Assembly (NCBI GenBank): GCA_028713575.1
Contig: JAQTOB010000004.1
Span: forward strand, 5,250 to 69,249
Reading direction: 5' to 3'
From: Patescibacteria group bacterium
Lineage (GTDB): Bacteria > Patescibacteriota > Patescibacteriia > UBA2591 > UBA6264
Length of the DNA stretch: 64,000 nt
Shown here: in pieces, positions 1 through 64,000 of the stretch
How the letters are laid out: each line of letters starts with the position of its first letter
Position numbering within the stretch: the stretch's first letter is position 1
Notes under the pieces: model-generated
What the model saw: only the letters and a program-made list of their open reading frames with translations
What the model was told of the DNA's origin: nothing
Database searches by the model: none
Translations under genes and position numbers: made by a program

Positions 1-100
1 TTGTCGCAAGGAAATAGACAGCTCTAACTATTTTTGCGCCGCGGCGGGCAAAGCTTGTTCCGAAGGAGTTTCTGGTCATGAAGGTTATAGCGCGGGGAGT

Positions 101-2866
101 TTGGGCAGTTATGGCAACCCCAGCTGGTTATGTAGCGCAACTGATACCAGTTATCAGTGCAATGCGGCCAATAAATGTAAAACATATAACTCAAGATATT
201 GCGATGGCGTCAATACTTGGAATTCCGGCACAGGCGCAGGCATATCAGTGACAGGTTGCAACGCTTATTCTTGTGGTTCTAGTGTGTTGGTGGTGAGAGA
301 CGCTTGTAATGGTTTGGGAGCATGCGCACCTGGGTTTGTTTTAGTAACAACCTGTGGCGGCGGGGAAAATAGCAGTTGCGTTGCCGGACAATCAACTTGT
401 CAGAATCTTTGTTCCAACAGCGTGGATGACGACGGAGACGGATACAAAGACGCTCAGGATTCCGATTGCGGCGGCTGTTCGCAGTGCACTTCCGGTGCGT
501 GCTGTAATACCTCCACCGGTTGTTATTATTCTTCCAGCACTGTCTGTCGTACGGCGGCCGATCTTTGCGACGAGGTTGAAAATTGTACGGGGTCGTCCGC
601 CAGTTGTCCAAGTGACGCTTTAAAGCCCACTGGCACTGTCTGCCGCGCGGCGGCCGGACCCTGCGATGTGGCTGAAACTTGTATTGCCGGCGCGCCCTAT
701 TGTCCACAAGATGTCAAATTAAGCGGCAAACAATCCTGCAGCACCTGTCAGTATTGCAACGGTTCTTCCGCCACTTGCCAGTATATGGCTTCAGGATCCG
801 ATACTTACGGCGATTGCGGCACCACCGGATGTTATACCGGTAATTGTGACGGTGCCGGAGCCTGCGCTTATTATCTTTCCGGCCAGCGCAATTGCGCAAC
901 ATGCCAACAATGCAATGCCAGCGGGACCTGCGTCAATATCACTTCCGGTACCGATCCTTACGGCGATTGCGGGACTTGTAAAATTTGTTCCGGTGGCGCT
1001 TGTATTAATGTAGCAATTGGGGAAGACCCCAAGAATGATTGTCCTTTTGATGATTGCAAAACCGGTCTTTGTAGCGGTTCGGGTTATTGCGCTTATTATA
1101 CTTCCGGCGAGCAGGAATGCCCTGAATGTCAAGCGTGTAGTAGTAGTGGTGTATGCGTTAATGCAGAGACGCTGGCCTGTCCTCAAGACAGGATGTATTG
1201 TTCAGACACTAACAATCGTCTTTGCGGAGCAAAAGAACCGGGAGAAGTTTGCTGTGTCCTCAAGAGCTGGGGTTGTTTTACCGCCGACACCATGATTAAG
1301 ACTACATGGGGAGGTGATAAAAAAATAAATAAAATTAGAGTCGGCGACCTGGTCCAGGGATATGATACTGAAAAAAAACAAATAAAAGAAGTCGAGGTAA
1401 ATAATGTTTTTAAACATGAAAAGCAAAATTATTATTCAATTGAATTTAAGGACAAAAGCGCTTTGAGAGTGACTAAAGACCATCCTTTATACACGGAAAA
1501 TGGTTATTTAAAAGTGGAAAATTTGAAAGTAGGAGATAAAATTGGAAGAATAAATGGTGATAAACTGGAATTTGTGGAAATAACCAAAATAAAAAAGAGT
1601 TTATTTAAAAAATCCGTTTATAACCTGGAGGTTGACGAATACCACAATTATTTCGCTAACGGATTTCTAGCACACAACAAAGAAAACGCTTGCGATAAAG
1701 CGCCGGACAATGCAGGGATAAAAAAGAACTATCCTTGTGGCACATGTAAACTTTGCTATGATGGAAGTTGTGTCAATATTGCCGCAGGAAAAGATTTAAA
1801 CAACGAGTGTCTAGCTGAAGGATGTTTGACCGGTCTTTGTAGCGGTTCGGGTTATTGCGCTTATTATACTTCTGGCCAGCAAGCTTGTTATTACGGTATG
1901 GTCTGTGACAGTTCGGGAAAGTGCGTTGTAGATCCTAACACAAATACCCTTGGAGCGGTTCAGGGAGAGACAAGGTTAATAGTAAATAATAAAAATATTT
2001 CTTTTAAAGAGGCGGCCATCTTAACCTCCAAGATTGGAACCTGTTTAAATTATCCACGTCAGACGTGCCAATCAAATGAGGATTGCCAAATTACTGACTT
2101 TGAATGTTTGCCTATGTTAAGATGTTCAAATAATCTTACTGTTACATGTGATGATGATTCCGATTGTATAAGCGGAGAAAGCGTTTGTGAGGGAGCAAAC
2201 GTCCCTGCGATTTATGGGAGTCAAAATGAGAGCGTAATCATCGAGGCAGATATTACATTAAAGCCTGATGCTTATTTAATATTTGGCGATCAGCTTTTGT
2301 TTAATGGCGGAAAAATCATTTTGGACGGGGGAGCAATATTAAGGGCAGGAAGCATGATTCAATCAGGAGGAGGTCAGGGTAGAAGGGCCTGCGCGTGCGT
2401 ATACTCTTCACTTGAGAATGAGAATTATTCTTTTAGATCATCGGGCATACTCACTCTTAGTAGTGGACAAGGACTGTGTGATGATAGTATTGTTTGCGAA
2501 GAAGGGACCGAGTTATTGGACAATTCATCAATTGATGAGCAGTGGGTTTTTAAAAGTGAAACAAAGAAGGTAGATTGGGACGGGATTCCTTTTGATTGGG
2601 TTGAAGGTGTTCGTTATAAAAAATTTTCTAAATATGATAAATACAGTAATAATGATTGTCCCTCCGACTGTGATAAATTTTATTGGCGACCCAAAGAGGA
2701 TCCGGAATCTGGTGAAATTATCTGGTATTATTATATGTGTTGTTCCGGTATAGGCCCCTATGGCCTCTCAGGATGTGGTGGTGGCGAGGCCGTGGACAGG
2801 TGTTGGTATGATCCATATTTGCCTCAACTCGCTCCTACAACAATGCCGTTTTACGGGTGGCAATAA
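101..2866 (+). CDS. Cysteine-rich repeat protein carrying an embedded Hint/intein-like (BIL-type) domain. Roughly 50-aa Cys-rich modules (CxxCxxC...GYCAYYTSG) flank the insert. The C-terminal region is Gly-rich and possibly beta-helical.
   Basis: 921-aa ORF. The motif ...C(K/L)TGLCSGSGYCAYYTSG(E/Q)Q(E/A)C... recurs before and after the insert. The insert begins CFTADTMI and ends LAHN. Confidence 0.5.
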   Translation: MGSYGNPSWLCSATDTSYQCNAANKCKTYNSRYCDGVNTWNSGTGAGISVTGCNAYSCGSSVLVVRDACNGLGACAPGFVLVTTCGGGENSSCVAGQSTCQNLCSNSVDDDGDGYKDAQDSDCGGCSQCTSGACCNTSTGCYYSSSTVCRTAADLCDEVENCTGSSASCPSDALKPTGTVCRAAAGPCDVAETCIAGAPYCPQDVKLSGKQSCSTCQYCNGSSATCQYMASGSDTYGDCGTTGCYTGNCDGAGACAYYLSGQRNCATCQQCNASGTCVNITSGTDPYGDCGTCKICSGGACINVAIGEDPKNDCPFDDCKTGLCSGSGYCAYYTSGEQECPECQACSSSGVCVNAETLACPQDRMYCSDTNNRLCGAKEPGEVCCVLKSWGCFTADTMIKTTWGGDKKINKIRVGDLVQGYDTEKKQIKEVEVNNVFKHEKQNYYSIEFKDKSALRVTKDHPLYTENGYLKVENLKVGDKIGRINGDKLEFVEITKIKKSLFKKSVYNLEVDEYHNYFANGFLAHNKENACDKAPDNAGIKKNYPCGTCKLCYDGSCVNIAAGKDLNNECLAEGCLTGLCSGSGYCAYYTSGQQACYYGMVCDSSGKCVVDPNTNTLGAVQGETRLIVNNKNISFKEAAILTSKIGTCLNYPRQTCQSNEDCQITDFECLPMLRCSNNLTVTCDDDSDCISGESVCEGANVPAIYGSQNESVIIEADITLKPDAYLIFGDQLLFNGGKIILDGGAILRAGSMIQSGGGQGRRACACVYSSLENENYSFRSSGILTLSSGQGLCDDSIVCEEGTELLDNSSIDEQWVFKSETKKVDWDGIPFDWVEGVRYKKFSKYDKYSNNDCPSDCDKFYWRPKEDPESGEIIWYYYMCCSGIGPYGLSGCGGGEAVDRCWYDPYLPQLAPTTMPFYGWQ
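1274..1678 (+). other. Hint (Hedgehog/intein-like) domain of about 135 aa inside CDS 101-2866. It starts with Cys and ends with His-Asn, but the +1 residue is Lys, so it is BIL-like rather than a canonical intein.
   Basis: The N-terminal block is CFTADTM and the C-terminal block is FLAHN. The segment is markedly more AT-rich than the flanking Cys-rich repeats. Confidence 0.5.
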
Positions 2867-2935
2867 GCAAAAAATCTACAAAAAATATGGAGACCTTCAT
2901 TTAATGATGGTCTCCATTTTTTTGCATTTTGTTTT

Positions 2936-4366
2936 TTATTTTTCTAAAATCAGTTTTTTACGAACCGTTGCCTGGTCCGTAGACAACTGGTAGATGTATG
3001 CGCCGCTGGCGACAAAGTTTCCTTTGTCGTTTTTTCCGTTCCAGATTAACGCATAACCTCCCGGCTCTTGAAAGCCGCAAAAAAACGTCTTAACAATTTT
3101 ACCAGTGATATCGAAGATAATGATTTGCACAAATGTTCTTTTAGGAATCCAATACTCAATTGTTGTTGCCGAATTAAAGGGATTTGGAAAATTCTGTTTT
3201 AAGTCAACGTTTTTTGCCAGGGTAGGAGGGGGGAGAGGATTTTTGATGTTTGCGTTTTCAGGCACGGCGATCTTAATAGCCCAGGGAATGCCCCTTCCGC
3301 CGCTGATTAACAAAAATTTGTCTTGCGTTAAAATAGCGTTACCTGTTTCCAATTTTTCCCATTTTTTTTGGTATATTAAATTACCAGAGGCGTCCATTTT
3401 GACAACATGTAATTCTTCCCAGCTTGAGTAGGGCTTTGAAAGCCTACCTTTTATCACTCCGATATACTCATTATTTTTTTCCCAACAACCGAGCATCCCG
3501 GCAGGAGACGTTTCACTATTTAGAACATCATTATTCTGCCAAACAACACTTCCCTGTTTATCAATTTTTATCAGTCCGGCGCAATAAGGTCCGGAGTTAT
3601 AATTATGTCTTGACATACCGGAGATCAGATAGCCATCTTTTGTAACAGTTAAATGCGATTCTGCTCCCATTATTTCGTGTTCTGGGTATGTTTTTTGCCA
3701 AACAAGATTTCCTTCCCCGTCAAGTTTTATCAAGCCGCCTCTATACCCGGCAAACTGACCATGAATTCCGCCAAAAAGAACATAATCATCATCATCCTTA
3801 CCTATTGTTATTCCGCAAACGTCTCCTTCCTTTGGGAGATAAGCTTTTTCCCATAGAATTTCCAGATTCTGGTCGAATTTTACCAAACAAAAATACCCAC
3901 CGTCTTCACTTTTTAGAAATCCTAAGGCCGTATAGGTACTGTCTCCGTTTTCAACTGCGTCAGTCAGGCCTCCCCACGTATAGTTATCTGGCAACCAGGT
4001 ATTCCTTTTTAATTCATTTCCCAAATTGTCGGTAATTAATAACAAATGGCCATTATCAGTACCTCCGATTATTAATAATTTTTCGTCCGCCAGTGTGAAG
4101 ATTTTATTGGGGTGTGTATAGCCAGTGATGCGGTGCTCTTGATGCCAGATAATTTCACCATTTTCTTTTTTTATTTTTAATAAACTCATTTGACCTTGGC
4201 ACCCTAGGTTGGCGTAGACATAGCCATTTTCCATTTCACCGATTGTCTGAATACTAAAATCTGATTCAATAAGTTCCGGATATTCTTTGTCCCATTCTTG
4301 GGCGCTTACATTTTGAAAAAATATAAGCGATCCCAACAAAACACTGATAAAATATTTTGTTTTCAT
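2936..4366 (-). CDS. Secreted repeat (beta-propeller-like) protein with a C-terminal T9SS-type (Por_Secre_tail-like) sorting domain
   Basis: The signal peptide is MKTKYFISVLLGSLIFFQNVSA. Repeated ...G.L.K.D..G..VW.K.Y units are present. The C-terminus reads FPNPFNSATTIEYW...IFDITGKIV...WNGKNDKGNFVASGAYIYQL. Confidence 0.5.
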   Translation of the reverse strand: MKTKYFISVLLGSLIFFQNVSAQEWDKEYPELIESDFSIQTIGEMENGYVYANLGCQGQMSLLKIKKENGEIIWHQEHRITGYTHPNKIFTLADEKLLIIGGTDNGHLLLITDNLGNELKRNTWLPDNYTWGGLTDAVENGDSTYTALGFLKSEDGGYFCLVKFDQNLEILWEKAYLPKEGDVCGITIGKDDDDYVLFGGIHGQFAGYRGGLIKLDGEGNLVWQKTYPEHEIMGAESHLTVTKDGYLISGMSRHNYNSGPYCAGLIKIDKQGSVVWQNNDVLNSETSPAGMLGCWEKNNEYIGVIKGRLSKPYSSWEELHVVKMDASGNLIYQKKWEKLETGNAILTQDKFLLISGGRGIPWAIKIAVPENANIKNPLPPPTLAKNVDLKQNFPNPFNSATTIEYWIPKRTFVQIIIFDITGKIVKTFFCGFQEPGGYALIWNGKNDKGNFVASGAYIYQLSTDQATVRKKLILEK

Positions 4367-4439
4367 GATTTCCTCCTTTTTTGTTTTTTTGTAAAGATCG
4401 AATTTATCTTATCTGTTAATATTAAAGCACATTTTTGCC

Positions 4440-4960
4440 CTTTTGTCAATACCCTGTAAAAATCCACCCATAATAGTACACATCCTGTGCAAGTCCACCC
4501 ATAGTATTACACCTTAGTTTTAACAAACTCATTTACGAGATTATCTACGAGGCGAGACCTCGTAGATCGTAGATTTTGATCATTACATCCTGGGGTCTGA
4601 CCCCATAAACATTCCTTCTAAAACCCTTATCAACAAAGGATTATATGACAAAAATTTCAATTTGGTGTGATTTTGATTAAATTTTTTTATCTACGAGGCG
4701 AGACCTCGTAGGAGGCGTATCTACGAGGCGAGACCTCGTAGATTGTAAATTTTTTATGGGGCTTGGGGTCTGACCCCCTGGGGTCTGGGGTCTGACCCCA
4801 TAAACATTCCTTCTAAAACCCTTATCAACAAAGGATTATATGACAAAAATTTCAATTTGGTGTGATTTTGATTAAATTTTTTTATCTACGAGGTTATCTA
4901 CGAGGCGAGACCTCGTAGATTGTACCTCGTAGATTGTAAATTTTTTAAAGAATGTTAAAA
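4440..4960. repeat. Repeat-rich intergenic region. It holds two copies of the MITE-like element (ggggtctgacccc...tttcaatttggtgtgattttgatt) and four copies of the hairpin tctacgagg-cgaga-cctcgtaga.
   Basis: Direct reading of the sequence. The hairpins are at about 4544-4566, 4689-4711, 4719-4742 and 4898-4920. The element cores begin at 4592 and 4765. Confidence 0.8.
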
Positions 4961-4968
4961 TAAAAAAC

Positions 4969-6471
4969 ATGAACGCGATAAAAGCAAAAAAAGAAAAAAT
5001 ATTTTTTATTATTATTTTGGTTTTAGTTTCTGTTTTTTTTGTATTATTGCCCCGTTTCAGTTACGGCCGGCTGTCAGAAAGCCCTTATAGTTCTTTCTAC
5101 ACCTATCCCCTGCACACCGACGAATGGCAGCATTATACTATTAGCATGTCTTTGGAAGAGAATTTTTTTCACCCCCACGTTTTTTATTATGAGAATTATG
5201 AGCCCTTTATTGACGGCAGTCCCTTTTTTCATGAAATTATTTTTTTTGCCCAAAAGTTGGGTCTTTCTCCAGACAAGTTCTTTGTTTTGCCCATTTTACA
5301 AGGAATTTTTTTTGTTTTGATTTTTTTCTTTTTTTTAAGTTTATTTTTTAACCCTTCAGTTAGTTTTATTGGCAGTTTGTTGGTTTTTTCCCTCCAAAGC
5401 GATGTTAGGATTTTAGGGTTGGTATTTTTTAAGCCCTTTGTTTTGGGTTTTTGTTTTCTTCTCTTGGCCCTTATTATTTTCCAACGGAAAAAAAGAGTTT
5501 CTTTTGCTTTTGTGATTTTCAGCTTGATGTCATTTTTTTGTTATCCGCCCTTAGTTTTGTTATTAATAATTTATGTTTTTGTTTATGGTTTGGTCAACAA
5601 AAAAATTGACAAAAAATATTTATTTTACATTGGTTTTTTGATTGTCCTGGCATTACTCTTCGGCTTAATTATTTTTAAAAATAACGCTTCTTTTTTAATG
5701 GATAAAATAATTTATAAAGGTTATCTTAGCGGTCAAGACAGGACCGCTGTCCCTGAATATTTAAATATCTTTTTAGTTGTTTTAGGGTTGCTAGGATTTT
5801 TAAAGACGATAAAAAAGAAAGAATTTTGGCCTTGCCATAGTTTGTTTATTTTTTTGTTGCTGGATTTTATTTTAGCCACGATTTTTAGATTTAGTTTGGG
5901 TTTTCACTATATGAGGATTATTTATTTTATCGGCATTTTTCTCGGCGTTTATGTTGCTTATATTTTAGTCTATATTTTCAAAAATTTCAGTTTTTTTTCA
6001 AAAAGAAAAACATTGGCCACAGTTTGCCTTTTTTTGATTGTTCTGGCGATTTTGGTTCCTAATTTTAAATTTTATGCCCGGTCCCTTTCCTCCTTTAATC
6101 CGGCTGTTCATGCTCGGTGGTTGGGTCAAAATAATTTGCAGGTTCTGGAATATTTGAAAGAAAGAAACAATAAAGAGGCAAAACTTTTGCATCTGCCTTA
6201 TTTGGGCGCGGTGATTACTCCCTTGACCGGGTTTAAGGCTACGGCCGTATTTTCCGCTTTTACCGGAGGGAAAAAAAATAAATATGACGAGATATTCAAC
6301 TCTCCCAAGGACTGCCAAAAAATAAAAGAAATTATTGACGAAGAGAATTATAATTTATTATGGATGAAACGAAAAATTGATTGCCCTTTTTTAGAGTTAA
6401 TTTTTAACAATAATTTCAATTTTATTTATCAATATAATCCAACAATTTATAATTTGGGGCCTGGGGTCTGA
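4969..6471 (+). CDS. Polytopic membrane protein, possibly a GT-C-fold (ArnT/PMT-like) membrane glycosyltransferase
   Basis: 500 aa with more than 10 predicted TM helices. A DE motif lies in the first extracytoplasmic loop (HTDEW). It is adjacent to the glycosyltransferase cluster. The stop codon lies inside a repeat element. Confidence 0.3.
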   Translation: MNAIKAKKEKIFFIIILVLVSVFFVLLPRFSYGRLSESPYSSFYTYPLHTDEWQHYTISMSLEENFFHPHVFYYENYEPFIDGSPFFHEIIFFAQKLGLSPDKFFVLPILQGIFFVLIFFFFLSLFFNPSVSFIGSLLVFSLQSDVRILGLVFFKPFVLGFCFLLLALIIFQRKKRVSFAFVIFSLMSFFCYPPLVLLLIIYVFVYGLVNKKIDKKYLFYIGFLIVLALLFGLIIFKNNASFLMDKIIYKGYLSGQDRTAVPEYLNIFLVVLGLLGFLKTIKKKEFWPCHSLFIFLLLDFILATIFRFSLGFHYMRIIYFIGIFLGVYVAYILVYIFKNFSFFSKRKTLATVCLFLIVLAILVPNFKFYARSLSSFNPAVHARWLGQNNLQVLEYLKERNNKEAKLLHLPYLGAVITPLTGFKATAVFSAFTGGKKNKYDEIFNSPKDCQKIKEIIDEENYNLLWMKRKIDCPFLELIFNNNFNFIYQYNPTIYNLGPGV

Positions 6472-6605
6472 CCCCCTAAACATCCCTTCTAAAATTGGGT
6501 TGGGGCCTGGGGTCTGACCCCCTAAACATCCCTTCTAAAATTCGCATCAATAAAGGGTTATAGAGCAAAAATTTCAATTTGGTGCGATTTTGATTGATTT
6601 TAATA
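6455..6605. repeat. MITE-like element copy, with two ggggcctggggtctgaccccc heads and one conserved tail tttcaatttggtgcgattttgattgatttt
   Basis: Sequence identity to the elements at 4592, 29248 and 37236-37930. Confidence 0.75.
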
Positions 6606-6787
6606 TCGCAGCAATATTGCAGGCGAAACTTGTAATATTGACACTTAATATGAGTCCAAGATATTGCCCTTTACGATTTTTCCGAATGGTTTTATAATAT
6701 AAACATAAATAATTAATAAAATTTATAGACCCTGTTAGAAATTTTAAGTAAATAGAATTTTTAATCGGGACCAAGAGAACAAAATTT

Positions 6788-7447
6788 ATGGAAAATTCTA
6801 AAGAAATAAAAAAAGCTTGGTTAATCGTCGTTGCCCTGATTTTAATCGTTTTGGTTATTGTTTTTTTTGGTAAAACAAAAACAGCCCCAACTGAAGAAAT
6901 TCTTTCTAATGAGGGCGAGGTTTTAGAACCAGTCGTGGCGGTTACTGAAATAACAGAAACAGAAACAGGTCCTTCTGAAGGAGAACAGGCAATGGAAGGA
7001 CAAAAAGCCCTTGAGTCGGCAAAAACTTTGGCTTTAAATATGAATCAAGTGTCAGCCGAGGGCGTGGTTTTAACCACCAATGGTTTGCCGGCGGACAATT
7101 CTGCCTTGCCTGGCTCATTTGCCGCGCCTTACCAATCGGAAGTTTTAGAGGAAAATGAAATTCCTCGTGGAGCCATAAGATTAAAAATTTCAGTTGATGG
7201 TTTTGAGCCAAAAGAAATTAGCGCCGTCGCGGGAAAAGCCGTGATTATCGCCTTGACTTCAATGGATGAAAATGTTCATATTCTGCGGTTTGAAGACGAA
7301 TCCTTACGAGGAATAAGAATCATTGTTTCTCCGGAAGAAACCCGAGCCATTGTTTTTAATGCGCCGGAAAAAGGGGACTATGCTTTTTATTGTGAAGCGG
7401 AAGGCCATCAGGAGCGCGGCGAAAGCGGCACGATGCGTGTAAAGTAA
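6788..7447 (+). CDS. Membrane-anchored cupredoxin-like (type 1 copper, plastocyanin/azurin fold) protein
   Basis: N-terminal TM helix. The C-terminal domain carries a His in VHILRF followed by FYCEAEGHQERGESGTM (Cys-x3-His...Met), which is a cupredoxin ligand pattern. It is a paralog of 13342-13920. Confidence 0.5.
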   Translation: MENSKEIKKAWLIVVALILIVLVIVFFGKTKTAPTEEILSNEGEVLEPVVAVTEITETETGPSEGEQAMEGQKALESAKTLALNMNQVSAEGVVLTTNGLPADNSALPGSFAAPYQSEVLEENEIPRGAIRLKISVDGFEPKEISAVAGKAVIIALTSMDENVHILRFEDESLRGIRIIVSPEETRAIVFNAPEKGDYAFYCEAEGHQERGESGTMRVK

Positions 7448-7600
7448 ATAAAAAAGCGAAATTTTAGGCTTAGTTTTGCTTTTTTAATTTTTGTTTTAGA
7501 CATTCCACAAAAGTTTTTAATTAACGAAAAGTTTTACGGAGGAAGTCTTAGGAAATTTTACGACCGGAGATATGTTTGGGATTTATAAAATCAAATAAAA

Positions 7601-8710
7601 ATGGAAACAGAAAATAAAAAAATAGCAGTTATTTATACTTCTATGGACAACATCGGCGGCGCTGAAATCGTCGGCTTAACTTTGGCTCGGGAATTAAAGG
7701 CAGATATTTATACCACTAACATTGACGAAGATAAAATTAAAAAAATGGGTTTTACTAATATTAATTTAAAATCCATTGGTCAAGTGCCTATTAACGCCCC
7801 TTTTCGTCATCAAATGATTTTGCAAAAATTTCGTAAACTTAATTTGGGAAATCAATACGATTTTTACATTATTGACGGGGATTGGGCTATATCCGCTGTT
7901 GTCAATAATAAGCCGAATTTATGGTATGTCCATTCACCAATAAGAGAGATATGGGATCTTTATAAATATACGAGAAAAAATATTGTTCCCTTTTATTTTC
8001 GACCAATCTTTGATTTTTGGGTAAAATATAATCGGCAGTTAAACAGAAAATATGCTGAAGACGTGGGAATTTTTGTTTGCAATTCAGAAACTACGCAAAA
8101 AAGACTAAAAAGATACCTGAATAAGAATGCGACGGTGATTAATCCTCCGATTGAAACCGCCGATTTTTATTATCGTCAAAACGGCGATTACTGGCTTTCT
8201 GTCAATCGTTTGATTACCCATAAAAGAGTGGACTTACAGGTTAAGGCCTTTGCCAAATTACCTGAGAAAAAATTAATTATCGTCGGCAGTTATGAAAAGT
8301 CTAAACATTTTCAGGCTTACGCAAATTATATTAAGAAATTGAAAACAAAAAATATCACCATTTTAAGCTGGGTGGATAGGCCGCAACTGATTGACCTCTA
8401 CGCTAATTGTAAAGGATTTATTACCACTTCTAAAGATGAAGATTTTGGTATGACGGCGGTTGAGGCAATGGCCGCGGGAAAGCCGGTTATTGCTTCGGCC
8501 GAAGGCGGTTATAGGGAAACAGTGATTGATAATATTACCGGAAAATTGATTGATAATATTAACGTTGATAAATTAATTGAGGCAATAAAAGAAATAGAAG
8601 AGGGTCCGGAAAAATATAAAGACGCCTGTCTAAAACAAGCAAAAAAATTTGACACCAAGATTTTTATTGGAAAAATAAAAGAGCAGATGAAAAAATACTC
8701 AAAAGAATAA
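7601..8710 (+). CDS. Glycosyltransferase family 4 (GT-B, retaining)
   Basis: The C-terminal motif FGMTAVEAMAAGKPVIASAEGGYRETV is the GT4 EX7E signature region. Confidence 0.8.
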   Translation: METENKKIAVIYTSMDNIGGAEIVGLTLARELKADIYTTNIDEDKIKKMGFTNINLKSIGQVPINAPFRHQMILQKFRKLNLGNQYDFYIIDGDWAISAVVNNKPNLWYVHSPIREIWDLYKYTRKNIVPFYFRPIFDFWVKYNRQLNRKYAEDVGIFVCNSETTQKRLKRYLNKNATVINPPIETADFYYRQNGDYWLSVNRLITHKRVDLQVKAFAKLPEKKLIIVGSYEKSKHFQAYANYIKKLKTKNITILSWVDRPQLIDLYANCKGFITTSKDEDFGMTAVEAMAAGKPVIASAEGGYRETVIDNITGKLIDNINVDKLIEAIKEIEEGPEKYKDACLKQAKKFDTKIFIGKIKEQMKKYSKE

Positions 8711-8731
8711 GAGCGAAAAAAAATAAACAAA

Positions 8732-9586
8732 ATGAGACTTATTGAAAAAAAATTTCCCGGAAATATTAAATTAAAATTTAAAGTTGAGACGACAACCGAT
8801 GAAAAAAGGGTTCTGGAAATGTGGGCAATCAGGGATTATTTTAAAAAAAGATTGGTCATCCAAAATAAAGATATAGTTATTGATATTGGAGCGCATATTG
8901 GAACATTTACTGTTTATGCGGCAAAATTGGCTAAAGAAGGTATGGTCTATTCTTTTGAGCCGCATTCAGAGAACATAAGATTACTAAAAGAAAATTGTGA
9001 ATTAAATAATTTAAAAAATGTTAAATTATTCAGATACGGAGTTTGCGGAAAAAGAAGAAAGGTTAAATTATTTATAGATGAAAATTATACTGGTCGCCAT
9101 AGTCTTTATAAAAAATCCCAAAAGTTTATTTTTATAGAATGTATAACCCTTAAGGAAATTTTTGATGCCAATGAAATTGGACATTGCAATTTTCTTAAGT
9201 TAGATTGTGAGGGAGCGGAATATGATATTTTATTTAATACACCTCAAGATTATTTTGATAAAATAGATAAAATCGTTTTAGAATATCATGATTATCTTCA
9301 TCAAGAAAGAATATGGCCTCAATTAGCGAGATTTCTTCATCAACGGGGATTTAAAATCATAATTGACCCTTACTCGGAAAATCAGGGATTAATTTACGCC
9401 AAAAATATTTGGCGGAAAAAATCAATCGGGTATCATTTGAATTTAGCGGCAAATTTAATAACGGCTAAAAGTAAAATTTTTATTCCCTCCATATTTATAA
9501 AGACAGAAAAAGGCTTTAGTTTTTTGGGGCTTTTTTTGAAAAAATATTTTTCAGGATTGTATTCCGTGTTAAAGAAATTAAAATAG
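8732..9586 (+). CDS. FkbM-family SAM-dependent methyltransferase
   Basis: VIDIGAHIGTFTVYAAKLAKEGMVYSFEP and NCELNNLKNVKLFRYGV match the FkbM domain pattern. Confidence 0.7.
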   Translation: MRLIEKKFPGNIKLKFKVETTTDEKRVLEMWAIRDYFKKRLVIQNKDIVIDIGAHIGTFTVYAAKLAKEGMVYSFEPHSENIRLLKENCELNNLKNVKLFRYGVCGKRRKVKLFIDENYTGRHSLYKKSQKFIFIECITLKEIFDANEIGHCNFLKLDCEGAEYDILFNTPQDYFDKIDKIVLEYHDYLHQERIWPQLARFLHQRGFKIIIDPYSENQGLIYAKNIWRKKSIGYHLNLAANLITAKSKIFIPSIFIKTEKGFSFLGLFLKKYFSGLYSVLKKLK

Positions 9587-9587
9587 A

Positions 9588-10655
9588 ATGGGAAAAGCAA
9601 AGAACAAAAAAAATTTACTTGTAACATTGGCGGACAAAAATTATGTGGAACCGGCCAAACAGCTTTTTTCCAGTGTTTATTGGAATGCCGGATGGCGGGG
9701 CGATTATATGTTACTTGCTCATGAAATCTCCGAAAAAAAATTAGAGTGGTTTAGGAGAAAAGGAATTTTAATTAAGAAGTGTGAACCCCTCTATCGCGGT
9801 AAGGTTGGGGGGTGGAGGCCCGCAACTCACACAAGTAAGTTTTATCTATTTGCCCCTGAGTTTAAGAAATGGGACAATGTGGTGTATTTAGACGGGGATA
9901 TAATTGTAAGAGGCTCCTTGGACGAACTGACAGAAATTAATGGTTTTGGCGCGACACTTGACTTGTGGAATAGCAAATTGTCCGAACAAATTATAAATGT
10001 TAGGCTTATGAAAGAAAGGAGGGTGGATAAAAAAATTTTTATTAATCTTTCAAACGAGCTTATAAAATATTATGATTTAAAAGAAGATGCATTTAATTCA
10101 GGAGTAATGGCTTTTAGCACAGATATAATAAAAAAGGACACTTTTTCAAAATTATATAATATCTTTAAAAAATACGAAAAAATTGGCGTTGGCGGAGACC
10201 AGTTGATATTTAATATATTCTTTTATAAGAATTGGATAAAATTGTCCCCGCTTTATAATATTTGGCCTATTTTTATGAGGAGCATTTTCAATATTGAAGA
10301 TGAAAAAATTAAAGGAATAATACTGCATTTTGTGGGAATATGGCAAAACGATAAACCATGGATTGTAAATAATTATTTTTATAAAGAATGGACAAATAAT
10401 TTGCAAAGAGCCGAATTGATTAATTTCAAAAAAATCCCGCCTCCTTTAAAAAAATGGACTAAACCGGAAATTGAAAAATATTCTTTTTATTTGAAATCCA
10501 AACGCGTATATCTAAAAAAAATATATTTGAAAACCAAAGAGAACATTGAATTTACATATAAGCTTGCGCTCAGACACATTAGTAGATTTATTGGAATTGC
10601 GGGGTTATTCCTAAAAAAGCATTTTCCAAAATTATATTTTAAATTAAAAAAATGA
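9588..10655 (+). CDS. Nucleotide-diphospho-sugar transferase (GT8-like / capsule-LPS glycosyltransferase-like)
   Basis: GT-A-like N-terminal region with a DxD motif (VVYLDGDIIV). Membership of the glycan cluster supports the call. Confidence 0.45.
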   Translation: MGKAKNKKNLLVTLADKNYVEPAKQLFSSVYWNAGWRGDYMLLAHEISEKKLEWFRRKGILIKKCEPLYRGKVGGWRPATHTSKFYLFAPEFKKWDNVVYLDGDIIVRGSLDELTEINGFGATLDLWNSKLSEQIINVRLMKERRVDKKIFINLSNELIKYYDLKEDAFNSGVMAFSTDIIKKDTFSKLYNIFKKYEKIGVGGDQLIFNIFFYKNWIKLSPLYNIWPIFMRSIFNIEDEKIKGIILHFVGIWQNDKPWIVNNYFYKEWTNNLQRAELINFKKIPPPLKKWTKPEIEKYSFYLKSKRVYLKKIYLKTKENIEFTYKLALRHISRFIGIAGLFLKKHFPKLYFKLKK

Positions 10656-11512
10656 AAAATCCTAAAGTTTCCGTTATTATTCCGGTTTATAATCGGGGAG
10701 AAAAATTAAAGGGATGTTTAAAATCTGTTTTAAATCAGACTTATAAAGATTATGAGGTTATTGTCGTTGATAATAATTCCACGGATAACACCAAGGAAAC
10801 AATAAAAGAATTTCAAAAAAAAGACAAAAGGGTGAGATATTTATTTGAACCGAAAAGGGGCGCGGCGGCCGCCAGATATTTAGGCGAAATAAATTCACAA
10901 GGAGAAATAATTTTAATGACTGATTCTGATTGCATTGTTAAGGAAAATTGGGTGGCGGAAATAATTGAACCCATTGTCAAACGCGGCGCCGTGGCGGTAC
11001 AGGGCGTTAAAAGGGCCGCGATTAAGAATTACTGGACTTTACATATGGAAGAGGACGAGAGAAGGAATACGGCGGGAAGAGTCAAAGATAAAAAAATGGG
11101 TTTGTTGGATACGGCAACCTTTGCGATTAAAAAATCCGTTTTGGAAAAAATCGGCCTTACCAACCCCCGGCTTTCAATCGGTCACGACACTGAACTGGAG
11201 GCCAGATTTAAAATTCAAGGGTATGAGATTTTTTTAAAACAAGTTGAAGTATTGCATTATTATGCGGATAATGCAATAAAATTATTTAAAAAAATGTTTA
11301 TTAGGGGCTATTGGAATGCGAGAATTACAAAAACATATGGAGCTTATAAAAAAATTTTTTTCATTCAAAGTAAAATGGAACATTTGCGTTATTTTATAAG
11401 AGTTGGTCTTGAATTATTATATTTACATAAAAATTTTAAGTATGATTTAGTCGCGGGCGTGGGTTGGAGGATAGGATTAGTTTGCGGTTATATATGGAAA
11501 AAAATAAAATAA
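10652..11512 (+). CDS. Glycosyltransferase family 2
   Basis: The N-terminal VSVIIPVYNRGEKLKGCLKSVLNQTYKDYEVIVVDNNSTD is a classic GT2 signature. Its 4-nt overlap with the upstream gene suggests translational coupling. Confidence 0.8.
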   Translation: MKNPKVSVIIPVYNRGEKLKGCLKSVLNQTYKDYEVIVVDNNSTDNTKETIKEFQKKDKRVRYLFEPKRGAAAARYLGEINSQGEIILMTDSDCIVKENWVAEIIEPIVKRGAVAVQGVKRAAIKNYWTLHMEEDERRNTAGRVKDKKMGLLDTATFAIKKSVLEKIGLTNPRLSIGHDTELEARFKIQGYEIFLKQVEVLHYYADNAIKLFKKMFIRGYWNARITKTYGAYKKIFFIQSKMEHLRYFIRVGLELLYLHKNFKYDLVAGVGWRIGLVCGYIWKKIK

Positions 11513-11678
11513 AAATAAATTTCTAAAAAGTGTATTAGAAAAAAAATATACGACAGGTATAAAATTTTTTGTCGTTTTATTCCTAAATAATTTTTCAATT
11601 TATAAAAAGACGCTCCAGCGAAGCGTTTTTTGGTTTATGAAATTTTGTAGGGAATAATATGTGAAAATAGATAAAGAT

Positions 11679-12407
11679 TTAATGTTGTTTTAGGTATTCT
11701 TCAACAACATCTTCAGGGTTCCCCTGTTTGATAATTTTTCCTTTATTAACCCAGATAACCCTGTCACAATATTTTTTAATTATTGGAAGCCTATGGCTTA
11801 CAAGTAAGGCGCTTGCTCCGTTTTTAATCAATTCTTTCACCTTATTGACGCTTTTATGTTTAAATTCTTCATCGCCCATTTCAAAAACTTCGTCTAAAAT
11901 TAAAATATCGGGATTGCAATGAACGGCAATTGAAAAAATGAGCCTTTGTTTCATTCCGTCTGAAAATTGATAAATTTTAGTATTAACAAAATCTTTCAAA
12001 TCAGAGAATTCAATAATGGAATTAATTTTTTCTTTGATTTCTTTTAGGGACAACCCTAAAAGCAGAGAATATAGATATATATTATCTCTTAATGTTAATC
12101 TTTCCTTTAGGCCGTTGTTTAAATTTATTAGAGAAATTATTTTTCCTTGAGTATTGATTCGGCCTTTTTCTTTATCATATATTCCGGCGATAATTCTAAG
12201 CAATGTGCTTTTACCTGAGCCGTTTTTGCCGATAATTCCGACAATTTCTCCGGCGTTAACATAAAAAGAAATATTGTCTAAAACCTGGATATTTTTTTTT
12301 GTTTCTTTTCCGGAAAAAAGCGAAATAAATCTGGCTAAAATTCCCCGGTTTTTTTCAAAACCGATTTTAAATTTTTTTGACAAATTTTCAACAATTATTC
12401 TTTTCAT
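11679..12407 (-). CDS. ABC transporter ATP-binding protein, polysaccharide/teichoic-acid export type (Wzt/TagH/KpsT-like)
   Basis: Walker A is GIIGKNGSGKSTLL, the signature is FSDGMKQRL and Walker B is ILILDEV. Confidence 0.85.
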   Translation of the reverse strand: MKRIIVENLSKKFKIGFEKNRGILARFISLFSGKETKKNIQVLDNISFYVNAGEIVGIIGKNGSGKSTLLRIIAGIYDKEKGRINTQGKIISLINLNNGLKERLTLRDNIYLYSLLLGLSLKEIKEKINSIIEFSDLKDFVNTKIYQFSDGMKQRLIFSIAVHCNPDILILDEVFEMGDEEFKHKSVNKVKELIKNGASALLVSHRLPIIKKYCDRVIWVNKGKIIKQGNPEDVVEEYLKQH

Positions 12408-13228
12408 TAAATTAGTTCTGCGAATTTATACTTTAATTTATTAAAGACACATAAACCGACGATTAAAAACAGTAAACTGTAAAATATTGCCCCTAAAACC
12501 ATCCAGGTTTCAGGGGATTTTGCGTATATCATTAAATCTCGGGCCATAGTGATAAAATAGTAGATAGGATTTAATAAGTTTAGTTTAAATAACCAGCTTT
12601 GATTTTCAATTGTATAGAAAATGGGCGTTCCAAACCAAATTAAAAAAGAAATGAACAGCCATATATTGAATAGGTCAATAAAATAAACGGTTAGGGCCGC
12701 CAAGATAAGAGAGGCGCCGTAAATAAAAAGGCAAAATAAAAAAAGAATTAAAGGGTAAAAAATAATTCCTTGGGTTGAAACATTAAAAATAAAAAGAAGT
12801 ATAACAAAAAGAATTATTTCAAATATATGCGAAAATAAAGTTTTTAAGGTGAGTGAAGCGACCAGGCATTCGCGGGGGAAGTTTATGGATTTAATAAGCC
12901 AACGGTTTTCGTTTATTACTTGGGTGGATTCTATGGTGGTTTGGCGAAAAAAATTAAACATAATTATGCCTAAGAGCAGGTAAAGCGAATAATGTGGAAT
13001 ATTATTGCTGAATTTATTGGCAAAAACGACCAAAAGGACAAGAAATGTTAAGGTCGGATTGAGCAGATACCAAAAAATTCCTAAATAACTTCCTTCGTTT
13101 CTTAATTTAAATTCAGCCTTAGCTAAGGCAAGACTTTTGTTTAGGGTGTTTTTTAACGTAAAGAAAAATTTTTGGGCCTTGTTCGTCACAAATATAGCGT
13201 TAACAAATTTATTTTTTAAATATGCCAA
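12407..13228 (-). CDS. ABC-2 family permease (Wzm/TagG-like)
   Basis: Six TM helices. It overlaps the ATPase gene by 1 nt, which is the typical Wzm-Wzt arrangement. Confidence 0.7.
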   Translation of the reverse strand: MAYLKNKFVNAIFVTNKAQKFFFTLKNTLNKSLALAKAEFKLRNEGSYLGIFWYLLNPTLTFLVLLVVFANKFSNNIPHYSLYLLLGIIMFNFFRQTTIESTQVINENRWLIKSINFPRECLVASLTLKTLFSHIFEIILFVILLFIFNVSTQGIIFYPLILFLFCLFIYGASLILAALTVYFIDLFNIWLFISFLIWFGTPIFYTIENQSWLFKLNLLNPIYYFITMARDLMIYAKSPETWMVLGAIFYSLLFLIVGLCVFNKLKYKFAELI

Positions 13229-13341
13229 AATAAAAGGACTTTGTCAATTTATTTGTCCAGCTTCCCCTTTACGATTTATTTTGTTATTATATAATATATT
13301 AGTGATAATCAATAATTAATAATCATTAATCAGCCAATTTT

Positions 13342-13920
13342 ATGACGCAAAAAAATACTACTCGGATAATCATTGCCGTGATTATCTTGGTTGTTCTCGG
13401 TTTAATTTTATTAACCGCGCCAAAAACTACGCCAAAACCGGAAACAAATTTAGGAGAAGAGCTGGAAACAGATAAAGAAGCAACTTCAATTGAATTGGAA
13501 AGTTTGGTTCCGGGAGCCAGTCCGGTTTCGGAAAAAGGCGAAGTTTTGACAACCGAAGGCAAAGCGACCGACAACGCGGCCATTCCCGGTTCGCCGGACG
13601 CGCCTAAGCAATCTGCTTCTTTAAAAGAGGAAGAAATTCCAGAAGAAGCAGTTAAAATTTCCGTTTCTACCAACGGCTTTACTCCTAATGAATTTAAAGT
13701 TAAAGCCAAAAGCGCGATTACTCTTTCTCTTACTTCCACAGATATGACCCATGTTTTCAAATTTGATGACCCGGTTCTGCAGGCCATTGCCATCGGTGTG
13801 GGAGGTAAGGAAACCCGAGCTATTACTTTCAATGCGCCTTCAGCTGGCGACTACACTTTTTATTGCGATGTGCCTGGTCATCGTGGTCGTGGCGAAACAG
13901 GCGTGATGCATGTTGAATAA
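13342..13920 (+). CDS. Membrane-anchored cupredoxin-like protein (paralog of 6788-7447)
   Basis: N-terminal TM helix. The C-terminal domain has a His in THVFKF followed by FYCDVPGHRGRGETGVMHVE. It aligns with 6788-7447 over the whole C-terminal domain. Confidence 0.5.
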   Translation: MTQKNTTRIIIAVIILVVLGLILLTAPKTTPKPETNLGEELETDKEATSIELESLVPGASPVSEKGEVLTTEGKATDNAAIPGSPDAPKQSASLKEEEIPEEAVKISVSTNGFTPNEFKVKAKSAITLSLTSTDMTHVFKFDDPVLQAIAIGVGGKETRAITFNAPSAGDYTFYCDVPGHRGRGETGVMHVE

Positions 13921-13933
13921 GTATTATTGTTTT

Positions 13934-13988
13934 GAGAACAAAAATATCCCGGATTAACCGGGATATTTTTGTTCTCAGTAATTTTTTA
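13934..13988 (+). terminator. Intrinsic terminator. A perfect 19-bp stem (gagaacaaaaatatcccgg / ccgggatatttttgttctc) with an attaa loop is followed by a T-run. It lies between convergent genes.
   Basis: Inverted repeat read directly, with tttttt at 13983-13988. Confidence 0.7.
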
Positions 13989-15455
13989 CGGACCAATCAA
14001 ATTATTGGCGATTATCTTATAATCTTGATCATAAATAAATATGCTTAAGGCGATACTTTGACATTGCTTTGGTAAAAGAAGACTATCTTCAGTCGTTTTA
14101 TCAAGACAGATTAACGGCTTTTCATTCACCAAAATATCCCGAGAAACAATAACAATTATTTTTTGATTTTTATATTCTTTTTTATCCCGCAGTGATAATT
14201 GATTGTTTTCTTTAGATACCGAAAGTAGATGATTTCTTAATTGATGATAATGAAAATCAAATGATTGTTGAAAGCCGGAAACGATTTTTTGATTATCAGT
14301 AATAAACGCGCTTTCATCATTATTATAATTGGCTAAAAGGCTCCAATTATTAGTGCCAAAAAGCGCAGTTTTCCCGTCTATAATCAGAACATGATGATGA
14401 AGAAAAGAATTAAAAATTTCTTCGCCAATAGAACCTGGTATTTCATCATTAAAATCAAAAGTTCGCCAAACGTCGTCTAAGATTTCAAGATTGTCTATTT
14501 TTTTTCTCCATTTTTCATAAAGAAGCAAGTTAAAAGCGGAATCAGGTTTCCAAAGATTAAAGTCGTCAGTGATGATTTTAATATTTATTCCTTGTTCTGC
14601 TTTTTGCAAAATAGCTTTAGCGATTTTTCTATCCGTGAGTTGCCAAATCATTATTTCTATGTCTTTTTCCGCTTCCTTGATTAAATCAATGATTTTTTCA
14701 TTAAGAGAATTAGTTTTGAATCCCGGACTCCACCAAAGGTCAAAAAAACAATCGTTAAAATTTATTCTTTTTGCCCAGGGCCGATAGCCGTTTTCCCCCA
14801 GTTTTTTGATGCCGCTTAATCCGTTTTTCAATCTAATAAATTCATGATAATAAGTTTTAATAATTTCTTCTTCATTGGTGGTAAAAAGAAAACTGGGGTC
14901 AAATTGTTCCTGCCAGTCTGTCCAATTAAGGGACTCAACAATTAAATTTTGATTATTTGTCCCCTCATCAATAATTAGAAATTTATGATGCATATAGCCG
15001 AGATCGGTATTAGCGTCTATTCTTTTAATACCCGAGGGCAAGTCGTAAAAAACAAGATTATGTTGTTCTTCTTTTTCTTTGTCAAAAATCATGGTTATCT
15101 TTACGCCCCTTTGTTTTGCCCGATAAAGCTCTTCTTTAAAACCTTCTAAATTAAAGGAATACATGGCCAGATCAATGGTTTTTTTTGCATTTTTAATTTT
15201 TTTTATAATAATTTCAGAAAACAAATTGGTCTTGAATTCATTATTGAAATATATTTCGCCTCTAAAGTCGTTTTTTGATTCAACTTCCTGATGAGAAATG
15301 TATTTTGGCAATTTGAAATTAAATAAATTCCAAGCGGTTATTTTTTTAGAAACAAGAACAAGAAAAAAACAAAGAAAGAAAAAAATAATCAAACCAAGGG
15401 TAATAATTTTAAATTTTTTCAACCCCTTTTTGGAATAGAAAATATTTTTTATCAT
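13986..15455 (-). CDS. Membrane-anchored phospholipase D-family protein with two HKD-type motifs (PLD nuclease / cardiolipin-synthase-like fold)
   Basis: N-terminal TM helix. Motif 1 is MHHKFLIIDEGTNNQNLIVESLNW (HxKxxxxD...N). Motif 2 is LHHHVLIIDGKTALFGTNNWS, a variant HxH(x4)D...GTNN. Confidence 0.6.
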   Translation of the reverse strand: MIKNIFYSKKGLKKFKIITLGLIIFFFLCFFLVLVSKKITAWNLFNFKLPKYISHQEVESKNDFRGEIYFNNEFKTNLFSEIIIKKIKNAKKTIDLAMYSFNLEGFKEELYRAKQRGVKITMIFDKEKEEQHNLVFYDLPSGIKRIDANTDLGYMHHKFLIIDEGTNNQNLIVESLNWTDWQEQFDPSFLFTTNEEEIIKTYYHEFIRLKNGLSGIKKLGENGYRPWAKRINFNDCFFDLWWSPGFKTNSLNEKIIDLIKEAEKDIEIMIWQLTDRKIAKAILQKAEQGINIKIITDDFNLWKPDSAFNLLLYEKWRKKIDNLEILDDVWRTFDFNDEIPGSIGEEIFNSFLHHHVLIIDGKTALFGTNNWSLLANYNNDESAFITDNQKIVSGFQQSFDFHYHQLRNHLLSVSKENNQLSLRDKKEYKNQKIIVIVSRDILVNEKPLICLDKTTEDSLLLPKQCQSIALSIFIYDQDYKIIANNLIGP

Positions 15456-17145
15456 ATTTTAATAAAGAATTATCTTGACCGGAAAGAACGATAAAAATTG
15501 ATTCTTTCAGCTGATTGGTTAAAATTTTGAAGACTTTGTTCGTTATTTCGTTATTTAGGTCAGCATAAATAGCGTCCACGATTATTAACAAAGGCTTTTT
15601 TATCAGGCAATAAGCGGCCTGCAAAGAAAAAAGTTCCGTTAAATTCATTTTCATTGATTGAAAATCATGACCCATGAATTTGCTTAATGACATAATAAAA
15701 TTAAATTCTTTAAAGGGAGAAAGTGTTTGAAATGTTTTTTCAACATCTAGGGGCGTAATGTCTTCTTTATTTTTTCCTGTTAAAATTTCACCGATTTTTT
15801 TTTCCGTTGACAAATCGTTTTTGATAAAATAAGCGGGAAAAGAGGCTTGCTGCCAATGTTTGTAAAAAAATCTTTTACCATTGATTTTTACTATCCAGCT
15901 GGAAATATTGAATTGACCTTGACCGGAAAAAATAAGACCTAACTGATTTTTATTTGGATTTTTCCCAAAAATGAGAATTTTTTCACTTTTTTTGAATTCA
16001 AATTTTAGATGATGCGAATATCCGTCTGATTTTATTAATTTTGTTTTTTTTGCATTAAAGGAAATGGTTTGGAAATTTTTGAAATTGATAAATCGGCGCT
16101 TATTGGTTTTAGATTTAGGAACAGAGAGGATTAGCCCCAGCTTGGTAGGCAATGAATAAAATCCGATTTGTAAACTGGTGTAGAGTAAGCGAGTGAGATA
16201 AAAGATAATGATGCCAGAAAGAAATAGATTGCCAATTTCTATTTGCAGAAAAAAAGAAGGAAAATATATTTGCAAAATATAAAATATTCCGGCCAAAAGA
16301 ATTAAAAGAGCGAAAATTACCCGTGGTCCGAAATTGAGCCAAAGATTTCGGCGGATGCGAAAATAAGTGTCAATTTTTACTAAATCATCAAGTTTTTTCA
16401 AGCTTTTTTCTTCCAAGCGATGGCTTTGAATAAAGGGCAATTCATAAAGGTCGGTTACAATATTTTTGATTATTTCCGAATACAAAGTGGTTTCCTTGGT
16501 AATGTAGTTTTTTGCAATGAAATAGCCAATAACTCCAATGGCGATGTTTATAGGAATGAAGGCAAGAACAATGATTAAAAGTTTTGTGTTATAGAAAAAA
16601 GTGATGGAGATTAGTCCTAAAATATAAAGAATCCAACGCATTGAACCAATAAGGCTTTTTTCAACCCCCATTTGTAGCAAAGGAAGATGATATGATATTT
16701 TGGCAATTAAAGAGGCCTTGTTTTGACTTTTTGTTTTGAAAAAGGGACGATGCAGGAAGATTTTAAACCAACCCCTTCTCAAATCGTTTAATAAATAAAC
16801 AATTAGGGTTTTTTCTATTTTTAAACCAATAAAAGAACAAACAAGATAAATCATTACTCCGGCGGAGAGAATAAAAAAAACGATTGGCATTTTTTTGCGG
16901 ATTAAAAGAGCGCTGAATTGGGAAATAAAACTGTGGCTAAACAAAGACAAAATAACTTCTAAAATAACCAGAAAGAAAATAAGCAAAATCATGATTTTTA
17001 CTTCTTTTTTGTGTTTTTTTATAAAACGCAAAAGGTATTGGAAATGAAAATTTTCCAATTTCAGTTGATGGATGTTTTTTTTAATTTTTTCCCTTTGTTG
17101 ATACAAAGAGATCTGATAGTTTTTTTCTTCCATGATGGACCTCAA
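15409..17145 (-). CDS. ABC-exporter-like membrane protein (N-terminal 6-TM domain plus C-terminal NBD-like domain) with all catalytic motifs degenerate (pseudo-ATPase)
   Basis: The TMD carries an ABC_membrane-like LLNDLRRGWFKIFL region. In the NBD-like part the Walker A position reads ILIFGKNPNKNQL (no GxxGxGKS/T). The signature position reads FSLQAAY instead of LSGGQ. The Walker B position reads LLIIVDAIYADLN, so the catalytic E is replaced by A. Confidence 0.55.
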   Translation of the reverse strand: MRSIMEEKNYQISLYQQREKIKKNIHQLKLENFHFQYLLRFIKKHKKEVKIMILLIFFLVILEVILSLFSHSFISQFSALLIRKKMPIVFFILSAGVMIYLVCSFIGLKIEKTLIVYLLNDLRRGWFKIFLHRPFFKTKSQNKASLIAKISYHLPLLQMGVEKSLIGSMRWILYILGLISITFFYNTKLLIIVLAFIPINIAIGVIGYFIAKNYITKETTLYSEIIKNIVTDLYELPFIQSHRLEEKSLKKLDDLVKIDTYFRIRRNLWLNFGPRVIFALLILLAGIFYILQIYFPSFFLQIEIGNLFLSGIIIFYLTRLLYTSLQIGFYSLPTKLGLILSVPKSKTNKRRFINFKNFQTISFNAKKTKLIKSDGYSHHLKFEFKKSEKILIFGKNPNKNQLGLIFSGQGQFNISSWIVKINGKRFFYKHWQQASFPAYFIKNDLSTEKKIGEILTGKNKEDITPLDVEKTFQTLSPFKEFNFIMSLSKFMGHDFQSMKMNLTELFSLQAAYCLIKKPLLIIVDAIYADLNNEITNKVFKILTNQLKESIFIVLSGQDNSLLKYDKKYFLFQKGVEKI

Positions 17146-18319
17146 GATAATATTTATATAAAGAAGGGATTTTAATATTTTTCAAATCCTTTTTTAGTTT
17201 TTTTTGTAATCGGGGAGAATAAGAACCGTAAAAATATTTAGTAATGATGCGGAAAAAAGTTTCAGACAAATTTTTAATTTGTTGTTCGTCATTAACTAAG
17301 ATTTTTTGGCTGATAATTTGCAATAATTGGTTATTTAAAGAATTCTCTTTTTTATAAAGAAGTTGGGAAAAATGTTTCATTTTATTTTTTGGCTTAAAAG
17401 AAAGAAGTGACGTCCGCCAATAACTTATGGTTTTTTTAACAAATGAGTCCTCTAAACTAATTAAACGGTCATGGAAACAATAGCCTAAAAAATTAAATTT
17501 TTCTTTTCCATTTATCAATCTGGTTTTTTCTTTTTTAATTTCTAATTTTAATTCTTTAAGGTGTTGATATAAATATTTTTCAATTTCTTTAAGTTTTTTT
17601 AGACTTGGGTCAAAGGCGATTAAATCGTCGCCGATGCGACGATAAAGGCAAATTTTTGGCCCCAAGTATTTGTCTAGGTCGTCCAAATAAAGATTAGTAA
17701 AAAGGGCGATTAAAGGCACGCCTTGAATAACGCCGATTTTTGGCTGATAAATTTTTTTATCCTTATAAACCGCATTTTTAATGAAAAGTTTAAGGATTTC
17801 CATCAGCGGTTTTTCAGAAATAGTTTTTTCAAGTTTGGTTATTAAAATATCTTGGTCAATGTAATCGGAATAATTTTTAAGGTCGGCAATCAGAATAAAA
17901 TCTTTATCATAATAACGTTGATAGCGTCGCGCCACGCTACGACTGGCGTAAAAACTGCTATGAGAAGAACGATAAGAGAATAGATAAGGCGAATAAAGAT
18001 TTTCAAAAATTGGCTCTAAAACCCGATAAATAGCTTGAGCTTTAATTCGGGCTCTAACTGAATAAACATATATGTCTCTTAAAGAACCGTCTTTTTTTGG
18101 AATGTAATGGCAAATAGCTGGCGCCAAAGGAGTAATTTCAATTAATTCTTTCCTCGCTTTTTGGCAGAATTCTTCTGCCTGAGATTTAACGTCGTTTAGG
18201 CCAAGTCCTTCAATGCCGACGTATCTTGCCGTTAAGGATTTTTGGTCAAATTTTTTAGCCAAATCCAAATAGGCCTGCCGAATGTTTTTAATGTCAATTA
18301 TTTTTTCAAAAAGTTTCAT
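17081..18319 (-). CDS. Reverse transcriptase (group II intron / retron-like RT motifs 0-7 plus a roughly 130-aa C-terminal extension) with an unusual IGDD motif C
   Basis: Motif 0 is RYVGIEGLG and motif 1 is IPKKDGSLRDI. Motif 2 is SVRARIKAQAIYRVLEPIFE and motif 3 is FSYRSSHSSFYA. Motif 4 is ILIADLKNYSDYID and motif 5 is GVIQGVPLIALFTNLYLDDLD. Motif C is LYRRIGDDLIAF and motif 7 is LKLEIKKEKTRLIN...FNFLGYCF. The gene overlaps the downstream gene by 65 nt. Confidence 0.8.
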   Translation of the reverse strand: MKLFEKIIDIKNIRQAYLDLAKKFDQKSLTARYVGIEGLGLNDVKSQAEEFCQKARKELIEITPLAPAICHYIPKKDGSLRDIYVYSVRARIKAQAIYRVLEPIFENLYSPYLFSYRSSHSSFYASRSVARRYQRYYDKDFILIADLKNYSDYIDQDILITKLEKTISEKPLMEILKLFIKNAVYKDKKIYQPKIGVIQGVPLIALFTNLYLDDLDKYLGPKICLYRRIGDDLIAFDPSLKKLKEIEKYLYQHLKELKLEIKKEKTRLINGKEKFNFLGYCFHDRLISLEDSFVKKTISYWRTSLLSFKPKNKMKHFSQLLYKKENSLNNQLLQIISQKILVNDEQQIKNLSETFFRIITKYFYGSYSPRLQKKLKKDLKNIKIPSLYKYYLEVHHGRKKLSDLFVSTKGKN

Positions 18320-18330
18320 TTTTATATCAA

Positions 18331-18369
18331 GCCCCGTATTTCAAAAACAAAATACGGGGCTGTTTTTTT
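18331..18369 (+). terminator. Strong hairpin (gccccgtattt / aaatacggggc, 11-bp stem) followed by tgttttttt on the + strand. It lies 12 nt upstream of the minus-strand RT start codon.
   Basis: Read directly from the sequence. It would terminate + strand (antisense-to-RT) transcripts. Alternatively it is part of a structured RT leader RNA. Confidence 0.55.
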
Positions 18370-18727
18370 ACCATAACATGGCAATGCCCAACGGCGAGCC
18401 ATTAATCAAGTCAAATTGAGATAACAGTGCTAAATAGGTTTTTTTTATTTTTTTTATTATTTCACTTGCTGTTTTGGTATTAGGCGGTTTTATAACAACA
18501 AGCCGGATAATTTTTAATACCCCTTATTTAAAGAGTGGTTATGGTTTTAATTTAATTGAAATTTTTATTTGAACAGCAATTATTGGAAATTTCCATTCAA
18601 CTACATTTTAACACGGATTTTAAAAAATTGATATGCTTGTCTTGTGGAAAAGTTTTTAAATTAATTGAAGTTTTTAATTGTTATTTTCCCCTTTTTATAC
18701 TATAATAAAAGTATTATTATTGGTTTT

Positions 18728-21700
18728 ATGTCTTTGTTTTCAAAATTTAATTTTAAAAATTTTTTGATTGTTACGGGGTCTTTTTTTCTGCTGTTTATCC
18801 TTATTTTAACCGGCATTTTTTTATTTAACCGAAAAATGAATATTCAGGCGGCGGAAACACACAAGCTCCGCGGTTGGGGTTGGTCGGAAAACGTCGGTTG
18901 GATTTCTATGAATTGTTTTAATGATTTTGATAATGATGGCGTTTTTGAAAATTGTTGTCCCGGCGGTACAGAATGTACTAGTGAAAATACCCCTTATACC
19001 CAATGTTGCCCTTATGATTTGAGCGCTGATTATGGGGTCAATTATGATACGATTTCAAAGGAATTAAGCGGTTATGCTTGGGCGGAAAATATCGGTTGGA
19101 TTTGTTTTGGCAAAACCTGCGATGGCGCGACGCCTGACGGCAATAACGCTTGGGCCTGCGTCGGCAACGGGTCTTGTCTCAATGGTGTTTGTTCCTGTGT
19201 CGGCGACCAAGGGGAAGATTTTCTGGATACCGACAAGGCGTGTACCGAATCCAATCATTTAAAAGCTCACTGGAAAATGAATGATATAGTTAATGGGAAA
19301 ATTATTGACGAGACTACGGTTAATGGAGGAACCTTAATGCCCGCGGTTGCTCCGCCCGCTTTAACCAAAGGAAAGTTTGAAAATGCTTTGAAATTTGATG
19401 GGATAGAGGATTATGTTGAAATGGCGGACAGTCCCAATCTCAGTATGACCGGCAATTTAACCATTGAGGCATGGGTAAAAAGAAATGAAGTCGGCGGAGA
19501 ACAAACTATTGTTGCTAAATGGGATGAATCTCAAAACAAAAAAAGCTATCGGCTTTGGTTTAGCAGTGACAACCGATTAAATTTTACTGTTTCTAATAAT
19601 ACTAATCTCGCCACGGCGCAGCAAAAAAACGGCATTTGCGTGGGCAGTAATAGAAAGCAGTGTTATAACGGTCTGGAAACAAATGAACAAAGTTGTTCTT
19701 TTCATGCTGATTGTCCAATTGGTTATTATTGTCACGAAAAACTTTGCGACAATGATAGCAATTGTGACCAGGATTTACACGAAATCTGCCAGAACGCGCC
19801 CATTACTGACATTAAAAAATGGCATCATGTCGTGGGCAAGTATGTGGCTGATATTCCCGGCACTGATGTTGATGAAAAAGCCCTGTTGCTTTTTATTGAT
19901 GGTTCGCCGGCTTTCGTTAACATTACTGGAACTATTCCCAATGCTTTAATTGATGACAGCCAGAATTTTTATATTGGCGCAAAAAAGGGAACCACTGTCA
20001 TGAATACTTATTTTAAGGGCAATATTGACAATGTGTCTGTTTGGTCTTGTCAAAATTTGGGCAAAATTTTGGGTCGCCACAAAAAAGAGATTTGGAATGA
20101 CGCCAAAATGGAAGTGGACGGTTGGGCAAAAATAGTTTCTTTGAATGACGGCGGGTGGTTAAAATTACAAGGACTTACTCGCGATAGCCGAGTTTGGGGC
20201 AGTTATTTAAACAATTATAATACTTTTTACACTTTTAGCGGTTATATGGCTAATCGTTATGTTAAAGAACCTACAAATAGCTCCGGTTTAATGGCTTATT
20301 GGAAAATGAATGAACCATTTTGGAATGATAGCATTAATGAGGTGATTGATTCTTCAATTAATAATAATCATGGCACCGCAAAAAATGGGGCCAAAATTAT
20401 CAATAACGGCGCTTTACATAATGCCGGAGATTTTGACGGCGAAAATGATTGTTTGTTGATACCGGATTCTCCCACTTTGGACATTGCCAATAGCATCACT
20501 TTAAGCATCTGGATTTTAAATGAAGGCCCGGGAAGCGGAAATGAAAGTTCGTCAAAGGGAATGATTATATCTAAAAATTATGCCGGCAATAATGGCGTTT
20601 ATAATTTGCATTTAAATTACTATACCTCCGGCAATAAAATAGAATTTGAAGTCTATGATTTAAACGATACCCGGCATTATTTGGAATCAACCACGGTGGT
20701 TGAGGATAAAAAATGGTATCACGTTGTCGCTATCTACGATTATGGTTCGGGCAAAGCGAAAATTTATATTAATGGAGAAAAAGAAGAAAACGAAGGGACA
20801 TGGGGCGGTTATAACTTAAAAACAACATCATTAGCCACCAGTATCGGCTGTTCAACTTCCGCGGACAACACTCCTTTAAAGATGTTTTTTAGCGGTTTGA
20901 TTGACGATGTGATGATTTATAATAGAGTATTGAGCGAAACCGAAATTAAAGCGATTTATAATTCATCTATTCCTTTTTGTGCCGGCTGGGAAGACCACGA
21001 ACATGAATATAGCGGTCCGCCCGCGCCTTTGGATTTTGATAATTTAAGCCTGGACAATACTTTGCTTTGTGGGCAAATGTCATTGCAATGGGAGTCCTCT
21101 GATTGGGCGGAAAGCTATACTTATGAGCGTTGCGACAATGTTTCAGAGACAGAATGTGCCAGTTGTTCTTATGTGGAAAAGAGCGTTTTGGACGATTCTT
21201 GCGAATTAACGGGTTGTTATTTGGTTGATAATGATTTAATTCCAAACACTGGTTATTGTTACAAGGTTCAGGCACACAATGAAACCGGTTCTACTTATAA
21301 CTCCGAGGGGCCGGTTTGGAAAAGCACTTTGTTTTGCGCCCCGACTTTTGGTGTGATTGACAATTCGGTTTGCGGACAACTTTCTCTTCAATGGGAATCA
21401 ATTGAAGAGGCCGACGGCAATAATATTTATCGTTCTTTAACAAACAATGGTTGTTATGATGTTTACAGCCCCACTTGCGAATTAATTGGTCACGTGGCAG
21501 AGGGTATGAATTATTATGTTAATAACGATGAGCTTAAAGATTTAATCGCTCATTGGAAAATGAATGAATCGTCTTGGAGTGGCGCGACTGATGAAGTCAA
21601 TGATTCTTCTGGTAATGGAAATCACGGGGTTGCCAGCACCGGAACCACGACTACTGGCAATGGAAAATTTGATTATGCCGGCGTTTTTGACGGCAACGAT

Positions 21701-22450
21701 TATTTAACTATCGGACACCATGAACAATTTGATTTGGGCGAAGATGATAAAATGACTATTGAAGCTTGGGTTTATTTAAATGCCGCGCCGACTAATTATC
21801 AGATGATTTTAAGCAAGGGCTATAATCCGGGCTATGAATTTAGAATCAATACTGGTCGTTATGCGCAATTTTTAAATGTGGCAACCGGCTATAGTTCTTA
21901 TGTTCTTACTTCCACTAATGCTTTGTCTTTAAATGAATGGTATCATTTGGCCGTGACTAAAAGTAATATGACTGGTGAAACAAAAATTTATATCAATGGC
22001 GTTTTGGATAAAACCGGATTTTTAGATACTTTTGATTATAGTAATGAAAATGAAATAAGAATCGGCCGTGATGCTGATGACGGATGCGCCAACGGCAATG
22101 CCTATTTTAAGGGTTATTTGGACAATTTGGCCGTTTATAACGCGATTAAAGACGAAGAACAAATGAGAATTGATTACGAAGCAGGCAATTGCGGTGCTGA
22201 TAATTGCCGAATAAGTGAAGTTTGCAATCTTTGTCATGTTCAGGGCGTTGACGACGGAATTTGCGGCAGAATATCAAGCGATGCCAGTGTTTGTTGTTGT
22301 TCCTTTACTGATTCGCGCATTGTTCCTTTTGTTGATTATCACTATGTTTTTACTGTCACCAGCGGACAAGGCGAATCAACACCCGGTCCGGAACCGCCCT
22401 TAACCAGTCAAACGATTTGTTTTCCGCCAACAGAAGAAGAAGAAAATTAA
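18728..22450 (+). CDS. Large membrane-anchored surface protein with multiple LamG-like (concanavalin A-like lectin/glucanase) domains and FN3-like segments
   Basis: An N-terminal TM helix follows MSLFSKF. The block AHWKMNE...NGNHG...A..DG.DDY... ...EAWV... recurs three times and is LamG_3-like. The ORF track starts at 18665, but the later ATG at 18728 immediately precedes the TM helix. Confidence 0.6.
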   Translation: MSLFSKFNFKNFLIVTGSFFLLFILILTGIFLFNRKMNIQAAETHKLRGWGWSENVGWISMNCFNDFDNDGVFENCCPGGTECTSENTPYTQCCPYDLSADYGVNYDTISKELSGYAWAENIGWICFGKTCDGATPDGNNAWACVGNGSCLNGVCSCVGDQGEDFLDTDKACTESNHLKAHWKMNDIVNGKIIDETTVNGGTLMPAVAPPALTKGKFENALKFDGIEDYVEMADSPNLSMTGNLTIEAWVKRNEVGGEQTIVAKWDESQNKKSYRLWFSSDNRLNFTVSNNTNLATAQQKNGICVGSNRKQCYNGLETNEQSCSFHADCPIGYYCHEKLCDNDSNCDQDLHEICQNAPITDIKKWHHVVGKYVADIPGTDVDEKALLLFIDGSPAFVNITGTIPNALIDDSQNFYIGAKKGTTVMNTYFKGNIDNVSVWSCQNLGKILGRHKKEIWNDAKMEVDGWAKIVSLNDGGWLKLQGLTRDSRVWGSYLNNYNTFYTFSGYMANRYVKEPTNSSGLMAYWKMNEPFWNDSINEVIDSSINNNHGTAKNGAKIINNGALHNAGDFDGENDCLLIPDSPTLDIANSITLSIWILNEGPGSGNESSSKGMIISKNYAGNNGVYNLHLNYYTSGNKIEFEVYDLNDTRHYLESTTVVEDKKWYHVVAIYDYGSGKAKIYINGEKEENEGTWGGYNLKTTSLATSIGCSTSADNTPLKMFFSGLIDDVMIYNRVLSETEIKAIYNSSIPFCAGWEDHEHEYSGPPAPLDFDNLSLDNTLLCGQMSLQWESSDWAESYTYERCDNVSETECASCSYVEKSVLDDSCELTGCYLVDNDLIPNTGYCYKVQAHNETGSTYNSEGPVWKSTLFCAPTFGVIDNSVCGQLSLQWESIEEADGNNIYRSLTNNGCYDVYSPTCELIGHVAEGMNYYVNNDELKDLIAHWKMNESSWSGATDEVNDSSGNGNHGVASTGTTTTGNGKFDYAGVFDGNDYLTIGHHEQFDLGEDDKMTIEAWVYLNAAPTNYQMILSKGYNPGYEFRINTGRYAQFLNVATGYSSYVLTSTNALSLNEWYHLAVTKSNMTGETKIYINGVLDKTGFLDTFDYSNENEIRIGRDADDGCANGNAYFKGYLDNLAVYNAIKDEEQMRIDYEAGNCGADNCRISEVCNLCHVQGVDDGICGRISSDASVCCCSFTDSRIVPFVDYHYVFTVTSGQGESTPGPEPPLTSQTICFPPTEEEEN

Positions 22451-22680
22451 TAGAAAAATAAAGGAATTGATGATGCTCCTGATGAGGTGGTTCCGATGAC
22501 ACTTAAAGATACTTAGGAGGATACTTGGGAGCAAGGCTCCGAAGTAAGTCTCATAAGTACGGAAAAAACAAGACCGGAGATAGAAGTCACACGCAATAGC
22601 CATGGATTAAATGGATTAAAAAAGTTTTATAAAGGGTTCTATATTCTATATTATATTATATTTTTCATTTTTCAGATTTT

Positions 22681-22710
22681 CTTTTTGGCAGGTGCTCACC
22701 TGCCAAAAAG
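22681..22710. repeat. REP-like palindrome ctttttggcaggtg-ct-cacctgccaaaaag immediately upstream of the Y1 transposase gene
   Basis: Perfect 14-bp inverted repeat. Half-site echoes (gacctgccaaaaaa, acccgccaaaaac) follow. Confidence 0.75.
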
Positions 22711-22752
22711 AAAATGACCTGCCAAAAAAGACCAAACCCGCCAAAAACCAAA

Positions 22753-23412
22753 ATGTCTCTTAAAAATTCACTTAAAATTTACATTAAAGATGGAATCTAT
22801 CACATCTATAACCGGGGCATAGAAAAAAGAAACATCTTTTTAGATGAACAGGATTATAAAGTATTTTTATATTATTTGAAAAGTTATTTAACACCAGTTG
22901 GTCAACAAGAAAAACCGCCCTATGGTATTGATAGAAATGTTTTAGATTTCACCCTTTATAAACAAATCCGGCTTTTTTGTTTTTGTTTAATGCCAAATCA
23001 TTTTCATTTAATGATTCAGCAATTAACTGAAAGGGCGATTATAGAATTTATGAAGCGTTTAACTAACGCCTATGTAAGATATTTTAATGAAAAGTATGAT
23101 CGCAAAAGTATAGGTCCGCTTTTCCAGGGCAAATATAAAGCTGTGTTAATAAAAAAAGAACAACAATTCTTATATTTGCCGTATTATATCCATTTTCACA
23201 ATCCGGAAGGATTATATAGAAACAAGAGAGATGCTGAGTTAATCAAAAAAATACAAAATTATCCTTGGTCAAGTTATGCCGATTATTTAGGTAAACGTGA
23301 CACCAAATGGATTTATAAAAAAGGAATAATGGAGCAATTTATGGAAACAGAAGAAATAAAGCCGGAGACGGAAACTACGCGCAAAATTTTAGGTTCAACG
23401 GTTATAGATTAA
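22753..23412 (+). CDS. Y1 HUH transposase (IS200/IS605 TnpA-like; REP-associated tyrosine transposase-like)
   Basis: YHIYNRG is present. The HUH motif is CLMPNHFHLM. The candidate catalytic Tyr lies in LFQGKYKAVLI. The gene is flanked on both sides by related palindromes. Confidence 0.65.
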   Translation: MSLKNSLKIYIKDGIYHIYNRGIEKRNIFLDEQDYKVFLYYLKSYLTPVGQQEKPPYGIDRNVLDFTLYKQIRLFCFCLMPNHFHLMIQQLTERAIIEFMKRLTNAYVRYFNEKYDRKSIGPLFQGKYKAVLIKKEQQFLYLPYYIHFHNPEGLYRNKRDAELIKKIQNYPWSSYADYLGKRDTKWIYKKGIMEQFMETEEIKPETETTRKILGSTVID

Positions 23413-23425
23413 AGGGAATGTGTAT

Positions 23426-23447
23426 TTGGAAGGTGAGCACCTTCCAA
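23426..23447. repeat. REP-like palindrome ttggaaggtg-ag-caccttccaa immediately downstream of the Y1 transposase
   Basis: Perfect 10-bp inverted repeat of the same ttggNaggtg family as 22681-22710. Confidence 0.75.
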
Positions 23448-23478
23448 GAAATATCTTCCAAGAAATAAGAAATAATTT

Positions 23479-25515
23479 ATGGGTCAACAAGAGGCAAAAC
23501 AAAGAATTGAAAAATTAAAAACGGAACTGAATCATCACCGTTATTTTTATCATGTTTTAGATAAACAGGAAATTTCTGACGCGGCCTGGGATTCTTTAAA
23601 ACACGAATTAGCCAGTTTAGAAGAGCAATACCCGGAATTTATCACTTCTGATTCTCCCACGCAAAGAGTCGGTGGCGAGCCCTTAGAAAAGTTCGTTAAA
23701 ATTAAACACCCCGAACCCATGTTGTCTATTGAAGATGTTTTTAATTTTAAGGAATTGCAAGAATGGGAAGATTATATGAAAGATTATCTTTTAAAAGAAA
23801 TGGGGGTTTTCCCAAAATTCACTTATTTTTGCGAACGAAAAATTGACGGCGTGGACATTGTTTTAATTTATAAAAAAGGAGTTTTATTTAACGCCGCCAC
23901 GCGAGGTAATGGCTTAATTGGCGAAGATGTCACTCAAAACATTAAAACAATAGAAGCTATTCCTTTGCGTTTAGAAAAAGAAATTGATTTGGTGGTCAGA
24001 GGAGAAATTTTTTTACAAAAAAAAGATTTTCAGAAACTTAATCGTGAACGAGAAAAAAGAGGCCTACCGACCTATGCCAATCCTCGTAATATTGCCGCTG
24101 GTTCAATTCGTCAATTAGACCCAAAAATCACGGCTCAACGTTTTCTTGATTGCTATATTTTTGAAATTATCACGGATTTGGGACAGAAAACCCATCAGCA
24201 AGTTCATGAAATTTTAAAACAACTGGGCTTTAAGACAGATTCTCAAACTAAACTTTGTTTTGATTTAAAACAAGTCCAGAAATATTATTTATTTTTAAAT
24301 CAGAAACGGCTAGAAAATTCTTTTGATTATGACGGCATGGTGGTAATGTTAAATGATATTGTTTTACAAAAAAAATTGTCTTTTATTGGCAAATCGCCGC
24401 GTTGGATGCGCGCTTATAAATTTCCTGGAGAACAGACAACAACGATTATAGAAGATATTTTTATTCAGGTTGGCCGAACTGGCGTTTTGACCCCGGTGGC
24501 AAAATTAAAGCCGGTTTCATTGATGGGAACTACGGTTTCTCGCGCTACTTTACATAATCAGGACGAGATAGAGCGATTGGACGCGCGTCTTGGTGACAGC
24601 GTAATTATTGAGAAGGCCGGCGATATTATTCCGGCTGTGGTTAAAGTTTTGAAAAATTTAAGAACCGGGAAAGAAAAAAAATTTCAGATGCCGACAAAAT
24701 GTCCGATTTGCAACGGCCCGATAAGAAAAAAAGAAGGCGAAGTCGCTTATTATTGTCAGAATAAAAATTGTTTTGCCAGCCAGCAAAGAAAAATTAGTTA
24801 TTTTGTTTCTAAAAGATGTTTTGACATTGAAGGTTTGGGCCCAAAAATTATAGGCAAACTTTTAGAAGCGGGATTAATATCAGATGCAGCCGATTTGTTT
24901 AAATTGCAAAAAGGAGATATTATTTTATTAGAAAGTCCGTCTGATATCAAACCGAAAGTTTTAGTGCGGGGGTTCGCGGAAAAATCGGCGGATAATTTAA
25001 TCAAGGCCATTGATAAAAGTAAAGAGATAGAATTGTCGCGCTTTATTCAGGCCCTGGGTATTCGTCACATTGGCGAACAAATGGCTAATGATTTGGCCGA
25101 GTATTTTAAAAGTTTTGAAAAATTTTCTCAAACCAAAAAAGAAGAATTGCTGACCTTATCGGATATTGGTCCGATTGCCAGTCAAAGCATTGTTATGTGG
25201 CTTAAAAACAAAGAAAATCAAAAATTTTTGGGAAAATTAAAAAAATATGGCGTGATTATAAAGAATCATTATTTATTAAAAGCAAAACAAATTTTAAAAG
25301 GAAAATCTTTTGTTTTAACCGGCGTTTTAACATCAATGTCGCGGGAAAAAGCCAAAGAAAAAATTCAAAGTCTTGGCGGCAGGGTTTTAAACGCGGTCAG
25401 CACAAAAACCGATTTTCTTGTTAGTGGAAAAAATCCTGGAAGTAAATATAATACAGCGAAGAGCCTAAGAATTAACATAATCAACGAGCAGGAATTTTTA
25501 AAGATGGTTAGATAG
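23479..25515 (+). CDS. ligA: NAD-dependent DNA ligase
   Basis: The adenylation site is KIDGVDIV (KxDG). The Zn finger is CPICNGPIRKKEGEVAYYCQNKNC. HhH and C-terminal BRCT regions are present. Confidence 0.95.
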   Translation: MGQQEAKQRIEKLKTELNHHRYFYHVLDKQEISDAAWDSLKHELASLEEQYPEFITSDSPTQRVGGEPLEKFVKIKHPEPMLSIEDVFNFKELQEWEDYMKDYLLKEMGVFPKFTYFCERKIDGVDIVLIYKKGVLFNAATRGNGLIGEDVTQNIKTIEAIPLRLEKEIDLVVRGEIFLQKKDFQKLNREREKRGLPTYANPRNIAAGSIRQLDPKITAQRFLDCYIFEIITDLGQKTHQQVHEILKQLGFKTDSQTKLCFDLKQVQKYYLFLNQKRLENSFDYDGMVVMLNDIVLQKKLSFIGKSPRWMRAYKFPGEQTTTIIEDIFIQVGRTGVLTPVAKLKPVSLMGTTVSRATLHNQDEIERLDARLGDSVIIEKAGDIIPAVVKVLKNLRTGKEKKFQMPTKCPICNGPIRKKEGEVAYYCQNKNCFASQQRKISYFVSKRCFDIEGLGPKIIGKLLEAGLISDAADLFKLQKGDIILLESPSDIKPKVLVRGFAEKSADNLIKAIDKSKEIELSRFIQALGIRHIGEQMANDLAEYFKSFEKFSQTKKEELLTLSDIGPIASQSIVMWLKNKENQKFLGKLKKYGVIIKNHYLLKAKQILKGKSFVLTGVLTSMSREKAKEKIQSLGGRVLNAVSTKTDFLVSGKNPGSKYNTAKSLRINIINEQEFLKMVR

Positions 25516-25689
25516 CGACACTATTGCTACAAATTAACATACTAATGCTACGAATACGAGAGAAGATATTATTTATCCAAATTCGTCTTATAAATTAGTT
25601 GGCATATTTTTTAATGTTTATAGAAATATGAAATTTGCATTAATCCTCAGCATTCGCATGCTGTTCGCATATAATTCGCATCGCTTTAT

Positions 25690-25995
25690 ATGATCTCAAA
25701 AGAAGAAGTCCAACATATCGCCAAATTAGTCCGCCTGCGTCTAAGTGAGGCGGAAATAAAAAAATACCAGAAGCAACTGGGGGAAATTTTAGATTATGTT
25801 AGCCAATTGAAAAAAATTTCCACAAAAAACATTATGCCCTTTTCTTTGTTTGGATTAAAAAACATTTTTCGTTTAGATAAACCAAAAGAAAAGAATCAAG
25901 AACAGACAAGAAAATTGGTCCAATCTGCGCCGGCGCAAAAAGAGGGGATGATTAAAACAAAAGGAATTCTTAACATTAAAGCATTAAAGCATTAA
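25690..25995 (+). CDS. gatC: Glu-tRNA(Gln)/Asp-tRNA(Asn) amidotransferase subunit C
   Basis: MISKEEVQHIAKLVRLRLSEAEIKKYQKQLGEILDYVSQL is typical of GatC. It lies upstream of gatA. Confidence 0.8.
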   Translation: MISKEEVQHIAKLVRLRLSEAEIKKYQKQLGEILDYVSQLKKISTKNIMPFSLFGLKNIFRLDKPKEKNQEQTRKLVQSAPAQKEGMIKTKGILNIKALKH

Positions 25996-26232
25996 AGTAC
26001 ACAATAAGTAATTGATTTTCCAGGCCCCGTTATTTTACATTACATTTTGAGGCTGCCGTCCTTTTTTGAAAGGACGGGGTCCGGCCCATTTGTAGATGGC
26101 CTGCGGTTTGAGTTTTGTATTCTGAATTTTTTAATGGAGCAGGCATTTTGACCATGAAAGAAAAAAAATAATTTTAGATTTAAAAAGTAAGAATATTTTT
26201 TATAAAAAGAATTTACAGCATTTACATTATTT

Positions 26233-27666
26233 ATGAATTTAAATCAATTAACAATTTTATCGGTTCATCAGGGTTTAAAAAAGAAAGAATTTTCCAGTCA
26301 AGAATTGACTAAAGATTGCTTAACAAAAATAAAAAAAAGCAATAAAGAAATTAATGCTTTTATTACTGTTTTAGAAAAACAAGCTTTAAAACAAGCCGAG
26401 GAAATTGATAAAAAAATTAAAATTCAAGGCGTGGATAATTTTTTAACTGGTATTCCCCTGGGAATTAAAGACAATATTTTAATTCAAGATGTTGTTTGTA
26501 CTGCTGGTTCAAAAATTTTAGAAAATTATCAGGCTATCTATGATGCCACGGTAATTAAAAAATTAAAAAAAGCTGGAGCGATTTTTTTAGGCAAAACCAA
26601 TCTTGACGAATTCGCCATGGGTAGCTCTACTGAATCGTCTGCCTTTGGTCCGACCAAAAATCCTATTAATTTATCTTATATTCCCGGTGGTTCTTCTGGC
26701 GGTTCTGCCGCCGCAGTCGCGGCTAATATGTGTTTGGCTGCCCTTGGTTCTGATACTGGCGGTTCTGTCCGTCAACCGGCGGGATTTTGTGGCGTCGTTG
26801 GACTAAAACCAACCTATGGGCGGGTTTCTCGCTATGGCTTGATTGCCATGGCTTCTTCTCTTGATCAAATCGGACCATTGACCAAAAACATTGAAGACGC
26901 GGAAATTTTATTTAAAACAATTAAGGGCAAAGATGATTTTGATGCCACTAGCGTTGAGGTAAAAGATGAAGACCCAGGGAAAATGAAAACAAAAAAAATA
27001 AAAATTGGCCTACCTAAAGAATATTTTATCCAAGGGCTTGACTCGCAGATAAAGGAAGTCATCAATAACTTAATTAAAAAATGGCAGAAGCAAGACGCTG
27101 AATTTATAGAGGTTAGTTTGCCCCACGCATCGCTCGCTTTGGCTTGCTATTATATTATTATGCCCGCGGAAGTTTCTTCTAATTTGGCTCGTTATGACGG
27201 CATTAAATACGGATTTTCCACCAATGGGGAAAATAAAAATTTATTAGATGTTTATTTAGATTCTCGAACCACGGGTTTTGGCGAAGAAGTCAAACGCCGA
27301 ATTATGCTCGGCGCCTATACTTTGTCTGCCGGCTATTATCAGGATTATTATTTACAGGCGCAGAAAGTAAGAACTTTAATCAAAAAAGATTTTGAAAAAC
27401 TTTTTCAAGAAAAAGATATAGATTGTTTATTAACCCCAATTAGCCCAACTTTGCCCTGGAAATTGGGAGAAAAAATAAACAACCCTTTAAGTATGTATTT
27501 GGCGGATGTTTATACCGTTTCCGCCAATCTGGCTGGTTTGCCGGCGCTTTCATTGCCTATTGGTAAAATTGATGATTGGCCGGTCAATGGGCAATTAATC
27601 GGTAATTATTTTCAGGAAAGCAAAATTCTGCATCTCGGAAAAATGATTGAAAAATTAGGACTTTAA
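26233..27666 (+). CDS. gatA: Glu-tRNA(Gln) amidotransferase subunit A (amidase signature family)
   Basis: The amidase signature is GGSSGGSAAAVAANMCLAALGSDTGGSVRQPAGFCGVVGLKPTYGRVSRYG. Confidence 0.95.
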   Translation: MNLNQLTILSVHQGLKKKEFSSQELTKDCLTKIKKSNKEINAFITVLEKQALKQAEEIDKKIKIQGVDNFLTGIPLGIKDNILIQDVVCTAGSKILENYQAIYDATVIKKLKKAGAIFLGKTNLDEFAMGSSTESSAFGPTKNPINLSYIPGGSSGGSAAAVAANMCLAALGSDTGGSVRQPAGFCGVVGLKPTYGRVSRYGLIAMASSLDQIGPLTKNIEDAEILFKTIKGKDDFDATSVEVKDEDPGKMKTKKIKIGLPKEYFIQGLDSQIKEVINNLIKKWQKQDAEFIEVSLPHASLALACYYIIMPAEVSSNLARYDGIKYGFSTNGENKNLLDVYLDSRTTGFGEEVKRRIMLGAYTLSAGYYQDYYLQAQKVRTLIKKDFEKLFQEKDIDCLLTPISPTLPWKLGEKINNPLSMYLADVYTVSANLAGLPALSLPIGKIDDWPVNGQLIGNYFQESKILHLGKMIEKLGL

Positions 27667-27718
27667 GGTTTTTGGAGACCAGGTCTCCAAAAACCTTTTG
27701 GAGACCAGGTCTCCAAAA
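27667..27718. repeat. Two adjacent REP-like palindromes (ggtttttggagacc-a-ggtctccaaaaacc and ttttggagacc-a-ggtctccaaaa) directly after the gatA stop codon
   Basis: Perfect inverted repeats. The same family clusters around the second Y1 transposase gene at 58931-59843. Confidence 0.8.
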
Positions 27719-28208
27719 AAGGTATTCAAAAAATGGCTGCTAAAATTCTGTATCTCGGAAAAATGCTGGAAAAAATATAGAAAAACGTACGGAACAAAGC
27801 TTTGTCGTTTTTTATCTATGCGCAAGTCCACCCATAGCATTACACCTGTCTGTTTGAGTAGACGAGAGGTTAAAAGGATAGCGGTCGCCGCCTTGGTATC
27901 GGCTACTCTGCCTACGGCGGGGCCTCGCACGTTGTTGACGTTTATCTCGACCACTCCAACGACAACGGGGGCTTTCGGCTCGCGGTCGTGTTTAAAATCA
28001 AGTCCTGACCTTTGATTCCTAATTTCTAATTGATTTGGAGGACTGAGGACTGAAAACTGAAGACTAATTTTAGGGAGCATTAATGATAGATGGAGATGGC
28101 AATACTTTTTATTTCATTTATCCACATCCTTTGAATGAGCGGGTATGTTGACAAAAATTTTGAAGACTATAAACTAAATAATATTAATTTGTAATTTATT
28201 TTATTCTT

Positions 28209-29231
28209 ATGGAAGAAGTAAAAAATTTAGAAATGGCGAAAAAGCCTTGCCGTTGTAAATTCGGCCTTTGGCAAATAATTGCCGCGATTTTACTTATTAT
28301 TACTGTTGTTTCGGTTTTAACCGGAGGGTTTGGTTTAAAATTGTTCGGAGCTTCTCCTGATAAATTAGCCAAACAAACAGTAGAATTTATTAATCAATAT
28401 TTATTACAGGCAGGCTCTACTGCTTCTTTGATTACCTCTGAATGTAATCATAAAGTTTCTCTTTGTAAATTTAAAATTGATGTTTCTGGCGCCGAATATG
28501 ATTCTTATGTGAGCAGTGACGGTCAAATACTTTTCCCCGACGCGATTGAAATAGAGAAATTTAAAGAACAACAAATTTCGGCAAATCAGGAACAGCAGGT
28601 TTCTTTGGAGGATTTGCCCAGAGCTGAAAAACCCGAAGTAGACCTCTTTATTATGTCCTATTGTCCTTATGGTTTGCAGGCGCAAAAGGCCATGTTGCCG
28701 GCAATGGATTTATTAAAGGATAAAGCGGATATTAAAATTCGTTTTGTTGACTACATTATGCACGACAAACAGGAAATAGATGAAAATTTGAGGCAGTATT
28801 GTATTCAAAAGGAAGAACAGGAAAAATATACAGCTTATCTTAATTGTTTTGTAATTGCCGGTGAATTTGAAAAATGTTTAACCGAAGCGAAAATTAATAA
28901 AACAAAAATGAATAATTGTATTTCTCAAACAGATAAAGAATACAAAATTAGCGCCAATTATGAAGATAAGTCAACCTGGCTGAATGGAAATTATCCCGCT
29001 TTTAATGTGGAGGCGGATTTGAATGACCAATATAATGTTCAAGGTTCTCCCACTTTAGTTATTAATGGACAAGAAATTAATGTTAATCGCACCCCTAATG
29101 ATTACAAAGAAGCGATTTGTTTTGGCTTTGAATCAATGCCCGAAGAGTGCGCTCAAGAGCTTTCTGCCCAATCTTCAACGCCCAGTTTTGGTTTAGAGGC
29201 GGGAGAATCAACTGACGCTGAATGCCAATAA
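28209..29231 (+). CDS. Membrane-anchored thioredoxin-fold (DsbA-like) protein with a CPYG active-site variant
   Basis: N-terminal TM helix. MSYCPYGLQA sits at the usual CxxC position. The C-terminal GSPTLVINGQEI resembles the DsbA/thioredoxin-like motif before the final helix. Confidence 0.35.
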   Translation: MEEVKNLEMAKKPCRCKFGLWQIIAAILLIITVVSVLTGGFGLKLFGASPDKLAKQTVEFINQYLLQAGSTASLITSECNHKVSLCKFKIDVSGAEYDSYVSSDGQILFPDAIEIEKFKEQQISANQEQQVSLEDLPRAEKPEVDLFIMSYCPYGLQAQKAMLPAMDLLKDKADIKIRFVDYIMHDKQEIDENLRQYCIQKEEQEKYTAYLNCFVIAGEFEKCLTEAKINKTKMNNCISQTDKEYKISANYEDKSTWLNGNYPAFNVEADLNDQYNVQGSPTLVINGQEINVNRTPNDYKEAICFGFESMPEECAQELSAQSSTPSFGLEAGESTDAECQ

Positions 29232-29244
29232 ATAAATTTTAAAT

Positions 29245-29465
29245 TTTGGGGGCTGGGGTCTGACCCCCTAAACAGACCCCCCAAAACCATTATTAGATTT
29301 GCAAAGTAGAACGATTTTTCTAATTTGGTGCGATTTTGTTGAATTTATTATATCATACCACTACAACTTCTTGCAGGTCAGACCTGCAAGAAGTCTCTGC
29401 AAGAAGTACTGCAAGAAGTAGGGCAAAAATTTTGATTTGGTGTAATTTTGACGGATTTTCATTTT
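29245..29465. repeat. MITE-like element copy (ggggctggggtctgaccccc...tttctaatttggtgcgattttgttgaattt) with an appended hairpin cttcttgcagg-tcaga-cctgcaagaag and half-site echoes
   Basis: Sequence similarity to the elements at 4592, 6455 and 37236. The hairpin is at 29367-29393. Confidence 0.7.
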
Positions 29466-29548
29466 TTTAATTTTAACTAAATTTATTTTGGTAATCTCTC
29501 AAAAAATTTAACCCAAGTTTTATTTTTTTGAGTTTATGTCTCTTAAAT

Positions 29549-30403
29549 ATGTTTGATTTGTTTTTTAATTTTTTACATAATTTTAAACCCCAGCCGATTA
29601 TTTTACGGCTGGGATTTTTTAATGTCTATTGGTATAGTTTTTTAATTGTTTTGGGCCTTGTTTTAGGTTTGATTTTGGTTTTTAAATTGGCTCCGCGATT
29701 TAAAATAAAAAAAGAAAATTTGGAAGATTTGATTTTTTATTTAATTATTGCTGGTTTTATCGGCGCCAGGCTTTATCATGTTTTTTCCGAACTTCCTTAT
29801 TATTTTAAAAATCCGTTAGATGTTTTTAAGGTTTGGAACGGAGGTTTGGGGATTTACGGTGCGATTATCGCCGGTTTGCTTATTTTGTTTTTTTCCGCAA
29901 AAAAATATAAGATAAAATTTTTTGTTTTGGCTGATTTATTTGTGCCTGCTTTGGCTTTGGGTCAGGCTATTGGTCGCTGGGGAAATTATTTTAATCAGGA
30001 AGTTTTTGGCAGGCCGACTGATTTACCTTGGGGAATTTTTATTGAAGCGGCTAATCGGCCATTTGAGTTTTTTTCTGAACAGTATTTCCACCCGACTTTT
30101 TTATATGAATCAATCTGGAATTTTTTGATTTTTTTTGTTTTAATCTTAATGATAAAATCTAATTTTTATAGAAATTTTTTTGGAGAAAATTTTTATGGAG
30201 GTCGGACCTCCAAAGAAAACCGTTCGGGTGTTATTTTTGGATTTTATCTTATGTTTTATTCCTTCGGCCGGTTTTGGCTGGAGTTTATAAGAATTGATTC
30301 CCAACCAATGCTATTGGGACTGAGGCTGGCGCAGGTAATCTCAATTTTAATGTTTATTGTCGGCGGAGTGATATTAATGAGAAAATATAAAATATTAGAA
30401 TAA
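29549..30403 (+). CDS. lgt: Prolipoprotein diacylglyceryl transferase
   Basis: The Lgt signature is GQAIGRWGNYFNQEVFGRPTDLPWGI. It is a multi-TM protein. The ATG at 29549 (MFDLFF...) is preferred over the TTG at 29528. Confidence 0.9.
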   Translation: MFDLFFNFLHNFKPQPIILRLGFFNVYWYSFLIVLGLVLGLILVFKLAPRFKIKKENLEDLIFYLIIAGFIGARLYHVFSELPYYFKNPLDVFKVWNGGLGIYGAIIAGLLILFFSAKKYKIKFFVLADLFVPALALGQAIGRWGNYFNQEVFGRPTDLPWGIFIEAANRPFEFFSEQYFHPTFLYESIWNFLIFFVLILMIKSNFYRNFFGENFYGGRTSKENRSGVIFGFYLMFYSFGRFWLEFIRIDSQPMLLGLRLAQVISILMFIVGGVILMRKYKILE

Positions 30404-30453
30404 AAGAGAATTTGTAATTTATGGTTATTTTTATGCTCCCATATTTTTATTTT

Positions 30454-31107
30454 CTACCCCCGCATCAGGACAATACCCCAAATTTCTTTAGCCCCGGCTT
30501 GATGCAATGATTTTGCCGCTTCCGCCAAGGTGGCGCCAGTGGTTAAAATATCATCAACTAAAACCAAATTGGTTGGACAATCGGCTTTAATCCGGAAAAC
30601 GTTTTTGACGTTATTTTTTCTTTCTTCAGGACTAAGATTTGTTTGAGAGCGCGTGTTTTTAATTTTTTTCAGAATTTTTGTATTTAGGTTTAAATTAAAT
30701 TCCGTGGCTATTTCTTTGGCGATTAGTTCCGATTGATTAAATCCGCGTTGAGCTAATTTTCTTTTGGTTAGGGGGATTGGGATTAAAACAAAATTGTTTT
30801 TTTTCAAATAATCTATGGTCGTGGGCGAATATCTCAAAAATTCAATTAAAAAGGGGATAAGATAATTTAAAATATTTTGGTTAAAGGGCGGGTATTTAAA
30901 ACTTCTAATAGCTTTTTTAATTAAGGGTTGATCATAGTCAAGAACGGTAATGATTTTTTTTAGGTTGCCGAAAGAGGGAAGATATTGTCCAGTGAGAATG
31001 ATTTCCGATAAACAGGTTGGGCAAATCAATTCTCCGGACTTGCCGCAGCCAAGGCAGTTAGATGGCAAAAAAATATCAAGCAATTTTTTTATTTTATTTA
31101 TCCACAT
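30454..31107 (-). CDS. comFC: ComF family competence protein (phosphoribosyltransferase domain)
   Basis: The N-terminal Zn finger is CLGCGK...CPTC. The C-terminal PRTase motif is LVLVDDILTTGATL. Confidence 0.8.
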   Translation of the reverse strand: MWINKIKKLLDIFLPSNCLGCGKSGELICPTCLSEIILTGQYLPSFGNLKKIITVLDYDQPLIKKAIRSFKYPPFNQNILNYLIPFLIEFLRYSPTTIDYLKKNNFVLIPIPLTKRKLAQRGFNQSELIAKEIATEFNLNLNTKILKKIKNTRSQTNLSPEERKNNVKNVFRIKADCPTNLVLVDDILTTGATLAEAAKSLHQAGAKEIWGIVLMRG

Positions 31108-31402
31108 CGGGGTTGTAAAAATAAGATTTTATAGTATAATGATAACATAAAATATAAGAACATTAAAACGCCAGAACACTAGAATATAGTGACAGAAATA
31201 CAATAACTAATTATTCTAATTATTCCAATGAATACCCAATTTCCAACCCCCAATGTCTAAAAATTTTTGGTCATTCAGTCATTGGTTATTGGGATTTTGT
31301 TAGGTCAATTAGAAATTAGGTTAATTAGGTTAATTTTATCTTATTTGTTCCAATGTTCCTATGTTATAATGTTCTAATGTTCTAATATTAAAATGATTTA
31401 TT

Positions 31403-32446
31403 ATGGGGCTTTTTGGTATAAGAAAAAATAAAAGTTTTTTGGGCATTGATATTGGGTCAACCAGCATCAAGTTGGTTGAATTAGGCAAAGAAAACGGTTT
31501 GCCGGTTTTATTGACTTATGGTTATGCCGAGAGGGCGATGAGCGATATTGTTAACGGTGATGCCAAAGAAATTTTGAGTAAAGTGGCAGTTTTGCTTAAA
31601 AAGTTATATACGCAGGCCGGAGCGGACAGCTATCAGGCAGTCACGGCTTTGCCGAATTTTTCAGTTTTCAATTCCGTGATTACCCTGCCGATGATGAGCA
31701 AAAAAGAACTTGATTCTGCGATTCATTGGGAGGCAAAAAAATTTATTCCTATGCCCATTGAAGAAGTAATTTTAGATTGGCGAATTATTGATGTTATTGA
31801 TGTGGATAAAAAAAGAAAAAATTATCGCATTCTTTTAACCGCCGCGGCAAAAAATTTGGTTAAAAGATATGTGGAAATTTTTAAACAAGCCGACCTGCAA
31901 CTTCTTTTTTTGGAAACAGAAGCTTTTGCCTTAGTTCGTTCCTTGCTTGGTAAATCGCAAGCCACTACCATGATTATTGACACCAGTGCCGTCACCACGG
32001 ATATTATTATTATTGAAAAGGGCGTGCCCGCGCTTAATCGTAGCATTGATGTTGGCGGGATTACTATTTCTCAGGCCATTGCCAATGGATTGAGCATTGA
32101 TTTTAAAAGAGCGGAGCAATTTAAAAGAGACATTGGGATGAGCGGTCCTTCAAAAATTTCCCGGGTGATTGAAGAAATTTTAAAACCAGTAGTTGATGAG
32201 ATGAGTTATTCTTTAAGGCTTTATCAGGATCAATCGGGTAAAAAAGTGGAACAAATTATTTTGTCTGGCGGTTCGGCTTATTTGCCGGATTTATCCGATT
32301 ATTTTTCAAAAATTATGAATATACGCGTTATTGTCGGCAATCCTTGGGCCCGTATTTCTTTTAACCAAGAATTAAAGCCGGCCTTGGATGAAGTGGCTCC
32401 GCGTTTTGCCGTTGCCATTGGTTTGGCTTTAAGGGAAATTATTTAA
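31403..32446 (+). CDS. pilM: Type IV pilus assembly protein PilM (actin-like ATPase fold)
   Basis: The N-terminal actin-fold phosphate-1 motif is GIDIGSTSIKLVEL. The gene is the first of the pilMNO-B-T-C arrangement. Confidence 0.85.
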   Translation: MGLFGIRKNKSFLGIDIGSTSIKLVELGKENGLPVLLTYGYAERAMSDIVNGDAKEILSKVAVLLKKLYTQAGADSYQAVTALPNFSVFNSVITLPMMSKKELDSAIHWEAKKFIPMPIEEVILDWRIIDVIDVDKKRKNYRILLTAAAKNLVKRYVEIFKQADLQLLFLETEAFALVRSLLGKSQATTMIIDTSAVTTDIIIIEKGVPALNRSIDVGGITISQAIANGLSIDFKRAEQFKRDIGMSGPSKISRVIEEILKPVVDEMSYSLRLYQDQSGKKVEQIILSGGSAYLPDLSDYFSKIMNIRVIVGNPWARISFNQELKPALDEVAPRFAVAIGLALREII

Positions 32447-32450
32447 TAAT

Positions 32451-33152
32451 ATGGATTTGCAAAAAGATTTGGGAAAAGATAATTCTTCCGATACGGTTAA
32501 AAAAACCGGCTTGTTTAAATCTCTTTTTAAAAAGAGAAAAACAGAAGAAAAGTTAAAAAAAGAATCGGTTTTGAAAAATCTTAAACAAACGTCGGATAAC
32601 GGCGACTTGGGAATCAGCCTGATGCCGGCAAAGGCGATTATCATTCCCCGTATTGTTCATTCAAGAAGTTTATTTTTAATCGCGGCCATTATTGTTATTA
32701 TTAATATTTTTATCATTACTTGGCTTTATCTTGATTGGCATTTTGAAAAAATAGAGAACGCGGTGGCAGAAATTGAAAGAGAAATTCAATTTATGAAAAC
32801 GCAAAGTTTATCCTTGTTAAATGTCAGAGACGAGATAGCCGTTTTGGAAAAAAATGCCGCTCGGGCAGAAAGTATTTTAAACAATCATATTTATTGGACG
32901 AAATTTTTTAGTTTATTGGAAAAATATACTATATCGGATGTTTTTTTCAATGATTTTACCGCCGACACAAGCGGCATTATTCGTTTAGATTCAGTTGGTC
33001 GTGACCTTATTTCCATTGCTAAACAATTTGTCATTTTTTCTCAAGCCCCGGATTTTGTCAAACAAGTGGATGTTTCCGATGTGGTTAATACGGTAAACGG
33101 CATCAGAGCCACCTATACTTTAGTTTTAGAAGATAATGTATTTAAAAGGTAA
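32451..33152 (+). CDS. pilN: PilN-like type IV pilus biogenesis protein
   Basis: K-rich cytoplasmic N-terminus, single TM helix and periplasmic coiled coil. It immediately follows pilM. Confidence 0.5.
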   Translation: MDLQKDLGKDNSSDTVKKTGLFKSLFKKRKTEEKLKKESVLKNLKQTSDNGDLGISLMPAKAIIIPRIVHSRSLFLIAAIIVIINIFIITWLYLDWHFEKIENAVAEIEREIQFMKTQSLSLLNVRDEIAVLEKNAARAESILNNHIYWTKFFSLLEKYTISDVFFNDFTADTSGIIRLDSVGRDLISIAKQFVIFSQAPDFVKQVDVSDVVNTVNGIRATYTLVLEDNVFKR

Positions 33153-33374
33153 GATATGGCAACATTGTAATTAGAAATATTAAGATTAAAACAAACAAGA
33201 TTAATTTTTCCTTATAAATTACAAATTTCTTCGTTCCTCACTCAAGAGCTGCACTTAGGAGATTTGTTCCTAAGTATTTCTGATGGGGGATGCACCCCAT
33301 CAGTTTGCCCCTAACGTCAATTTTAAGTTGTATATTCCAATGTTAAGATGTTAGAATGTTAAAATGATTTTTGT

Positions 33375-33932
33375 ATGGCGCAAATAAAAAAAACAGAAAC
33401 AAAAAAAACAAAACTATACAGAAATGTCATTATTAGATTTTATTGGTTAGTTATTCTTGTTATTTTTCTTTTAAGTTTTTCATTTGAATATTTTGTTATT
33501 ATTAAGCCGAAAATCCAGCAGACAAAAAATAACGGACCACTGGATTTAGCCAGTCGTCAAGTCGTTTTAAATGAACAAAAAGATTATCTTGGAAAATTAA
33601 AGGTCTTAAAAAATGAAGCAGAGAACATTAATCGCGTTGAATTGGAAAAAATAAATTATGTCTTGGCGGAAAAAATAAATGTTTCTGATATTTTAAAACA
33701 AATATCCATCATTTCTCAGCAACCAAAATTTAATCTGGAGGGTTTTAGCTATAAATACGGAGAAGGCGTTTTAATCTTTAATTTTAATTTTGTCGGTGGG
33801 ACTTATCAGGATGTAAAAAAATTCTTGGAAGAAATTGAAAAAAATATCCGCGTTATGGATGTTACCAATATCGCGATTAAAAACGCCGGCGACGGATTTT
33901 CTTTGGTTATAAAAAGTTATTATTTGGAATAA
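33375..33932 (+). CDS. pilO: PilO-like type IV pilus biogenesis protein
   Basis: Single N-terminal TM helix plus periplasmic coiled-coil/ferredoxin-like region. It sits between pilN and pilB. Confidence 0.4.
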   Translation: MAQIKKTETKKTKLYRNVIIRFYWLVILVIFLLSFSFEYFVIIKPKIQQTKNNGPLDLASRQVVLNEQKDYLGKLKVLKNEAENINRVELEKINYVLAEKINVSDILKQISIISQQPKFNLEGFSYKYGEGVLIFNFNFVGGTYQDVKKFLEEIEKNIRVMDVTNIAIKNAGDGFSLVIKSYYLE

Positions 33933-33933
33933 T

Positions 33934-34236
33934 ATGGCCAAAATAGGGAAACAATATCTATTTTTAACAACATTTTTCCTTTTGATTTTAGTTATTGGTT
34001 TTATTGTTTTTAAAAATAGCGATGTTTTTTTAACCCCGGAAATTGAGGTTTCCGGTTTTGAAAAACCGGCTTATTTAAGTCAGCCGATTCCTAAAATAGA
34101 TAAAATAAAAACAATTGTTGATAATCCGAAATTTAAAGAATTGAAATACATTAAAAGTTTTTTTGAGCCGGTGGAGACAACTGTTTCCGGCCGGATTAAT
34201 CCTTTTATTCCTTTTATAAATTTGGAAGAGAAATAA
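33934..34236 (+). CDS. Small membrane-anchored protein in the pilus operon (possible PilP-like)
   Basis: 100 aa with an N-terminal TM helix. The stop/start with neighbours is translationally coupled (ATAATATGG). Confidence 0.25.
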   Translation: MAKIGKQYLFLTTFFLLILVIGFIVFKNSDVFLTPEIEVSGFEKPAYLSQPIPKIDKIKTIVDNPKFKELKYIKSFFEPVETTVSGRINPFIPFINLEEK

Positions 34237-34248
34237 TTTTTATAAATT

Positions 34249-35997
34249 ATGGCCGGACAGACAGATAACAATATTGTGCGTTTTTTAGCCCAACACGGGA
34301 AGATTTCTCAGGAGCAATTTCAGGAGCTTATTGCTGAAGCTCAAGAAGTTAATATCTCTGCGGATCGGCTTTTGGAAACAAAAAAAATTCTTTCAGAAGA
34401 AGATGTCGCTTGGGCCAAAAGTCAGCTTTATAATATTCCCATTGCTGATATTTATGGTATGGTGGTGGACAGAAAAGTTTTAGAAATAATCCCCAAAGAT
34501 GTGGCCGAAAATTATAATGTTGTCGCCTTTGCCAAAGAAAAAGATATTTTAAAAGTGGCGATTCTTGACCCGAGTAATTTTAAGGCGCGTGAAGCGGTGG
34601 AATTTGTCGCCCGAAGAAAAAATTTAAAAGTGGAATTATGTACCGCCGCCACAACAGCCCTGAAAAATATTTTGGCTCAATATGGCGGTTTGTCCGCGGA
34701 GGTTGAAGAAGTGGTTGGCGCGGTTGAATCAAGATTTGCATCAGTGGGCCAAGAGAAGAAAATAACCGGCGAAATGGACATAGAAAAAGCGGGACAAGAA
34801 GCACCCATTGCCAAATTGGTCAGTTCTATTTTAAAATATGCCGTGGACAACCAAGCCTCAGACATTCATATTGAGCCGCTTTTAGATAAAACCAGGGTGC
34901 GTTACCGCTTAGACGGCATTTTAAAAGAGACCGCTCTTTTGCCCGGGCACCTTCATTCTTCTATTATTTCCAGAATAAAAGTGATGGCCAATCTTAAACT
35001 TGATGAAACTAGAGTACCCCAAGACGGCCGTATCCGAATTATGGCTGCCAACAGAAAAATAGACCTTCGTATTTCTGTTCTTCCTCTTTTTGACAAAGAA
35101 AAAGTGGTGATGAGAGTTTTAGACCCGATGCGCAGAGTTTTTGATTTAAAGGATTTGGGGCTTTGGGGGAATGCGCTGGAAGTGGTTAATAAAAATTTAA
35201 CGCGGCCGCACGGATTAATTTTGATTACTGGACCGACTGGTTCTGGTAAAACCACTACGATTTTCGCCGCCATGAAAATTCTTAATCAGCCGGCGGTTAA
35301 TGTGGTGACCCTGGAAGACCCGATAGAATATTTTTTGTCCGGGGCCAACCAGTCGCAAGTTAAGCCAAACATTGGTTATACTTTTGCTTCGGGCTTGCGT
35401 TCAATTGTTCGGCAAGACCCGGACATTATTATGGTGGGCGAAATTCGCGACACGGAAACAGCTGAATTATCTACGCACGCAGCCTTGACCGGTCATGTTG
35501 TTTTGTCTACTCTGCACACCAATGATTCTTTTGGCGCGATTCCTCGTTTAATTGATATGGGCATTGAACCGTTTTTAATTGCCTCTTCAATGAATTTGGT
35601 TATTGCTCAGCGTTTGGTTAGAAAAATTTGTCCTCATTGCGCCGAACAAGTTGAACCCTCGCCACAGATTGAAGAATCAATTGAACAAAGCCTAAAAGAC
35701 ACTAAGGACATTGATTTGGATTATTATCGGGATAAAAAAACTAATCATTTGAAATTTTATCGCGGGCGCGGCTGTTCTCGTTGCAACAATGAAGGTTATC
35801 GCGGTCGTTTAGCCATTTTTGAAGCCTTGGAAATAACTGACGAAATGAAAAAAATTATTACTAGCGGCTGTAGAATAGAAGAAGTTAAAAATGAATTTTG
35901 CCGGCAAAAAATGATTACCATGCTTCAAGACGGATATATCAAAGTTTTGCGCGGAGAAACGACCATTGAAGAAGTTTTAAGGGCCGCCAGAGAGTAA
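34249..35997 (+). CDS. pilB: Type IV pilus assembly ATPase PilB (GspE family)
   Basis: N-terminal GSPII_E_N domain. Walker A is LITGPTGSGKTTT. The Asp/His boxes and the tetracysteine CPHC...CSRC motif are present. Confidence 0.95.
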   Translation: MAGQTDNNIVRFLAQHGKISQEQFQELIAEAQEVNISADRLLETKKILSEEDVAWAKSQLYNIPIADIYGMVVDRKVLEIIPKDVAENYNVVAFAKEKDILKVAILDPSNFKAREAVEFVARRKNLKVELCTAATTALKNILAQYGGLSAEVEEVVGAVESRFASVGQEKKITGEMDIEKAGQEAPIAKLVSSILKYAVDNQASDIHIEPLLDKTRVRYRLDGILKETALLPGHLHSSIISRIKVMANLKLDETRVPQDGRIRIMAANRKIDLRISVLPLFDKEKVVMRVLDPMRRVFDLKDLGLWGNALEVVNKNLTRPHGLILITGPTGSGKTTTIFAAMKILNQPAVNVVTLEDPIEYFLSGANQSQVKPNIGYTFASGLRSIVRQDPDIIMVGEIRDTETAELSTHAALTGHVVLSTLHTNDSFGAIPRLIDMGIEPFLIASSMNLVIAQRLVRKICPHCAEQVEPSPQIEESIEQSLKDTKDIDLDYYRDKKTNHLKFYRGRGCSRCNNEGYRGRLAIFEALEITDEMKKIITSGCRIEEVKNEFCRQKMITMLQDGYIKVLRGETTIEEVLRAARE

Positions 35998-36153
35998 AGA
36001 TTTTTCCCAAAAAGAGTTAGAATTATTACTGAAAGAATTGATAGAAATGACCAAAGTGATTGCTTTAAATATTTTAACCTTAAAAGGTAAAAATAATTTT
36101 ATATTTTAAATTGTCATTTTAATTTTTGAGATTTGCATTTTACGCTTAATTTT

Positions 36154-37227
36154 ATGTCTACTCAAAATGAAATTATTTTAAATCGTATTTGTCAAAATAG
36201 CGCCGAAAAAAGGGCCTCAGAAGTTTATTTATTGCCAGCTCAGCCACCCTTTGTCAGAATTGACGGAAAAATGGGAATTTTGGCCGGCGAAAGCATTATC
36301 ACCGCTTCTTTTATCAACGATTTTTTTAAAAATATTCTTGATGAAAGAGAGCAGTCCGTTTTAGAAAAAGAAAAGCAGATTGAAGTGATAAAAAATATCG
36401 GGAAAATGGGGGAGTGCCAAATAGATATTTATTATCAAAAAAATTCTTTGGCTTGCCGTATAAAATTATTGGCCCAAGAAGTTATTGACTTGGAAAAACT
36501 TGGCTTGCCTAAAATGGTTACTCGTTTTGCGGACTTTTTTAAAGGCATTATTTTTATTGCCGGACCGCGCGATTCAGGTCGTTCCACTTTGGCAAATTCT
36601 ATTTTAAATCATATTAATAAAAATCAAGCTAAATTTATCGCCACCGTAGAAAAACCCATAAAATCAATTTTAATTGGAAGAAGAAGCGTAGTTGAACAAA
36701 GAGAAGTGGGGAAAGATGTTCTTTCTTTTTTGTCCGGTCTCCGTTATATTCGGCAAAGAAATGCTGATGTCGTTTTTGTTTCGCAAATAGATGACGCAGC
36801 GACAATGGATGAAATTTTTGCTATTGTTGAGGCCGGAAGCTTGGTTTTTGCCATTATGGATACGGAATCAGCCATTAAAACAATTAAAAGAATTTTGCAT
36901 TTTTATCCTACTGACAAAGAAGAAACCGCCCGTTATTTTTTAAGTGAAAATTTAGCCGGCATTGTTGTTTCCCGTCTGGTTCCTAAAATTGGTGGTGGCC
37001 GAATTAGGGCTTTGGAGGTTTTGGCCGGTACGCCGGCGGTTCGTTCAATTATCGCCAGTGGACGCTTTCATCAATTAGCCGGTGTTATCCAGGCGACAGA
37101 AGACCAAACCTCTGTTTCTTTAGACCAATCCTTGGTTGACTTAGTCACTTCAGGGAAAGTGGTTTCTGAAGAAGCCATAAAACATTGCAACAACGAAGAA
37201 ATTTTTAGGAATTTGTTGAGAAAATAA
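36154..37227 (+). CDS. pilT: PilT-family retraction-ATPase paralog with degenerate catalytic motifs
   Basis: The PilT-like C-terminus is ALEVLAGTPAVRSIIASGRFHQL...SLDQSLVDLV. Walker A reads AGPRDSGRST (Lys replaced by Arg). Walker B reads DVVFVSQIDD, with Gln in place of the catalytic Glu of GEMRD. Confidence 0.7.
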   Translation: MSTQNEIILNRICQNSAEKRASEVYLLPAQPPFVRIDGKMGILAGESIITASFINDFFKNILDEREQSVLEKEKQIEVIKNIGKMGECQIDIYYQKNSLACRIKLLAQEVIDLEKLGLPKMVTRFADFFKGIIFIAGPRDSGRSTLANSILNHINKNQAKFIATVEKPIKSILIGRRSVVEQREVGKDVLSFLSGLRYIRQRNADVVFVSQIDDAATMDEIFAIVEAGSLVFAIMDTESAIKTIKRILHFYPTDKEETARYFLSENLAGIVVSRLVPKIGGGRIRALEVLAGTPAVRSIIASGRFHQLAGVIQATEDQTSVSLDQSLVDLVTSGKVVSEEAIKHCNNEEIFRNLLRK

Positions 37228-37235
37228 AGAGATAA

Positions 37236-37930
37236 TTAGATAATTGGGGTCGGAGATAATTGGGGTCTGACCCCATGAGCATCCCTTCTGAGATAATTGG
37301 GGTCTGACCCCATGAGTATCCCTTCTAAAACATACATGATAATTGGGGTCTGATAATTGGGGTCTGACCCCATGAGCATCCCTTCTAAAACATACATCAA
37401 TAAAGGATTATAGAACGAAAATTTCAATTTGGCGCGATTTTGATTGATTTCCAATAATTTTTTATCAAAACAACGATTTTTGACACTAATTTTGGGGTCT
37501 ACACTAATTTTGGGGTCTGACCCCATGAGCATCCCCTCTAAAACATACATCAATAAAGGATTATAGAACGAAAATTTCAATTTGGTGTGATTTTGATTGA
37601 TTTCCAATCACTAATTTTGGGGTCTGACCCCATGAGCATCCCTTCTAAAACATACATCAATAAAGGATTATAGAACGAAAATTTCAATTTGGTGTGATTT
37701 TGATTGATTTCCAATAATTTTTTATTAAAACAACGATTTTAATTGAAAATTGATAATTATTTAATTTACATTTAATCACTAATTTTGGGGTCTGACCCCA
37801 TGAGTATCCCTTCTAAAACATACATCAATAAAGGATTATAGAACGAAAATTTCAATTTGGTGCGATTTTGATTGATTTCCAATAATTTTTTAACAAAACA
37901 ACGATTTTAATTGAAAATTGATAATTATTT
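37236..37930. repeat. Array of at least 4 full plus partial copies of the roughly 100-115-bp MITE-like element (ggggtctgaccccatgagcatcccttctaaaacatacatcaataaaggattatagaacgaaaatttcaatttggtgYgattttgattgatttcc) between pilT and pilC
   Basis: Direct reading. The copies are near-identical, contiguous or separated by short AT-rich linkers. Confidence 0.85.
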
Positions 37931-37981
37931 AATTTACATTTTGCATTTTGATTTTTCAGTTTTGAATTTAGCGAAGCGCTT

Positions 37982-39193
37982 ATGTTATTTGAATATCAAG
38001 CGAAAAATTTAAAAGGAGAAACCATCACCGGAACAATTGAATCCATTAATCAGAACGCCGCCCTTGAGATGTTGGCGCGCCGGCAAATGATTATTATCTC
38101 CCTGAAAGAAACAAGCGCTTTGCCCATTTGGCGCCGGCCGATTAATCTGTCTTTTTTAGAAAGAGTAACCGGCAAAGATATGGTTTTTCTTTCCCGCCAA
38201 TTATCCGTAATGGTTATGGCGGGCTTGCCTTTGGTTGAATCTTTGGAAATTTTGGCGCGCCAAACAAGCAAACCGGCCTTAAAAAAGATTGTGGAAAGCG
38301 TTGCGGAAAATGTTCGTGGCGGTTCAAGATTTTCCAGCGCTTTAGCAAAGTATCCCAAAGTCTTCAACAATTTTTATATTAATATGGTGCGCGCCGGAGA
38401 AACCGCGGGCAAACTTGACGAAGTCTTAGATTATTTGGCCAATGAACAGGAAAAAAATTATGATTTAATGAGTAAAATTAGGGGGGCTATGATTTATCCG
38501 ATTTTTGTTATTTCTGCGGTTATTGGCGTGATGATTTTGATGATGGTTTTTGTTGTCCCTCAATTAACTGACATTTTAAAGGAATCGGGCGTATCATTGC
38601 CCTTGCCAACCAAAATTCTTATTGCCACTAGCGATTTTTTAGAAAATTATACTTTATTAATCGTTTTGTTCCTTGTGGTTTTTGTTGTCGCTTTCAGGTT
38701 TTTTTTAAAAAGTAAAGCGGGTCAGATGATTTGGGACAAAACGCTTTTAAAAATGCCGATTTTTGGTGTTCTTTTTAAACAAGTTTATTTAGTTCGTTTT
38801 ACTCGCAGTCTTTCTACTTTGATTATTGGCGGTATTCCTTTAACCGCGGGATTAAAAATTGTTTCCGAAGTGGTAAGTAATTATGTTTTTAAAGAAATAA
38901 TCCTTGACGCGATTATTGACGTGGAAGAGGGACGTTCGGTCAGCAATGCTTTTCTTAATTCTTCAGCCGTGCCTAAAATGCTTCCCCATTTAATGGCGAT
39001 TGGAGAAGAAACCGGCAAGCTTGACGAAGTTTTGGGGAAAATTGCTGATTTTTATTCTCGGGAAGTGGAAAACATTTTAAGCAAATTAGTCACTTTGCTT
39101 GAACCGATTATTCTTATTTTTTTAGGAGTAGTTGTTGGCGGCATGGTTGCTTCTATTATTTTGCCAATGTATAAACTTGCCACCGCCTTTTAA
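37982..39193 (+). CDS. pilC: Type IV pilus inner-membrane platform protein PilC (GspF family)
   Basis: Two GspF repeats (MVRAGETAGKLDEVL and MAIGEETGKLDEVL), each with TM helices. Confidence 0.9.
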   Translation: MLFEYQAKNLKGETITGTIESINQNAALEMLARRQMIIISLKETSALPIWRRPINLSFLERVTGKDMVFLSRQLSVMVMAGLPLVESLEILARQTSKPALKKIVESVAENVRGGSRFSSALAKYPKVFNNFYINMVRAGETAGKLDEVLDYLANEQEKNYDLMSKIRGAMIYPIFVISAVIGVMILMMVFVVPQLTDILKESGVSLPLPTKILIATSDFLENYTLLIVLFLVVFVVAFRFFLKSKAGQMIWDKTLLKMPIFGVLFKQVYLVRFTRSLSTLIIGGIPLTAGLKIVSEVVSNYVFKEIILDAIIDVEEGRSVSNAFLNSSAVPKMLPHLMAIGEETGKLDEVLGKIADFYSREVENILSKLVTLLEPIILIFLGVVVGGMVASIILPMYKLATAF

Positions 39194-39272
39194 TGCATTT
39201 TCCCTTAATGAAGTTTTTTTTGATGAGTTTTGATGAGGTGCGTTCCCATCAAGGGCGGGGAAAGTAAAATTT

Positions 39273-39347
39273 GGGCGCTTGGCTCAGTGGTAGAGCGTTT
39301 GCTTCACATGCAAAAGGCCACAGGTTCAAATCCTGTAGCGCCCACCA
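39273..39347 (+). tRNA. tRNA-Val (anticodon CAC), CCA encoded
   Basis: Manual cloverleaf. The acceptor stem is GGGCGCT/AGCGCCC and the D stem is GCTC/GAGC. The anticodon stem is TTTGC/GCAAA with loop TTCACAT. The T stem is ACAGG/CCTGT with loop TTCAAAT, and the 3' ACCA is encoded. Confidence 0.85.
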
Positions 39348-39404
39348 GTATTAAAATATTTTAAAAATAGGTCGACACTTTAATAATTTTTTAACTTAAA
39401 CATT

Positions 39405-40127
39405 ATGAAAAACAAAATTTTAGTCGTCGGAGTTTTTGTCTTTATTTTTATTCTCGCCACCAATATGTATGCCATTGCTCAAAATGGCGATACCGGAATG
39501 GGTAATCAAATGCAACAGCGAATTCAGATTGACAATCAGAGCGAGAATGACCAAATCCAGACGCAAAACAGAGAACAAGTTCAATTAGAAATGAATGTTG
39601 AAATGGGCAATCAGGTGCAACAGCAAAATCAAGTGCAAAATCAAGGCGAAACAAGTCAACTTCAAAACAGCGAACAACAACAAACACAAACTCAAAAGAA
39701 TTTATCTTTAAACGAACAGAGAAGAAGTCAAGTTGCCAATGCTGTGCAGGAAATGTTGCAGGTAGCGGAAAAAGATAGTGAAATGGGTCAGCAAATAAGA
39801 ATAATTGCTCAAAATCAAAATCAAAATCAGGAAAAAATTGAAGACAGTTTGCAAAAAGTCCAAAGCCGAAGCGGCTTTGTTAAATTATTTATCGGACAAA
39901 ATTACGCAGAAATCAACAATATTAAAAAAATGTTGATGCAGAATAAAGAACAGATTGAACAGTTAAACCAGATTAAAAATCAACTTGTTAATCAAGATGA
40001 CCAGCAACAGTTAAATGAACAAGTTCAAGTTTTAGAGCAGACTAATTTGCAAGTTGGGAGTTCTTTGGAGGCGGCTCAAAAAGGATTCAGTTTATTCGGC
40101 TGGATGTTTAGAATGTTTGCCAAATAA
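39405..40127 (+). CDS. Secreted Gln/Asn-rich low-complexity protein
   Basis: Signal peptide MKNKILVVGVFVFIFILATNMYA, followed by a Q/N-rich coiled-coil-like sequence. Confidence 0.4.
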   Translation: MKNKILVVGVFVFIFILATNMYAIAQNGDTGMGNQMQQRIQIDNQSENDQIQTQNREQVQLEMNVEMGNQVQQQNQVQNQGETSQLQNSEQQQTQTQKNLSLNEQRRSQVANAVQEMLQVAEKDSEMGQQIRIIAQNQNQNQEKIEDSLQKVQSRSGFVKLFIGQNYAEINNIKKMLMQNKEQIEQLNQIKNQLVNQDDQQQLNEQVQVLEQTNLQVGSSLEAAQKGFSLFGWMFRMFAK

Positions 40128-40251
40128 TTTTTCGGCAGCGCATAACTCCGTATAAAAGTGGCTTAAATTTGGCTAAATAATCATATTAATTTTTAAAGAC
40201 TCGGTCTTCAAGGGGTCCTTTCGCTTGAATTGTAATTTTAATAAAATTTTT

Positions 40252-41085
40252 ATGCCTGAATTGCCCGAAGTGGAGACAATAAAAAGTCAGCTTAATCGTC
40301 GGCTTAAAGGGGGGAAAATAAAAAAAATAGAAATATTTTTGCCCAAAATTATCCGGTTGGAGGCAAAATTTTTTATTAACAAGACCGTGGGGGCGAAAAT
40401 AAAAAAAGTTTGGCGTCGGGCCAAGATGATTATTATTGACTTAGATAATGGTTATTCTTTGCTGATTCATTTAAAATTGACCGGACGGTTGATTTTATGT
40501 CACCGGCTTCGGGAAGATTACCAAAAGCATACGCATTTAGTTTTCCATTTTTTTGACAAAAGTGTCCTGATTTTTCAGGATATCCGGCAATTCGGATATT
40601 TTGACCTTTATCGTACTGAAAACCTGAAGGGATTTTTTCAGGAAAAGAAACTGGGGCCTGAGCCCTTGAAAAAAAGTTTTACTTTAAAAAAATTTACTGA
40701 GTTATTAAGCAAAAAACCGGATAAAAAAATTAAACCCTTGTTAATGGAACAAAATTTTATTGCCGGCATTGGCAATATCTATGCTCAGGAAATTTGTTGG
40801 TCGGCCAAAATTTCTCCTCTTCGTCTCGCCAAAACTTTGAATAAAAAAGAAATTCAAGAAATTTACCGCCACTTGCTCATGATTTTAAAAAAAGCCGTTA
40901 AACAGGGCGGAACCACAGCCGCGGATGAAGGGTATATTGATGCGCGAGGGAATAAAGGAAAATACGGCTCGCAACTAAAAGTTTATCAAAGAGAAGGGGA
41001 AAAATGTTTTCGTTGCAAAGGGATAATAGAAAGAATTGTTTTGACCGGCAGGGGAACCGCTTATTGTCCTCGTTGTCAAAAGTAA
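40252..41085 (+). CDS. mutM: Formamidopyrimidine-DNA glycosylase
   Basis: The N-terminal MPELPEVET has the catalytic Pro2. The C-terminal Zn finger is CFRCKG...CPRCQ. Start is set at the MPELPEV Met. Confidence 0.9.
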   Translation: MPELPEVETIKSQLNRRLKGGKIKKIEIFLPKIIRLEAKFFINKTVGAKIKKVWRRAKMIIIDLDNGYSLLIHLKLTGRLILCHRLREDYQKHTHLVFHFFDKSVLIFQDIRQFGYFDLYRTENLKGFFQEKKLGPEPLKKSFTLKKFTELLSKKPDKKIKPLLMEQNFIAGIGNIYAQEICWSAKISPLRLAKTLNKKEIQEIYRHLLMILKKAVKQGGTTAADEGYIDARGNKGKYGSQLKVYQREGEKCFRCKGIIERIVLTGRGTAYCPRCQK

Positions 41086-41278
41086 TCAAGAGTGATTGGT
41101 CGCGTTAAAAAACTCGCATGGAAATTTTTTAAAACAAATTTAATCACCCCGGAGGAAATATATGATTTTCTAACGAGGTTGACAGAATTCAAACTTTTGA
41201 TATTATAAATCAATAAAGGGGAGTTTTTCTCCTGTTTTTTAAATCTTTAAAATTAAATAAAAATAAAAGGAGGAAAAA

Positions 41279-41746
41279 TTGATTTGGTCAGAAATTATTG
41301 CCGGAATTTTACTTGTTGTCCGGTCAGAATTTGCTATTATGCAGTTTCACCATATTGGTTTAACAGCAATAATAGCTTTTCTGATTGTGACAATTTGGAC
41401 CAATTTTAAAGTGGTCTTGATTTTTACGTCCACCGGCCTGGTTGACTGGTTGGTGGCGAAATTTGGAAAAAGGCACCGCCATCTGGGAGAGATGGCAGTT
41501 AATTGGCCTTGGTTAAAAAAAATAAATCAAGGGGTCAGGAGTGGCCGAAAAAAATTACTGGCTTGGCTAATCACTCATAATAAGCTGGCAATTTTCCTAA
41601 TCTTGTTTGTTCCTTTTACGCCATTTATGGAAGATGTTGCCATTGTGGCGGCGCGTATCGCCAAGATTAAGGGAGCATTGCCGCTGTTGCTTATCGCTAA
41701 CACGGCGCGCATGGCCTTGATGACCTTTGTCGTGTATTTGTTTTGA
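41279..41746 (+). CDS. Small integral membrane protein, function unknown
   Basis: Four predicted TM helices and a TTG start in the ORF track. Confidence 0.3.
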   Translation: MIWSEIIAGILLVVRSEFAIMQFHHIGLTAIIAFLIVTIWTNFKVVLIFTSTGLVDWLVAKFGKRHRHLGEMAVNWPWLKKINQGVRSGRKKLLAWLITHNKLAIFLILFVPFTPFMEDVAIVAARIAKIKGALPLLLIANTARMALMTFVVYLF

Positions 41747-41829
41747 AAATTATATAAGAGGACGTTGAGAAACGTTCTCTTGTTCGTTTAAAAACAAAAA
41801 TCGGAATACCGAAATTTGAACTCGGGCTT

Positions 41830-41870
41830 CCGCCAAGGGCGGACCCGCCTTTGGCGGGAAATATTTTTTT
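41830..41870 (+). terminator. Intrinsic terminator (ccgccaagggcgg / ccgcctttggcgg stem followed by a T-run) after CDS 41279-41746
   Basis: Inverted repeat with one G-U position, with ttttttt at 41864-41870. Confidence 0.6.
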
Positions 41871-41899
41871 AGCGAGTCATAACGATATCAATTTTAAAA

Positions 41900-41973
41900 T
41901 CGGGATGGTGGGATTCGCACCCACGGTCTCCACGTCCCGAACGTGGCGCATTAGACTACTATGCTACACCCCG
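41900..41973 (-). tRNA. tRNA-Pro (anticodon CGG), CCA not encoded
   Basis: Manual cloverleaf on the minus strand. The acceptor stem is CGGGGTG/CATCCCG with one G-U pair and the D stem is GCAT/ATGC. The anticodon stem is CCACG/CGTGG with loop TTCGGGA. The T stem is GTGGG/CCCAC. Confidence 0.8.
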
Positions 41974-42093
41974 ATTGGTGTAAATAATATAGATTATTTA
42001 TGAAGATTTGACAAGGTCGCGCTTGAAATGTTTTCAAAATACTTTACTATAAATCAGGATGCGAGATGTTTAAATTAACCAAAAATCATATCC

Positions 42094-43251
42094 ATGAAAT
42101 TTTTTAACTTAACTCCCAAAATCAATCTTTCTAAAGATTTTAAAATGCTTTGCCTTTATCAAACCATTATTGCTTTGGCTGACGGTATGATCGGTTTATT
42201 TTTGCCGATTTTTTTATTTGAAAAATTAAATCAATCAATTTATCCGGTGATTATTTTTTACGCTACCGGTTATTTGCTTTACGGCCTTTTAGTGCCTTTG
42301 GGCGCCATTTTAATGAATAAAATCGGCTTGGAAAAATCAATTCTCTGGGGCCGTTTTTTTACCATTCCCTTTTATCTTTGTTTGTTTTTTTTGAAAAATA
42401 ATCCTTGGGTTTTTCTTGTTTTGGCCGGTTTGTTTTTGTTGTTTTTTCGCCTTCTTTACTGGGTGCCTTATCATGTTGATTTTGTTAGTTTTACCGAAGG
42501 CAGATATCGCGGTCGGCAAATGGCTTATTTGGCTATTTTGGGTTACCTTGTTGCCATTGGCGCGCCCTTGTTGTCTGGATTTTTGCTTAATAGCTTTAGT
42601 TTTGAATTTGTTTTTCTGTTAGTAATAATTATTTTAATAATTTCTTTGATTCCTTTAAAAAAATTAAATGACACTCAGGCCAATTTTCAATTTTCTTATT
42701 TGCAAACATTTAAGGAATTATTTAAAAAGCAAAATAGGTCAGCCTCTTTGGCTTATTTGGCTGACGGCGGACAAAATATGATTGGCGTTGTTATTTGGCC
42801 GCTTTTTATCTACCAAATTTTGGAAAAGCAATACTTGGCCTTGGGCGCGGTGGCCGCCTTAATTACAATTGGAACCGTCCTTTGCCGTTTGTTAATCGGC
42901 AGTTATACTGACAAGTATTCAAAAAAGAAACTTTTAAAAATCGGGTCCTTTTTTTACGCTTTAGGCTGGCTGGCAAAGTCATTGGTGGAAACCGCTTTTC
43001 AGATTTTTATTATCGGCACTTTTCACAGTTTTATGTCCATTATTATGCGTTCGCCCCTGGATGCTTTGACTTACGAAAGAATTTCCGTTCGCGATTCTTA
43101 TATTGACGAATATACGGTTTTGCGCGAGATAAGCGTTAGCTTGGGTTATTTTTTAATGGGAATGATTGTTTTGCTTTTAGTCGGATTGGTTGGCCTTAAA
43201 ATTACTTTTTTAGTCGCGGCTTTTTGTAGCTTATTTGTCAATAAATTATAA
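42094..43251 (+). CDS. Major facilitator superfamily transporter
   Basis: 385 aa with about 12 TM helices in a 6+6 arrangement and a basic central loop. Confidence 0.55.
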   Translation: MKFFNLTPKINLSKDFKMLCLYQTIIALADGMIGLFLPIFLFEKLNQSIYPVIIFYATGYLLYGLLVPLGAILMNKIGLEKSILWGRFFTIPFYLCLFFLKNNPWVFLVLAGLFLLFFRLLYWVPYHVDFVSFTEGRYRGRQMAYLAILGYLVAIGAPLLSGFLLNSFSFEFVFLLVIIILIISLIPLKKLNDTQANFQFSYLQTFKELFKKQNRSASLAYLADGGQNMIGVVIWPLFIYQILEKQYLALGAVAALITIGTVLCRLLIGSYTDKYSKKKLLKIGSFFYALGWLAKSLVETAFQIFIIGTFHSFMSIIMRSPLDALTYERISVRDSYIDEYTVLREISVSLGYFLMGMIVLLLVGLVGLKITFLVAAFCSLFVNKL

Positions 43252-43254
43252 TTT

Positions 43255-43800
43255 ATGCCGCCCAAATTATTGCTTCATGTTTGTTGCGCCAATTGCGGAA
43301 TAGTTCCCATTGAATTACTAAGAGACCGGTTTGACCTGACTTTATTTTGGTATAATCCGAATATTTATCCCCGAACAGAATATCAAAAACGCTTGGCAGA
43401 TGTTAAAAAATTAGTTAAAATATATAAAAAGGATTTGATTGTTGAAAACAATGATATTAAAAAGTGGTTTGAAATTACCAAAGAGCTGGAAAACGAGCCA
43501 GAAGGGGGTAAAAGGTGCGAAAAATGTTTTCAAATGCGATTAAGCCGAACCGCGCGGTTAGCCAAAGAAAAAAGTTTTGATTTTTTTGCCACTACTTTAA
43601 GTGTCGGACCGCAGAAAAGGGCGAAAATAATTAATAAATTGGGAGAAAAATTGGCGAAAGAATGCGATTTGAAATTTTACCCGGCGGATTTTAAAAAACA
43701 AGATGGATTTAAAAAAAGCGTTGAACTGAGCAAAAAATACGGGTTTTACCGCCAGCACTATTGCGGTTGCGTCTTTAGCATTAGAACGTCAAAACATTAA
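43255..43800 (+). CDS. queH: Epoxyqueuosine reductase QueH (DUF208)
   Basis: N-terminal LLLHVCCANCG matches the HxCCAPC-type motif. The C-terminal motif is HYCGCVFS. Confidence 0.7.
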   Translation: MPPKLLLHVCCANCGIVPIELLRDRFDLTLFWYNPNIYPRTEYQKRLADVKKLVKIYKKDLIVENNDIKKWFEITKELENEPEGGKRCEKCFQMRLSRTARLAKEKSFDFFATTLSVGPQKRAKIINKLGEKLAKECDLKFYPADFKKQDGFKKSVELSKKYGFYRQHYCGCVFSIRTSKH

Positions 43801-43803
43801 AAC

Positions 43804-44160
43804 ATGAAAACAAGTAGTTTTAAAGAAAATTTAAAAAAGAAAATGGATGAATATGTTCATTTTGTTTATAAAATTACTCTTAATTTTCCTAAAGCGGAAA
43901 TATATGGAACTGTTTCTCAATTAAGAAGGGCGTCTTTGTCGGTGGTTTTAAATTATATAGAAGGATTTGCCAGAAGAAAGAGACTTGTTCAATTGAATTT
44001 TTTAGAAATTTCTTACGGGTCGTTAAAAGAATCAAAATATCTTTTACATTTTGCTTTGATTGAAAATTATTTGGACACAAAAGACTATAAAATTGCTTTA
44101 AAAATGGCAGAAGAAATCGGAGCTATGCTTTGGACAGAAATATCTAATTTAGATAAATAA
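43804..44160 (+). CDS. Four-helix-bundle protein (TIGR02436-like; 23S rRNA intervening-sequence protein family)
   Basis: 118 aa. The sequence YKITLNFPKAEIYGTVSQLRRASLSVVLNYIEG...LKESKYLLHFA is typical of the family. Confidence 0.6.
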   Translation: MKTSSFKENLKKKMDEYVHFVYKITLNFPKAEIYGTVSQLRRASLSVVLNYIEGFARRKRLVQLNFLEISYGSLKESKYLLHFALIENYLDTKDYKIALKMAEEIGAMLWTEISNLDK

Positions 44161-44242
44161 TTAATTGTTTTTTAGCCAAAGGCTGATCCGTCTCCGACGG
44201 AAATGTTCTAATGTTCTAGTGTTTTAATGTTTTAATGTTTTT

Positions 44243-44611
44243 ATGTTTTTATGTTTTTATGTTTTTATGAATCCTAATAAATGGGAAAATTTAATATTTA
44301 TGGCTGAGGAAAAATTTGGTTTAGACAAGAAATACATGGAAGATTTTGAGGTTTCCGAACTTTCTACGGGCGAGAAAATTATGGGCCAAAAAGAAATTGT
44401 GGAATTTAAGAGTCCTTTGGGTCGGATAAAGTTAGAAAAAACTTCCCGGCCAAAAGTCATTGATAAAAAAGTTTTACACACCAAGAGAATTGGCGGCAGA
44501 ACCGCCATTGATTTCGTTTATTCGCCGGACGAAAGAGTTGAAGAGCTTAAAATTTATAAAGAAAATAAAGAAGGGGAATGGGAAGAGTTAACGGCATTGA
44601 AGGAATTTTAA
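44243..44611 (+). CDS. Hypothetical protein
   Basis: ORF only. The likely start is the later ATG at 44300 (MAEEKFGL). Confidence 0.3.
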   Translation: MFLCFYVFMNPNKWENLIFMAEEKFGLDKKYMEDFEVSELSTGEKIMGQKEIVEFKSPLGRIKLEKTSRPKVIDKKVLHTKRIGGRTAIDFVYSPDERVEELKIYKENKEGEWEELTALKEF

Positions 44612-44623
44612 TTTTTATTTTTT

Positions 44624-45301
44624 ATGAATAAGTCTTATTTTTATTTGCCGGCTATTTTTTGTTTAATTCTTTTTTTTATTTTTAAATTTCCTTCCGTTAA
44701 AGCAATAATTATTGGTTATGATTTGATTTTAGTTTTAACCATTTTTTTAGTTTTTTTCTTGATTAAAAAGAAGATAAAAACCCGCTGGATGTTTTTGGCT
44801 CAAAGCGCGGTTTTTGTTTTAAGCGGTCTGGGATTTTTCCTTTTTGTCGCCGATGTCTTTTGGCAATTTGTTTTCGGCCTGATTTTTATTCTCGGCTTGG
44901 GCTATTTTTTCTTTCATATTTTTAAATTATTTAATCAGCCCCGTATTTGCCAGCCGGATGCTTTGGAAAAAATGAGTTTTTGGCAAAATTTCATTATTAT
45001 TTATTGGACTTTAAGCGTGATTGGCGCCACTCTCGGAGTTAATCCTTTAAATTGGCGATTTTTTTCCGCTTTGCCTTTGGTTTTTCTTCTGTTTTATTGG
45101 TTGGGTTATTATTCTTTTTATCTTAAATCAGGAGAGCTCAAATTGATTAAAATTGATTTGTTAATCATTGGTTTGGTTTTGACGGAAATTCATTTAGCCA
45201 TAAATTTTTTGCCCTTAGGTTTTTATCTAAACGCTTTGATAATTTCTTCATTATATGGTATAATTATTAACATATGGCAAAAGATAAAGAGTTTTGTTTA
45301 A
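44624..45301 (+). CDS. Integral membrane protein, function unknown
   Basis: 225 aa with about 6 TM helices. Confidence 0.35.
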   Translation: MNKSYFYLPAIFCLILFFIFKFPSVKAIIIGYDLILVLTIFLVFFLIKKKIKTRWMFLAQSAVFVLSGLGFFLFVADVFWQFVFGLIFILGLGYFFFHIFKLFNQPRICQPDALEKMSFWQNFIIIYWTLSVIGATLGVNPLNWRFFSALPLVFLLFYWLGYYSFYLKSGELKLIKIDLLIIGLVLTEIHLAINFLPLGFYLNALIISSLYGIIINIWQKIKSFV

Positions 45302-45426
45302 AATTTGGAGCCGCCAGTTGGCGGGGAACAAATTTTAGAAACAAAACCTTTACCCCGCCCCCATTTTTTCTAAATTTTCTATAATATCCGACTATGTAGT
45401 ATTATGTATATGTTCTACAAGATAAA

Positions 45427-45630
45427 TTGACAAAAGAGATATACATTGGTTATAGCGAAAATTTAATTTCTAGAGCCAAAGACCACCAAAAGCAAAATAA
45501 AAATTGGGTACTTGTCTACTACGAAGCTTATCAATCAGAAAAAGCTGTTCAAGAAAGAGAAAAAAGATTGAAATATTATGGTACCTCGCTTTCTAATTTA
45601 AAACGTCGTATTAAAGATTGCTTTTTCTGA
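45427..45630 (+). CDS. GIY-YIG nuclease-superfamily small protein, N-terminally truncated
   Basis: KEIYIGYSENLISRAKDHQ...WVLVYYEAY matches the YIGxTxxLxxRLxxH / WxLVYxE core of UPF0213/GIY-YIG proteins. The first beta-strand is missing and there is no in-frame ATG. Confidence 0.4.
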   Translation: MTKEIYIGYSENLISRAKDHQKQNKNWVLVYYEAYQSEKAVQEREKRLKYYGTSLSNLKRRIKDCFF

Positions 45631-45768
45631 GAAAAAATGGGGGCTGGGTGCTCATAATTATAACGAAATTATTTCCCCAGCACATAATGGATTTTCTAAA
45701 AAAAGAATATCAATATTATTATGAAATTAAAATAAGATAATCAAAACTCAGCATAGCGCCATATATTT

Positions 45769-47052
45769 ATGTGCTGGGTCATAATTTTGATAATTATGGT
45801 AAAAAAAATTGATATCACCGATGATTTAGAAGAAAAAGAAGTGGAAATAAAAAAAAGCGAGAGGTTGAACGCTTTGGAAAACCGCCAAAACAAAGCAGAG
45901 AAAAAAATCTCGGAATTTTATCAGAACAAAGAGTTTTCTTTTGAAAAGCCCAAAGCTTCAACCAAGGGCCTTGTTTGGCTGATTATTATTTGGTCAATTG
46001 TTTTCGGTTTGGCTGGTGGCACTTTGGCCAGTTATTTTATGTTGACGCGCGAAAGCATTAACATTCCTTTTTTGAATAAAGAAATTAAATTAAATAAAAT
46101 TTTTTCTCCCAAGGAGGTTAATACGGTAACGGAAAAAAATGTTACGGTTCTGGCCGAAACCAGAATGGCGGAATTAGTTGATGATTTATTTGTTAAAACC
46201 GTTAGAATTTTTAAAACCAAAACTCAAGACCAAACAAGTTTTTTAGAGCAGATTTATGCTCCTTGGCAGGCCTTGGGAATCGGCGCTTTCGTCAGTCCTA
46301 ATGGTTGGCTAATTACTGCTTATAACTTTGAGCCGGAGACAGATTATGTGGTCGTTGATTATAAAAATAATATTTTAAGCATTGAAAAAATAATCAGTGA
46401 CCCAATCACTGATTTGAGTTTTTACAAAATCAATCAGGAAGAATCCCCCTTTTTTGAATTAGAAGAAAAAAAAGGAATAATCCCGGGTCAGCAAGCGATT
46501 ATTTCGGACAAATTGCAGAATGTTCATTTAACTGCCATCAGTCAACCTTTGACTAGAAACATTTTTAAAACCGAAGATTTGGTTTATTCCAGTGACAAAT
46601 TTTCCGAATTTATGCGCTTGGAGTTTTCTGAGGTCGCTTTTCCCCAAAGTTTAATTTTCGGCTTAAACGGTAAACTTTTGGGATTTATTTCGCAAAAAGC
46701 CGTTCCGGCGTGGCAAGTGAGAGCTTTAATTGACCAGGTAGTGGCCACGGGTGAGATTAAGCGGCCGTTTTTGGGCATTGATTATTTAAGAATAGACCAA
46801 GCTCCCGGCTTAACCAGTCCCCGTTTTAAAGATTTGAACCAAGGGCTGATTGTTTATGGCTCGCCTTTGGCAAATAGTCCGGCAGAAAAGGCCGGGATTA
46901 AAAACGCGGATGTGATTGTTAAAATAGACGGCCAAATTATTGACAAAAATATTGACTTGACTGAATTGGTTTTACAGAAGATACCTCAAGAAATGGAAAT
47001 AACGGTTTTAAGAGAAGGAGAGCAAATAATTTTAAAAGTTGTCTTAGAATAA
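45769..47052 (+). CDS. HtrA/DegP-like membrane-anchored protein with a C-terminal PDZ domain and a degenerate protease catalytic triad
   Basis: N-terminal TM helix. The trypsin-fold region has TAYNF where HtrA has TNNHV, and LIFGLNGKLLGFIS without a GNSGGP motif. The PDZ domain is clear (GIDYLRIDQAPGL...LANSPAEKAGIKNADVIVKIDGQII). Confidence 0.5.
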   Translation: MCWVIILIIMVKKIDITDDLEEKEVEIKKSERLNALENRQNKAEKKISEFYQNKEFSFEKPKASTKGLVWLIIIWSIVFGLAGGTLASYFMLTRESINIPFLNKEIKLNKIFSPKEVNTVTEKNVTVLAETRMAELVDDLFVKTVRIFKTKTQDQTSFLEQIYAPWQALGIGAFVSPNGWLITAYNFEPETDYVVVDYKNNILSIEKIISDPITDLSFYKINQEESPFFELEEKKGIIPGQQAIISDKLQNVHLTAISQPLTRNIFKTEDLVYSSDKFSEFMRLEFSEVAFPQSLIFGLNGKLLGFISQKAVPAWQVRALIDQVVATGEIKRPFLGIDYLRIDQAPGLTSPRFKDLNQGLIVYGSPLANSPAEKAGIKNADVIVKIDGQIIDKNIDLTELVLQKIPQEMEITVLREGEQIILKVVLE

Positions 47053-47251
47053 AAAAGTGATAAAAGTGATAAAAGTGATATGAAAAATTTACTTAAGAGC
47101 AAGACTTCTAAGTAGTTTTTTTGTAAAAAGTTTTTCACAGGAGGTTTTAAAAAATAAAAATAAGTGATATAATACAATCAAGATATATAAAAAAATAGCA
47201 TTTTATAAAATGAGTCATTAAAGAGAAAAAATAAATTTAATTTAAAATTTT

Positions 47252-50200
47252 ATGAAAATCAAAAACAAAATTTTTAGGAGGGTGAAACAAAAAATCACAA
47301 AAATTATTTTTGTTTTTTTAATGGTCGCGACGATGACGGGGAGTTTAACTAACATTGCTCAAGCTTATTTATTAGACGCGGTTGATTTGTTAGGACAAAT
47401 GGACACTTTAGACGAACCGATTTATACGCGAAGCACGCAAAACAATCCTTATAGTACCATAGTCAGCAATGCGGTTTTCAACGGCGCGGAAGATGTGAAA
47501 ATTGATACAGTTCATCACCGTTTATTCGTCGCCGACCGCAGTAACAATAGGGTTTTAGTTTATGATTTGGACGAAAATAATCAATTTGAACATTATGCCG
47601 CTGATTATGTTTTGGGTCAGCCGGATTTTACCACGGTCAGCGCCGGCACCACGCAGAGCAAATTCAACGCTTCAAGATATATCGCCTATGATTCCAATCA
47701 TCAGCGTTTGTTTGTTTCCGAAGAAGAAAATAAACGGGTAACGGTCTTTGATTTATCCGAAGGAGTTACCACTGGTATGGACGCTTCTTATGTTCTTGGT
47801 CAGCCGGATTTCACCACCAGCGACACTACCACCACTTTATTTGGTTTTGATTATTGTTGGGGACTGGCTTATGACTTAGATAATGATTATTTGTATGTGG
47901 CTGACGGATCTTCCCATAATCGTATTTTAATTTTTGATGTTGCCCCCGAAGAAATGTATAACTATAAACCGGCCTTTGCTCATTTGGGCTCTTTGATCGG
48001 CACTGCTTTGGACGATTCTCATTTTGAGGGTCCCCATGGCTTGGTTTTGGACAAGACCAATGATATTTTATATGCGACCGACACCGACCATCATAGAATA
48101 ATGATTTTTGATACAGAAGAAATTATCAATGGAGAAAGCGCGATTAATGTCCTTGGTCAATTAAATTTTACTTCAGATAGCACCAGCACTAGCAGCGTGG
48201 GTATGAATTACCCTTATAATGTTGATTTTGATGGAGTTGATGAGCGTTTATTTGTTGCTGACGCTACCAATCATCGCGTAATGGTTTTTGACGTTTCTGG
48301 GGGAGTGACAGATGGCATGGAAGCCTCTTATGTTTTGGGTCAGATTGATTTTGACGCCAACAGTTCTGGCGCGACCCAATCTAAATTTAATAAGCCTCGC
48401 GGCGTGGCCTATAATTCCGTTACCAAAGAATTATATGTCGGCGATTCAGGCAATAATCGGATAATGGTTTTTGATTTATCCCAAGGTATTACTAACGGCA
48501 TGAACGCTTCCAAACTTTTAGGACATACCACGCGCGGCGGCGTGCCGAATTGGACTTTTACCACTGCCAATCAAATGGGAGCACCTATTGACGACATCGG
48601 TTTGCACACGCCCGATAAAGTCCATTTTGATTCTGTCGGGCACCGTTTGTTCCAATCAGACCAGAACAATAGCCGTATCTTGGTTTATAATTTGGATGAA
48701 AATAATAATTTAATTGACCATGTTGCGGATTATGTGATTGGCAGAGATGATTTTTTTACCGGCGGCTCGGACAATACCGGTGGCGGTCAAGCCGCTTTTA
48801 AATGGCAACATAATTCAATTCTTGATTCCGGGCGTCAGCGTTTATTCGTTTCTGATTCTTATAATAACCGGATTATGGTTTTTGACATTTCCGAAGGCAT
48901 CGCCAACGGCATGAATGCGGCTTATGTTCTTGGTCAACCGGATTTTACTTCTTATGATGCGATTACTACCATTAGTGGCGTTAACGGGCCTCGCGGTTTT
49001 GCTTTTGATTCAAGCACTGACCGTTTATTTGTTGCCGACCGCAATAATCATCGGGTTTTGGTTTATGATGTGGCGGAAATTGAAACCGGCGAAGACGCAA
49101 TCAATGTTTTGGGCCAGTCCGACTTCACTAGCAACTCCGCAACCACTAGTATCAGTGGCATGGACTATCCTTATGATTTAGCTTTGGACCAAACCAATCA
49201 ACGTTTATTTGTTATTGACAAGAACAACAACCGAGTGGTTGTTTATGATGTGGCGGAAATTACTAACGGCGAAGACGCGGTGGCGGTTCTGGGTCAAGCT
49301 GATTTTAATTCTAAAATTGATACCGTTGAAGATGTTGAACAAAGGATTCAAACCCAAGATAGATTATTTAACACCAGGGGAGTGGCTTATGATTCGGTTA
49401 ATAATTGGTTATTTGTCGTGGAATACGCCGGTCATCGGGTAATGGTATTTGATGTCACGGAAATTGAAAACGGCGAGCCGGCAATCAATGTTTTAGGAGA
49501 CGAAACTTTTAATACGACTCTTTTGGAAACAATTGATGCCAATGAAAATACGAATCGGGTCGCGACTGCCAGCAATTTTTGGACGCCCGAGACAGCGGAA
49601 ATAGACGGAACCAATAGAAAATTATATGTTAGCGACCAAAATCATAACCGGACCATGATTTTCCAATTGCCCAAAATTACGACTGCTTCATTAAGTAATG
49701 GCACTGTAGGCGAAGTTTATAGTCAAACAATTTCCGGTACTGGCGGCGCTGAGCCCTATGTTTGTTCTTTGGTCTCAGGCACTTTGCCCACTGGTTTATC
49801 CTTAAACGCTAATTGCACTATTACCGGCGCGCCATCAGCGGCCGGAACAGCCAATAATCTTGTTATTCGTTTTTCTGACAGTTCAATTACTTCGCCGGAA
49901 ACAGTCGGCTTATGGCACAACAAAACTTTTAGTTTAACTGTTGACGAGTCTTTGGCTAACATTAAAATTTCAGCCAAAGCCGAATTAACCGCGGCCTTGG
50001 CGACTTATAATCAGGAGGATTACACCGAAGAAAACTGGACAGGTCTAAATACTTATAAAACCGATGGCGACACAGCTATTGATGATGCCGAAGATACAGC
50101 CGGAGTTACAACAGCTAAAAATACGGCTATCAATGGAATGGCCGGAGTGGAAACCATTGCTCAAACACTTAAAACAATTACTGCTTTTTCTGTTCCTAAT

Positions 50201-51994
50201 CAAGTTGGCGCGTCAACGATTAATCAAACCGACAAGACAATCAAATTAGTGGTTCCGTTTGGCACAGATGTTACTGACCTTGTGGCGTCTTTTACTACTA
50301 CTGGCGCCTTGGTTAAAGTTAGCGGAGCAACACAAACCAGCGGTCAAACCGCTAATGATTTCACAAATTCTTTAATTTATACTGTTTCCGCCGTCAATGA
50401 GACAACACAGAATTATACGGTTAGTGTCACGGTCTTGACTAATACGCAAACCGCCATAGATGATGAGGGCGCTGTTACCATTGATAACAGCACGCCTCAG
50501 GCGGTTATTATTAATCCAACTCAGGCAGTCACTGTTGATATTGCCGAAGACACGGAAGGCCCGAGCATTGATGTTAGTTCATTTATTAGTGCCGGAACAG
50601 GAACCATTCCTCAAATTACTATTACAGCCGCGAACGCGAATAATGTTAATGTAGCCATTCCCGCCTCCACCACTGTGACCAGTGCTGATTCGGCTTGGGA
50701 TGGAGTAATTGCCGCGCCAGTCGTGACCACGGTCACTTTGCCCAATACTTCAGGAGAAATGAAAACATTAAGCACAGCCATTGAAGTCGGATTCTCCGGT
50801 GCCAAATTATCTTTTGATAAGGCGGTTAGGCTATTATTGCCGAACCAAGCGGGGAAAAGAGTAGGTTACATTAGAACAGGAATTGATTTTACGGAAATAA
50901 CTTCGGTTTGTGACGCAGACAGCCAAGCGGTTGGCGACCTCTTGTCCGCTGACGGTGAATGTAAAAAAGATGTGGGCAATGATTTAGTTGTCTGGACAAA
51001 ACATTTTACTTCCTTTGCCACTTTTAGCGCGGTTCCTTTGTCTAGTGGCGGAGGAGGCGGCAGCGCTCCTGTTTTAGTGGGCCCCTCTGATTTAAGTTTA
51101 AAAATAAATAATGATGCATTGGAAACTTTTTCAAGAAATGTTGTTTTAAATATTAATGCCGCTAATGCCACGGAAATGTTAGTCGGCGATACTGTTGATT
51201 TTGCCAATGTTGATTGGGAAGAGTATGCGAGTTTGAAAAATTGGACCTTAACTTCTGGCAATGGAGAAAAAATAATTTATATTAAATTTAGAGACAGCAG
51301 TCACAATGAATCTTCTGTAGTTTCCGACACGATTATATTAGAAGAAGAAATAGTTGCGGTTGGCGAGGGAAGCTTGGTTAAAACTGCTGATTCTACTGCT
51401 TTGTATTTGATTCTTAATGCCAAGCGTCATGTTTTTCCGCACTTGGCCGTTTATCATTCCTGGTCTTATCCAAATGATTTTTCCACTGTTAAAACAATTA
51501 CTACTGTTGAATTAAATCAATATCCGGAAGGCGATGCCGTTCCTTTCCGCGACGGCTCAATGTTCAGGGGCACGACCCAATCCTTGTATGGTAAATCCGC
51601 TTCTGCTGTTTTTTATGTAGAAGACGGGAAATTAAGAGCAGTTAAATCAGGAGAAATTTATCAGACACTTTTTAATGACCCGAATTGGTCATTAGTCACT
51701 TGGGTTCCGGACGACTTGTTGGCCAAGTTTAATTATGAATTGTCTAATGATTTAGATTCGTCAGATATCCATCCCAATGGTTCTTTGGTTAAATACCCTG
51801 ATGCTCCTGCGGTTTACCTGATTAAAAATGGCAAAAAGCAACCCTTTTCTTCTTGGGACATTTTCGTCGCTAACGGTTATAGTCAAAGGAAGATTTTTGT
51901 CATTTCGGCTGAAGAGACCTATGAAACAGCAGAAATAATCAGCAGTTTAGCCGAATCCCTGACTACGCCAGTCATTGCTGCGATGTATCAATAG
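47252..51994 (+). CDS. Giant secreted/surface protein: N-terminal signal peptide, numerous NHL-type beta-propeller repeats, Ig-like domains, and a C-terminal roughly 190-aa domain shared with the 55179-58928 protein
   Basis: RLFVADRSNNRVLVYD-like units occur at least 12 times. The Ig-like segment is SLSNGTVGEVYSQTISGTGG...LPTGLSLN. The C-terminal block KRHVFPH...PFRDGSMFRGT...VTWVPDDLLAKFNYE is shared with 55179-58928. Confidence 0.6.
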   Translation: MKIKNKIFRRVKQKITKIIFVFLMVATMTGSLTNIAQAYLLDAVDLLGQMDTLDEPIYTRSTQNNPYSTIVSNAVFNGAEDVKIDTVHHRLFVADRSNNRVLVYDLDENNQFEHYAADYVLGQPDFTTVSAGTTQSKFNASRYIAYDSNHQRLFVSEEENKRVTVFDLSEGVTTGMDASYVLGQPDFTTSDTTTTLFGFDYCWGLAYDLDNDYLYVADGSSHNRILIFDVAPEEMYNYKPAFAHLGSLIGTALDDSHFEGPHGLVLDKTNDILYATDTDHHRIMIFDTEEIINGESAINVLGQLNFTSDSTSTSSVGMNYPYNVDFDGVDERLFVADATNHRVMVFDVSGGVTDGMEASYVLGQIDFDANSSGATQSKFNKPRGVAYNSVTKELYVGDSGNNRIMVFDLSQGITNGMNASKLLGHTTRGGVPNWTFTTANQMGAPIDDIGLHTPDKVHFDSVGHRLFQSDQNNSRILVYNLDENNNLIDHVADYVIGRDDFFTGGSDNTGGGQAAFKWQHNSILDSGRQRLFVSDSYNNRIMVFDISEGIANGMNAAYVLGQPDFTSYDAITTISGVNGPRGFAFDSSTDRLFVADRNNHRVLVYDVAEIETGEDAINVLGQSDFTSNSATTSISGMDYPYDLALDQTNQRLFVIDKNNNRVVVYDVAEITNGEDAVAVLGQADFNSKIDTVEDVEQRIQTQDRLFNTRGVAYDSVNNWLFVVEYAGHRVMVFDVTEIENGEPAINVLGDETFNTTLLETIDANENTNRVATASNFWTPETAEIDGTNRKLYVSDQNHNRTMIFQLPKITTASLSNGTVGEVYSQTISGTGGAEPYVCSLVSGTLPTGLSLNANCTITGAPSAAGTANNLVIRFSDSSITSPETVGLWHNKTFSLTVDESLANIKISAKAELTAALATYNQEDYTEENWTGLNTYKTDGDTAIDDAEDTAGVTTAKNTAINGMAGVETIAQTLKTITAFSVPNQVGASTINQTDKTIKLVVPFGTDVTDLVASFTTTGALVKVSGATQTSGQTANDFTNSLIYTVSAVNETTQNYTVSVTVLTNTQTAIDDEGAVTIDNSTPQAVIINPTQAVTVDIAEDTEGPSIDVSSFISAGTGTIPQITITAANANNVNVAIPASTTVTSADSAWDGVIAAPVVTTVTLPNTSGEMKTLSTAIEVGFSGAKLSFDKAVRLLLPNQAGKRVGYIRTGIDFTEITSVCDADSQAVGDLLSADGECKKDVGNDLVVWTKHFTSFATFSAVPLSSGGGGGSAPVLVGPSDLSLKINNDALETFSRNVVLNINAANATEMLVGDTVDFANVDWEEYASLKNWTLTSGNGEKIIYIKFRDSSHNESSVVSDTIILEEEIVAVGEGSLVKTADSTALYLILNAKRHVFPHLAVYHSWSYPNDFSTVKTITTVELNQYPEGDAVPFRDGSMFRGTTQSLYGKSASAVFYVEDGKLRAVKSGEIYQTLFNDPNWSLVTWVPDDLLAKFNYELSNDLDSSDIHPNGSLVKYPDAPAVYLIKNGKKQPFSSWDIFVANGYSQRKIFVISAEETYETAEIISSLAESLTTPVIAAMYQ

Positions 51995-52026
51995 AATTAA
52001 GCCGAAATTCGGTTTAAATAAAGAAA

Positions 52027-52600
52027 AGTCCTCCTATTTTTGAGGGGGTCTTTTCTTTGTTTTGAGACTCGGTTTCCCGTTGGAAACCGAGTCTCTTCAC
52101 TTCTTGGTTGTTTTGAGACTCGGTTTCCCGTTGGAAACCGAGTCTCTTCACTTCTTGGCTTCCTGTTTAAAGTTCGGTTTCCCGCTTTGCTTCGTAGCGA
52201 GCTTTGCTCTGCTACTGGGGCTGGAAGCCGAACTTCTTTATTTTATAAAAAGCCACTTGGTCTTTAAAGTCCTCCTATTTTTGAGGGGGTCTTTTCTTTG
52301 TTTTGAGACTCGGTTTCCCGTTGGAAACCGAGTCTCTTCACTTCTTGGCTTTGATACTTTGGCGCAATCCCTGATTATGCCGGCTATGGCCGATTTAGCG
52401 CAATAAAGCTTCTATTATATATACACTTTGTTTTGAGACTCGGTTTCCCGTTGGAAACCGAGTCTCTTCACTTCTTGGCTTCCTGTTTAAAGTTCGGTTT
52501 CCCGCTTTGCTTCGTAGCGAGCTTTGCTCTGCTACTGGGGCTGGAAGCCGAACTTCTTTATTTTATAAAAAGCCACTTGGTCTTTAAAGCCTTTTTTATA
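52027..52600. repeat. Complex tandem repeat region built on a 32-nt perfect hairpin gagactcggtttcc-cgtt-ggaaaccgagtctc (4 copies) plus a twice-repeated 104-bp structured segment and duplicated leader tcctcctatttttgagggggtcttttctttg
   Basis: The hairpin copies are at 52064-52095, 52115-52146, 52305-52336 and 52435-52466. The 104-bp segment is at 52157-52260 and 52487-52590. Confidence 0.85.
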
Positions 52601-52689
52601 GGGAGGTTTGACCCCTTCCTCTTGTTATAAATATTATAAATGTTATAATAATTTTCTACTATTTTCGTAAAATTTTCGTATTTCGTAGC

Positions 52690-53220
52690 ATGTTCCACCT
52701 CAGAGAGAAAATCCTTTTTCATCAAATTAAAAACGGTGACGAACAGGCCTTCACCGTCTTTTATAATACCTATAAAGACAGAATTTATCGTTTTATTTAT
52801 TTTAAAGTTTCTGATCGTGAAAAAGTTTATGATTTGGTTTCCGAAGTTTTTATTAAAATATATGATTATATTAAAGAGGGGAATGACATTGATAATTTTC
52901 AAGCTTTTTTGTATAAAATCGCTCGTAATTTAGTAATAGATTTTTATCGCACTAAAAAAGAGGAAATTTCTTTAACTGATGCGCCGGAAACAGTTTCTCC
53001 TATCAATTTAGAAAAAGAAGTGGGAGATAAGGTTGCCGTGGAAAACGTCAAAAGATACCTTAATAAAATTAAACCAGAATACCGCGAAGCGGTTCATCTT
53101 CATTTTTTTGAAAATTTTTCTTTTTCCGAGATTGCGGATATTATCAATCAATCCGAAGGCAATGTTAGGATTAGGGTTTATCGCGGCATTAAGCAATTAA
53201 AAGAGGTTTTAAGGGGTTGA
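52690..53220 (+). CDS. RNA polymerase sigma factor, ECF (sigma-70 group 4) family
   Basis: Region 2 is FYNTYKDRIYRFIYFKVSD...DLVSEVFIKIY. Region 4 is FSFSEIADIINQSEGNVRIRVYRGIKQLK. Confidence 0.8.
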   Translation: MFHLREKILFHQIKNGDEQAFTVFYNTYKDRIYRFIYFKVSDREKVYDLVSEVFIKIYDYIKEGNDIDNFQAFLYKIARNLVIDFYRTKKEEISLTDAPETVSPINLEKEVGDKVAVENVKRYLNKIKPEYREAVHLHFFENFSFSEIADIINQSEGNVRIRVYRGIKQLKEVLRG

Positions 53221-53760
53221 ACCCCTTCTATATGTAGGGGTTCAACCCCCTCCCCAATAATCGCCATCATAAACTTTTTACACAGGAACTTTTTACACAT
53301 TTTTACACAGGACATTTTTACACAGGTTGAACCTGTGTAAATTTTCATTTGCATATTTCACAAAACAAATCCAAAATCCAAAACCCAAATTTTCATAATC
53401 ACTTGGGAACCGAGTTTCTAAAAAGCAAGAAAGCAAGAGATGGATTCTACGCTAGAAACTCGGTTTCCCGTTGGAAACCGAGTTTCCTTCTCCCCAATAA
53501 TCGCCATCATAAACTTTTTACACAGGAACTTTTTACACATTTTTATACAGCACATTTTTACACAGCACATTTTTATACATTTTTACACAGGTTGAACCTG
53601 TGTAAATTTTCATTTGCATATTTCACAAAACAAATCCAAAATCCAAAACCCAAATTTTCATAATCACTTGGGAACCGAGTTCCTAAAAAGACATTTTTAC
53701 ACAGGTTGAACCTGTGTAAATTTTCATTTGGCATTTAGTCATTTGATATTGATTTGACAT
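53213..53760. repeat. Repeat region downstream of the sigma gene. It has palindromes ggggttgaacccc and ggggttcaacccc, a roughly 200-bp direct repeat (two copies), and a compensatory variant of the 52-kb hairpin (gaaactcggtttcc-cgtt-ggaaaccgagtttc).
   Basis: Direct repeat copies at about 53246-53440 and 53490-53690. ttacacaggttgaacctgtgtaa palindromes occur at 53313-53341 and again in the second copy. The variant hairpin is at 53454-53485. Confidence 0.8.
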
Positions 53761-53867
53761 TTGACATTGGAAATTTGACATTTCACGTTTTAATGGTGTA
53801 TAATTTTTCCCCTTTCTTCGTCTTATTATTTGTCATTTAGCCATCAAATAGTTAAATCTCAATTTCA

Positions 53868-54845
53868 ATGAAATTTAAAAATTTGACCCGACAATATAAT
53901 TCAATAAAATTGGATACTGTTTCTGAAGATAAAATTCGGGAACGGGTTTTTGATTATTTTCAACAAACTCGTCCTGCTACGCCAACAATGAGTTATCATT
54001 TTAGTTTGTTTCTTAAACCGGCTTTAATAAGTTTGCTGGTTTTGTTTTTTATTTTTACAACTGGTTTTGGAACAATAGCCGTGGCGAAAAAATCCTTGCC
54101 CGGTGATTTTTTATATTCTCTTAAAAGAGTTGTGGAAAAAAGTCAAATGTTTTTGGCTTTTAGTTCTTCGCAAAAAGTCGTTTTACGCGCGGAAATTTTA
54201 AATAATCGTTTTGATGAAGCCAAGGTTTTGGTTAAGAAAATGGAAACAGGAGACAAGGAGTCAGAATCAGATTTTAATATCTTGGCCGCGAATTTTAATC
54301 AGGAATTAAAAATTTTAAAAGAAGAAATTGGAGAACAAATTTTAGTAGAGGATGGGCCTTTTCCGGCTGAGGACTTATTAAACACCGAATTATTGGACCA
54401 GGGTTCATTGCCGATTCAAGACCAACGCCAGATGTTTACTGTTTTGCCCAATGAAGACATTGAAAGACTCTTGACTGAAACCAGAGAATTGCTGGCTGAA
54501 AAAAATATGGCTTTGGCCCTAGCTCGGATTGAGCAAGTAGAAAAAATAGTCAGCGGTGAAGAAAAAGTAGAACCCCAAGAGGCAGAATCTCAGGAAATAG
54601 AACTTCAAGAAATTCAGGAAAATGAAAAGAGGATTTTAGAATCAACAGAAGAAAATTTTCAATTTCCAGCTCTTCAACCGGCGGAACAATCTCCGAATTC
54701 CGAATTGCTTGAAACCCAATCCTTGAATTCCCAATTACCCAATTTAGGTTCAACAGGAAATCTTTCAAAAGAAAAACAAGATGATTTTAAAGTTAAAATA
54801 GAAAAGGATTCTTCAGCGCAAACCAGTATGATTCGGGAAGAGTAG
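53868..54845 (+). CDS. Membrane-anchored protein downstream of the ECF sigma, possibly an anti-sigma factor
   Basis: A roughly 60-aa cytoplasmic N-terminus and a single TM helix (LISLLVLFFIFTTGFGTIAVA) precede an acidic extracytoplasmic domain. The position next to the sigma gene is the main argument. Confidence 0.3.
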   Translation: MKFKNLTRQYNSIKLDTVSEDKIRERVFDYFQQTRPATPTMSYHFSLFLKPALISLLVLFFIFTTGFGTIAVAKKSLPGDFLYSLKRVVEKSQMFLAFSSSQKVVLRAEILNNRFDEAKVLVKKMETGDKESESDFNILAANFNQELKILKEEIGEQILVEDGPFPAEDLLNTELLDQGSLPIQDQRQMFTVLPNEDIERLLTETRELLAEKNMALALARIEQVEKIVSGEEKVEPQEAESQEIELQEIQENEKRILESTEENFQFPALQPAEQSPNSELLETQSLNSQLPNLGSTGNLSKEKQDDFKVKIEKDSSAQTSMIREE

Positions 54846-55178
54846 TTTTTTAAAAAAGTATTCGCAATATTTAGATAAATTCGTAATTTAGAATTATTTA
54901 ACTAACTAACCATTAATATAATTTTCCCCCTTGGTGAAAGTTGATTCTCTGTCGATAGTCAGCGATTAGCTAATCCTTCGCGGGAATTAAAGGTCGAGCT
55001 CAATTTTGAGAAATTTTCGGACATCGGGATATCCCCCGAGAGTTTCAAGAAAAGAGCGGGGTAAAAATAATAAATATACGAATAATCATGAATTATAAAA
55101 CAAAATACCAATCGCGAATTCGTGATTAGTTAAAATTCGTTCAAAATTCGTGAAAATTCGTAATAATTAGAGGATTAA

Positions 55179-58100
55179 ATGAATAAACTTAAAAAATTGA
55201 TTGCTTTGGGAACAACCGTTTCAATGCTTTTGAGTTTAGTAGTGGTGATGCCTGCTCGAGCCGTGACCATCGCCGATGGCGATTTGGTTATGACCACCAG
55301 CAGCTCTGCTGTTTACTATATTCAAGGAGCGTATAAACGCGTTTTTCCTCATTATAATGTCTATCTTTCTTGGGGCTATCCTTCTGATTTTTCTACCGTT
55401 AAAACGGTCAGCACTTCGGAATTAGCCTCTTATACCGACGCCAATCCAATGCCGTTCCGCGACGGAGCGCTCTTCCGCGGCACTGCTGCCAGTTTAGGCG
55501 ATAAAGATGCAACTGCTGTTTTTTATGTTGAAAACGCTCAGCTTCGCCCTGTTTTATCAGAGCAAGTTTATCAAGCGTTATTCAAAGATACAGACTGGGC
55601 AAAAGTTACTTGGGTTCCTGATGATTTATTGAGCAAATTCAATTATGAAATGGGCTCAAATCTTTCTTCATCTTCAACCCATCCTGATGGCAGTTTGGTC
55701 AAGTATTCTAACTCAGACCAAATTTATGTCATTGAAAGCGGAAAAAAGAGAGCGATTTCTGCTACGGCTTTTGATGCCAACCGCTATAGTGTCGCCAATG
55801 TCATTACCATTGACTCAAGCGAAACTTATGCTAACGGTTCGGCTGTCACTGGCGTTGAATCCAGCTTATTAACACCAGGTTGGCTTGGAACCACTGTTGC
55901 TTCCGGTGCTTTGACCGCGAGTTTATATAACCCTCCGGCTGGCGCCACTATTCCGAACAAAGCTACTAATGTTTCTCTTTTAAAAGTTAAATTAACCGCG
56001 GGTAATACCGCTGCCACTATTAGTGGTTTGACTTTTAAGAGGAGTGATTTGGGCGCAACCACTGATTGGGACACCCTTTATGTTTATGAAGGGAATGATT
56101 GTATTACTCCCAATGGCCGTAGCTTAAGTTCGGACGACCATACTGTTGAATTCGCGGTAAACATTAGCGTTCCTGCTAATGGTTATAAAGTTCTTGAATT
56201 GCGCGGTGATTTGAAAGCCGGTGGCGCGACCGCCAACAACCGCCATGCTTTCCAAATAACTGAGGTAGCAACTTCAGCCACGGTTAGCGGCTTGCCTTTA
56301 ACTGGCAATGTGATGATTGTCGGCTCGGTCAATGTAACCACTGCTATTATCAGCGCCGGCACCCTTCCGATCAATCCTTCGGTCGGTGCTCAGGACGCCG
56401 AAATCGCCAACTTTAAGATTCAGGCCGGCGATAACGACATTACTTTCAGCCAGATCGTCTTCACCTTTGCTGGCACTATGTCCAGAGGCGATATCACTAA
56501 TCTTAATCTTTATTTGCTTGGTGAAACCGAATCTTTGGCGAGTGTTTCCGGTATCGCTTCCAACGACACCTTCACTTTGACTCTTGATTCTCCCTATGTC
56601 ATTACTAAAGGACAGACCAAAAATTTTGTGTTAAGAGCTGATTTGACTGGTGAAGTCGGACGAACTTTGGAGATGTATATGGAAGAAACCTATCATTTGG
56701 CGGTTAGCGACAACGAATATAATTTCGGCGCCGCTGTCACCAATAGTTTTGGCAACGCCGATGTGACTGCGTTAACTTTACAGGGTGGTGAAATCACCAT
56801 GGCTGATAACGGTCCTTTGGCAGGAAATGTTGCGCAAAACCAACAGGATGTGGTTTTAACCAAAATTGCTATTACTGCTGACCGGAGCATTGAAGTCCGC
56901 AAGTTATTTGTTACCTTGGCCAGTGATGTGGCGGGTGCTGCTAACCCGACTGACGGAGTCAGCGACTTAAGAATTAAAGATGAAGATACTGGTCAAACTT
57001 TGATGACTCCGACTTCTGCAGTCGGCACCACCATCTCCGGTAATTATCTGATGACTGGAACCTTTAATTTAACCGCCAATACTACCCGTAATTTAGTTAT
57101 TACGGTTGACATTGGTGTTGATGCGGGTGATGCCCTTGACGGCAAATATGTTTCAGCCGACTTAAAAATGGTTGACCGCAGCGACGATTCAGTGGCGGAC
57201 AACAGTAGCGGTGAAGAAGCGCAGATGCGTGATTCTTCCACTGGCGACTGGATTTTAACCGCTGATATTATTCCGATTAGCGTTTCTGGCGAACACCAGA
57301 CTATCCAAACCCCGGCTTTGACCACGGCTGTGGCTTCAACTCCGGTTTCCGGCTTGACTTCCATTAAGGGTGCGTCAAAAGTTGATGGTATTGGCATTGT
57401 CTTTACCGCCGGTGATGCTTCTGCTGTTTCTTTACGGCAGTTCTCAGTCAGAGCTTATGTCAACAGCGCCGCTACTTTCTTGGCGACCAATGAAGACACT
57501 TCTCCGACTGGCGAAGTCACCACGGTCTACTTGTATGATGACTCCGGAACTTTATTGGCTTCTAAAACATTAAGTGCCACTTCCGCGAATCATGATTATG
57601 GCGCGGCTACTTTCAGTGGTCTTACTGTTACCATTCCGGCTGGTGAAAACAAGAAATTAACGGTTAAATTTGATGTCAATTCAACTTTAGAGGCGGCTAG
57701 ATATGTTGCCTTTGGTATTGACGACGCGAGCATTACTGCTTATGACAGCGAAGGTTCAACCGTGGATGTCACGGGCGACCTGAATTTCTACGCCAGCGAC
57801 CTCAGCGTTCCGACTCACTACACTTATCTTGACACCGGTGGCGCTTTAACCATGGCGCAGGATCCGTCAACGCCTGATTCAGATATTGTTTTGGCGGGCG
57901 CGACTGACGTGATTATGTCCAAGATTAAATTCACCGCTACCAAAGAAGATTGGACGGTCAGTAAGTTGAGAGTTGAAATGGCTACTTCAGCCAATGAGAG
58001 CAGCGTCTCTAAAGTCAAGATTTCTTATCCGGGCGGTAGCGCCACGGGCACTTTGTCCGGCGGTTTTGCTAAATTCACTGGCCTTAACTGGCTAATTGAA

Positions 58101-58928
58101 AAAGACACCGAAGAAATTTTGACCATCAGCGTTGATTTGGCGGATATCAATCAGGATATCGCCACCACTGGTCGCGACTTGAAGGTCGGCCTTGATTGTT
58201 CCGATGCTGACGACGATTGTGAAGCCATCGGCACCTCTTCAACCGTTTTGGGCGATGCTGACAGTGAGTTAAGCGATGTGGACGGCAACTCAATGTATTT
58301 GAGAAAGTCTCGTCCGACCGTTGCTGCTGCTTCTTTACCATCAAGTCAATTAATTAATGGAACCAGAGTCATTAACAAGTTCACTGTTACAGCTGATGCT
58401 GCGGGTGCCATCACCCTTAAGAAATTCAGTTGGGACGTTAATGTGAGCGACTACAATACTGACGGTTTATCTGTCACTAATTGGAGAGTTTATGACACTG
58501 GTAATTCAACCGCTTTGGCTGGTCATTGGTCAAACGCTACAACCACCAGCACTTCTGGCGCGATTGCCGTTACCAACGGAGCCAAGGTTATGATTGTTGA
58601 ACTTGATGACGAAATCGAAATTGCTGCCGGCACTAGCAAAACATTTGAGTTAAAAGCAGATGTTTCTAGCGCTGCCATTTACGATTCAGTCAGCTCAAGC
58701 TTACTCAACGATGATAACGACACAGCGGTTAGAACCGGCGGTTTAGCCGACCATGATACCCAAGGTGTCCAACTTGAAGGCAGTGTTGCCGTTGATTTCC
58801 TCTGGTCTGATAAGGCCCGGGGTGCCAACCACACTGATTCATACCAGACAACCTATGATGACTGGACCAATGGTTACTTGATTGACGTGTTGCCGACCGA
58901 AACTGTCTCATTGATCTATCCTAGCTAA
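55179..58928 (+). CDS. Large secreted surface protein with repeated Ig-like/invasin-like beta domains. Its N-terminal roughly 190-aa domain is homologous to the C-terminus of 47252-51994.
   Basis: Signal peptide MNKLKKLIALGTTVSMLLSLVVVMPARA. Repetitive T/S/A-rich beta-strand modules (LTVTAD...FEL.AD.S) are present. GC content is visibly higher than in the surrounding DNA. Confidence 0.55.
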   Translation: MNKLKKLIALGTTVSMLLSLVVVMPARAVTIADGDLVMTTSSSAVYYIQGAYKRVFPHYNVYLSWGYPSDFSTVKTVSTSELASYTDANPMPFRDGALFRGTAASLGDKDATAVFYVENAQLRPVLSEQVYQALFKDTDWAKVTWVPDDLLSKFNYEMGSNLSSSSTHPDGSLVKYSNSDQIYVIESGKKRAISATAFDANRYSVANVITIDSSETYANGSAVTGVESSLLTPGWLGTTVASGALTASLYNPPAGATIPNKATNVSLLKVKLTAGNTAATISGLTFKRSDLGATTDWDTLYVYEGNDCITPNGRSLSSDDHTVEFAVNISVPANGYKVLELRGDLKAGGATANNRHAFQITEVATSATVSGLPLTGNVMIVGSVNVTTAIISAGTLPINPSVGAQDAEIANFKIQAGDNDITFSQIVFTFAGTMSRGDITNLNLYLLGETESLASVSGIASNDTFTLTLDSPYVITKGQTKNFVLRADLTGEVGRTLEMYMEETYHLAVSDNEYNFGAAVTNSFGNADVTALTLQGGEITMADNGPLAGNVAQNQQDVVLTKIAITADRSIEVRKLFVTLASDVAGAANPTDGVSDLRIKDEDTGQTLMTPTSAVGTTISGNYLMTGTFNLTANTTRNLVITVDIGVDAGDALDGKYVSADLKMVDRSDDSVADNSSGEEAQMRDSSTGDWILTADIIPISVSGEHQTIQTPALTTAVASTPVSGLTSIKGASKVDGIGIVFTAGDASAVSLRQFSVRAYVNSAATFLATNEDTSPTGEVTTVYLYDDSGTLLASKTLSATSANHDYGAATFSGLTVTIPAGENKKLTVKFDVNSTLEAARYVAFGIDDASITAYDSEGSTVDVTGDLNFYASDLSVPTHYTYLDTGGALTMAQDPSTPDSDIVLAGATDVIMSKIKFTATKEDWTVSKLRVEMATSANESSVSKVKISYPGGSATGTLSGGFAKFTGLNWLIEKDTEEILTISVDLADINQDIATTGRDLKVGLDCSDADDDCEAIGTSSTVLGDADSELSDVDGNSMYLRKSRPTVAAASLPSSQLINGTRVINKFTVTADAAGAITLKKFSWDVNVSDYNTDGLSVTNWRVYDTGNSTALAGHWSNATTTSTSGAIAVTNGAKVMIVELDDEIEIAAGTSKTFELKADVSSAAIYDSVSSSLLNDDNDTAVRTGGLADHDTQGVQLEGSVAVDFLWSDKARGANHTDSYQTTYDDWTNGYLIDVLPTETVSLIYPS

Positions 58929-58930
58929 AT

Positions 58931-59293
58931 TCTTTGGAGACCAGGTCTCCAAAGATAGATATAACGTTTGACTGAAGCGCGTGTCCGCCTCTGGTGGACT
59001 AAAATCAGTCCATCTGGAATAATATAATAAAAATATTAGTTCCATCGCCAAAATCCCCTTAACAGGGGATTTTGGCTTTTAAAAGGGCGCAATACCTGCC
59101 TATCGGCAGGTTTTGGAGACCAGGTCTCCAAAAAAAGTCTCCAAAAAAATCTTGCGAGGTTTTTTAGTTTTAGAGACCAGTTTTTTGGAGACCTGGTCTC
59201 CAAAAAACCCTGCGAGGCCTTTTAGGGATTGTTTTTTTTAAATTAAAATATTATAATAATTGGAGACCTAATTTGGAGACCTGGTCTCCAAAT
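58931..59293. repeat. Cluster of at least 4 REP-like palindromes of the ttggagacc-N-ggtctccaa family (58931-58955, 59111-59133, 59181-59207, 59273-59293) plus half-site fragments, upstream of Y1 transposase paralog 2
   Basis: Perfect inverted repeats. Same family as 27667-27718. Confidence 0.85.
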
Positions 59294-60028
59294 TACTCCA
59301 AATTAAAAAATAGCCTTATGAGAAAAATTAAATTTGTTAATGATGAGTATTATCATATTTATAACCGTGGAGTAGATAAACGGATTATTTTTGAGGATAA
59401 AGATGATTTAAAAAGATTTTTCCAAAGTATGAAAGAGTTTAATGTTTTAGAGCCAATAGGTAGCATTTATGAAGCGGTTCGTTGTAAAACTTTTAGAGAA
59501 ACTTTTGGAGACCAAGTCTCCAAAAGTTTTACAAATAATGAAAGATTGGTTGATTTTATTTGTTACAATTTACTTCCCAATCATTATCATTTCATTTTAA
59601 AACAGTCAGTTGAAGATGGAATTAAGAAATTTATGCATAGACTCGGATTGGGTTACGCAATGTTTTTCAATCAAAAGTATAAGCGCAACGGTTCATTGTT
59701 CCAAGGACCGTTTAAGGCGATTCATATTGATTCCGAAGCTTATTTGCTTCACTTGAGCGCTTATATTAATTTGAATCATAGGGTTCATTCTAAATTTGAG
59801 GATTTTGGAGACCTTGAGGATTTTGGAGACCTGGTCTCCAAAAGATATAAATCAAGCTGGGAGGAATATTTGGGATTAAATCAAGAAAAATTTTGTCAAA
59901 AGGAAATTCTTTTAGACCAATTTGACACAATAAAAAGCTATAGAGAGTTTGCCGAAGAATCATTAAAAGGAATAAGAGAAAGAAAGGAAATAAAAAAGTT
60001 TCTTTTAGATGATCAAATAATTGGTTGA
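59273..60028 (+). CDS. Y1 HUH transposase paralog 2 (IS200/RAYT-like). It carries in-frame REP-palindrome insertions and a Phe at the position aligned with the catalytic Tyr of paralog 1.
   Basis: YHIYNRG is present and the HUH motif is LLPNHYHFIL. GPFKAI aligns with GKYKAV of paralog 1. REP copies are at 59501-59527 and 59821-59843 inside the ORF. The start may instead be the ATG at 59318. Confidence 0.55.
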   Translation: METWSPNYSKLKNSLMRKIKFVNDEYYHIYNRGVDKRIIFEDKDDLKRFFQSMKEFNVLEPIGSIYEAVRCKTFRETFGDQVSKSFTNNERLVDFICYNLLPNHYHFILKQSVEDGIKKFMHRLGLGYAMFFNQKYKRNGSLFQGPFKAIHIDSEAYLLHLSAYINLNHRVHSKFEDFGDLEDFGDLVSKRYKSSWEEYLGLNQEKFCQKEILLDQFDTIKSYREFAEESLKGIRERKEIKKFLLDDQIIG

Positions 60029-60064
60029 TTGACAAACGGTTAATTTTCTGATAAAATTTGGCAT

Positions 60065-61486
60065 ATGAAGATTAAAATTATTGCCATTTTTATTTTTGTA
60101 ATTTTGCTGTTTCCGGGCAAGTTATTTGCTTCTGCCGCGCCGATTGAAGAAAAATACTGGTGTGGCAATTTTGTTTCTTCTGGTTCTTGCGACCGTGAGC
60201 GAAGCAATGTTGACTGGGAAAATAAAACTATGGTTTTAAATAAAAGAGACGACAATACTTATTCATCTTCCAGTATTTGTTGGACCAATGAAATAAGGTT
60301 TGGAAAACATATTCACTCCATTACGAATTTAAGTGGCGTCTATTCTTCGCCCGGCGGGACAAGCGTTAAAGCTTTTTTTCGTTTTGGCGATGCGGAAGAA
60401 GAATATCTTTTAAACTGGGGAGGAATTTATGAACCCAAAGAGGCGTTTAAAAGTTTTCGCCTGAAAATATTTCTTGCTTCAAATAATTCTGCCGTTTCTC
60501 CCAATGTTTCTCAGATTTGTTTTAAAGTAAGATTGCAAGACCGCTCAATTGAAGGAATTAAAAGTCGGGACAGAACGAGGGTTTCTAATTTGGAAAAGAC
60601 TAAAAATGTTTTAAAAAAATATTATGAAGATTTTAATCAATATCCTGTTGTTGATATTCAGCCAACCGAGAAACAGCGTCAATGGGATTTATTAAAAAAT
60701 ACTTTATCTTCTGCTTCTTTTAATCATTACGAAAATTATACTCGTGGTTTTATTGATCAGCCCGAAAATGTTAGTGAGGATTATCAATATGGTTATTTAA
60801 CCAGTTCTCTTGGTCTGTATTATCTTCTTTGGACAAAATTGGAAGATATTAATTCCGAGCGTTTTGAAAATTCTTGGACCGGAGAAATTTTAAACGTGGA
60901 TTGTTCTCCGCCGATTTATTGCATTTATTCTCGGGCCGATGCCGACCCAGAGGTCTTGTTAAAAGAATTTAATAATAAACAAAAAAAGGAAAATATTGAG
61001 GATGCGGAATTTATTAGAACGCCGGACGATTCCAAGGTTTGGCTAAAGACAAAAAATCGCCGCGTTTGGCTAAGAACCCCGGAGATTTTTAATCAAGCTA
61101 ATGGGAACTGGGATAAAATAACAATAAAAAACACCCTGGCAGATGTTCCTTTATTAAAATTCATTAAATTTAAAGACAAAGAAGAGATATATTTAGTTAG
61201 CGAGAAAGGGTTTAAAAGGCACATGTCTAACAGTCAAATCCTTAATTTTTATGGGCAAATTTCAGAAATTGTTGTTTTTGATAATGAAAAAATTATTAAT
61301 CTTTTACCCGAAAACCGTTTAATCAAAGGCAAGGGACTGTCAGAAGTCTATTTTCTTGACCAAAAAATAAAAAGATGGATTACTTCTCCTGAGGTTTTCG
61401 CAAAAATGGGATTTGATTGGAATGAAGTAGTAGAAGTGGACCCCCGGGAATTAGATTATTATCCGGAAGCAACCCCGATGTTTTAG
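60065..61486 (+). CDS. Secreted hypothetical protein
   Basis: Signal peptide MKIKIIAIFIFVILLFPGKLFASAAP. 473-aa ORF. Confidence 0.4.
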   Translation: MKIKIIAIFIFVILLFPGKLFASAAPIEEKYWCGNFVSSGSCDRERSNVDWENKTMVLNKRDDNTYSSSSICWTNEIRFGKHIHSITNLSGVYSSPGGTSVKAFFRFGDAEEEYLLNWGGIYEPKEAFKSFRLKIFLASNNSAVSPNVSQICFKVRLQDRSIEGIKSRDRTRVSNLEKTKNVLKKYYEDFNQYPVVDIQPTEKQRQWDLLKNTLSSASFNHYENYTRGFIDQPENVSEDYQYGYLTSSLGLYYLLWTKLEDINSERFENSWTGEILNVDCSPPIYCIYSRADADPEVLLKEFNNKQKKENIEDAEFIRTPDDSKVWLKTKNRRVWLRTPEIFNQANGNWDKITIKNTLADVPLLKFIKFKDKEEIYLVSEKGFKRHMSNSQILNFYGQISEIVVFDNEKIINLLPENRLIKGKGLSEVYFLDQKIKRWITSPEVFAKMGFDWNEVVEVDPRELDYYPEATPMF

Positions 61487-62061
61487 TTAAAATATTTTAT
61501 TAGATGGAATTTTTTAATTTCAAAATAATAAAATAACTAATTAAGTTTAATAAAAAAATATGATTGAGGAAAAAACTTTTTTAAATCAACAAAATCAAAA
61601 ACAAGAAAAAAACAAAATCGGACAAAAGAAGAGGCCCAACAAGAATTAATTGAAAAGTTTGGATTAAGAAAAACCTCTGATTTTCAATTAGCCTTGCAAC
61701 AAGGTAAAATTGAATTGGCCGAAGCATGGCTGGATTACATTGTGGGGAATAAAGAAAATTTTCCTCAATATAAAGCTACCTGGGACAGTTGGTTGGAAGA
61801 TCGCCGAAGAGAATTATTAGATGCTAAAAATTTAAATAAGACATAAAAGGAAGCTATCCCTGTGGAAAACTTTTTTGACAAAAAAGAAATATAAACTATT
61901 ATGAATTAAAATAATAGAAAGTAGAAAAAAATAAATGGAGAGGCGTAGGAGTAAACAAAAATTTATTTTTTTAAAAAAGTTAATAAATTTTATCAGCTAA
62001 TTTTAAGTACCCTTAATTGGTATTTTTTTTGTTTATAAAAATATGTTAATTTACTGGATTC

Positions 62062-62100
<39 letters not shown>

Positions 62101-62179
62101 TTTTTCGGCGATTTTTTAATTTCTATAGATACTGTTTTTAGACAGTATTTTTATTATAATTAAAAATTCTAAAAAATTT

Positions 62180-63088
62180 ATGAAAAAAATATTAAAAATT
62201 TTATTAATAGTCTTTTTTTGTTTTGTCGTCGCTTATGGAATAAGAATTTTTTACGGTTTATGGATTTTGCGCCATGTTTCTTCAGGCGACCAGCTTAAAA
62301 TAGCGCGATCAGCCTATGAAAGTTGCCTTGCTCGAGGGGAAGAAAATTGCGAATCTTATTTAAACAGGGGAATAAAAATGTCTTTAGAAACTCAAAAGAA
62401 AGAATTGATGGATAGAATGTTGGATGAAAATAATTTAACAGAAGACAGATTATTGGCCTTGGATATGTTTTATAGATACTGCCGCAATGAGGATGAATTC
62501 TTGGGTTGGGAAGAGGCCGAACTTTATTTTTCCATTACTAATAATAAGGAAGAGTCAGGAGAATTGCGCAGCGAGGCGGCCAAATATCTATTACAGACAA
62601 AAACCAAAGACGAAACAGTTAGTAAATTGCAAAAAGAGGCCTTAGAAGGAACAGAAACGAGCATTGAGTATAAAAGAGCGGCCCTTCAGGGCGTGGCCGG
62701 CTTAGAAGATGACGAAGCGATAGACGCTTTAATAAAAGCGCTAAAAGACGAAACAGGAGAAATTAGTGTTAAAGCGCACAGCGCTTTAATTGCGATGGGA
62801 TTAAAAATAGAACAAAGAATTCCTCAATTTTTAGAAATTAGCATTGATGAAAGCGAATCCCTTTTAGCCAGAAATAATGCCCTTGATATAATTAGTTCTT
62901 TGGCCAAAAATTATGGAATAAAAAATCAAGAAGCGATTGAAAAATTAAAATCCTTAATAAAACACCCTCATTACGTTATTCGTTCTTCAGCCGCTGAAGC
63001 CCTTAAAGCAATGACCGGCAAAGAATATGAAATTGAACCAGGAACCCAAGAAGAAGAGGAGGAGCTTTTAGACGCTATTCTTTTTTAA
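62180..63088 (+). CDS. Membrane-anchored HEAT-repeat (PBS-lyase HEAT-like) protein
   Basis: N-terminal TM helix. Repeated ...A(A/L)..L..(I/L)GD..A(I/V)..L(I/L)..L.D... units (e.g. KRAALQGVAGLEDDEAIDALIKALKDETGEISVKAHSALIAMG). Confidence 0.45.
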   Translation: MKKILKILLIVFFCFVVAYGIRIFYGLWILRHVSSGDQLKIARSAYESCLARGEENCESYLNRGIKMSLETQKKELMDRMLDENNLTEDRLLALDMFYRYCRNEDEFLGWEEAELYFSITNNKEESGELRSEAAKYLLQTKTKDETVSKLQKEALEGTETSIEYKRAALQGVAGLEDDEAIDALIKALKDETGEISVKAHSALIAMGLKIEQRIPQFLEISIDESESLLARNNALDIISSLAKNYGIKNQEAIEKLKSLIKHPHYVIRSSAAEALKAMTGKEYEIEPGTQEEEEELLDAILF

Positions 63089-63123
63089 AATTAGAATAAA
63101 AAATATTTTTTTAATGTTATTGC

Positions 63124-64000
63124 TATGAAAATTTCAGGGAATAAAAATCAAATTTTTTTTATTTTTATATTTATACTGTTTTTTGTTTTATTTTTTCCTT
63201 CCACCATTAAAGCAATTCCCAGAGGGACAATTCTTTATAAAACCTCGGAGGACGGGAAAATGTATGGATATAATAATTTTGATTTTTCTTTAATCACGGG
63301 AAAATTTTATCCTGGAGGAGTCGCGATTTATATTGGAAGAGATAAAATAAAAAAAGAAGATATGATTGTTGAGGTGGATTATAATGGCGTAAGAAAAATT
63401 CCGGCTAAATATTTTGTTGATTTAGACAAAGGAGAAAAATTTATTGGAGCAAAAATACCAAACGGTTTTAAGGGAATAAGTGAAAAGATGGCGGAGAATA
63501 TTGTAAATCAATATGGCGAGAATTTTGACTTTACTTACCATAAGCAAAAAGGACCGCAAAGTGGGGATTGGACTTCGGCCGGATTTGTGGAAAAAATTTA
63601 TGAAAGCGCGGAATCGTCTCAATTAACTTATCACCAGGAACCCATCTGGAATTATACATATTATTCCGCTTTTAATATCACTCCGGACAGCTATGATAAT
63701 GAATCGGAAATTAATAATAATCATGACTGTTTCTCAGAGAAAATGGAATTTTCTAAAATTCATAAACTCGGTCAAGGGGGATTTTTTGAACGGTTTTTTA
63801 CTCAGGAGGCAAAAAGTTTGGTTAAGGCCATCCAGTCCTCGCTCTCTGAAGCCGCCGACGAGATTATTAATCTTAATGTTCTTGGTAAAAAATATGACGG
63901 GGAGAGATATTTTTTCTTCCCTTACACCCAATTTAAACAGCCGTCTTTGCAAGAAGTTGAAATTGATATTCCCGTTGCTTCTCATGGAAAAGCCCAAGCT
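63124..64000 (+). pseudogene. Secreted protein gene running off the window end, apparently split by a +1 frameshift in a T-run near 63418-63424
   Basis: Frame A (ATG 63124, MKISGNKNQIFFIFIFILFF... signal peptide) reads through to a stop at about 63471. A second frame is open from 63392 to the window end. Removing one T from gattttag joins them into ...VRKIPAKYFVDLDKGEKFIGAKIPNGF.... This was read by eye. The ORF track lists neither piece, so treat with caution. Confidence 0.25.

What the first reader, a model, noticed from the sequence alone, without database searches (positions are those of the whole stretch)
1274..1678. Hint/intein-like domain inserted between two cysteine-rich repeat modules, with strongly different base composition from its host gene
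A roughly 135-aa segment starts with Cys (CFTADTMI) and ends with the intein-type His-Asn (FLAHN). It is embedded precisely between two copies of the host's repeat (C.TGLCSGSGYCAYYTSG...). The insert is AT-rich while the host repeats are GC- and Cys-codon-rich, which points to an acquired element. The +1 residue is Lys, so canonical protein splicing is unlikely. That favours a BIL-type autoprocessing or branching domain, which in other bacteria mediates protein cleavage or ligation of secreted proteins.
Basis: partly seen in the sequence, partly recalled or inferred. Interest (0 to 1): 0.6.

Follow-up and report, generated by a model that had tools for sequence, protein, structure and literature searches.

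The report
Intein-like self-cleaving domain in secreted protein
A 135-residue intein-like (Hint) domain of the bacterial "BIL/pretoxin-HINT" type sits inside a large secreted cysteine-rich protein, probably of a Marinimicrobia bacterium. It keeps every self-processing residue but has a conserved lysine where true inteins need Cys/Ser/Thr, so it is a new member of a known kind of self-cleaving domain, not a mobile intein.

Summary
Nucleotides 1274-1678 encode a Hint domain running CFTADTMI...FLAHN, followed by Lys. It matches Pfam PT-HINT at E 2.8e-16. The AF2 model has pLDDT 87, and its best fold matches are Tetrahymena BIL2, mini-inteins and the C. thermocellum BIL.

It meets every sequence-testable feature of a type-A bacterial intein-like domain: Cys1, block-B TxxH, terminal His-Asn, no +1 nucleophile, no endonuclease, and a secreted repeat-protein host.

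The "acquired because AT-rich" argument fails. The Hint's GC (31.6%) and GC3 (0.30) are what its amino acids and the window's codon usage predict. The Cys/Gly-rich host part is the compositional outlier.

The domain is old and selected:
- Five other lineages carry it at the same site.
- It is the best-conserved part of the protein (72% against 35-62% identity).
- Its dN/dS is about 0.12.

Hint-free positional orthologues also exist. They have an ordinary 9-residue loop where this gene has linker-Hint-linker.

Lys at +1 is the norm in this Hint clade (187 of 266 domains), even where the protein ends 1-3 residues later.

The most likely mechanism is thioester formation at Gly424-Cys425 plus Asn559 cyclisation. 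That would give cleavage or excision, with possible amine-mediated religation. NCBI's pipeline already names this protein a HINT-domain protein. Interest is modest.

The parts
2..2866 (+). Host gene, 5'-truncated by the window edge (954 codons plus TAA). It encodes a secreted cysteine-rich repeat protein. The full length is 1214 aa in P0001 (99% identical) and 1596 aa, with an N-terminal signal-peptide-like leader, in P0002.
   Evidence: weak Disintegrin-like Pfam hits for the repeats
1055..1108 (+). Upstream copy of the repeat core CKTGLCSGSGYCAYYTSG. It contains the 44-nt stretch 1061-1104 that is identical to 1829-1872.
1163..1273 (+). N-side linker of the Hint cassette (AETLACPQDRMYCSDTNNRLCGAKEPGEVCCVLKSWG). 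It is conserved in Hint-bearing orthologues (LCGxKxxGEVCCV) and absent from Hint-free orthologues. Gly424 is the -1 residue.
1274..1678 (+). Hint (type-A BIL / PT-HINT-like) domain, 135 aa, with no endonuclease insert.
   Evidence: Pfam/NCBIfam; PDB sequence hits; AF2 pLDDT 87.4; Foldseek TM 0.76-0.90 to BIL2, mini-inteins and Cth BIL
1274..1297 (+). Block A: Cys425 (Cys1, the predicted thioester nucleophile) in CFTADTMI.
   Evidence: Cys1 is invariant in alignment A1 and present in 263 of 266 related domains
1472..1483 (+). Block B TxxH motif (Thr491-Lys-Asp-His494).
   Evidence: His is invariant and Thr is at least 90% conserved in A1
1616..1678 (+). Blocks F and G: VYNLEVDEYHNYFANG-FLAHN. 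His558-Asn559 is the terminal pair, and Asn559 is the predicted cyclising residue.
   Evidence: HN is invariant in A1 and present in 255 of 266 related domains; TIGR01443 hit
1679..1735 (+). C-side linker (KENACDKAPDNAGIKKNYP). Lys560 is the +1 residue and Cys564 is at +5. K-x-x-x-C is kept in all six Hint-bearing lineages.
   Evidence: +1 is Lys in 187 of 266 related domains
1823..1876 (+). Downstream copy of the repeat core CLTGLCSGSGYCAYYTSG.
1937..2863 (+). C-terminal domain of unknown fold (309 aa) with the conserved core YLIxG...GGKIILDGGAxxRAGS...ACxC. It would be separated from the N-terminal repeats if the Hint cleaves.
   Evidence: conserved in orthologues; no Pfam or PDB match; AF2 model unusable, pLDDT 37

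Best explanation
The segment is a functional Hint domain of the bacterial intein-like type A / pretoxin-HINT kind, long resident in this gene (gained or lost as a cassette in the family's history). It is built into a Sec-exported, disulfide-rich repeat protein. The organism is probably a Marinimicrobia-like bacterium.

Inferred mechanism:
1. After folding, Cys425 attacks the Gly424 carbonyl in an N-S acyl shift, assisted by the block-B Thr491/His494. This gives a thioester.
2. Asn559, assisted by His558, cyclises to a succinimide and breaks the Asn559-Lys560 bond.
3. No Cys, Ser or Thr follows the domain, so the canonical branched intermediate cannot form.
4. The outcome is therefore excision of the Hint. 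The protein is cut into an N-terminal repeat stalk and a C-terminal fragment of about 395 aa. As shown for type-A BILs, a fraction may be religated when the freed amino group of Lys560 attacks the thioester.
5. Conserved cysteines at -9/-8 and +5 could keep the two halves disulfide-linked. This is inference only.

Shown here: fold, motifs, conservation, selection, position and secreted context. Inferred: every chemical step and its products.
For: - Hint identity: Pfam PT-HINT 2.8e-16 plus three other Hint/intein models above their cut-offs; TIGR intein N- and C-terminal models above their cut-offs.
- Closest solved sequences are Tetrahymena BIL2 and the C. thermocellum BIL.
- The confident AF2 model (pLDDT 87) matches these with TM 0.76-0.88.
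- Catalytic set: Cys1, block-B His and the terminal His-Asn are invariant in a 30-sequence alignment. They are present in 263, and 255 (His-Asn), of 266 related domains.
- The +1 residue is Lys here and in all orthologues.
- Selection: the Hint is the best-conserved region (72% identity against 62, 48 and 35% for host regions versus P0003; 56% against 26-50% versus P0130). Its dN/dS is 0.12.
- Secreted host: signal-peptide-like N-termini in P0002, P0130 and P0079.
- Published type-A BIL behaviour: terminal His-Asn, no +1 nucleophile, cleavage dominant, and splicing by attack of the freed amine (PMC4031507; PMC7664689).
Against: - No biochemical data exist for this protein or its orthologues.
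- The periplasm or exterior is oxidising, and Cys1 must be reduced to act.
- Hint-free orthologues show that the host can work as one continuous chain. It is therefore unclear whether cleavage or religation is the selected outcome.
- In P0135 the C-extein is only 20 aa. In other clade members it is 1-3 aa. Release of a large C-terminal domain cannot be the general purpose of this Hint clade.
Confidence: 0.75

Rival explanations
1. Pretoxin HINT of a polymorphic toxin. The Hint cuts off the C-terminal ~395 aa as a toxin or effector that is delivered to competitors. This is the meaning behind NCBI's name for P0001.
For: - The best Pfam match is PF07591 PT-HINT.
- NCBI names the 99%-identical P0001 a 'polymorphic toxin-type HINT domain-containing protein'.
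- In polymorphic toxins the HINT peptidase lies just before the toxin domain of Sec-exported proteins (PMC3482391).
- The C-terminal domain has no known function.
Against: - The C-terminal region is not polymorphic. It is identical in the 86-99% relatives and orthologous (27-36% identity) in all distant ones.
- It matches no toxin family.
- No same-strand immunity-like ORF follows. The next gene is a convergent T9SS-sorted protein, kept in synteny.
- Hint-free orthologues carry the same C-terminal domain fused directly to the repeats.
- P0135 has only 20 aa after the Hint.
Confidence: 0.12
2. Lysine-directed acyl transfer. The conserved +1 Lys is the acceptor. Its epsilon-amine attacks the Cys1 thioester and gives an isopeptide-linked (branched) product. 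This would be analogous to the Lys-isopeptide chemistry reported for Tetrahymena BIL2.
For: - Lys is at +1 in 187 of 266 domains of the clade. The query ended at Asn, so the search did not select for it.
- Lys is kept even where the protein ends 1-3 residues later, as in HNK, HNKL and HNKPS.
- The top sequence and fold match is BIL2. BIL2 forms a Lys epsilon-amine isopeptide bond (PMC8616854).
Against: - In BIL2 the acceptor lysine is described as lying in the downstream ubiquitin-like domain or in other substrates, not as the +1 residue.
- A conserved Lys could instead tune Asn cyclisation or simply be part of the fold.
- 30% of clade members lack it.
Confidence: 0.12
3. A true mobile mini-intein that splices out cleanly, with Lys tolerated at +1 or with another downstream nucleophile used.
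For: - Intein N- and C-terminal models score above their cut-offs.
- Fold matches to mini-inteins reach TM 0.9.
- An insert-free orthologue exists.
Against: - There is no Cys, Ser or Thr at +1 in any orthologue. The nearest Cys is at +5.
- The host is a variable secreted repeat protein, not a conserved site of an essential enzyme.
- There is no homing endonuclease.
- The domain evolves more slowly than its host, the opposite of a selfish insert.
- The insert-free orthologue lacks the two linkers as well, so a clean splice would not recreate it.
Confidence: 0.03
4. An inactive relic that now serves only as a structural spacer.
For: Hint-free orthologues show that the cassette is dispensable for the basic architecture.
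Against: All catalytic residues are invariant across lineages whose synonymous sites are near saturation (dS about 1.35), with dN/dS of 0.12. A spacer would not keep Cys1, TxxH and His-Asn.
Confidence: 0.04

Closest known systems
Type-A bacterial intein-like (BIL) domains (Amitai et al. 2003; Dassa et al. 2004; C. thermocellum BIL, PDB 2lwy)
   Same: Hint fold of about 135-140 aa without an endonuclease. Cys1, block-B TxxH and a terminal His-Asn. No +1 nucleophile. Found in secreted or variable bacterial proteins. The phmmer E-value to 2lwy is 9.3e-10 and the target-normalised TM-score is 0.88.
   Different: The host is a previously undescribed cysteine-rich repeat protein family of uncultured, Marinimicrobia-like bacteria. 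This clade has a strongly conserved Lys at +1 and, in this family, a conserved K-x-x-x-C downstream. I could not find this described in the papers held. No activity has been tested.
Pretoxin HINT (Pfam PF07591) of polymorphic toxin systems (Zhang et al. 2012)
   Same: It is the best-scoring Pfam model and lies in a Sec-exported multi-repeat protein, upstream of a C-terminal domain.
   Different: The C-terminal domain is conserved rather than polymorphic and is not a known toxin. There is no adjacent immunity gene. A Cys-rich module separates the Hint from that domain.
BIL2 of the Tetrahymena thermophila BUBL1 polyubiquitin-like locus (PDB 6y75, 6tmm)
   Same: It is the best hit by both sequence (3.9e-10) and fold (E 7e-12, TM 0.76-0.83). 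It is also a Hint that transfers its N-extein to an amine rather than to a +1 Cys, Ser or Thr.
   Different: BIL2 is eukaryotic, cytoplasmic and flanked by ubiquitin-like domains. None of these applies here.
Class-1 mini-inteins (Npu/Ssp DnaB, Mtu RecA, gp41-1)
   Same: Same fold (target-normalised TM up to 0.90), same Cys1, block-B His and terminal His-Asn.
   Different: Inteins need Cys, Ser or Thr at +1, sit in conserved sites of essential proteins and behave as selfish inserts. Here +1 is Lys, the host is a secreted repeat protein, and the domain is under stronger constraint than its host.
Hedgehog/Hog autoprocessing domains
   Same: A Gly-Cys-Phe junction and a thioester-forming Hint that modifies the C-terminus of a secreted N-terminal part. 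Some clade members (P0135, P0232, P0254) have the Hint almost at the C-terminus.
   Different: Hog domains lack the terminal His-Asn and use a sterol-recruiting extension. Here His-Asn is invariant and there is no such extension.

Membership tests
HINT superfamily | Hint horseshoe beta-fold | tested here: met
   AF2 model pLDDT 87.4, pTM 0.81. Foldseek found 69 PDB hits at E<=0.001, all listed ones BIL, intein or hedgehog, with target-normalised TM up to 0.90.
HINT superfamily | Significant match to Hint profile models | tested here: met
   PF07591, PF14890, PF01079 and PF13403 all score above their gathering scores. So do TIGR01445 and TIGR01443.
Type-A BIL domain | N-terminal Cys (or Ser) nucleophile and block-B TxxH | tested here: met
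   Cys425 and Thr491..His494. Both are invariant or nearly invariant in alignment A1.
Type-A BIL domain | C-terminal His-Asn as in intein block G | tested here: met
   His558-Asn559, invariant in A1. Definition taken from PMC4031507.
Type-A BIL domain | No nucleophilic residue at +1 | tested here: met
   Lys560 in the window and in all orthologues.
Type-A BIL domain | Resides in secreted or variable bacterial proteins, not in conserved sites of essential proteins; no homing endonuclease | tested here: met
   The host is a Cys-rich repeat protein with signal-peptide-like leaders. Repeat number varies between close relatives. The domain is 135 aa with no insert.
Type-A BIL domain | Autocatalytic N- and C-terminal cleavage, with minor splicing | not testable with these tools
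   Needs expression of the fragment and analysis of the products.
Canonical (class 1) intein | Cys, Ser or Thr at +1 for transesterification | tested here: not met
   +1 is Lys. The first downstream Cys is at +5.
Canonical (class 1) intein | Insertion in a conserved functional site of a housekeeping protein, with sporadic selfish distribution | tested here: not met
   The host is a repeat protein. The Hint is present at the same site in 6 lineages, with dN/dS 0.12 and higher conservation than the host. One Hint-free orthologous lineage exists, but it also lacks both linkers.
Polymorphic toxin with pretoxin HINT | Match to PF07591 | tested here: met
   60.5 bits against a cut-off of 27.7.
Polymorphic toxin with pretoxin HINT | HINT immediately precedes a C-terminal toxin domain that varies between close relatives | tested here: not met
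   A Cys module plus a 309-aa domain follow the Hint. This region is identical in the 86-99% relatives and orthologous in distant ones. It matches no toxin family.
Polymorphic toxin with pretoxin HINT | Cognate immunity gene directly downstream | tested here: not met
   The next gene is convergent (nt 2936-4366, minus strand), a T9SS-sorted protein conserved in synteny.
BUBL-type BIL | Flanked by ubiquitin-like domains | tested here: not met
   The flanks are Cys-rich linkers and repeats. No ubiquitin family hit was found.
Hedgehog/Hog domain | C-terminal position with a sterol-recognition extension and no terminal His-Asn requirement | tested here: not met
   His-Asn is invariant, and the C-extein is 395 aa here.

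The most novel reading that the evidence does not exclude
This Hint belongs to a large, undescribed bacterial clade defined by the signature Cys1 ... His-Asn-Lys. In this reading the +1 lysine is part of the catalytic unit. It accepts the N-extein from the Cys1 thioester and produces an isopeptide-branched or lysine-ligated product. That would be a bacterial, extracellular counterpart of the ATP-independent Lys conjugation reported for Tetrahymena BIL2. The same chemistry would operate in the tandem HN|KGG|C arrays of related membrane proteins.
Probability: 0.12. Interest if true: 0.7.

Novelty: new member of a known kind. Interest (0 to 1): 0.33.

Why it matters
If the domain is active, a large secreted protein of an uncultured marine or sediment lineage is cut, or rejoined, after export without any protease or ATP.

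The family offers natural controls: Hint-bearing and Hint-free orthologues in the same genomic position.

The conserved +1 lysine of the clade is a concrete, cheaply testable lead. It bears on how non-canonical Hint domains resolve their thioester, which matters for protein-ligation tools.

As it stands, though, this is a recognisable BIL/PT-HINT domain that the NCBI annotation pipeline already labels.

Tried and rejected
1. The search for homologous proteins with the Hint alone and with the C-terminal domain alone returned nothing, although 99%-identical proteins exist. This is a limit of the word index, not evidence of absence. Two calls (21, 22) failed because of a frame error.

2. Composition as evidence of acquisition is rejected. 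The Hint's GC and GC3 equal the expectation from its amino acids and local codon usage. The same contrast appears in an orthologue, and the dS values are equal.

3. No other Hint copy exists in the window, by tblastn and a family HMM on six frames.

4. The identity of the C-terminal domain could not be established. Pfam and NCBIfam gave nothing. A PDB profile search gave nothing. The AF2 model from 4 sequences had pLDDT 37 and was not searched.

5. The metagenome and genome scans with the C-terminal alignment found only Hint-bearing members, plus one contig cut exactly at the Asn-Lys junction. The Hint-free orthologues were found instead by re-screening the 120 host homologues.

6. Gain versus loss of the cassette is unresolved. 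The C-terminal domain tree is star-like, and the neighbouring-gene identities conflict.

7. Deletion by recombination between the 44-nt identical flanking repeats was considered. It would be in frame (768 nt). However, the Hint-free orthologue differs exactly by linker-Hint-linker against a 9-residue loop, which does not match that product.

8. The Dassa et al. 2004 paper is not in the held library. I found no paper describing a conserved +1 Lys in bacterial BILs.
Full report
**1. What is in the sequence**

The finding lies in a long open frame (frame 2, nt 2-2866, + strand) that enters the window already open and ends at TAA 2864-2866. Residues 425-559 of this translation (nt 1274-1678) read CFTADTMIKTTWGGD...VYNLEVDEYHNYFANGFLAHN and are followed by Lys-Glu-Asn-Ala-Cys. 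The frame is unambiguous, so re-reading cannot produce a Ser, Thr or Cys at +1.

The repeat core C[KL]TGLCSGSGYCAYYTSG occurs at nt 1055-1108 and again at nt 1823-1876.
- The two copies share a 44-nt exact stretch (1061-1104 and 1829-1872).
- Their spacing is 768 nt, which is in frame.
- These are the only repeated 20-mers in the gene.
- The Hint does not abut either copy. A 37-aa linker lies on its N side (nt 1163-1273) and a 19-aa linker on its C side (nt 1679-1735).

**2. It is a Hint domain**

Profile models agree:
- Pfam gives PT-HINT E 2.8e-16 (60.5 bits, cut-off 27.7). Intein_splicing, Hint_2 and Hint also score above their cut-offs.
- NCBIfam gives the intein N-terminal and C-terminal splicing regions above their cut-offs.

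Solved structures agree:
- The nearest solved sequences are the BIL2 domain of the Tetrahymena BUBL1 locus (6y75/6tmm, E 4e-10) and the C. thermocellum bacterial intein-like domain (2lwy, 9e-10). Canonical mini-inteins score lower.
- An AF2 model built on a 30-sequence alignment is confident over the whole domain (pLDDT 87.4, with 129 residues at or above 90). The flanks are disordered in the model.
- Foldseek against the PDB returns BIL2, mini-inteins, 2lwy (target-normalised TM 0.88) and hedgehog.

In the alignment, Cys1, the block-B His, and the terminal His and Asn are invariant. The block-B Thr is at least 90% conserved. There is no endonuclease insert, and no second Hint is present anywhere in the window.

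**3. The composition argument does not hold**

| Region | GC | GC3 |
|---|---|---|
| Whole window | 36.2% | gene range 0.24-0.44, mean 0.34 |
| Hint, observed | 31.6% | 0.304 |
| Hint, expected from its amino acids and the window's codon usage | 31.5% | 0.298 |
| Host N-terminal part, observed | 51.1% | 0.45 |
| Host N-terminal part, expected | 48.9% | 0.392 |

The host N-terminal part is the outlier. Most of its excess sits at codon position 2 (GC2 0.616) because it is made of Cys, Gly, Ala, Ser and Thr, and most of it is explained by composition.

The same contrast is present in a 52%-identical orthologue, where the Hint is 31.9% GC and the upstream part 46.2%. Synonymous divergence of the Hint (dS 1.35) equals that of the host N-part (1.43). 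The domain therefore looks native and old. Base composition says nothing about acquisition.

**4. Relatives**

Close relatives:
- P0001 (NCBI, 1214 aa) is 99% identical. It is named 'polymorphic toxin-type HINT domain-containing protein [Candidatus Marinimicrobia bacterium...]'.
- P0002 (1596 aa) is 86% identical and supplies the missing N-terminus with a signal-peptide-like leader.

More distant family members all carry the Hint at the same place:
- P0003/L001/L003, P0029/L004/L005, L006, P0130/L008 and P0135/L007.
- All share the flanks (LCGxKxxGEVCCV...x|C and HN|KxxxC).

The Hint is the best-conserved part of the protein:

| Compared with | Hint | N-terminal repeats | Post-Hint Cys module | C-terminal domain |
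|---|---|---|---|---|
| P0003 | 72% | 62% | 48% | 35% |
| P0130 | 56% | 42% | 50% | 26% |

Its dN/dS is 0.12, against 0.21 for the N-terminal repeats. This is the signature of a selected, functional domain. It is not what a selfish or decaying insert would show.

**5. Insert-free orthologues exist**

Re-screening the host homologues found two proteins, P0079 (1343 aa) and P0088 (845 aa).
- They have the same leader, the same repeats and the same C-terminal domain, which is 35% identical over the conserved core.
- They give no Hint hit even at E 10.
- They sit in the same genomic position. The upstream 176-aa gene is 37-47% identical. The same convergent T9SS-sorted gene follows, and then the same cupredoxin gene (44-66% identical).
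- At the equivalent point their sequence runs ...CNSSGVCVSV-TNSTDPYTD-CGTCRYCQNGAC.... This is the ordinary inter-module loop, also seen elsewhere in the window protein as ITSGTDPYGD.
- The window has 37-aa linker + Hint + 19-aa linker at that point.

The unit that is present or absent is therefore a ~190-aa cassette in a loop between repeat sub-modules. The C-terminal-domain tree is star-like, and the neighbouring-gene identities disagree with one another. Ancient gain and lineage-specific loss cannot be told apart.

**6. The +1 lysine is a clade feature**

An exhaustive phmmer search was run with the 135-aa Hint. The query ended at Asn, so the search could not select for the next residue. 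It found 10,467 proteins at E<=0.001.

Among the 266 full-length domains in the 152 proteins analysed (the 150 best hits, two of which are P0001 and P0029, plus P0002 and P0003):

| Feature | Count out of 266 |
|---|---|
| Start with Cys | 263 |
| End in His-Asn | 255 |
| Lys at +1 | 187 (70%) |
| Cys, Ser or Thr at +1 | 33 |

Further points:
- Many relatives are tandem arrays with HN|KGG|C junctions. Examples are P0121-P0124, and P0121 also has a Tim44-like domain.
- Of 126 proteins with a complete last Hint, 18 end within 5 residues of it. These commonly end ...HNK...HNKL or ...HNKPS.
- P0135, whose gene is complete inside a 24.6-kb contig, has only 20 residues after the Hint. It still keeps K-x-x-x-C.

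Release of a large C-terminal domain therefore cannot be the general role of this clade. The Lys behaves as part of the domain's signature.

**7. Mechanism**

From established intein and BIL chemistry (PMC4031507; PMC7664689), Cys1 with the block-B Thr/His predicts an N-S acyl shift at Gly424-Cys425. His558-Asn559 predicts succinimide formation that breaks the Asn559-Lys560 bond.

Without a +1 thiol or hydroxyl, the branched ester intermediate cannot form. Type-A BILs in this state give mainly N- and C-cleavage, with some ligation when the freed amine attacks the thioester. I take this as the most likely behaviour here (confidence 0.75 for the class and general mechanism).

Which product is biologically selected is open. 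The Hint-free orthologues show that a continuous chain is functional. That is compatible with religation, or with regulated separation of the C-terminal domain from the repeat stalk.

Conserved cysteines at -9/-8 (Cys417/Cys418, nt 1250-1255) and +5 could hold the halves together. This is inference only.

**8. Rivals**

- *Pretoxin HINT of a polymorphic toxin (0.12).* The Pfam family and the NCBI name point this way. Three defining features fail: a variable C-terminal toxin, a known toxin fold, and a downstream immunity gene.
- *Lys-directed isopeptide or branched transfer (0.12).* It is motivated by the conserved +1 Lys and by BIL2, which forms a Lys epsilon-amine isopeptide (PMC8616854). It is untested, and in BIL2 the acceptor Lys is not described as the +1 residue.
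- *True mobile intein (0.03).*
- *Inactive relic (0.04).* Section 4 argues against both of the last two.

**9. Novelty and verdict**

The domain meets every sequence-testable criterion of a type-A BIL, and NCBI's automatic annotation already labels it a HINT domain. It is a new member of a known kind, in a new host family.

The parts that go beyond routine are three:
- the natural Hint-bearing and Hint-free orthologue pair;
- the cassette with its own conserved Cys-containing linkers;
- the clade-wide His-Asn-Lys signature.

Interest is 0.33.

Noticed in passing
window 2936-4366 (minus strand); L003 1169-2707; L006 2804-4195; L008 10087-11499; L010 6271-7647: The convergent downstream gene encodes a ~460-510-aa protein with a T9SS C-terminal sorting domain (Por_Secre_tail plus FlgD_ig). 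It stays next to the Cys-rich gene in every locus, Hint-bearing or Hint-free, at only 24-32% identity. A small upstream gene of 176-192 aa with no Pfam match and a nearby cupredoxin gene (window 6788-7447) are also syntenic.
   Followed up: partly
window 1061-1104 and 1829-1872: A 44-nt exact repeat lies in the two Cys modules on either side of the Hint, spaced 768 nt apart (in frame). Other module copies are only 70-75% identical, and orthologues do not share this identity at the protein level. This suggests recent gene conversion between the flanking modules in this lineage.
   Followed up: partly
window ~783-975 compared with P0002; P0079 compared with P0088: Repeat-number variation occurs between near-identical proteins. 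P0002 lacks a 51-aa module that the window and P0001 have. P0088 equals P0079 minus an internal 498 aa, with identical ends. This points to frequent in-frame recombination within the Cys-rich repeats.
   Followed up: no
P0121-P0124, P0136-P0143 (related proteins, not in the window): A large group of proteins has a signal peptide followed by 3-5 tandem Hint domains joined only by KGG or KG (HN|KGG|C). In P0121 the domains are followed by a Tim44-like domain. If each Hint is active, these proteins would shed or re-join tri-peptide linkers. I know of no description of this architecture.
   Followed up: partly
window 1937-2863: The 309-aa C-terminal domain has the conserved core YLIxG..GGKIILDGGAxxRAGS..ACxC and a C-terminal aromatic residue. 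It has no Pfam, NCBIfam or PDB match and could not be modelled from 4 sequences.
   Followed up: partly
L006 (JAFGLS010000054.1): This 4.3-kb contig carries a family member and the same T9SS neighbour. It is 38% GC but is labelled 'Syntrophaceae bacterium' MAG. It may be mis-binned, because all other members look Marinimicrobia-like.
   Followed up: no

Follow-up and report, generated by a model that had tools for sequence, protein, structure and literature searches.

We examined a 64-kb window, the whole stretch of DNA that was analysed, in which two genes encoding membrane-anchored cupredoxin-fold proteins, designated CupA and CupB, bracket a set of glycan genes. The best explanation as a whole, to which we give a probability of about 0.6, is that CupA and CupB are long-separated paralogues in a single-domain cupredoxin family found mainly in Patescibacteria, with a predicted metal site that has Glu in the axial position, and that the pair was split by an inserted glycan block. 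There is nothing unusual in the gene layout; the site with its Glu may be an undescribed cupredoxin variant. The features considered are the following:

4969–6471, + strand: Mem500, 500 aa with ~9–10 TM segments, GC 32%
6669–6698, + strand: promoter-like site CTTTACG-N17-TATAAT, 90 nt upstream of CupA
6788–7447, + strand: CupA, membrane-anchored cupredoxin, 219 aa
7601–8710, + strand: GT4 glycosyltransferase (Glycos_transf_1, E 5e-34), GC 34%
8732–9586, + strand: FkbM-family methyltransferase (TIGR01444 at 103.8 bits, cutoff 37.7), GC 29%
9588–10655, + strand: GT8 glycosyltransferase (PF01501, E 5e-20), GC 32%
10652–11512, + strand: GT2 glycosyltransferase (PF00535, E 1e-37), GC 35%
11679–12407, − strand: Wzt/TagH-type ABC ATPase (matching TagH and galactan Wzt best), GC 30%
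12407–13228, − strand: ABC-2 permease of the Wzm/TagG type (best match galactan Wzm), GC 31%
13267–13295, + strand: promoter-like site CTTTACG-N16-TATAAT, 47 nt upstream of CupB
13342–13920, + strand: CupB, paralogue of CupA, 192 aa
13933–13977: perfect 20-bp inverted repeat (5-nt loop, then a T-run) in the gap between CupB and the convergently transcribed PLD gene

Fold and family of CupA and CupB

The original prediction had recognized two paralogous open reading frames, each encoding a TM anchor, a T/E/P-rich linker and a C-terminal cupredoxin-like domain, and most of this description holds. The two proteins share 47% identity across 139 aa (BLASTP, E 3e-44), each has a single N-terminal hydrophobic helix (residues 10–28 in CupA, 9–27 in CupB), and both exceed the gathering score of Pfam Cupredoxin_1 (PF13473; 36.6 and 36.4 bits, cutoff 27). 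The linkers are rich in E (23–24%) and T (15–17%) with at most 10% P, and about 45 of the residues formerly counted as linker belong to an N-terminal extension of the cupredoxin domain that is conserved and modelled with confidence. CupA thus comprises a TM helix (4–27), an E/T-rich linker (~28–80), the extension (~81–128) and the cupredoxin domain (~129–219), the corresponding limits in CupB being 3–25, ~26–54, ~55–102 and ~103–192.

AlphaFold2 models built with a 90-sequence alignment reached a pLDDT of 85.7 (CupA) and 89.6 (CupB), with values of 89 or more across the final ~140 residues. Foldseek assigned the cupredoxin fold to both with a probability of 1.0, matching them to 4hcf, auracyanin (6kol), amicyanin and the CuA domains of N2O reductase and ba3 oxidase. 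The best structural match is the Bacillus anthracis Cupredoxin_1 protein (4hcf, 4hcg, 4hci; target TM-score 0.81–0.88, rmsd 1.6–2.6 Å), which shares PF13473 with CupA and CupB at 21–24% identity and was crystallised with Cu and with Zn. Both proteins would sit on the outside of the cell membrane, held by the N-terminal helix and a flexible acidic linker, and the 45-residue extension, which is kept even by metal-less relatives, probably docks the cupredoxin domain to a partner.

Relatives were retrieved from 141 stretches of the species-representative genome collection, of which 79 related loci, mostly from Patescibacteria MAGs, were kept, and the family amounts to 313 clusters (50% identity) at E≤1e-30. 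It already bears the NCBI name 'cupredoxin domain-containing protein', and papers on CPR bacteria treat cupredoxins as presumed electron donors to NirK (PMC5581439, PMC12931201). Blue-copper-type proteins are thus not unexpected in such organisms, contrary to what had been supposed. Among 142 newly retrieved cluster representatives, 42 have no intact motif, many of them having lost the Cys; Cys-less members retain the fold and the N-terminal extension with its motif. Some related loci encode giant Lamin-tail-domain surface proteins with fused cupredoxin domains.

A predicted Cys/His2/Glu metal site

The ligand set proposed at first, His...Cys-x3-4-His...Met, exists as a literal pattern in both proteins (H164, C202, H207 and M216 in CupA; H137, C175, H180 and M189 in CupB). 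The Met, however, is probably not the ligand, as the canonical axial slot corresponds to Cys-x4-His-x4 and M189 lies 8 residues past the His. HMMER aligned CDVPGHRGRGETGVMHV of CupB and CEAEGHQERGESGTMRV of CupA gaplessly to CTYPAHYAGGMKGVMTV of auracyanin 6kol, and CupB likewise to the N-terminal cupredoxin of three-domain NirK (2dv6 and 6tfd, the latter with CSLPGHRQAGMQGVLQV). The CupB motif is typical of the family, and the CupA loop CEAEGH is divergent within it. According to DSSP on the CupB model, C175 ends a strand, H180 lies in a loop, E185 directly precedes the last strand (186–191) and M189, four residues beyond the Glu, is in mid-strand.

Covariation points to the same residue. In 221 distinct family sequences, Glu occupies the slot in every one of the 182 members with His/Cys/His and in none of the 39 without. 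One family member (P0131) carries Met in the Glu slot. Intact members have M or I at the Met position and degenerate ones L, M, I, F or V, which is how a core residue behaves. On alignment and covariation, the axial slot is thus assigned to an invariant Glu rather than to Met, and the predicted site consists of H164, C202, H207 and E212 in CupA and of H137, C175, H180 and E185 in CupB. CuA domains of N2O reductase and cytochrome oxidase subunit II are the best profile-to-sequence matches (E 1e-8) and have the same fold, but CuA needs two Cys (C-x3-C) where CupA and CupB have one each, so that their site is mononuclear.

Auracyanin (Roseiflexus) and plastocyanin-type proteins are likewise single cupredoxin domains, membrane-tethered or periplasmic, and their N-terminal His and Cys-x4-His loop align to those of CupA and CupB with equal loop lengths. 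CupA and CupB differ from them by the invariant Glu in place of the axial Met, by Arg-Gly before this Glu and Asp after the Cys, by the additional conserved extension, and by having no known ACIII, cytochrome or photosystem partner. The near-identical loop in Hyphomicrobium HdNIR has Met where CupB has Glu, and belongs to a nitrite reductase fusion, whereas CupB is a free-standing anchored protein. In nitrosocyanin, the potential of which is about +85 mV, Glu stands in for the N-terminal His and the axial slot is filled by His, while CupA and CupB keep the N-terminal His and place Glu in the Met slot. We take their ligand arrangement to be that of the engineered azurin M121E, for which no natural counterpart was found in the searched literature. 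An oxygen or amide ligand instead of the classical one goes with low potentials in nitrosocyanin, the only natural 'red' cupredoxin, and in the axial-Gln proteins stellacyanin and auracyanin D, the last at +90 mV (PMC10804444).

The cupredoxin domain would bind one metal ion, most likely copper, and carboxylate instead of thioether ligation would lower the potential and make the centre 'green/red'-like. At the cell surface, such a centre may act in one-electron transfer, a role assumed from the fold, or in the handling of copper. We infer the function of a surface-exposed single-metal, probably copper, centre. A His2/Cys/Glu site would suit Zn as well.

Glycan genes between the paralogues

Pfam and NCBIfam profiles recovered all six genes of the Wzm/Wzt-type module that had been noticed between the cup genes. 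As in Wzm/Wzt O-antigen/galactan and TagGH teichoic-acid export, an ABC-2 permease and a nucleotide-binding protein adjoin GT2, GT4 and GT8 transferases and a methyltransferase, and the block would constitute an ABC-transporter-dependent polymer assembly and export set. It departs from known pathways in that every score lies under the NCBIfam equivalog cutoffs, in that the 242-aa ATPase consists of the nucleotide-binding domain alone, without the C-terminal glycan-binding domain, and in the company of the orphan Mem500; no initiating phosphoglycosyltransferase was found in the block. Mem500, encoded upstream of CupA and outside the region first described, has no match in Pfam, NCBIfam or PDB and only 9 homologues. 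Since those in loci L095 and L097 adjoin a cluster of GT2/GT4-fusion, Wzt and Wzm genes, Mem500 probably belongs to the glycan system, which would place CupA inside the glycan block.

For the bracket itself, either insertion of the module into a tandem pair or duplication of the pair around it had been suggested. Comparison of synteny favours the former. Both orthologues are neighbours, with only a coiled-coil ORF of 117–150 aa between them, in L013 (CupA 5214–5852, CupB 6424–7017) and L092 (CupA 692–1351, a 150-aa ORF, CupB 1918–2499, then a PLD gene 67% identical to that of the window), at 68–77% identity for CupA and 65–68% for CupB. Duplication around the module is hence rejected, and the bracket is a lineage-specific arrangement in which low-GC glycan genes were inserted between CupA and CupB. 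GC is 0.43–0.44 in the cup genes, 0.39 in the LamG and FlgD_ig genes, 0.29–0.35 in the glycan genes and ~0.30–0.32 in Mem500, PLD, ABC-like, RT and IS200 genes; the low values of the inserted blocks may partly come from amino-acid composition rather than foreign origin. The module flanks contain no target-site duplications or mobile-element ends.

By comparison with relatives, the layout is a by-product of genome flux and not of operon design. An FlgD_ig gene directly precedes CupA in L093, L014–L022 have the order Cup, LamG, LigA, and in L020 a TnpB gene separates two cupredoxin genes, in keeping with a hot spot. The comparison gives as ancestral order FlgD_ig protein (− strand), CupA, small coiled-coil ORF, CupB, LamG protein and LigA, with one promoter ahead of CupA. 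Into this backbone, low-GC accessory blocks were dropped in this lineage: Mem500 ahead of CupA, the six glycan genes in the interval between the cup genes in place of the small ORF, a trio of RT, ABC-like and PLD genes past CupB, and an IS200-like gene before LigA. The trio may predate this lineage, as a PLD gene already adjoins CupB in L092. Such a scheme takes either two distinct insertions, one of Mem500 and one of the six genes, or a single insertion together with a rearrangement.

The promoter-like motif matches twice in the window against 0.02 expected. In relatives its sole position is ahead of CupA: it precedes the CupA orthologues of L013, L092 and L093 and is absent upstream of the CupB orthologues of L013 and L092. 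The inverted repeat at 13933–13977 is likely a bidirectional terminator and would make CupB monocistronic; CupB would now have a copy of the CupA-type promoter and a terminator to itself.

Alternative roles of the cupredoxins

The original prediction, in which blue-copper proteins may form part of a minimal redox chain at the cell surface, and the CPR literature share the view of classical blue-copper (His/Cys/His/Met) carriers, which would feed NirK or another terminal enzyme. Reports of a cupredoxin, proposed as donor, in every NirK-bearing CPR bin (PMC5581439, PMC12931201) speak for it, as do the near-invariance of Met189 and a CupB score above the Copper-bind (PF00127) gathering score (23.7 against 21.2 bits). 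We consider it quite improbable, because the canonical Met slot is Glu in all intact members, while Met189, when the site is lost, is retained or exchanged for aliphatic residues; both proteins fall far short of the NCBIfam plastocyanin and azurin cutoffs, and loss of the Cys in many members would be odd for a dedicated electron carrier. Nor did the anticipated partners appear: nitrite reductase, oxidase subunit II and other redox enzymes are absent from the window and from the recurrent neighbours of the 79 loci, and no NirK or redox enzyme was found within ±10 kb of these loci among recurrent neighbour clusters and large cupredoxin-containing ORFs, the latter being Lamin-tail, PKD or beta-helix surface proteins. 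CupA and CupB could instead be non-redox modules, either tethered devices for copper (or zinc) buffering, delivery or resistance, or structural/docking beta-sandwiches. Streptococcus pneumoniae CupA, a TM-anchored cupredoxin-fold Cu(I) chaperone, and proteobacterial CopI would be the analogues of the former. The Cu- or Zn-binding 4hcf/4hcg match, a weak CopI hit, the representatives with degenerate motifs, the Cys-less members that keep fold and extension, and the Lamin-tail fusions are consistent with such roles, and CopA copper pumps are commonly encoded by Patescibacteria (PMC8672522). We nevertheless hold them to be unlikely: copA, copZ and csoR are absent from the window, the CopI match, at 16 bits, lies far under its cutoff of 280, and the His/Cys/His set with Cys-x4-His spacing is of the electron-transfer type, unlike known Cys/Met-rich chaperone sites.

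A working partnership with the glycan machinery, for instance glycosylation of the E/T-rich linkers by Mem500 and the exported glycan, or cupredoxin domains acting on or binding the polymer, is suggested by CupA being flanked by Mem500 and GT4, the latter without a predicted terminator ahead of it. Three GT genes lie directly upstream of the cup pair in L013, others upstream in L016 and L018, and in 12 of the 79 loci a cupredoxin-fold gene has GT, Wzt or Wzm genes no more than four genes away (farther away in two). We find this rather unlikely, since the remaining 67 have no such neighbour, the phylogenetic relatedness of the loci makes the count overstate independent events, and in L013 and L092, the closest relatives to carry both cup genes, no glycan gene separates the two. 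A Cys-x3-Cys-Pro cupredoxin-fold paralogue does adjoin GT2/GT4, Wzt and Wzm genes in six loci, but it represents another subfamily without the His/Cys/His/Glu site, and genes for surface proteins and glycans are in general found together in variable envelope islands.

Fold and membrane anchor of CupA and CupB

The two paralogous cupredoxins of the window are encoded as follows.

6788-7447 (+), CupA, 219 aa; site residues H164, C202, H207 and E212; core residue M216
13342-13920 (+), CupB, 192 aa; site residues H137, C175, H180 and E185; core residue M189

The anchored pair of the original prediction is borne out, the two proteins sharing 47% identity over 139 residues (E 3e-44), and so is its architecture, with a single strongly hydrophobic helix at the start of each protein and a linker in which Glu accounts for 23-24% and Thr for 15-17% of the residues. 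Both exceed the gathering threshold of PF13473 Cupredoxin_1, set at 27 bits (CupA 36.6, CupB 36.4), while PF00127 is passed by CupB (23.7 bits vs a cutoff of 21.2) and failed by CupA (15.0 bits). AlphaFold2 models computed from a 90-sequence alignment (pLDDT 89.6 for CupB and 85.7 for CupA) feature a TM helix, a disordered stretch of ~20-50 residues and ~140 C-terminal residues at pLDDT 89-98. When compared with the PDB by Foldseek, these models matched solely cupredoxins, every probability being 1.0: the B. anthracis Cupredoxin_1 structures 4hcf/4hcg (target TM-score 0.81-0.88), as well as auracyanins (6kol), amicyanin and the CuA domains of N2O reductase and ba3 oxidase. The structure check proposed for the C-terminal domains thus upholds the cupredoxin fold, and CupA and CupB are anchored, probably extracytoplasmic proteins of that fold. 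The linker is indeed rich in Glu and Thr, but ~45 residues formerly counted with it belong to a conserved folded N-terminal extension (motif PG-SPV...G-V-T..G..V-N-A-PGSP-AP-QS), modelled at pLDDT 96-98 against the domain.

Scores against named cupredoxin families remain below their cutoffs: 20-23 bits vs 87.85 for plastocyanin (NCBIfam TIGR02656), 17 bits vs 105 for azurin (NCBIfam TIGR02695) and, for CopI and the plastocyanin-like chaperones (NF051440, cutoff 280 bits), 16.1 bits for CupB and no match for CupA.

Residues of the predicted metal site

The metal ligands had been read as a His...Cys...His...Met set, of which the first three residues stand. The equatorial His and the loop Cys and His of a type 1 blue copper site are present at nearly invariant positions, H137/C175/H180 of CupB and H164/C202/H207 of CupA aligning with the blue-copper ligands. 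In HMMER alignments the C-terminal loop (CupB CDVPGHRGRGETGVMHV, CupA CEAEGHQERGESGTMRV) aligns without gaps to solved blue-copper proteins, its counterparts being CTYPAHYAGGMKGVMTV in auracyanin 6kol and CSLPGHRQAGMQGVLQV in the three-domain NirK 6tfd, and the loop of NirK 2dv6 aligns likewise (for CupA, the residue-by-residue alignment was with 6kol only). The axial Met does not stand. Type 1 sites carry a Met (or Gln) 2-4 residues past the loop His, a feature lacking in CupA and CupB; where 6kol, 6tfd and 2dv6 share the pattern Cys-x4-His-x4-Met, CupA and CupB end in Glu (E212/E185). The Met that had been proposed, M216 in CupA and M189 in CupB, lies 8 residues past the His and corresponds in the alignment to a Met or Leu halfway along the last strand. 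In the CupB model, C175 sits at a strand end, H180 in the loop and E185 just before the last strand (186-191). M189 is four residues into that strand, so by standard beta-strand geometry it would be ~13 Å of backbone away in the extended strand, with a side chain unable to reach the metal.

Covariation among 221 distinct aligned family sequences points the same way. Glu occupies the axial slot in 182/182 sequences with the His, Cys and His, and in 0/39 of those missing any of the three; the presence of an Arg two residues before the Glu and of an Asp after the Cys is tied to an intact site in the same manner. Of the 182 intact members, 179 have M and 3 have I at the downstream Met position, which in the degenerate ones is L, M, I, F or V; this suggests that it behaves as a core residue. 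The positional equivalence of Glu and axial Met is confirmed by P0131, a cluster representative from the exhaustive search whose loop, CDVPGHASQGMTGSM, has Met in the Glu slot. We conclude from the sequences that the predicted site of CupA and CupB is Cys/His2/Glu.

We infer that the domain binds one copper ion; zinc would fit the same ligands too, and crystals of its nearest relative by structure, B. anthracis Cupredoxin_1, were obtained with Cu and with Zn. Two other known copper sites can be set aside. The binuclear purple CuA site requires two bridging Cys in a C-x3-C-x3-H-x2-M pattern, whereas CupB and CupA have a single loop Cys (CDVPGH and CEAEGH, respectively). In nitrosocyanin, Glu replaces the upstream His and the axial ligand is His (PMC10804444), while CupA and CupB keep the upstream His and have the Glu in the axial position.

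Some intact cupredoxins have tandem partners without metal residues (L036 9406-9987, L072 263-844, P0101, P0108). These have jointly lost the upstream His (to Tyr), the Cys (to Ser), the Arg and the Glu (to Leu) and retain the fold motifs and the N-terminal extension; they are metal-less paralogues under selection.

Distribution and possible role of the family

Blue-copper proteins had been considered unexpected in this organism, a view at odds with the size of the family. A word-indexed search returned 161 relatives. At E<=1e-30 an exhaustive profile search gave 313 clusters (50% identity), a number that rose to 762 with the cutoff relaxed to E<=1e-10, and 141 stretches of a species-representative genome collection encode a relative of the query. 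Because the family is hundreds of clusters strong and a cupredoxin already appears in CPR papers as the presumed NirK donor (PMC5581439, PMC12931201), its presence is neither rare nor new. Those of the 161 relatives that have a named source are labelled Patescibacteria, Parcubacteria, Jorgensenbacteria, Brennerbacteria or Paceibacterota; some already bear names, in several cases 'cupredoxin domain-containing protein' or 'plastocyanin'. Many contigs with this Patescibacteria-type cluster bear titles such as 'uncultured Gammaproteobacteria bacterium', 'Woesearchaeota archaeon' or 'Candidatus Saccharibacteria' (e.g. L013, L015, L017, L021); these records are probably mislabelled or mis-binned MAGs.

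The specialist interest lies in the invariant axial-slot Glu of this very large, uncharacterised CPR family. We tentatively propose, with a probability of about three in ten, that the copper site of Patescibacteria cupredoxins, including CupA and CupB, is a naturally occurring Cys/His2/Glu type, equivalent in a wild-type protein to engineered axial-Glu azurin. Azurin M121E and nitrosocyanin are analogues for a carboxylate-ligated, lower-potential cupredoxin site. By analogy with these two proteins and with auracyanin D, a carboxylate in place of the thioether should lower the potential and stabilise Cu(II) more than blue copper does. A 2024 paper on AcoP lists as axial ligands Met and, in auracyanin D (+90 mV), Gln, describes nitrosocyanin as the only natural red cupredoxin, and reports that the AcoP M171A site turns red with an axial carboxylate (acetate) (PMC10804444). 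No description of a natural axial-Glu cupredoxin was found in the open-access literature, and since such an absence is weak evidence, the Glu-type site is a probable rather than an established new variant. For azurin M121E, double-mutant work alone turned up.

Several papers instead treat these proteins as ordinary plastocyanin-like NirK donors. Yet they carry a strictly conserved Glu in the axial Met slot, and they have a docking-like conserved extension, frequent metal-less paralogues and no redox enzyme nearby. In Pfam scans of ~40 ORFs of the 64-kb window, no match to NirK, a multicopper oxidase, a cytochrome, Nqo or NDH-2 appeared, and the respiratory-chain reading of the original prediction is unsupported. 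Nor was NirK or a multicopper oxidase found among the large cupredoxin-containing ORFs of the related loci, which are surface proteins with Lamin-tail, PKD or beta-helix domains. Elsewhere, the commonest neighbours (33 loci) are giant surface proteins (c1) and a ~510-aa TM protein without family (c2), neither of which has a Pfam match or a homologue in the window. Extra cupredoxin-fold paralogues occur in the same clusters as family members, and many members lack the Cys yet have the N-terminal extension. These neighbours, paralogues and Cys losses, together with fusions to Lamin-tail proteins, complicate a plain electron-carrier role.

Were the Cys/His2/Glu copper site real, it would define a second natural carboxylate-ligated ('red/green', low-potential) cupredoxin class after nitrosocyanin. 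The class would span hundreds of lineages of ultra-small bacteria that have no respiratory chain, its members often standing in arrays alongside giant surface proteins and metal-less copies, and it would be a candidate for the surface interface at which these epibionts engage in redox or metal exchange with hosts or minerals. With the Glu as a copper ligand, potential and reactivity would be far from those of blue copper and electron-transport schemes for Patescibacteria would need revisiting. As the soluble domain is small (~140 residues) and easily expressed, the question is directly testable.

The 33-locus context (within L024-L068; e.g. L047 3339-10627, L026 4902-13455) has the order giant protein, cupredoxin, ~510-aa TM protein, giant protein. 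Its giant proteins are repeat-rich, of 300-2500 aa and without Pfam match, and it often adds two more Cupredoxin_1 paralogues in which C-x3-C-P or C-x2-C-GGP replaces the Cys/His loop; the window has none of these partners. Family cupredoxin domains are also found fused C-terminally to Lamin-tail-domain surface proteins of 500-2100 aa, and some polypeptides contain two to five of them in tandem (fusion and tandem cases: L088 5720-10279, L068 7168-12153, L036 15521-16978; P0121, P0122, P0134, P0142, P0154).

Gene arrangement around the cupredoxin pair

Further features of the window
4592-4799, 6463-6521, 29255 and 37262-37799, intergenic clusters of the palindrome GGGGTCTGACCCC
4969-6471 (+), Mem500, a 500-aa multi-TM protein, upstream of CupA
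Between CupA and CupB, glycan block of six genes
13986-18319 (-), operon-like trio of overlapping genes: reverse transcriptase (RT), ABC_membrane-like protein and PLD protein
22714-23412 and 59273-60028, two IS200/Y1-transposase-like genes

The arrangement was compared by clustering the ORFs of 79 related genome loci. Several metagenome assemblies and the MAG GCA_028711035.1 encode proteins identical to those of the window, and all of them keep its gene order. The closest relatives (L014-L022) have, in order, an FlgD_ig/Por-tail protein gene (-), the cupredoxin gene(s), a gene for a ~1250-aa LamG protein and LigA. L013 carries a CupA orthologue (69-77% identity, same unusual CE-EGH loop), then a 117-aa ORF and a CupB orthologue (65%); L092 carries CupA (68-71%), a 150-aa ORF, CupB (68%) and a convergent PLD gene 67% identical to that of the window; in L093 the FlgD_ig gene is directly upstream of CupA. 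The synteny check suggested earlier thus places CupA and CupB in L013 and L092 with just one small ORF between them. Of the two origins previously offered, duplication of the pair around the glycan module is ruled out by the separate CupA and CupB orthologues found together in each of these loci. The gene duplication is older than these lineages, and the two copies began as neighbours; insertion is the origin that stands.

The insertion would have been one of four additions in the window: Mem500, which separates the FlgD_ig gene from CupA; the six glycan genes, which stand where relatives have the small ORF; the RT/ABC-like/PLD trio between CupB and the LamG gene; and an IS200-like gene before LigA. 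The PLD gene is already beside CupB in L092. GC content is 29-35% in the extra blocks vs 39-44% in the backbone genes, a difference to which amino-acid composition may contribute, and in L020 a TnpB gene lies between two cupredoxin genes; the spot seems prone to insertion. No inverted terminal repeats or element ends were found at the module borders, and the sole long direct repeat (7337-7450 and 13810-13923, 70%) is the homology of the paralogues. The bracketing layout is a by-product of insertion into a variable island of cell-surface genes; it reveals little about function, and as a gene-arrangement finding it is ordinary. The small ORF encodes a 117-150-aa coiled-coil protein with tandem (V/I)DKRF(x)E repeats, whose copies between the CupA and CupB orthologues of relatives are mutually homologous (L013 6025-6378, L092 1398-1850, L094 1389-1763); tblastn found no remnant of it in the window.

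A promoter-like motif, CTTTACG-N16/17-TATAAT, occurs exactly twice in the 64 kb (0.02 expected by chance), one copy lying 90 nt upstream of CupA and the other 47 nt upstream of CupB. L013, L092 and L093 have it once each, always before the CupA orthologue, with ~50 nt around it aligning. An ancestral CupA-ORF-CupB unit may thus have had a single promoter, and CupB, after the split, may be expressed from its own copy. A perfect 20-bp hairpin with a T-run follows CupB. A search for terminator-like sites gave nothing in the gap between CupA and GT4, and transcription may read through from CupA into the glycan genes.

The glycan block is the six-gene Wzm/Wzt-type module originally described, with GT4, FkbM methyltransferase, GT8 and GT2 genes (+) and convergent ATPase and ABC-2 permease genes (-). 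The adjacent permease (PF01061, E 1e-13) and ATPase (PF00005, E 1e-27) resemble Wzm/Wzt (TagGH-like) export; the ATPase is closest to TagH and galactan Wzt and the permease to galactan Wzm, all with scores below the NCBIfam equivalog cutoffs. The C-terminal carbohydrate-binding domain by which Wzt recognises a capped chain end is missing, the nucleotide-binding domain covering residues 5-238 of the 242-aa ATPase. Pfam and NCBIfam searches of the ORFs in 4969-15455 found no initiating polyprenyl-phosphate glycosyl-phosphate transferase of the WecA/WbaP/TagO type, which may be encoded elsewhere in the genome; an ABC-transporter-dependent polymer set is plausible for the six genes. Mem500 (~10 TM segments) has nine homologues only and no sequence match in Pfam, NCBIfam or PDB. 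On two other contigs (L095, L097), each homologue overlaps the terminal part of a cluster made up of a GT2/GT4 fusion, Wzt and Wzm, and from context, the sole link, Mem500 very likely belongs to the glycan export system. Counting Mem500, CupA lies inside the glycan block, and the cupredoxins do not bracket it as had been claimed.

A functional tie between cupredoxins and glycans is mostly not seen: 67/79 loci have no glycan neighbour, and in the nearest relatives with both cupredoxin genes the pair is free of intervening glycan genes. L013, L016 and L018 have GT genes immediately upstream of their cupredoxin genes, and five glycan-related ORF clusters lie <=4 genes from a cupredoxin-fold gene in 12 loci and further off in 2; in six loci the glycan-neighbouring gene belongs to another cupredoxin-fold subfamily (Cys-x3-Cys-Pro, no His). 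Since these loci are mutually related and envelope genes tend to cluster, what remains is a weak lead.

The trio encodes a 412-aa reverse transcriptase (PADLOC RT and DRT/UG26-like, E 5e-35), a 578-aa ABC_membrane-like protein and a 489-aa TM-anchored double PLD/NucT/DrmC-like protein. It looks unlike a group II intron and may represent a defence or retroelement module; L077 and L081 have a corresponding trio (38-42% identity) beside a cupredoxin pair. Adjoining the RT gene, 18665-22450 encodes a 1261-aa protein with four Laminin_G_3 domains, 43% identical to its L022 counterpart and a conserved downstream neighbour of cupredoxin genes in close relatives. The palindrome GGGGTCTGACCCC is present in twelve copies (0.02 expected), including those of an exact 43-nt tandem duplicate (6454-6496 and 6500-6542) overlapping the Mem500 stop codon, and a second palindrome, ATCTACGAGGCGAGACCTCGTAGAT, is repeated at 4540-4930; both are REP-like elements flanking Mem500. 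The Mem500 homologues of L095 and L097 follow an IS200/Y1-transposase-like gene. The window is otherwise typical of CPR, with type IV pilus genes, Lgt, LigA, GatA, Fpg, QueH and giant surface proteins, and a 921-aa protein with a HINT/pretoxin domain is encoded at 101-2866.

Follow-up and report, generated by a model that had tools for sequence, protein, structure and literature searches.

A Patescibacterial Cassette of a Reverse Transcriptase Resembling Those of Group II Introns, a Structured Noncoding RNA, a Degenerate ABC-Exporter-like Protein and a Double-HKD PLD Protein

A conserved four-component unit consisting of a structured noncoding RNA (ncRNA), a reverse transcriptase (RT), an ABC-exporter-like membrane protein and a membrane-anchored PLD protein was identified in a 64,000-nt stretch of DNA from a Patescibacteria group bacterium (GCA_028713575.1 JAQTOB010000004.1:5250-69249), referred to here as the window. 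The cassette is distributed almost entirely within the Patescibacteria (CPR), and its components are inherited and diverge together. It fits none of the PADLOC systems, and no published description of a cassette combining RT, ncRNA, ABC-like protein and PLD protein was found in the literature. These results support an earlier note on this DNA, in which the RT, a dead ABC exporter and a PLD protein were proposed to form an undescribed triad. The cassette has apparently not been described previously and would be a new kind of bacterial RT system.

The features of the locus are listed in Table 1. The three open reading frames that the earlier note placed on the minus strand are all present there, and form one operon-like run of overlapping genes in the order RT, ABC-exporter-like protein and double-HKD PLD protein. 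The stop codon of the RT gene overlaps the next open reading frame. The overlap between the RT and ABC-like genes, previously given as 65 nt, is 53-65 nt as set by the start codon chosen: translation of the ABC-like protein from a TTG gives 578 aa, and from the ATG at 17133, the start chosen in the public annotation, 574 aa. The ABC-like and PLD genes overlap by 47 nt, as had been reported.

Table 1. Coordinates of the cassette features, counted from the first nucleotide of the window
Feature	Position	Strand	Details
RT gene	17081-18319	-	412 aa; TIGR04416 146 bits; AF2 pLDDT 92
ABC-exporter-like membrane protein, degenerate NBD	15409-17145	-	574-578 aa; MsbA/ABCB1/TM287/288 fold (model)
Membrane-anchored protein with two PLD (HKD) domains	13986-15455	-	489 aa; PLDc_2 twice
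20-bp hairpin between convergent PLD and cupredoxin genes	13933-13977	not assigned	likely operon terminator
Core of the conserved structured ncRNA (181 nt), with P1 as closing helix	18367-18547	-	covariance model R1, 175 bits (partly circular, as the window sequence belonged to the R1 seed)
P1 5' strand, CCATAAC	18538-18544	-	pairs with 18371-18377
P1 3' strand, GTTATGG	18371-18377	-	pairs with 18538-18544
P2 hairpin, CTCTT/AAGGG	18521-18535	-	covariation alignments
P3 pseudoknot 5' strand, GTATTA	18515-18520	-	pairs with TAATAC at 18477-18482
P3 pseudoknot 3' strand, TAATAC	18477-18482	-	sits in the P4 loop
P4 long stem with internal loop; P4a ATTAT/ATAAT, P4b GCTTGTT/AGCAAGT	18456-18511	-	covariation alignments
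ncRNA variable region	18422-18455	-	rich in A in this copy; relatives have hairpins or long inserts
Conserved block TCTCAATTTGACTTGATTA	18403-18421	-	predicted single-stranded; sequence conservation
P5 hairpin, tip GCC-GTTG-GGC	18378-18402	-	10 pairs
Hairpin between ncRNA and RT ATG	18330-18361	-	12-14 bp stem, ends 10 nt before the ATG

The linkage of the three genes, proposed earlier from this single locus, is retained in all of the related loci in which the contig is long enough. The RT search, with the pattern used, gave 61 loci among the 185,579 species genomes of GTDB, and the order RT, ABC-like, PLD is found in 61 of 61 wherever the contig reaches. A profile of the ABC-like protein gave 28 metagenome loci, all 28 with an RT upstream and a PLD gene downstream. 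The order is kept in all ~90 related loci, irrespective of which of the two proteins, RT or ABC-like, was the starting point of the search, and overlap of the reading frames is the usual state. The pairwise identities of the RT, ABC-like and PLD proteins correlate with r = 0.90-0.93 (58 loci), and the genes flanking the cassette vary from locus to locus. Several genomes carry two or three divergent cassettes that are 36-64% identical. The ABC-like family has ~90 representatives in 1.84 billion proteins (E<=1e-30) and is set off by a gap from ordinary ABC exporters. The possibility that the two membrane proteins might be housekeeping genes found without an RT is not borne out: the ABC-like family is small and sharply separated, and neither the ABC-like nor the PLD protein was seen apart from the RT in the loci examined. 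Among 2.9 million viral contigs a single match was obtained.

The RT was compared with profile and structure libraries. It matches RVT_1 at 4.8e-19 and the TIGR04416 group II RT model at 1e-42, and against PDB profiles its best sequence match among solved RTs is the GsI-IIC RT (1.6e-36), with weaker matches to DRT9 (9e-20), DRT2 (9e-14), G2L4 (8e-11) and retron RTs (1e-6). In a Foldseek search, the AF2 model of the RT gave a full-length match to 6ar3 (410 of 412 residues, TM 0.75); DRT9 is the second-best structural match and G2L4 appears at 5e-14. D146 and D231-D232, the catalytic residues, show no variation, and a Tyr steric gate is present. The C-terminal 130 aa, described earlier as unexplained, superpose in the model on two parts of a group II intron RT, its thumb/X and its D domain, and a thumb/X (maturase) domain of the kind expected for such RTs is thus predicted from the comparison with the GsI-IIC RT. 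The GsI-IIC-type RTs (PDB 6AR1/6AR3), which have no endonuclease, share the N-terminal extension, fingers/palm, thumb/X and D-like C-terminus with the cassette RT but differ at motif C, which is YADD there and [IV]GDD here.

The RT gene does not lie inside ribozyme domains I-VI. No match to a group II intron RNA was obtained with Rfam 15, either at gathering thresholds for the whole window or at E<=10 for positions 13000-20000. The argument against novelty considered previously, an RT of the intron class with intron domains beside it, is not borne out: the RT is group II intron-like in both sequence and fold, but no intron RNA was found. The gene encodes a group II intron-like RT of full length, the intron itself having been lost. 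Whereas group II introns enclose their RT in a ribozyme, the cassette RT is tied to genes for two membrane proteins and to an ncRNA that is not an intron. G2L4, the more distant relative noted above, acts alone in DNA repair, without ncRNA or membrane partners. The G2L RTs are defined as the RTs closest to intron RTs that have no intron RNA, and the cassette RT falls within this definition (PMC8632793); no described G2L clade with ABC or PLD partners was found in the literature.

The ~180-nt ncRNA immediately 5' of the RT folds independently. It occupies the region that the earlier note suggested could encode a cognate ncRNA, and a conserved, covarying RNA is indeed present there. The architecture comprises five helices (P1-P5) and a pseudoknot. 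The RNA is located upstream on the RT strand in 75 of 95 loci and was found nowhere else; distant loci too have full-length matches of model R1 immediately upstream of the RT. In an alignment of 53 sequences, 93.8% of the cells are paired and 34 of 34 pairs have compensatory changes, with 7/7 in P1 and 10/10 in P5. For the P3 pseudoknot, which was absent from the model that built the alignment, pairing reaches 99.2% of the cells (23-49% in slid controls), with compensatory changes in 6/6 pairs. Compensatory changes thus extend to all 40 base pairs, pseudoknot included. Among seven close sequences there are 14 compensatory pairs versus 1-3 in slid controls, and P1 in one relative (L069) covaries to GCATAGC/GCTATGC. 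The same helices are obtained from the minimum free energy fold of the single sequence (z = -2.9). No Rfam 15 family matches the RNA. The CCGTTTGG-type tip of P5 is kept family-wide, and the TCTCAATTTGACTTGATTA block, for which no pairing partner was identified, is conserved in the clade of the window and partly so across the family. Tandem copies of the ncRNA are present in some loci, each with its own TATAAT box; they differ mainly in the variable region, the sequence and length of which change among loci and between the tandem copies inside one locus (L001).

The hairpin abutting the RT start, to which attention had been drawn earlier, is real, but the informative RNA is the 181-nt element just upstream. 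In a consensus scan the hairpin is terminator-like on the + strand. At the same position in five relatives (L001, L006, L007, L012 and L020), a hairpin occurs with a U-run after it on the RT strand; most other loci have no hairpin there. The hairpin is a clade-specific terminator-like add-on.

The ABC-like protein scores 27 bits with Pfam ABC_membrane, just below the cutoff of 28. Foldseek matches to MsbA, ABCB1, TM287/288 and PCAT1 extend over the full length (E ~1e-13 to 1e-14), and the modeled fold corresponds to a type IV exporter with a six-helix TMD and an NBD. The six TM helices and the NBD are shared with MsbA and TM287-288 over ~570-590 aligned columns at an identity of 12-16%. A competent NBD has the Walker A Lys, the Walker B Asp-Glu, LSGGQ and the H-loop His; the window copy is without all four, with FGKNPNKNQ at Walker A, IIVDA without Glu at Walker B, no LSGGQ and no H-loop His. 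The earlier description of these motifs as substituted is correct for the window copy and does not extend in full to the family, which keeps the Walker B Asp and, in ~90% of members, Walker A. Most members have Asn at the site of the catalytic Glu, and none has the signature motif or the H-loop. In contrast to the MsbA-type exporters, the NBD is therefore predicted from its motifs to be incapable of ATP hydrolysis by the canonical mechanism. The loss of Walker A from the window copy implies either that nucleotide binding is dispensable or that this copy is decaying.

The PLD protein matches PLDc_2 twice (1e-35) and has a single-pass N-terminal TM helix. Motif analysis agrees with the earlier description of a TM-anchored protein with two HKD motifs, HxK and HxH. 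Nuc-type nucleases are expected to have the pattern HxK(x)4D(x)6GSxN twice per active site. Here HKD1 (HHKFLIID...SLNWT) is intact, whereas in HKD2 (HHHVLIID...GTNNWS) the K is replaced by H in 60/60 homologues, with the remainder of the motif conserved. Both halves appear by sequence to be closest to Nuc, NucT and Zucchini, their best PDB relatives, so that of the nuclease or lipid-modifying folds suggested earlier, the Nuc/NucT/Zucchini type is favored and the cardiolipin-synthase type is not. NucT and Nuc are secreted or periplasmic nucleases, and Zucchini is anchored by an N-terminal TM helix. Nuc, NucT and Zucchini (MitoPLD) are single-HKD proteins, whereas two HKD domains are fused in the cassette protein. 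Beside the TM helix the mean flank charge is +4.9 N-terminally and +1.0 C-terminally, and the N side is the more positive in 56/60. By the positive-inside rule an N-in/C-out orientation is predicted, which would place the catalytic domains outside the cytoplasm. The protein also matches the DrmC models of DISARM. DISARM was rejected as an assignment because only the PLD protein matches, and DrmA, DrmB and the methylase were not among the neighbors examined.

The cassette resembles DRT9, DRT2, DRT10 and the retrons in its layout, an RT preceded immediately 5' by a structured ncRNA and sharing its operon with accessory or effector proteins, and differs from them in RT lineage, RNA family and partner proteins. 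Assignment as a retron was rejected because the RT matches are weak (1e-6 above; PADLOC retron models 3e-8 or weaker), the RNA is pseudoknotted and there is no Rfam retron match. By analogy with these systems, we tentatively propose, at a little short of an even chance, that the RT and ncRNA form a module linked to an effector in the membrane, most likely in an anti-phage response of the abortive-infection type. The RT would bind the ncRNA to form a ribonucleoprotein and would probably use part of it as template and/or primer for cDNA, as in retrons and DRT2/DRT9/DRT10. The ribonucleoprotein would dock on the cytoplasmic pseudo-NBD of an ABC-like dimer, and the dimer, acting as a scaffold or gate rather than as a pump, could hold the membrane-anchored PLD effector or pass a conformational change to it. 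Infection would alter cDNA synthesis and thereby switch on the effector. The defense-island setting for which a check had been proposed was not found: no such signature is present in the neighborhoods examined, so a defense role is argued by analogy only. The predicted extracytoplasmic location of the PLD domains is a poor fit to a nuclease attacking phage DNA inside the cell. The genes that recur in these neighborhoods encode pilins and giant surface proteins, as well as a cupredoxin and an ECF sigma factor. A single AbiEii gene was seen, once.

A non-defense role at the envelope is possible but doubtful. The RT-ncRNA, an outward Nuc-type nuclease and an exporter-like channel would then serve nucleic-acid traffic of the episymbiont, possibly by processing scavenged extracellular DNA/RNA or by exporting or displaying the RT product. 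Such a role would suit the predicted orientation of the PLD domains, their secreted or periplasmic relatives NucT and Nuc, and a neighborhood in which pilins, DprA/ComM or surface proteins are common in place of defense genes. One subclade also has a TM protein and then a cupredoxin downstream in 9-14 loci, and this conserved synteny suggests vertical inheritance. Against it, the cassette is rare and patchy by the counts given above, its presence in multiple divergent copies in some genomes is unlike a core uptake function, and the window ABC-like protein is predicted to be without ATP hydrolysis. We also know of no ABC exporter that moves nucleic acid. Unlikely as well is a trans-membrane RT system, in which a cytoplasmic group II-like RT with its ncRNA would be linked, by way of an ATP-binding but non-hydrolyzing ABC-exporter scaffold, to an extracellular Nuc-type phosphodiesterase. 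If true, it would let an episymbiotic CPR cell signal from inside to outside, or export or process a nucleic-acid product, at its surface. To our knowledge, no prokaryotic RT works across a membrane in this manner.

Because a gap of just 6-25 nt separates the ncRNA from the RT ATG in most loci, it could be a translational leader only, bound by the RT for control of its own synthesis and neither a template nor a stable ncRNA partner. Group II intron proteins regulate their own translation by binding DIVa, the cassette RT is group II intron-like, and the 3' strand of P1, which ends at that distance from the ATG, is purine-rich and SD-like (GGGGTGA, GAGGATA). We nevertheless regard a purely cis-regulatory leader as improbable. 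The pseudoknotted multi-helix fold of 180-260 nt far exceeds the needs of a translational operator, the tandem copies with their TATAAT boxes lie hundreds of nt from the ATG, and in the clade of the window the terminator-like hairpin stands between the RNA and the ATG.

Placement of the RT among the class 2 UG/Abi enzymes as a UG26-like member, with the cassette as a divergent subtype of a known DRT group, is quite unlikely. The PADLOC model RT_UG26 matches over most of its length (4.8e-35), several other UG models also match, UG4, UG17 and Drt9/UG28 among them, and the class 2 members UG2, UG28 and UG27 have structured ncRNAs beside the RT (PMC9226505). Assignment to the class requires a UG/Abi profile that clearly outscores the intron, retron, DGR, CRISPR-RT and G2L profiles (PMC9226505), but RT_UG26 gave 119 bits versus 146 bits for TIGR04416, an approximate comparison because the scores come from different libraries. 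The GsI-IIC RT likewise outranks DRT9 and DRT2 among the PDB profiles, the best PADLOC match is the generic RT model (139 bits) with the RT-Cas1 model also strong, and the partners reported for UG26 are Vsr-like endonucleases, not ABC/PLD proteins.

That the locus is a retroelement, mobile or in decay (a DGR or what is left of a group II intron), with the membrane genes as passengers is largely refuted and very improbable: the RT is very close to intron RTs and IS200-like Y1 transposase genes lie near some copies, but there are no intron domains even at E<=10, no TR/VR repeat pair, no near-identical copies within genomes (only the divergent paralogues) and just the one viral-contig match, and the three proteins co-diverge as one unit. 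A diversity-generating retroelement was rejected on the lack of a template/variable repeat pair near the RT; the direct repeats within 11000-24000 are solely the internal repeats of a LamG protein gene.

The three overlapping minus-strand reading frames described in the earlier note were confirmed in the window; they encode the RT, an ABC-like protein, and a PLD protein. The features of the region are collected in the table. The overlap is 53-65 nt between the RT and ABC-like genes and 47 nt between the ABC-like and PLD genes. The public annotation starts the ABC-like gene at the alternative ATG at 17133, which gives a protein of 574 aa.

Features of the cassette and its surroundings in the window
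Feature	Position	Strand	Description
Cupredoxin-like protein	13342-13920	plus	membrane-anchored; convergent to the PLD gene
Perfect 20-bp hairpin	13933-13977		between the convergent cupredoxin and PLD genes
PLD protein	13986-15455	minus	489 aa; two PLDc_2 domains, 1e-35 (Pfam)
ABC-like protein	15409-17145	minus	578 aa from TTG; ABC_membrane 27 bits vs cutoff 28 (Pfam)
RT	17081-18319	minus	412 aa; RVT_1 4.8e-19 (Pfam)
Clade-specific hairpin	18330-18361		terminator-like
ncRNA	18367-18547	minus	covariance model R1, 175 bits
LamG protein	18665-22450	plus	1261 aa; four LamG (Laminin_G_3) domains; divergent from the ncRNA
IS200-like Y1 transposase gene	22714-23412	plus	PF01797; few kb from the cassette

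Many Patescibacteria MAGs carry full-length homologues of the RT, at 36-74% identity. All of the loci fetched from single homologues have the order RT, ~570-aa protein, and PLDc_2 protein, usually overlapping, in neighborhoods unrelated to one another. When the RT profile was run against one genome for each GTDB species, 61 loci were recovered; wherever the contig suffices, the RT is followed by the ABC-like gene and then the PLD gene. The reverse search of metagenome contigs with the ABC-like profile gave 28 loci; the RT is upstream in 28 of 28 and the PLD gene downstream where the contig allows. The co-occurrence proposed as a check in the earlier note is 100% in both search directions. Over 58 loci the three proteins diverge together, with r = 0.90-0.93 between their pairwise identities. 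Five genomes carry two or three cassettes each, and these paralogous cassettes are just 36-64% identical. Among 1.84 billion representative proteins, the ABC-like family has 90 members at E ≤ 1e-30 and 118 at E ≤ 1e-10; ordinary ABC exporters score no better than ~1e-10 against its profile, and the family is thus small and isolated. The analysis as a whole demonstrates that an ncRNA, an intron-like RT, a hydrolysis-dead exporter-like protein, and a membrane-anchored double-HKD protein are inherited as a four-part unit. The cassette is rare, patchy, multicopy at times, and almost wholly confined to bacteria of the Candidate Phyla Radiation (CPR). A fixed fourth gene was sought among its neighbors and not found, the recurrent neighbors being clade-specific. 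A phage-borne system was rejected, with the RT in only 1 of 2.9 million viral contigs. An RT lying by chance beside a housekeeping cardiolipin synthase and exporter is ruled out by the reciprocal linkage, by a cardiolipin synthase match of 30 bits versus a cutoff of 290, and by the isolation of the ABC-like family.

The RT profile was compared with the PDB sequences. The best match is the group II intron RT GsI-IIC (1.6e-36), followed by Cas6-RT-Cas1 (3e-34); far lower matches are DRT9 (9e-20), DRT2 (9e-14), G2L4 (8e-11), and retron RTs (1e-6). The AlphaFold model (pLDDT 92) aligns with the GsI-IIC RT over 410 of 412 residues with a TM score of 0.75, and DRT9 is second. Because this alignment is full-length, the C-terminal ~130 residues, once described as unexplained, are assigned by superposition to the thumb/X and D-like domains. 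The family shows no substitution of the catalytic Asp residues. In the RT alignment (A1), motif C reads RR[IV]GDD throughout this family (window 17622-17636, RT residues 228-232), in contrast to YADD in intron RTs. A group II intron with flanking intron domains, which would have spoken against a new system, was looked for and not borne out; no ribozyme domains were detected even at E ≤ 10. A DGR was rejected for want of a TR/VR repeat pair, and a retron for weak RT similarity and a different RNA. The cassette RT falls under the operational definition of group II-like (G2L) RTs, is not close to G2L4, and by the membership criterion used is not assigned to UG26 or class 2 UG/Abi. Some RT homologues carry a precomputed RdRP_1 match (PF00680).

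A cognate ncRNA had been suggested for the leader, and a conserved, covarying RNA is present there. Across loci, the 60 nt before the RT start contain hairpins with differing stems between conserved flanks. The window sequence and six close relatives were used for the first alignment. The closing helix P1 is CCATAAC/GTTATGG, and GCATAGC/GCTATGC in the related locus L069. P2 is a hairpin, P4 is a stem in two parts in this alignment, and P5 is a hairpin with the tip GCC-GYTT-GGC; a variable region and a conserved block, predicted to be single-stranded, are also present. The pseudoknot P3 joins the P2/P4 junction to the P4 loop through GGTATTA/TAATACC, which covaries to GGTGTTA/TAACACC. Of the cells in this seven-sequence alignment 96% are paired, and both sides have changed in 14 pairs, versus 1-3 in controls with the pairings slid out of register.

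The nested helices, without P3, are covered by the covariance model R1, whose seed includes the window sequence. Elsewhere, every full-length R1 match shares the strand of an RT and lies immediately before it, in loci down to 40% RT identity. For 53 distinct matches, 93.8% of cells pair (slid controls, 36-46%), with compensatory changes at 34 of 34 pairs, a count biased toward the structure since the alignment was fitted to R1. P3, absent from the model, is 99.2% paired with six of six pairs compensatory (slid controls, 23-49%) and is the cleanest support for the ncRNA structure. Minimum-free-energy folding of the single sequence from the window recovers the same helices. With a sequence-only nhmmer profile, the ncRNA was detected upstream of the RT in 75 of the 95 loci with sufficient upstream DNA and nowhere else. 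No match for the ncRNA was found in Rfam 15. A candidate second copy in the window (53954-54141, minus strand; 22 bits, E = 0.19), antisense inside the ORF at 53868-54845, was judged a chance match.

Eight distinct loci, among them L001, L009, L017, L025, L033, L043, and L066, have two or three ncRNA copies in tandem ahead of the RT. The three copies in L001 (7148-7943) are each preceded by a perfect TATAAT box, and most of the differences among them fall in the variable region, which separates P4 from the conserved single-stranded block. The hairpin flagged in the earlier note next to the RT start is real; it is not conserved RNA, but a clade-specific, terminator-like element, since the end of P1 is 6-25 nt from the RT ATG in most loci and the additional hairpin between them appears in the window clade, with a U-run after it in several relatives. 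The conserved RNA lies upstream of it. The hairpin is scored as a plus-strand terminator in a scan, yet no plus-strand gene precedes it; at this position in the relatives, the hairpin and U-run are on the RT strand.

The model of the ABC-like protein (pLDDT 78.5) matches full-length MsbA, ABCB1, TM287/288, BmrCD, and PCAT1 at 12-16% identity. Substitution of the Walker A Lys, Walker B Glu, LSGGQ signature, and H-loop had been claimed and was found in the window copy, where the Walker A region reads FGKNPNKNQ (15955-15984, residues 388-397) in an otherwise intact reading frame. The claim does not extend to Walker A in the family, however, as GxxxxGK[ST] is kept in ~90% of 59 members. The Walker B Asp is kept, and the catalytic Glu is replaced by Asn in most members and by Ala in the window. 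An LSGGQ-like signature and the H-loop His were each found in 0 of 59 members. With the Glu replaced in most members and the latter two motifs absent from all, canonical ATP hydrolysis by this family is excluded on sequence grounds. Nucleotide binding is possible for most members and not for the window copy.

The closest relatives of the PLD protein are NucT, Zucchini/MitoPLD, and Nuc, with DrmC in PADLOC. The match to cardiolipin synthase, the alternative to a nuclease named in the earlier note, is weak. HKD1 is intact, and HKD2 is HxH, as reported for the window copy, in 60 of 60 homologues. The mean flank charge of the N-terminal TM helix is +4.9 on the N side versus +1.0 on the C side, with N > C in 56 of 60. 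From these charges and the positive-inside rule, the catalytic domains are predicted to be outside the cytoplasm.

Prokaryotic RTs freed from retroelements (retrons, DRTs, RT-Cas1, and G2L4) have repeatedly been a source of unexpected biochemistry and useful tools. To our knowledge, almost nothing is known of CPR immunity and RNA biology. The cassette RT would bind its own ncRNA and probably copies part of it into DNA; the RNP so formed may communicate with the ABC-like and PLD proteins, which would make up a membrane complex. The leading guess for its role, drawn from the analogy to retrons and DRTs, is defense of the abortive-infection type. The gene combination and the ABC-like protein have no counterpart in PADLOC 2.0, and a nonexhaustive literature search returned no RT with ABC-like and PLD partners and no CPR G2L system. 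RT plus ncRNA plus accessory proteins is a known kind of system; the partners and the RNA are new. DGRs have been put at about 80% of CPR RTs (PMC8632793). The cassette provides a new, well-defined case: its RT is domesticated and of the group II intron type, its RNA partner is pseudoknotted and covaries strongly, and both are linked to two membrane proteins without earlier RT association in the sources searched. Clear active-site or structural residues in all four parts make the system directly testable, and the RT, which is compact, intron-like, and supplied with a defined RNA ligand, may interest biotechnology. If the nuclease-like effector faces outward as predicted, the mechanism may be unlike that of any known RT system.

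A non-defense, envelope-level role is kept alive by this same predicted orientation and by the lack of defense genes as regular neighbors. No defense-island signature was found among the neighborhoods examined; the sole defense-type neighbor is an AbiEii/DUF6922 toxin-antitoxin-like pair ~2 kb upstream of the cassette in the related locus L070 (2971-3850). The neighbors vary, with pseudopilins, giant LamG or surface proteins, ECF sigma factors, and an ABC-F ATPase recurring. Giant surface proteins adjoin the cassette in 12 other loci. In one subclade the cassette is followed by a small TM protein and a cupredoxin; in nine loci other than the window, the cupredoxin homologue shares the strand of the cassette and lies ~700 nt downstream of it, which suggests conserved synteny. 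The hairpin between the cupredoxin and PLD genes in the window is probably a bidirectional terminator. In two relatives, L001 (12430-13077 and 16148-16789) and L070 (10753-11508), PF01797 genes come right after the PLD gene. The LamG protein gene of the window contains internal DNA repeats (20287/21541 and 20003/22097). The G+C content is 0.43-0.48 at 48001-51000 and 56001-59000 versus ~0.30-0.38 in the rest of the window, and both stretches lie inside very large ORFs (47252-51994 and 55179-58928).
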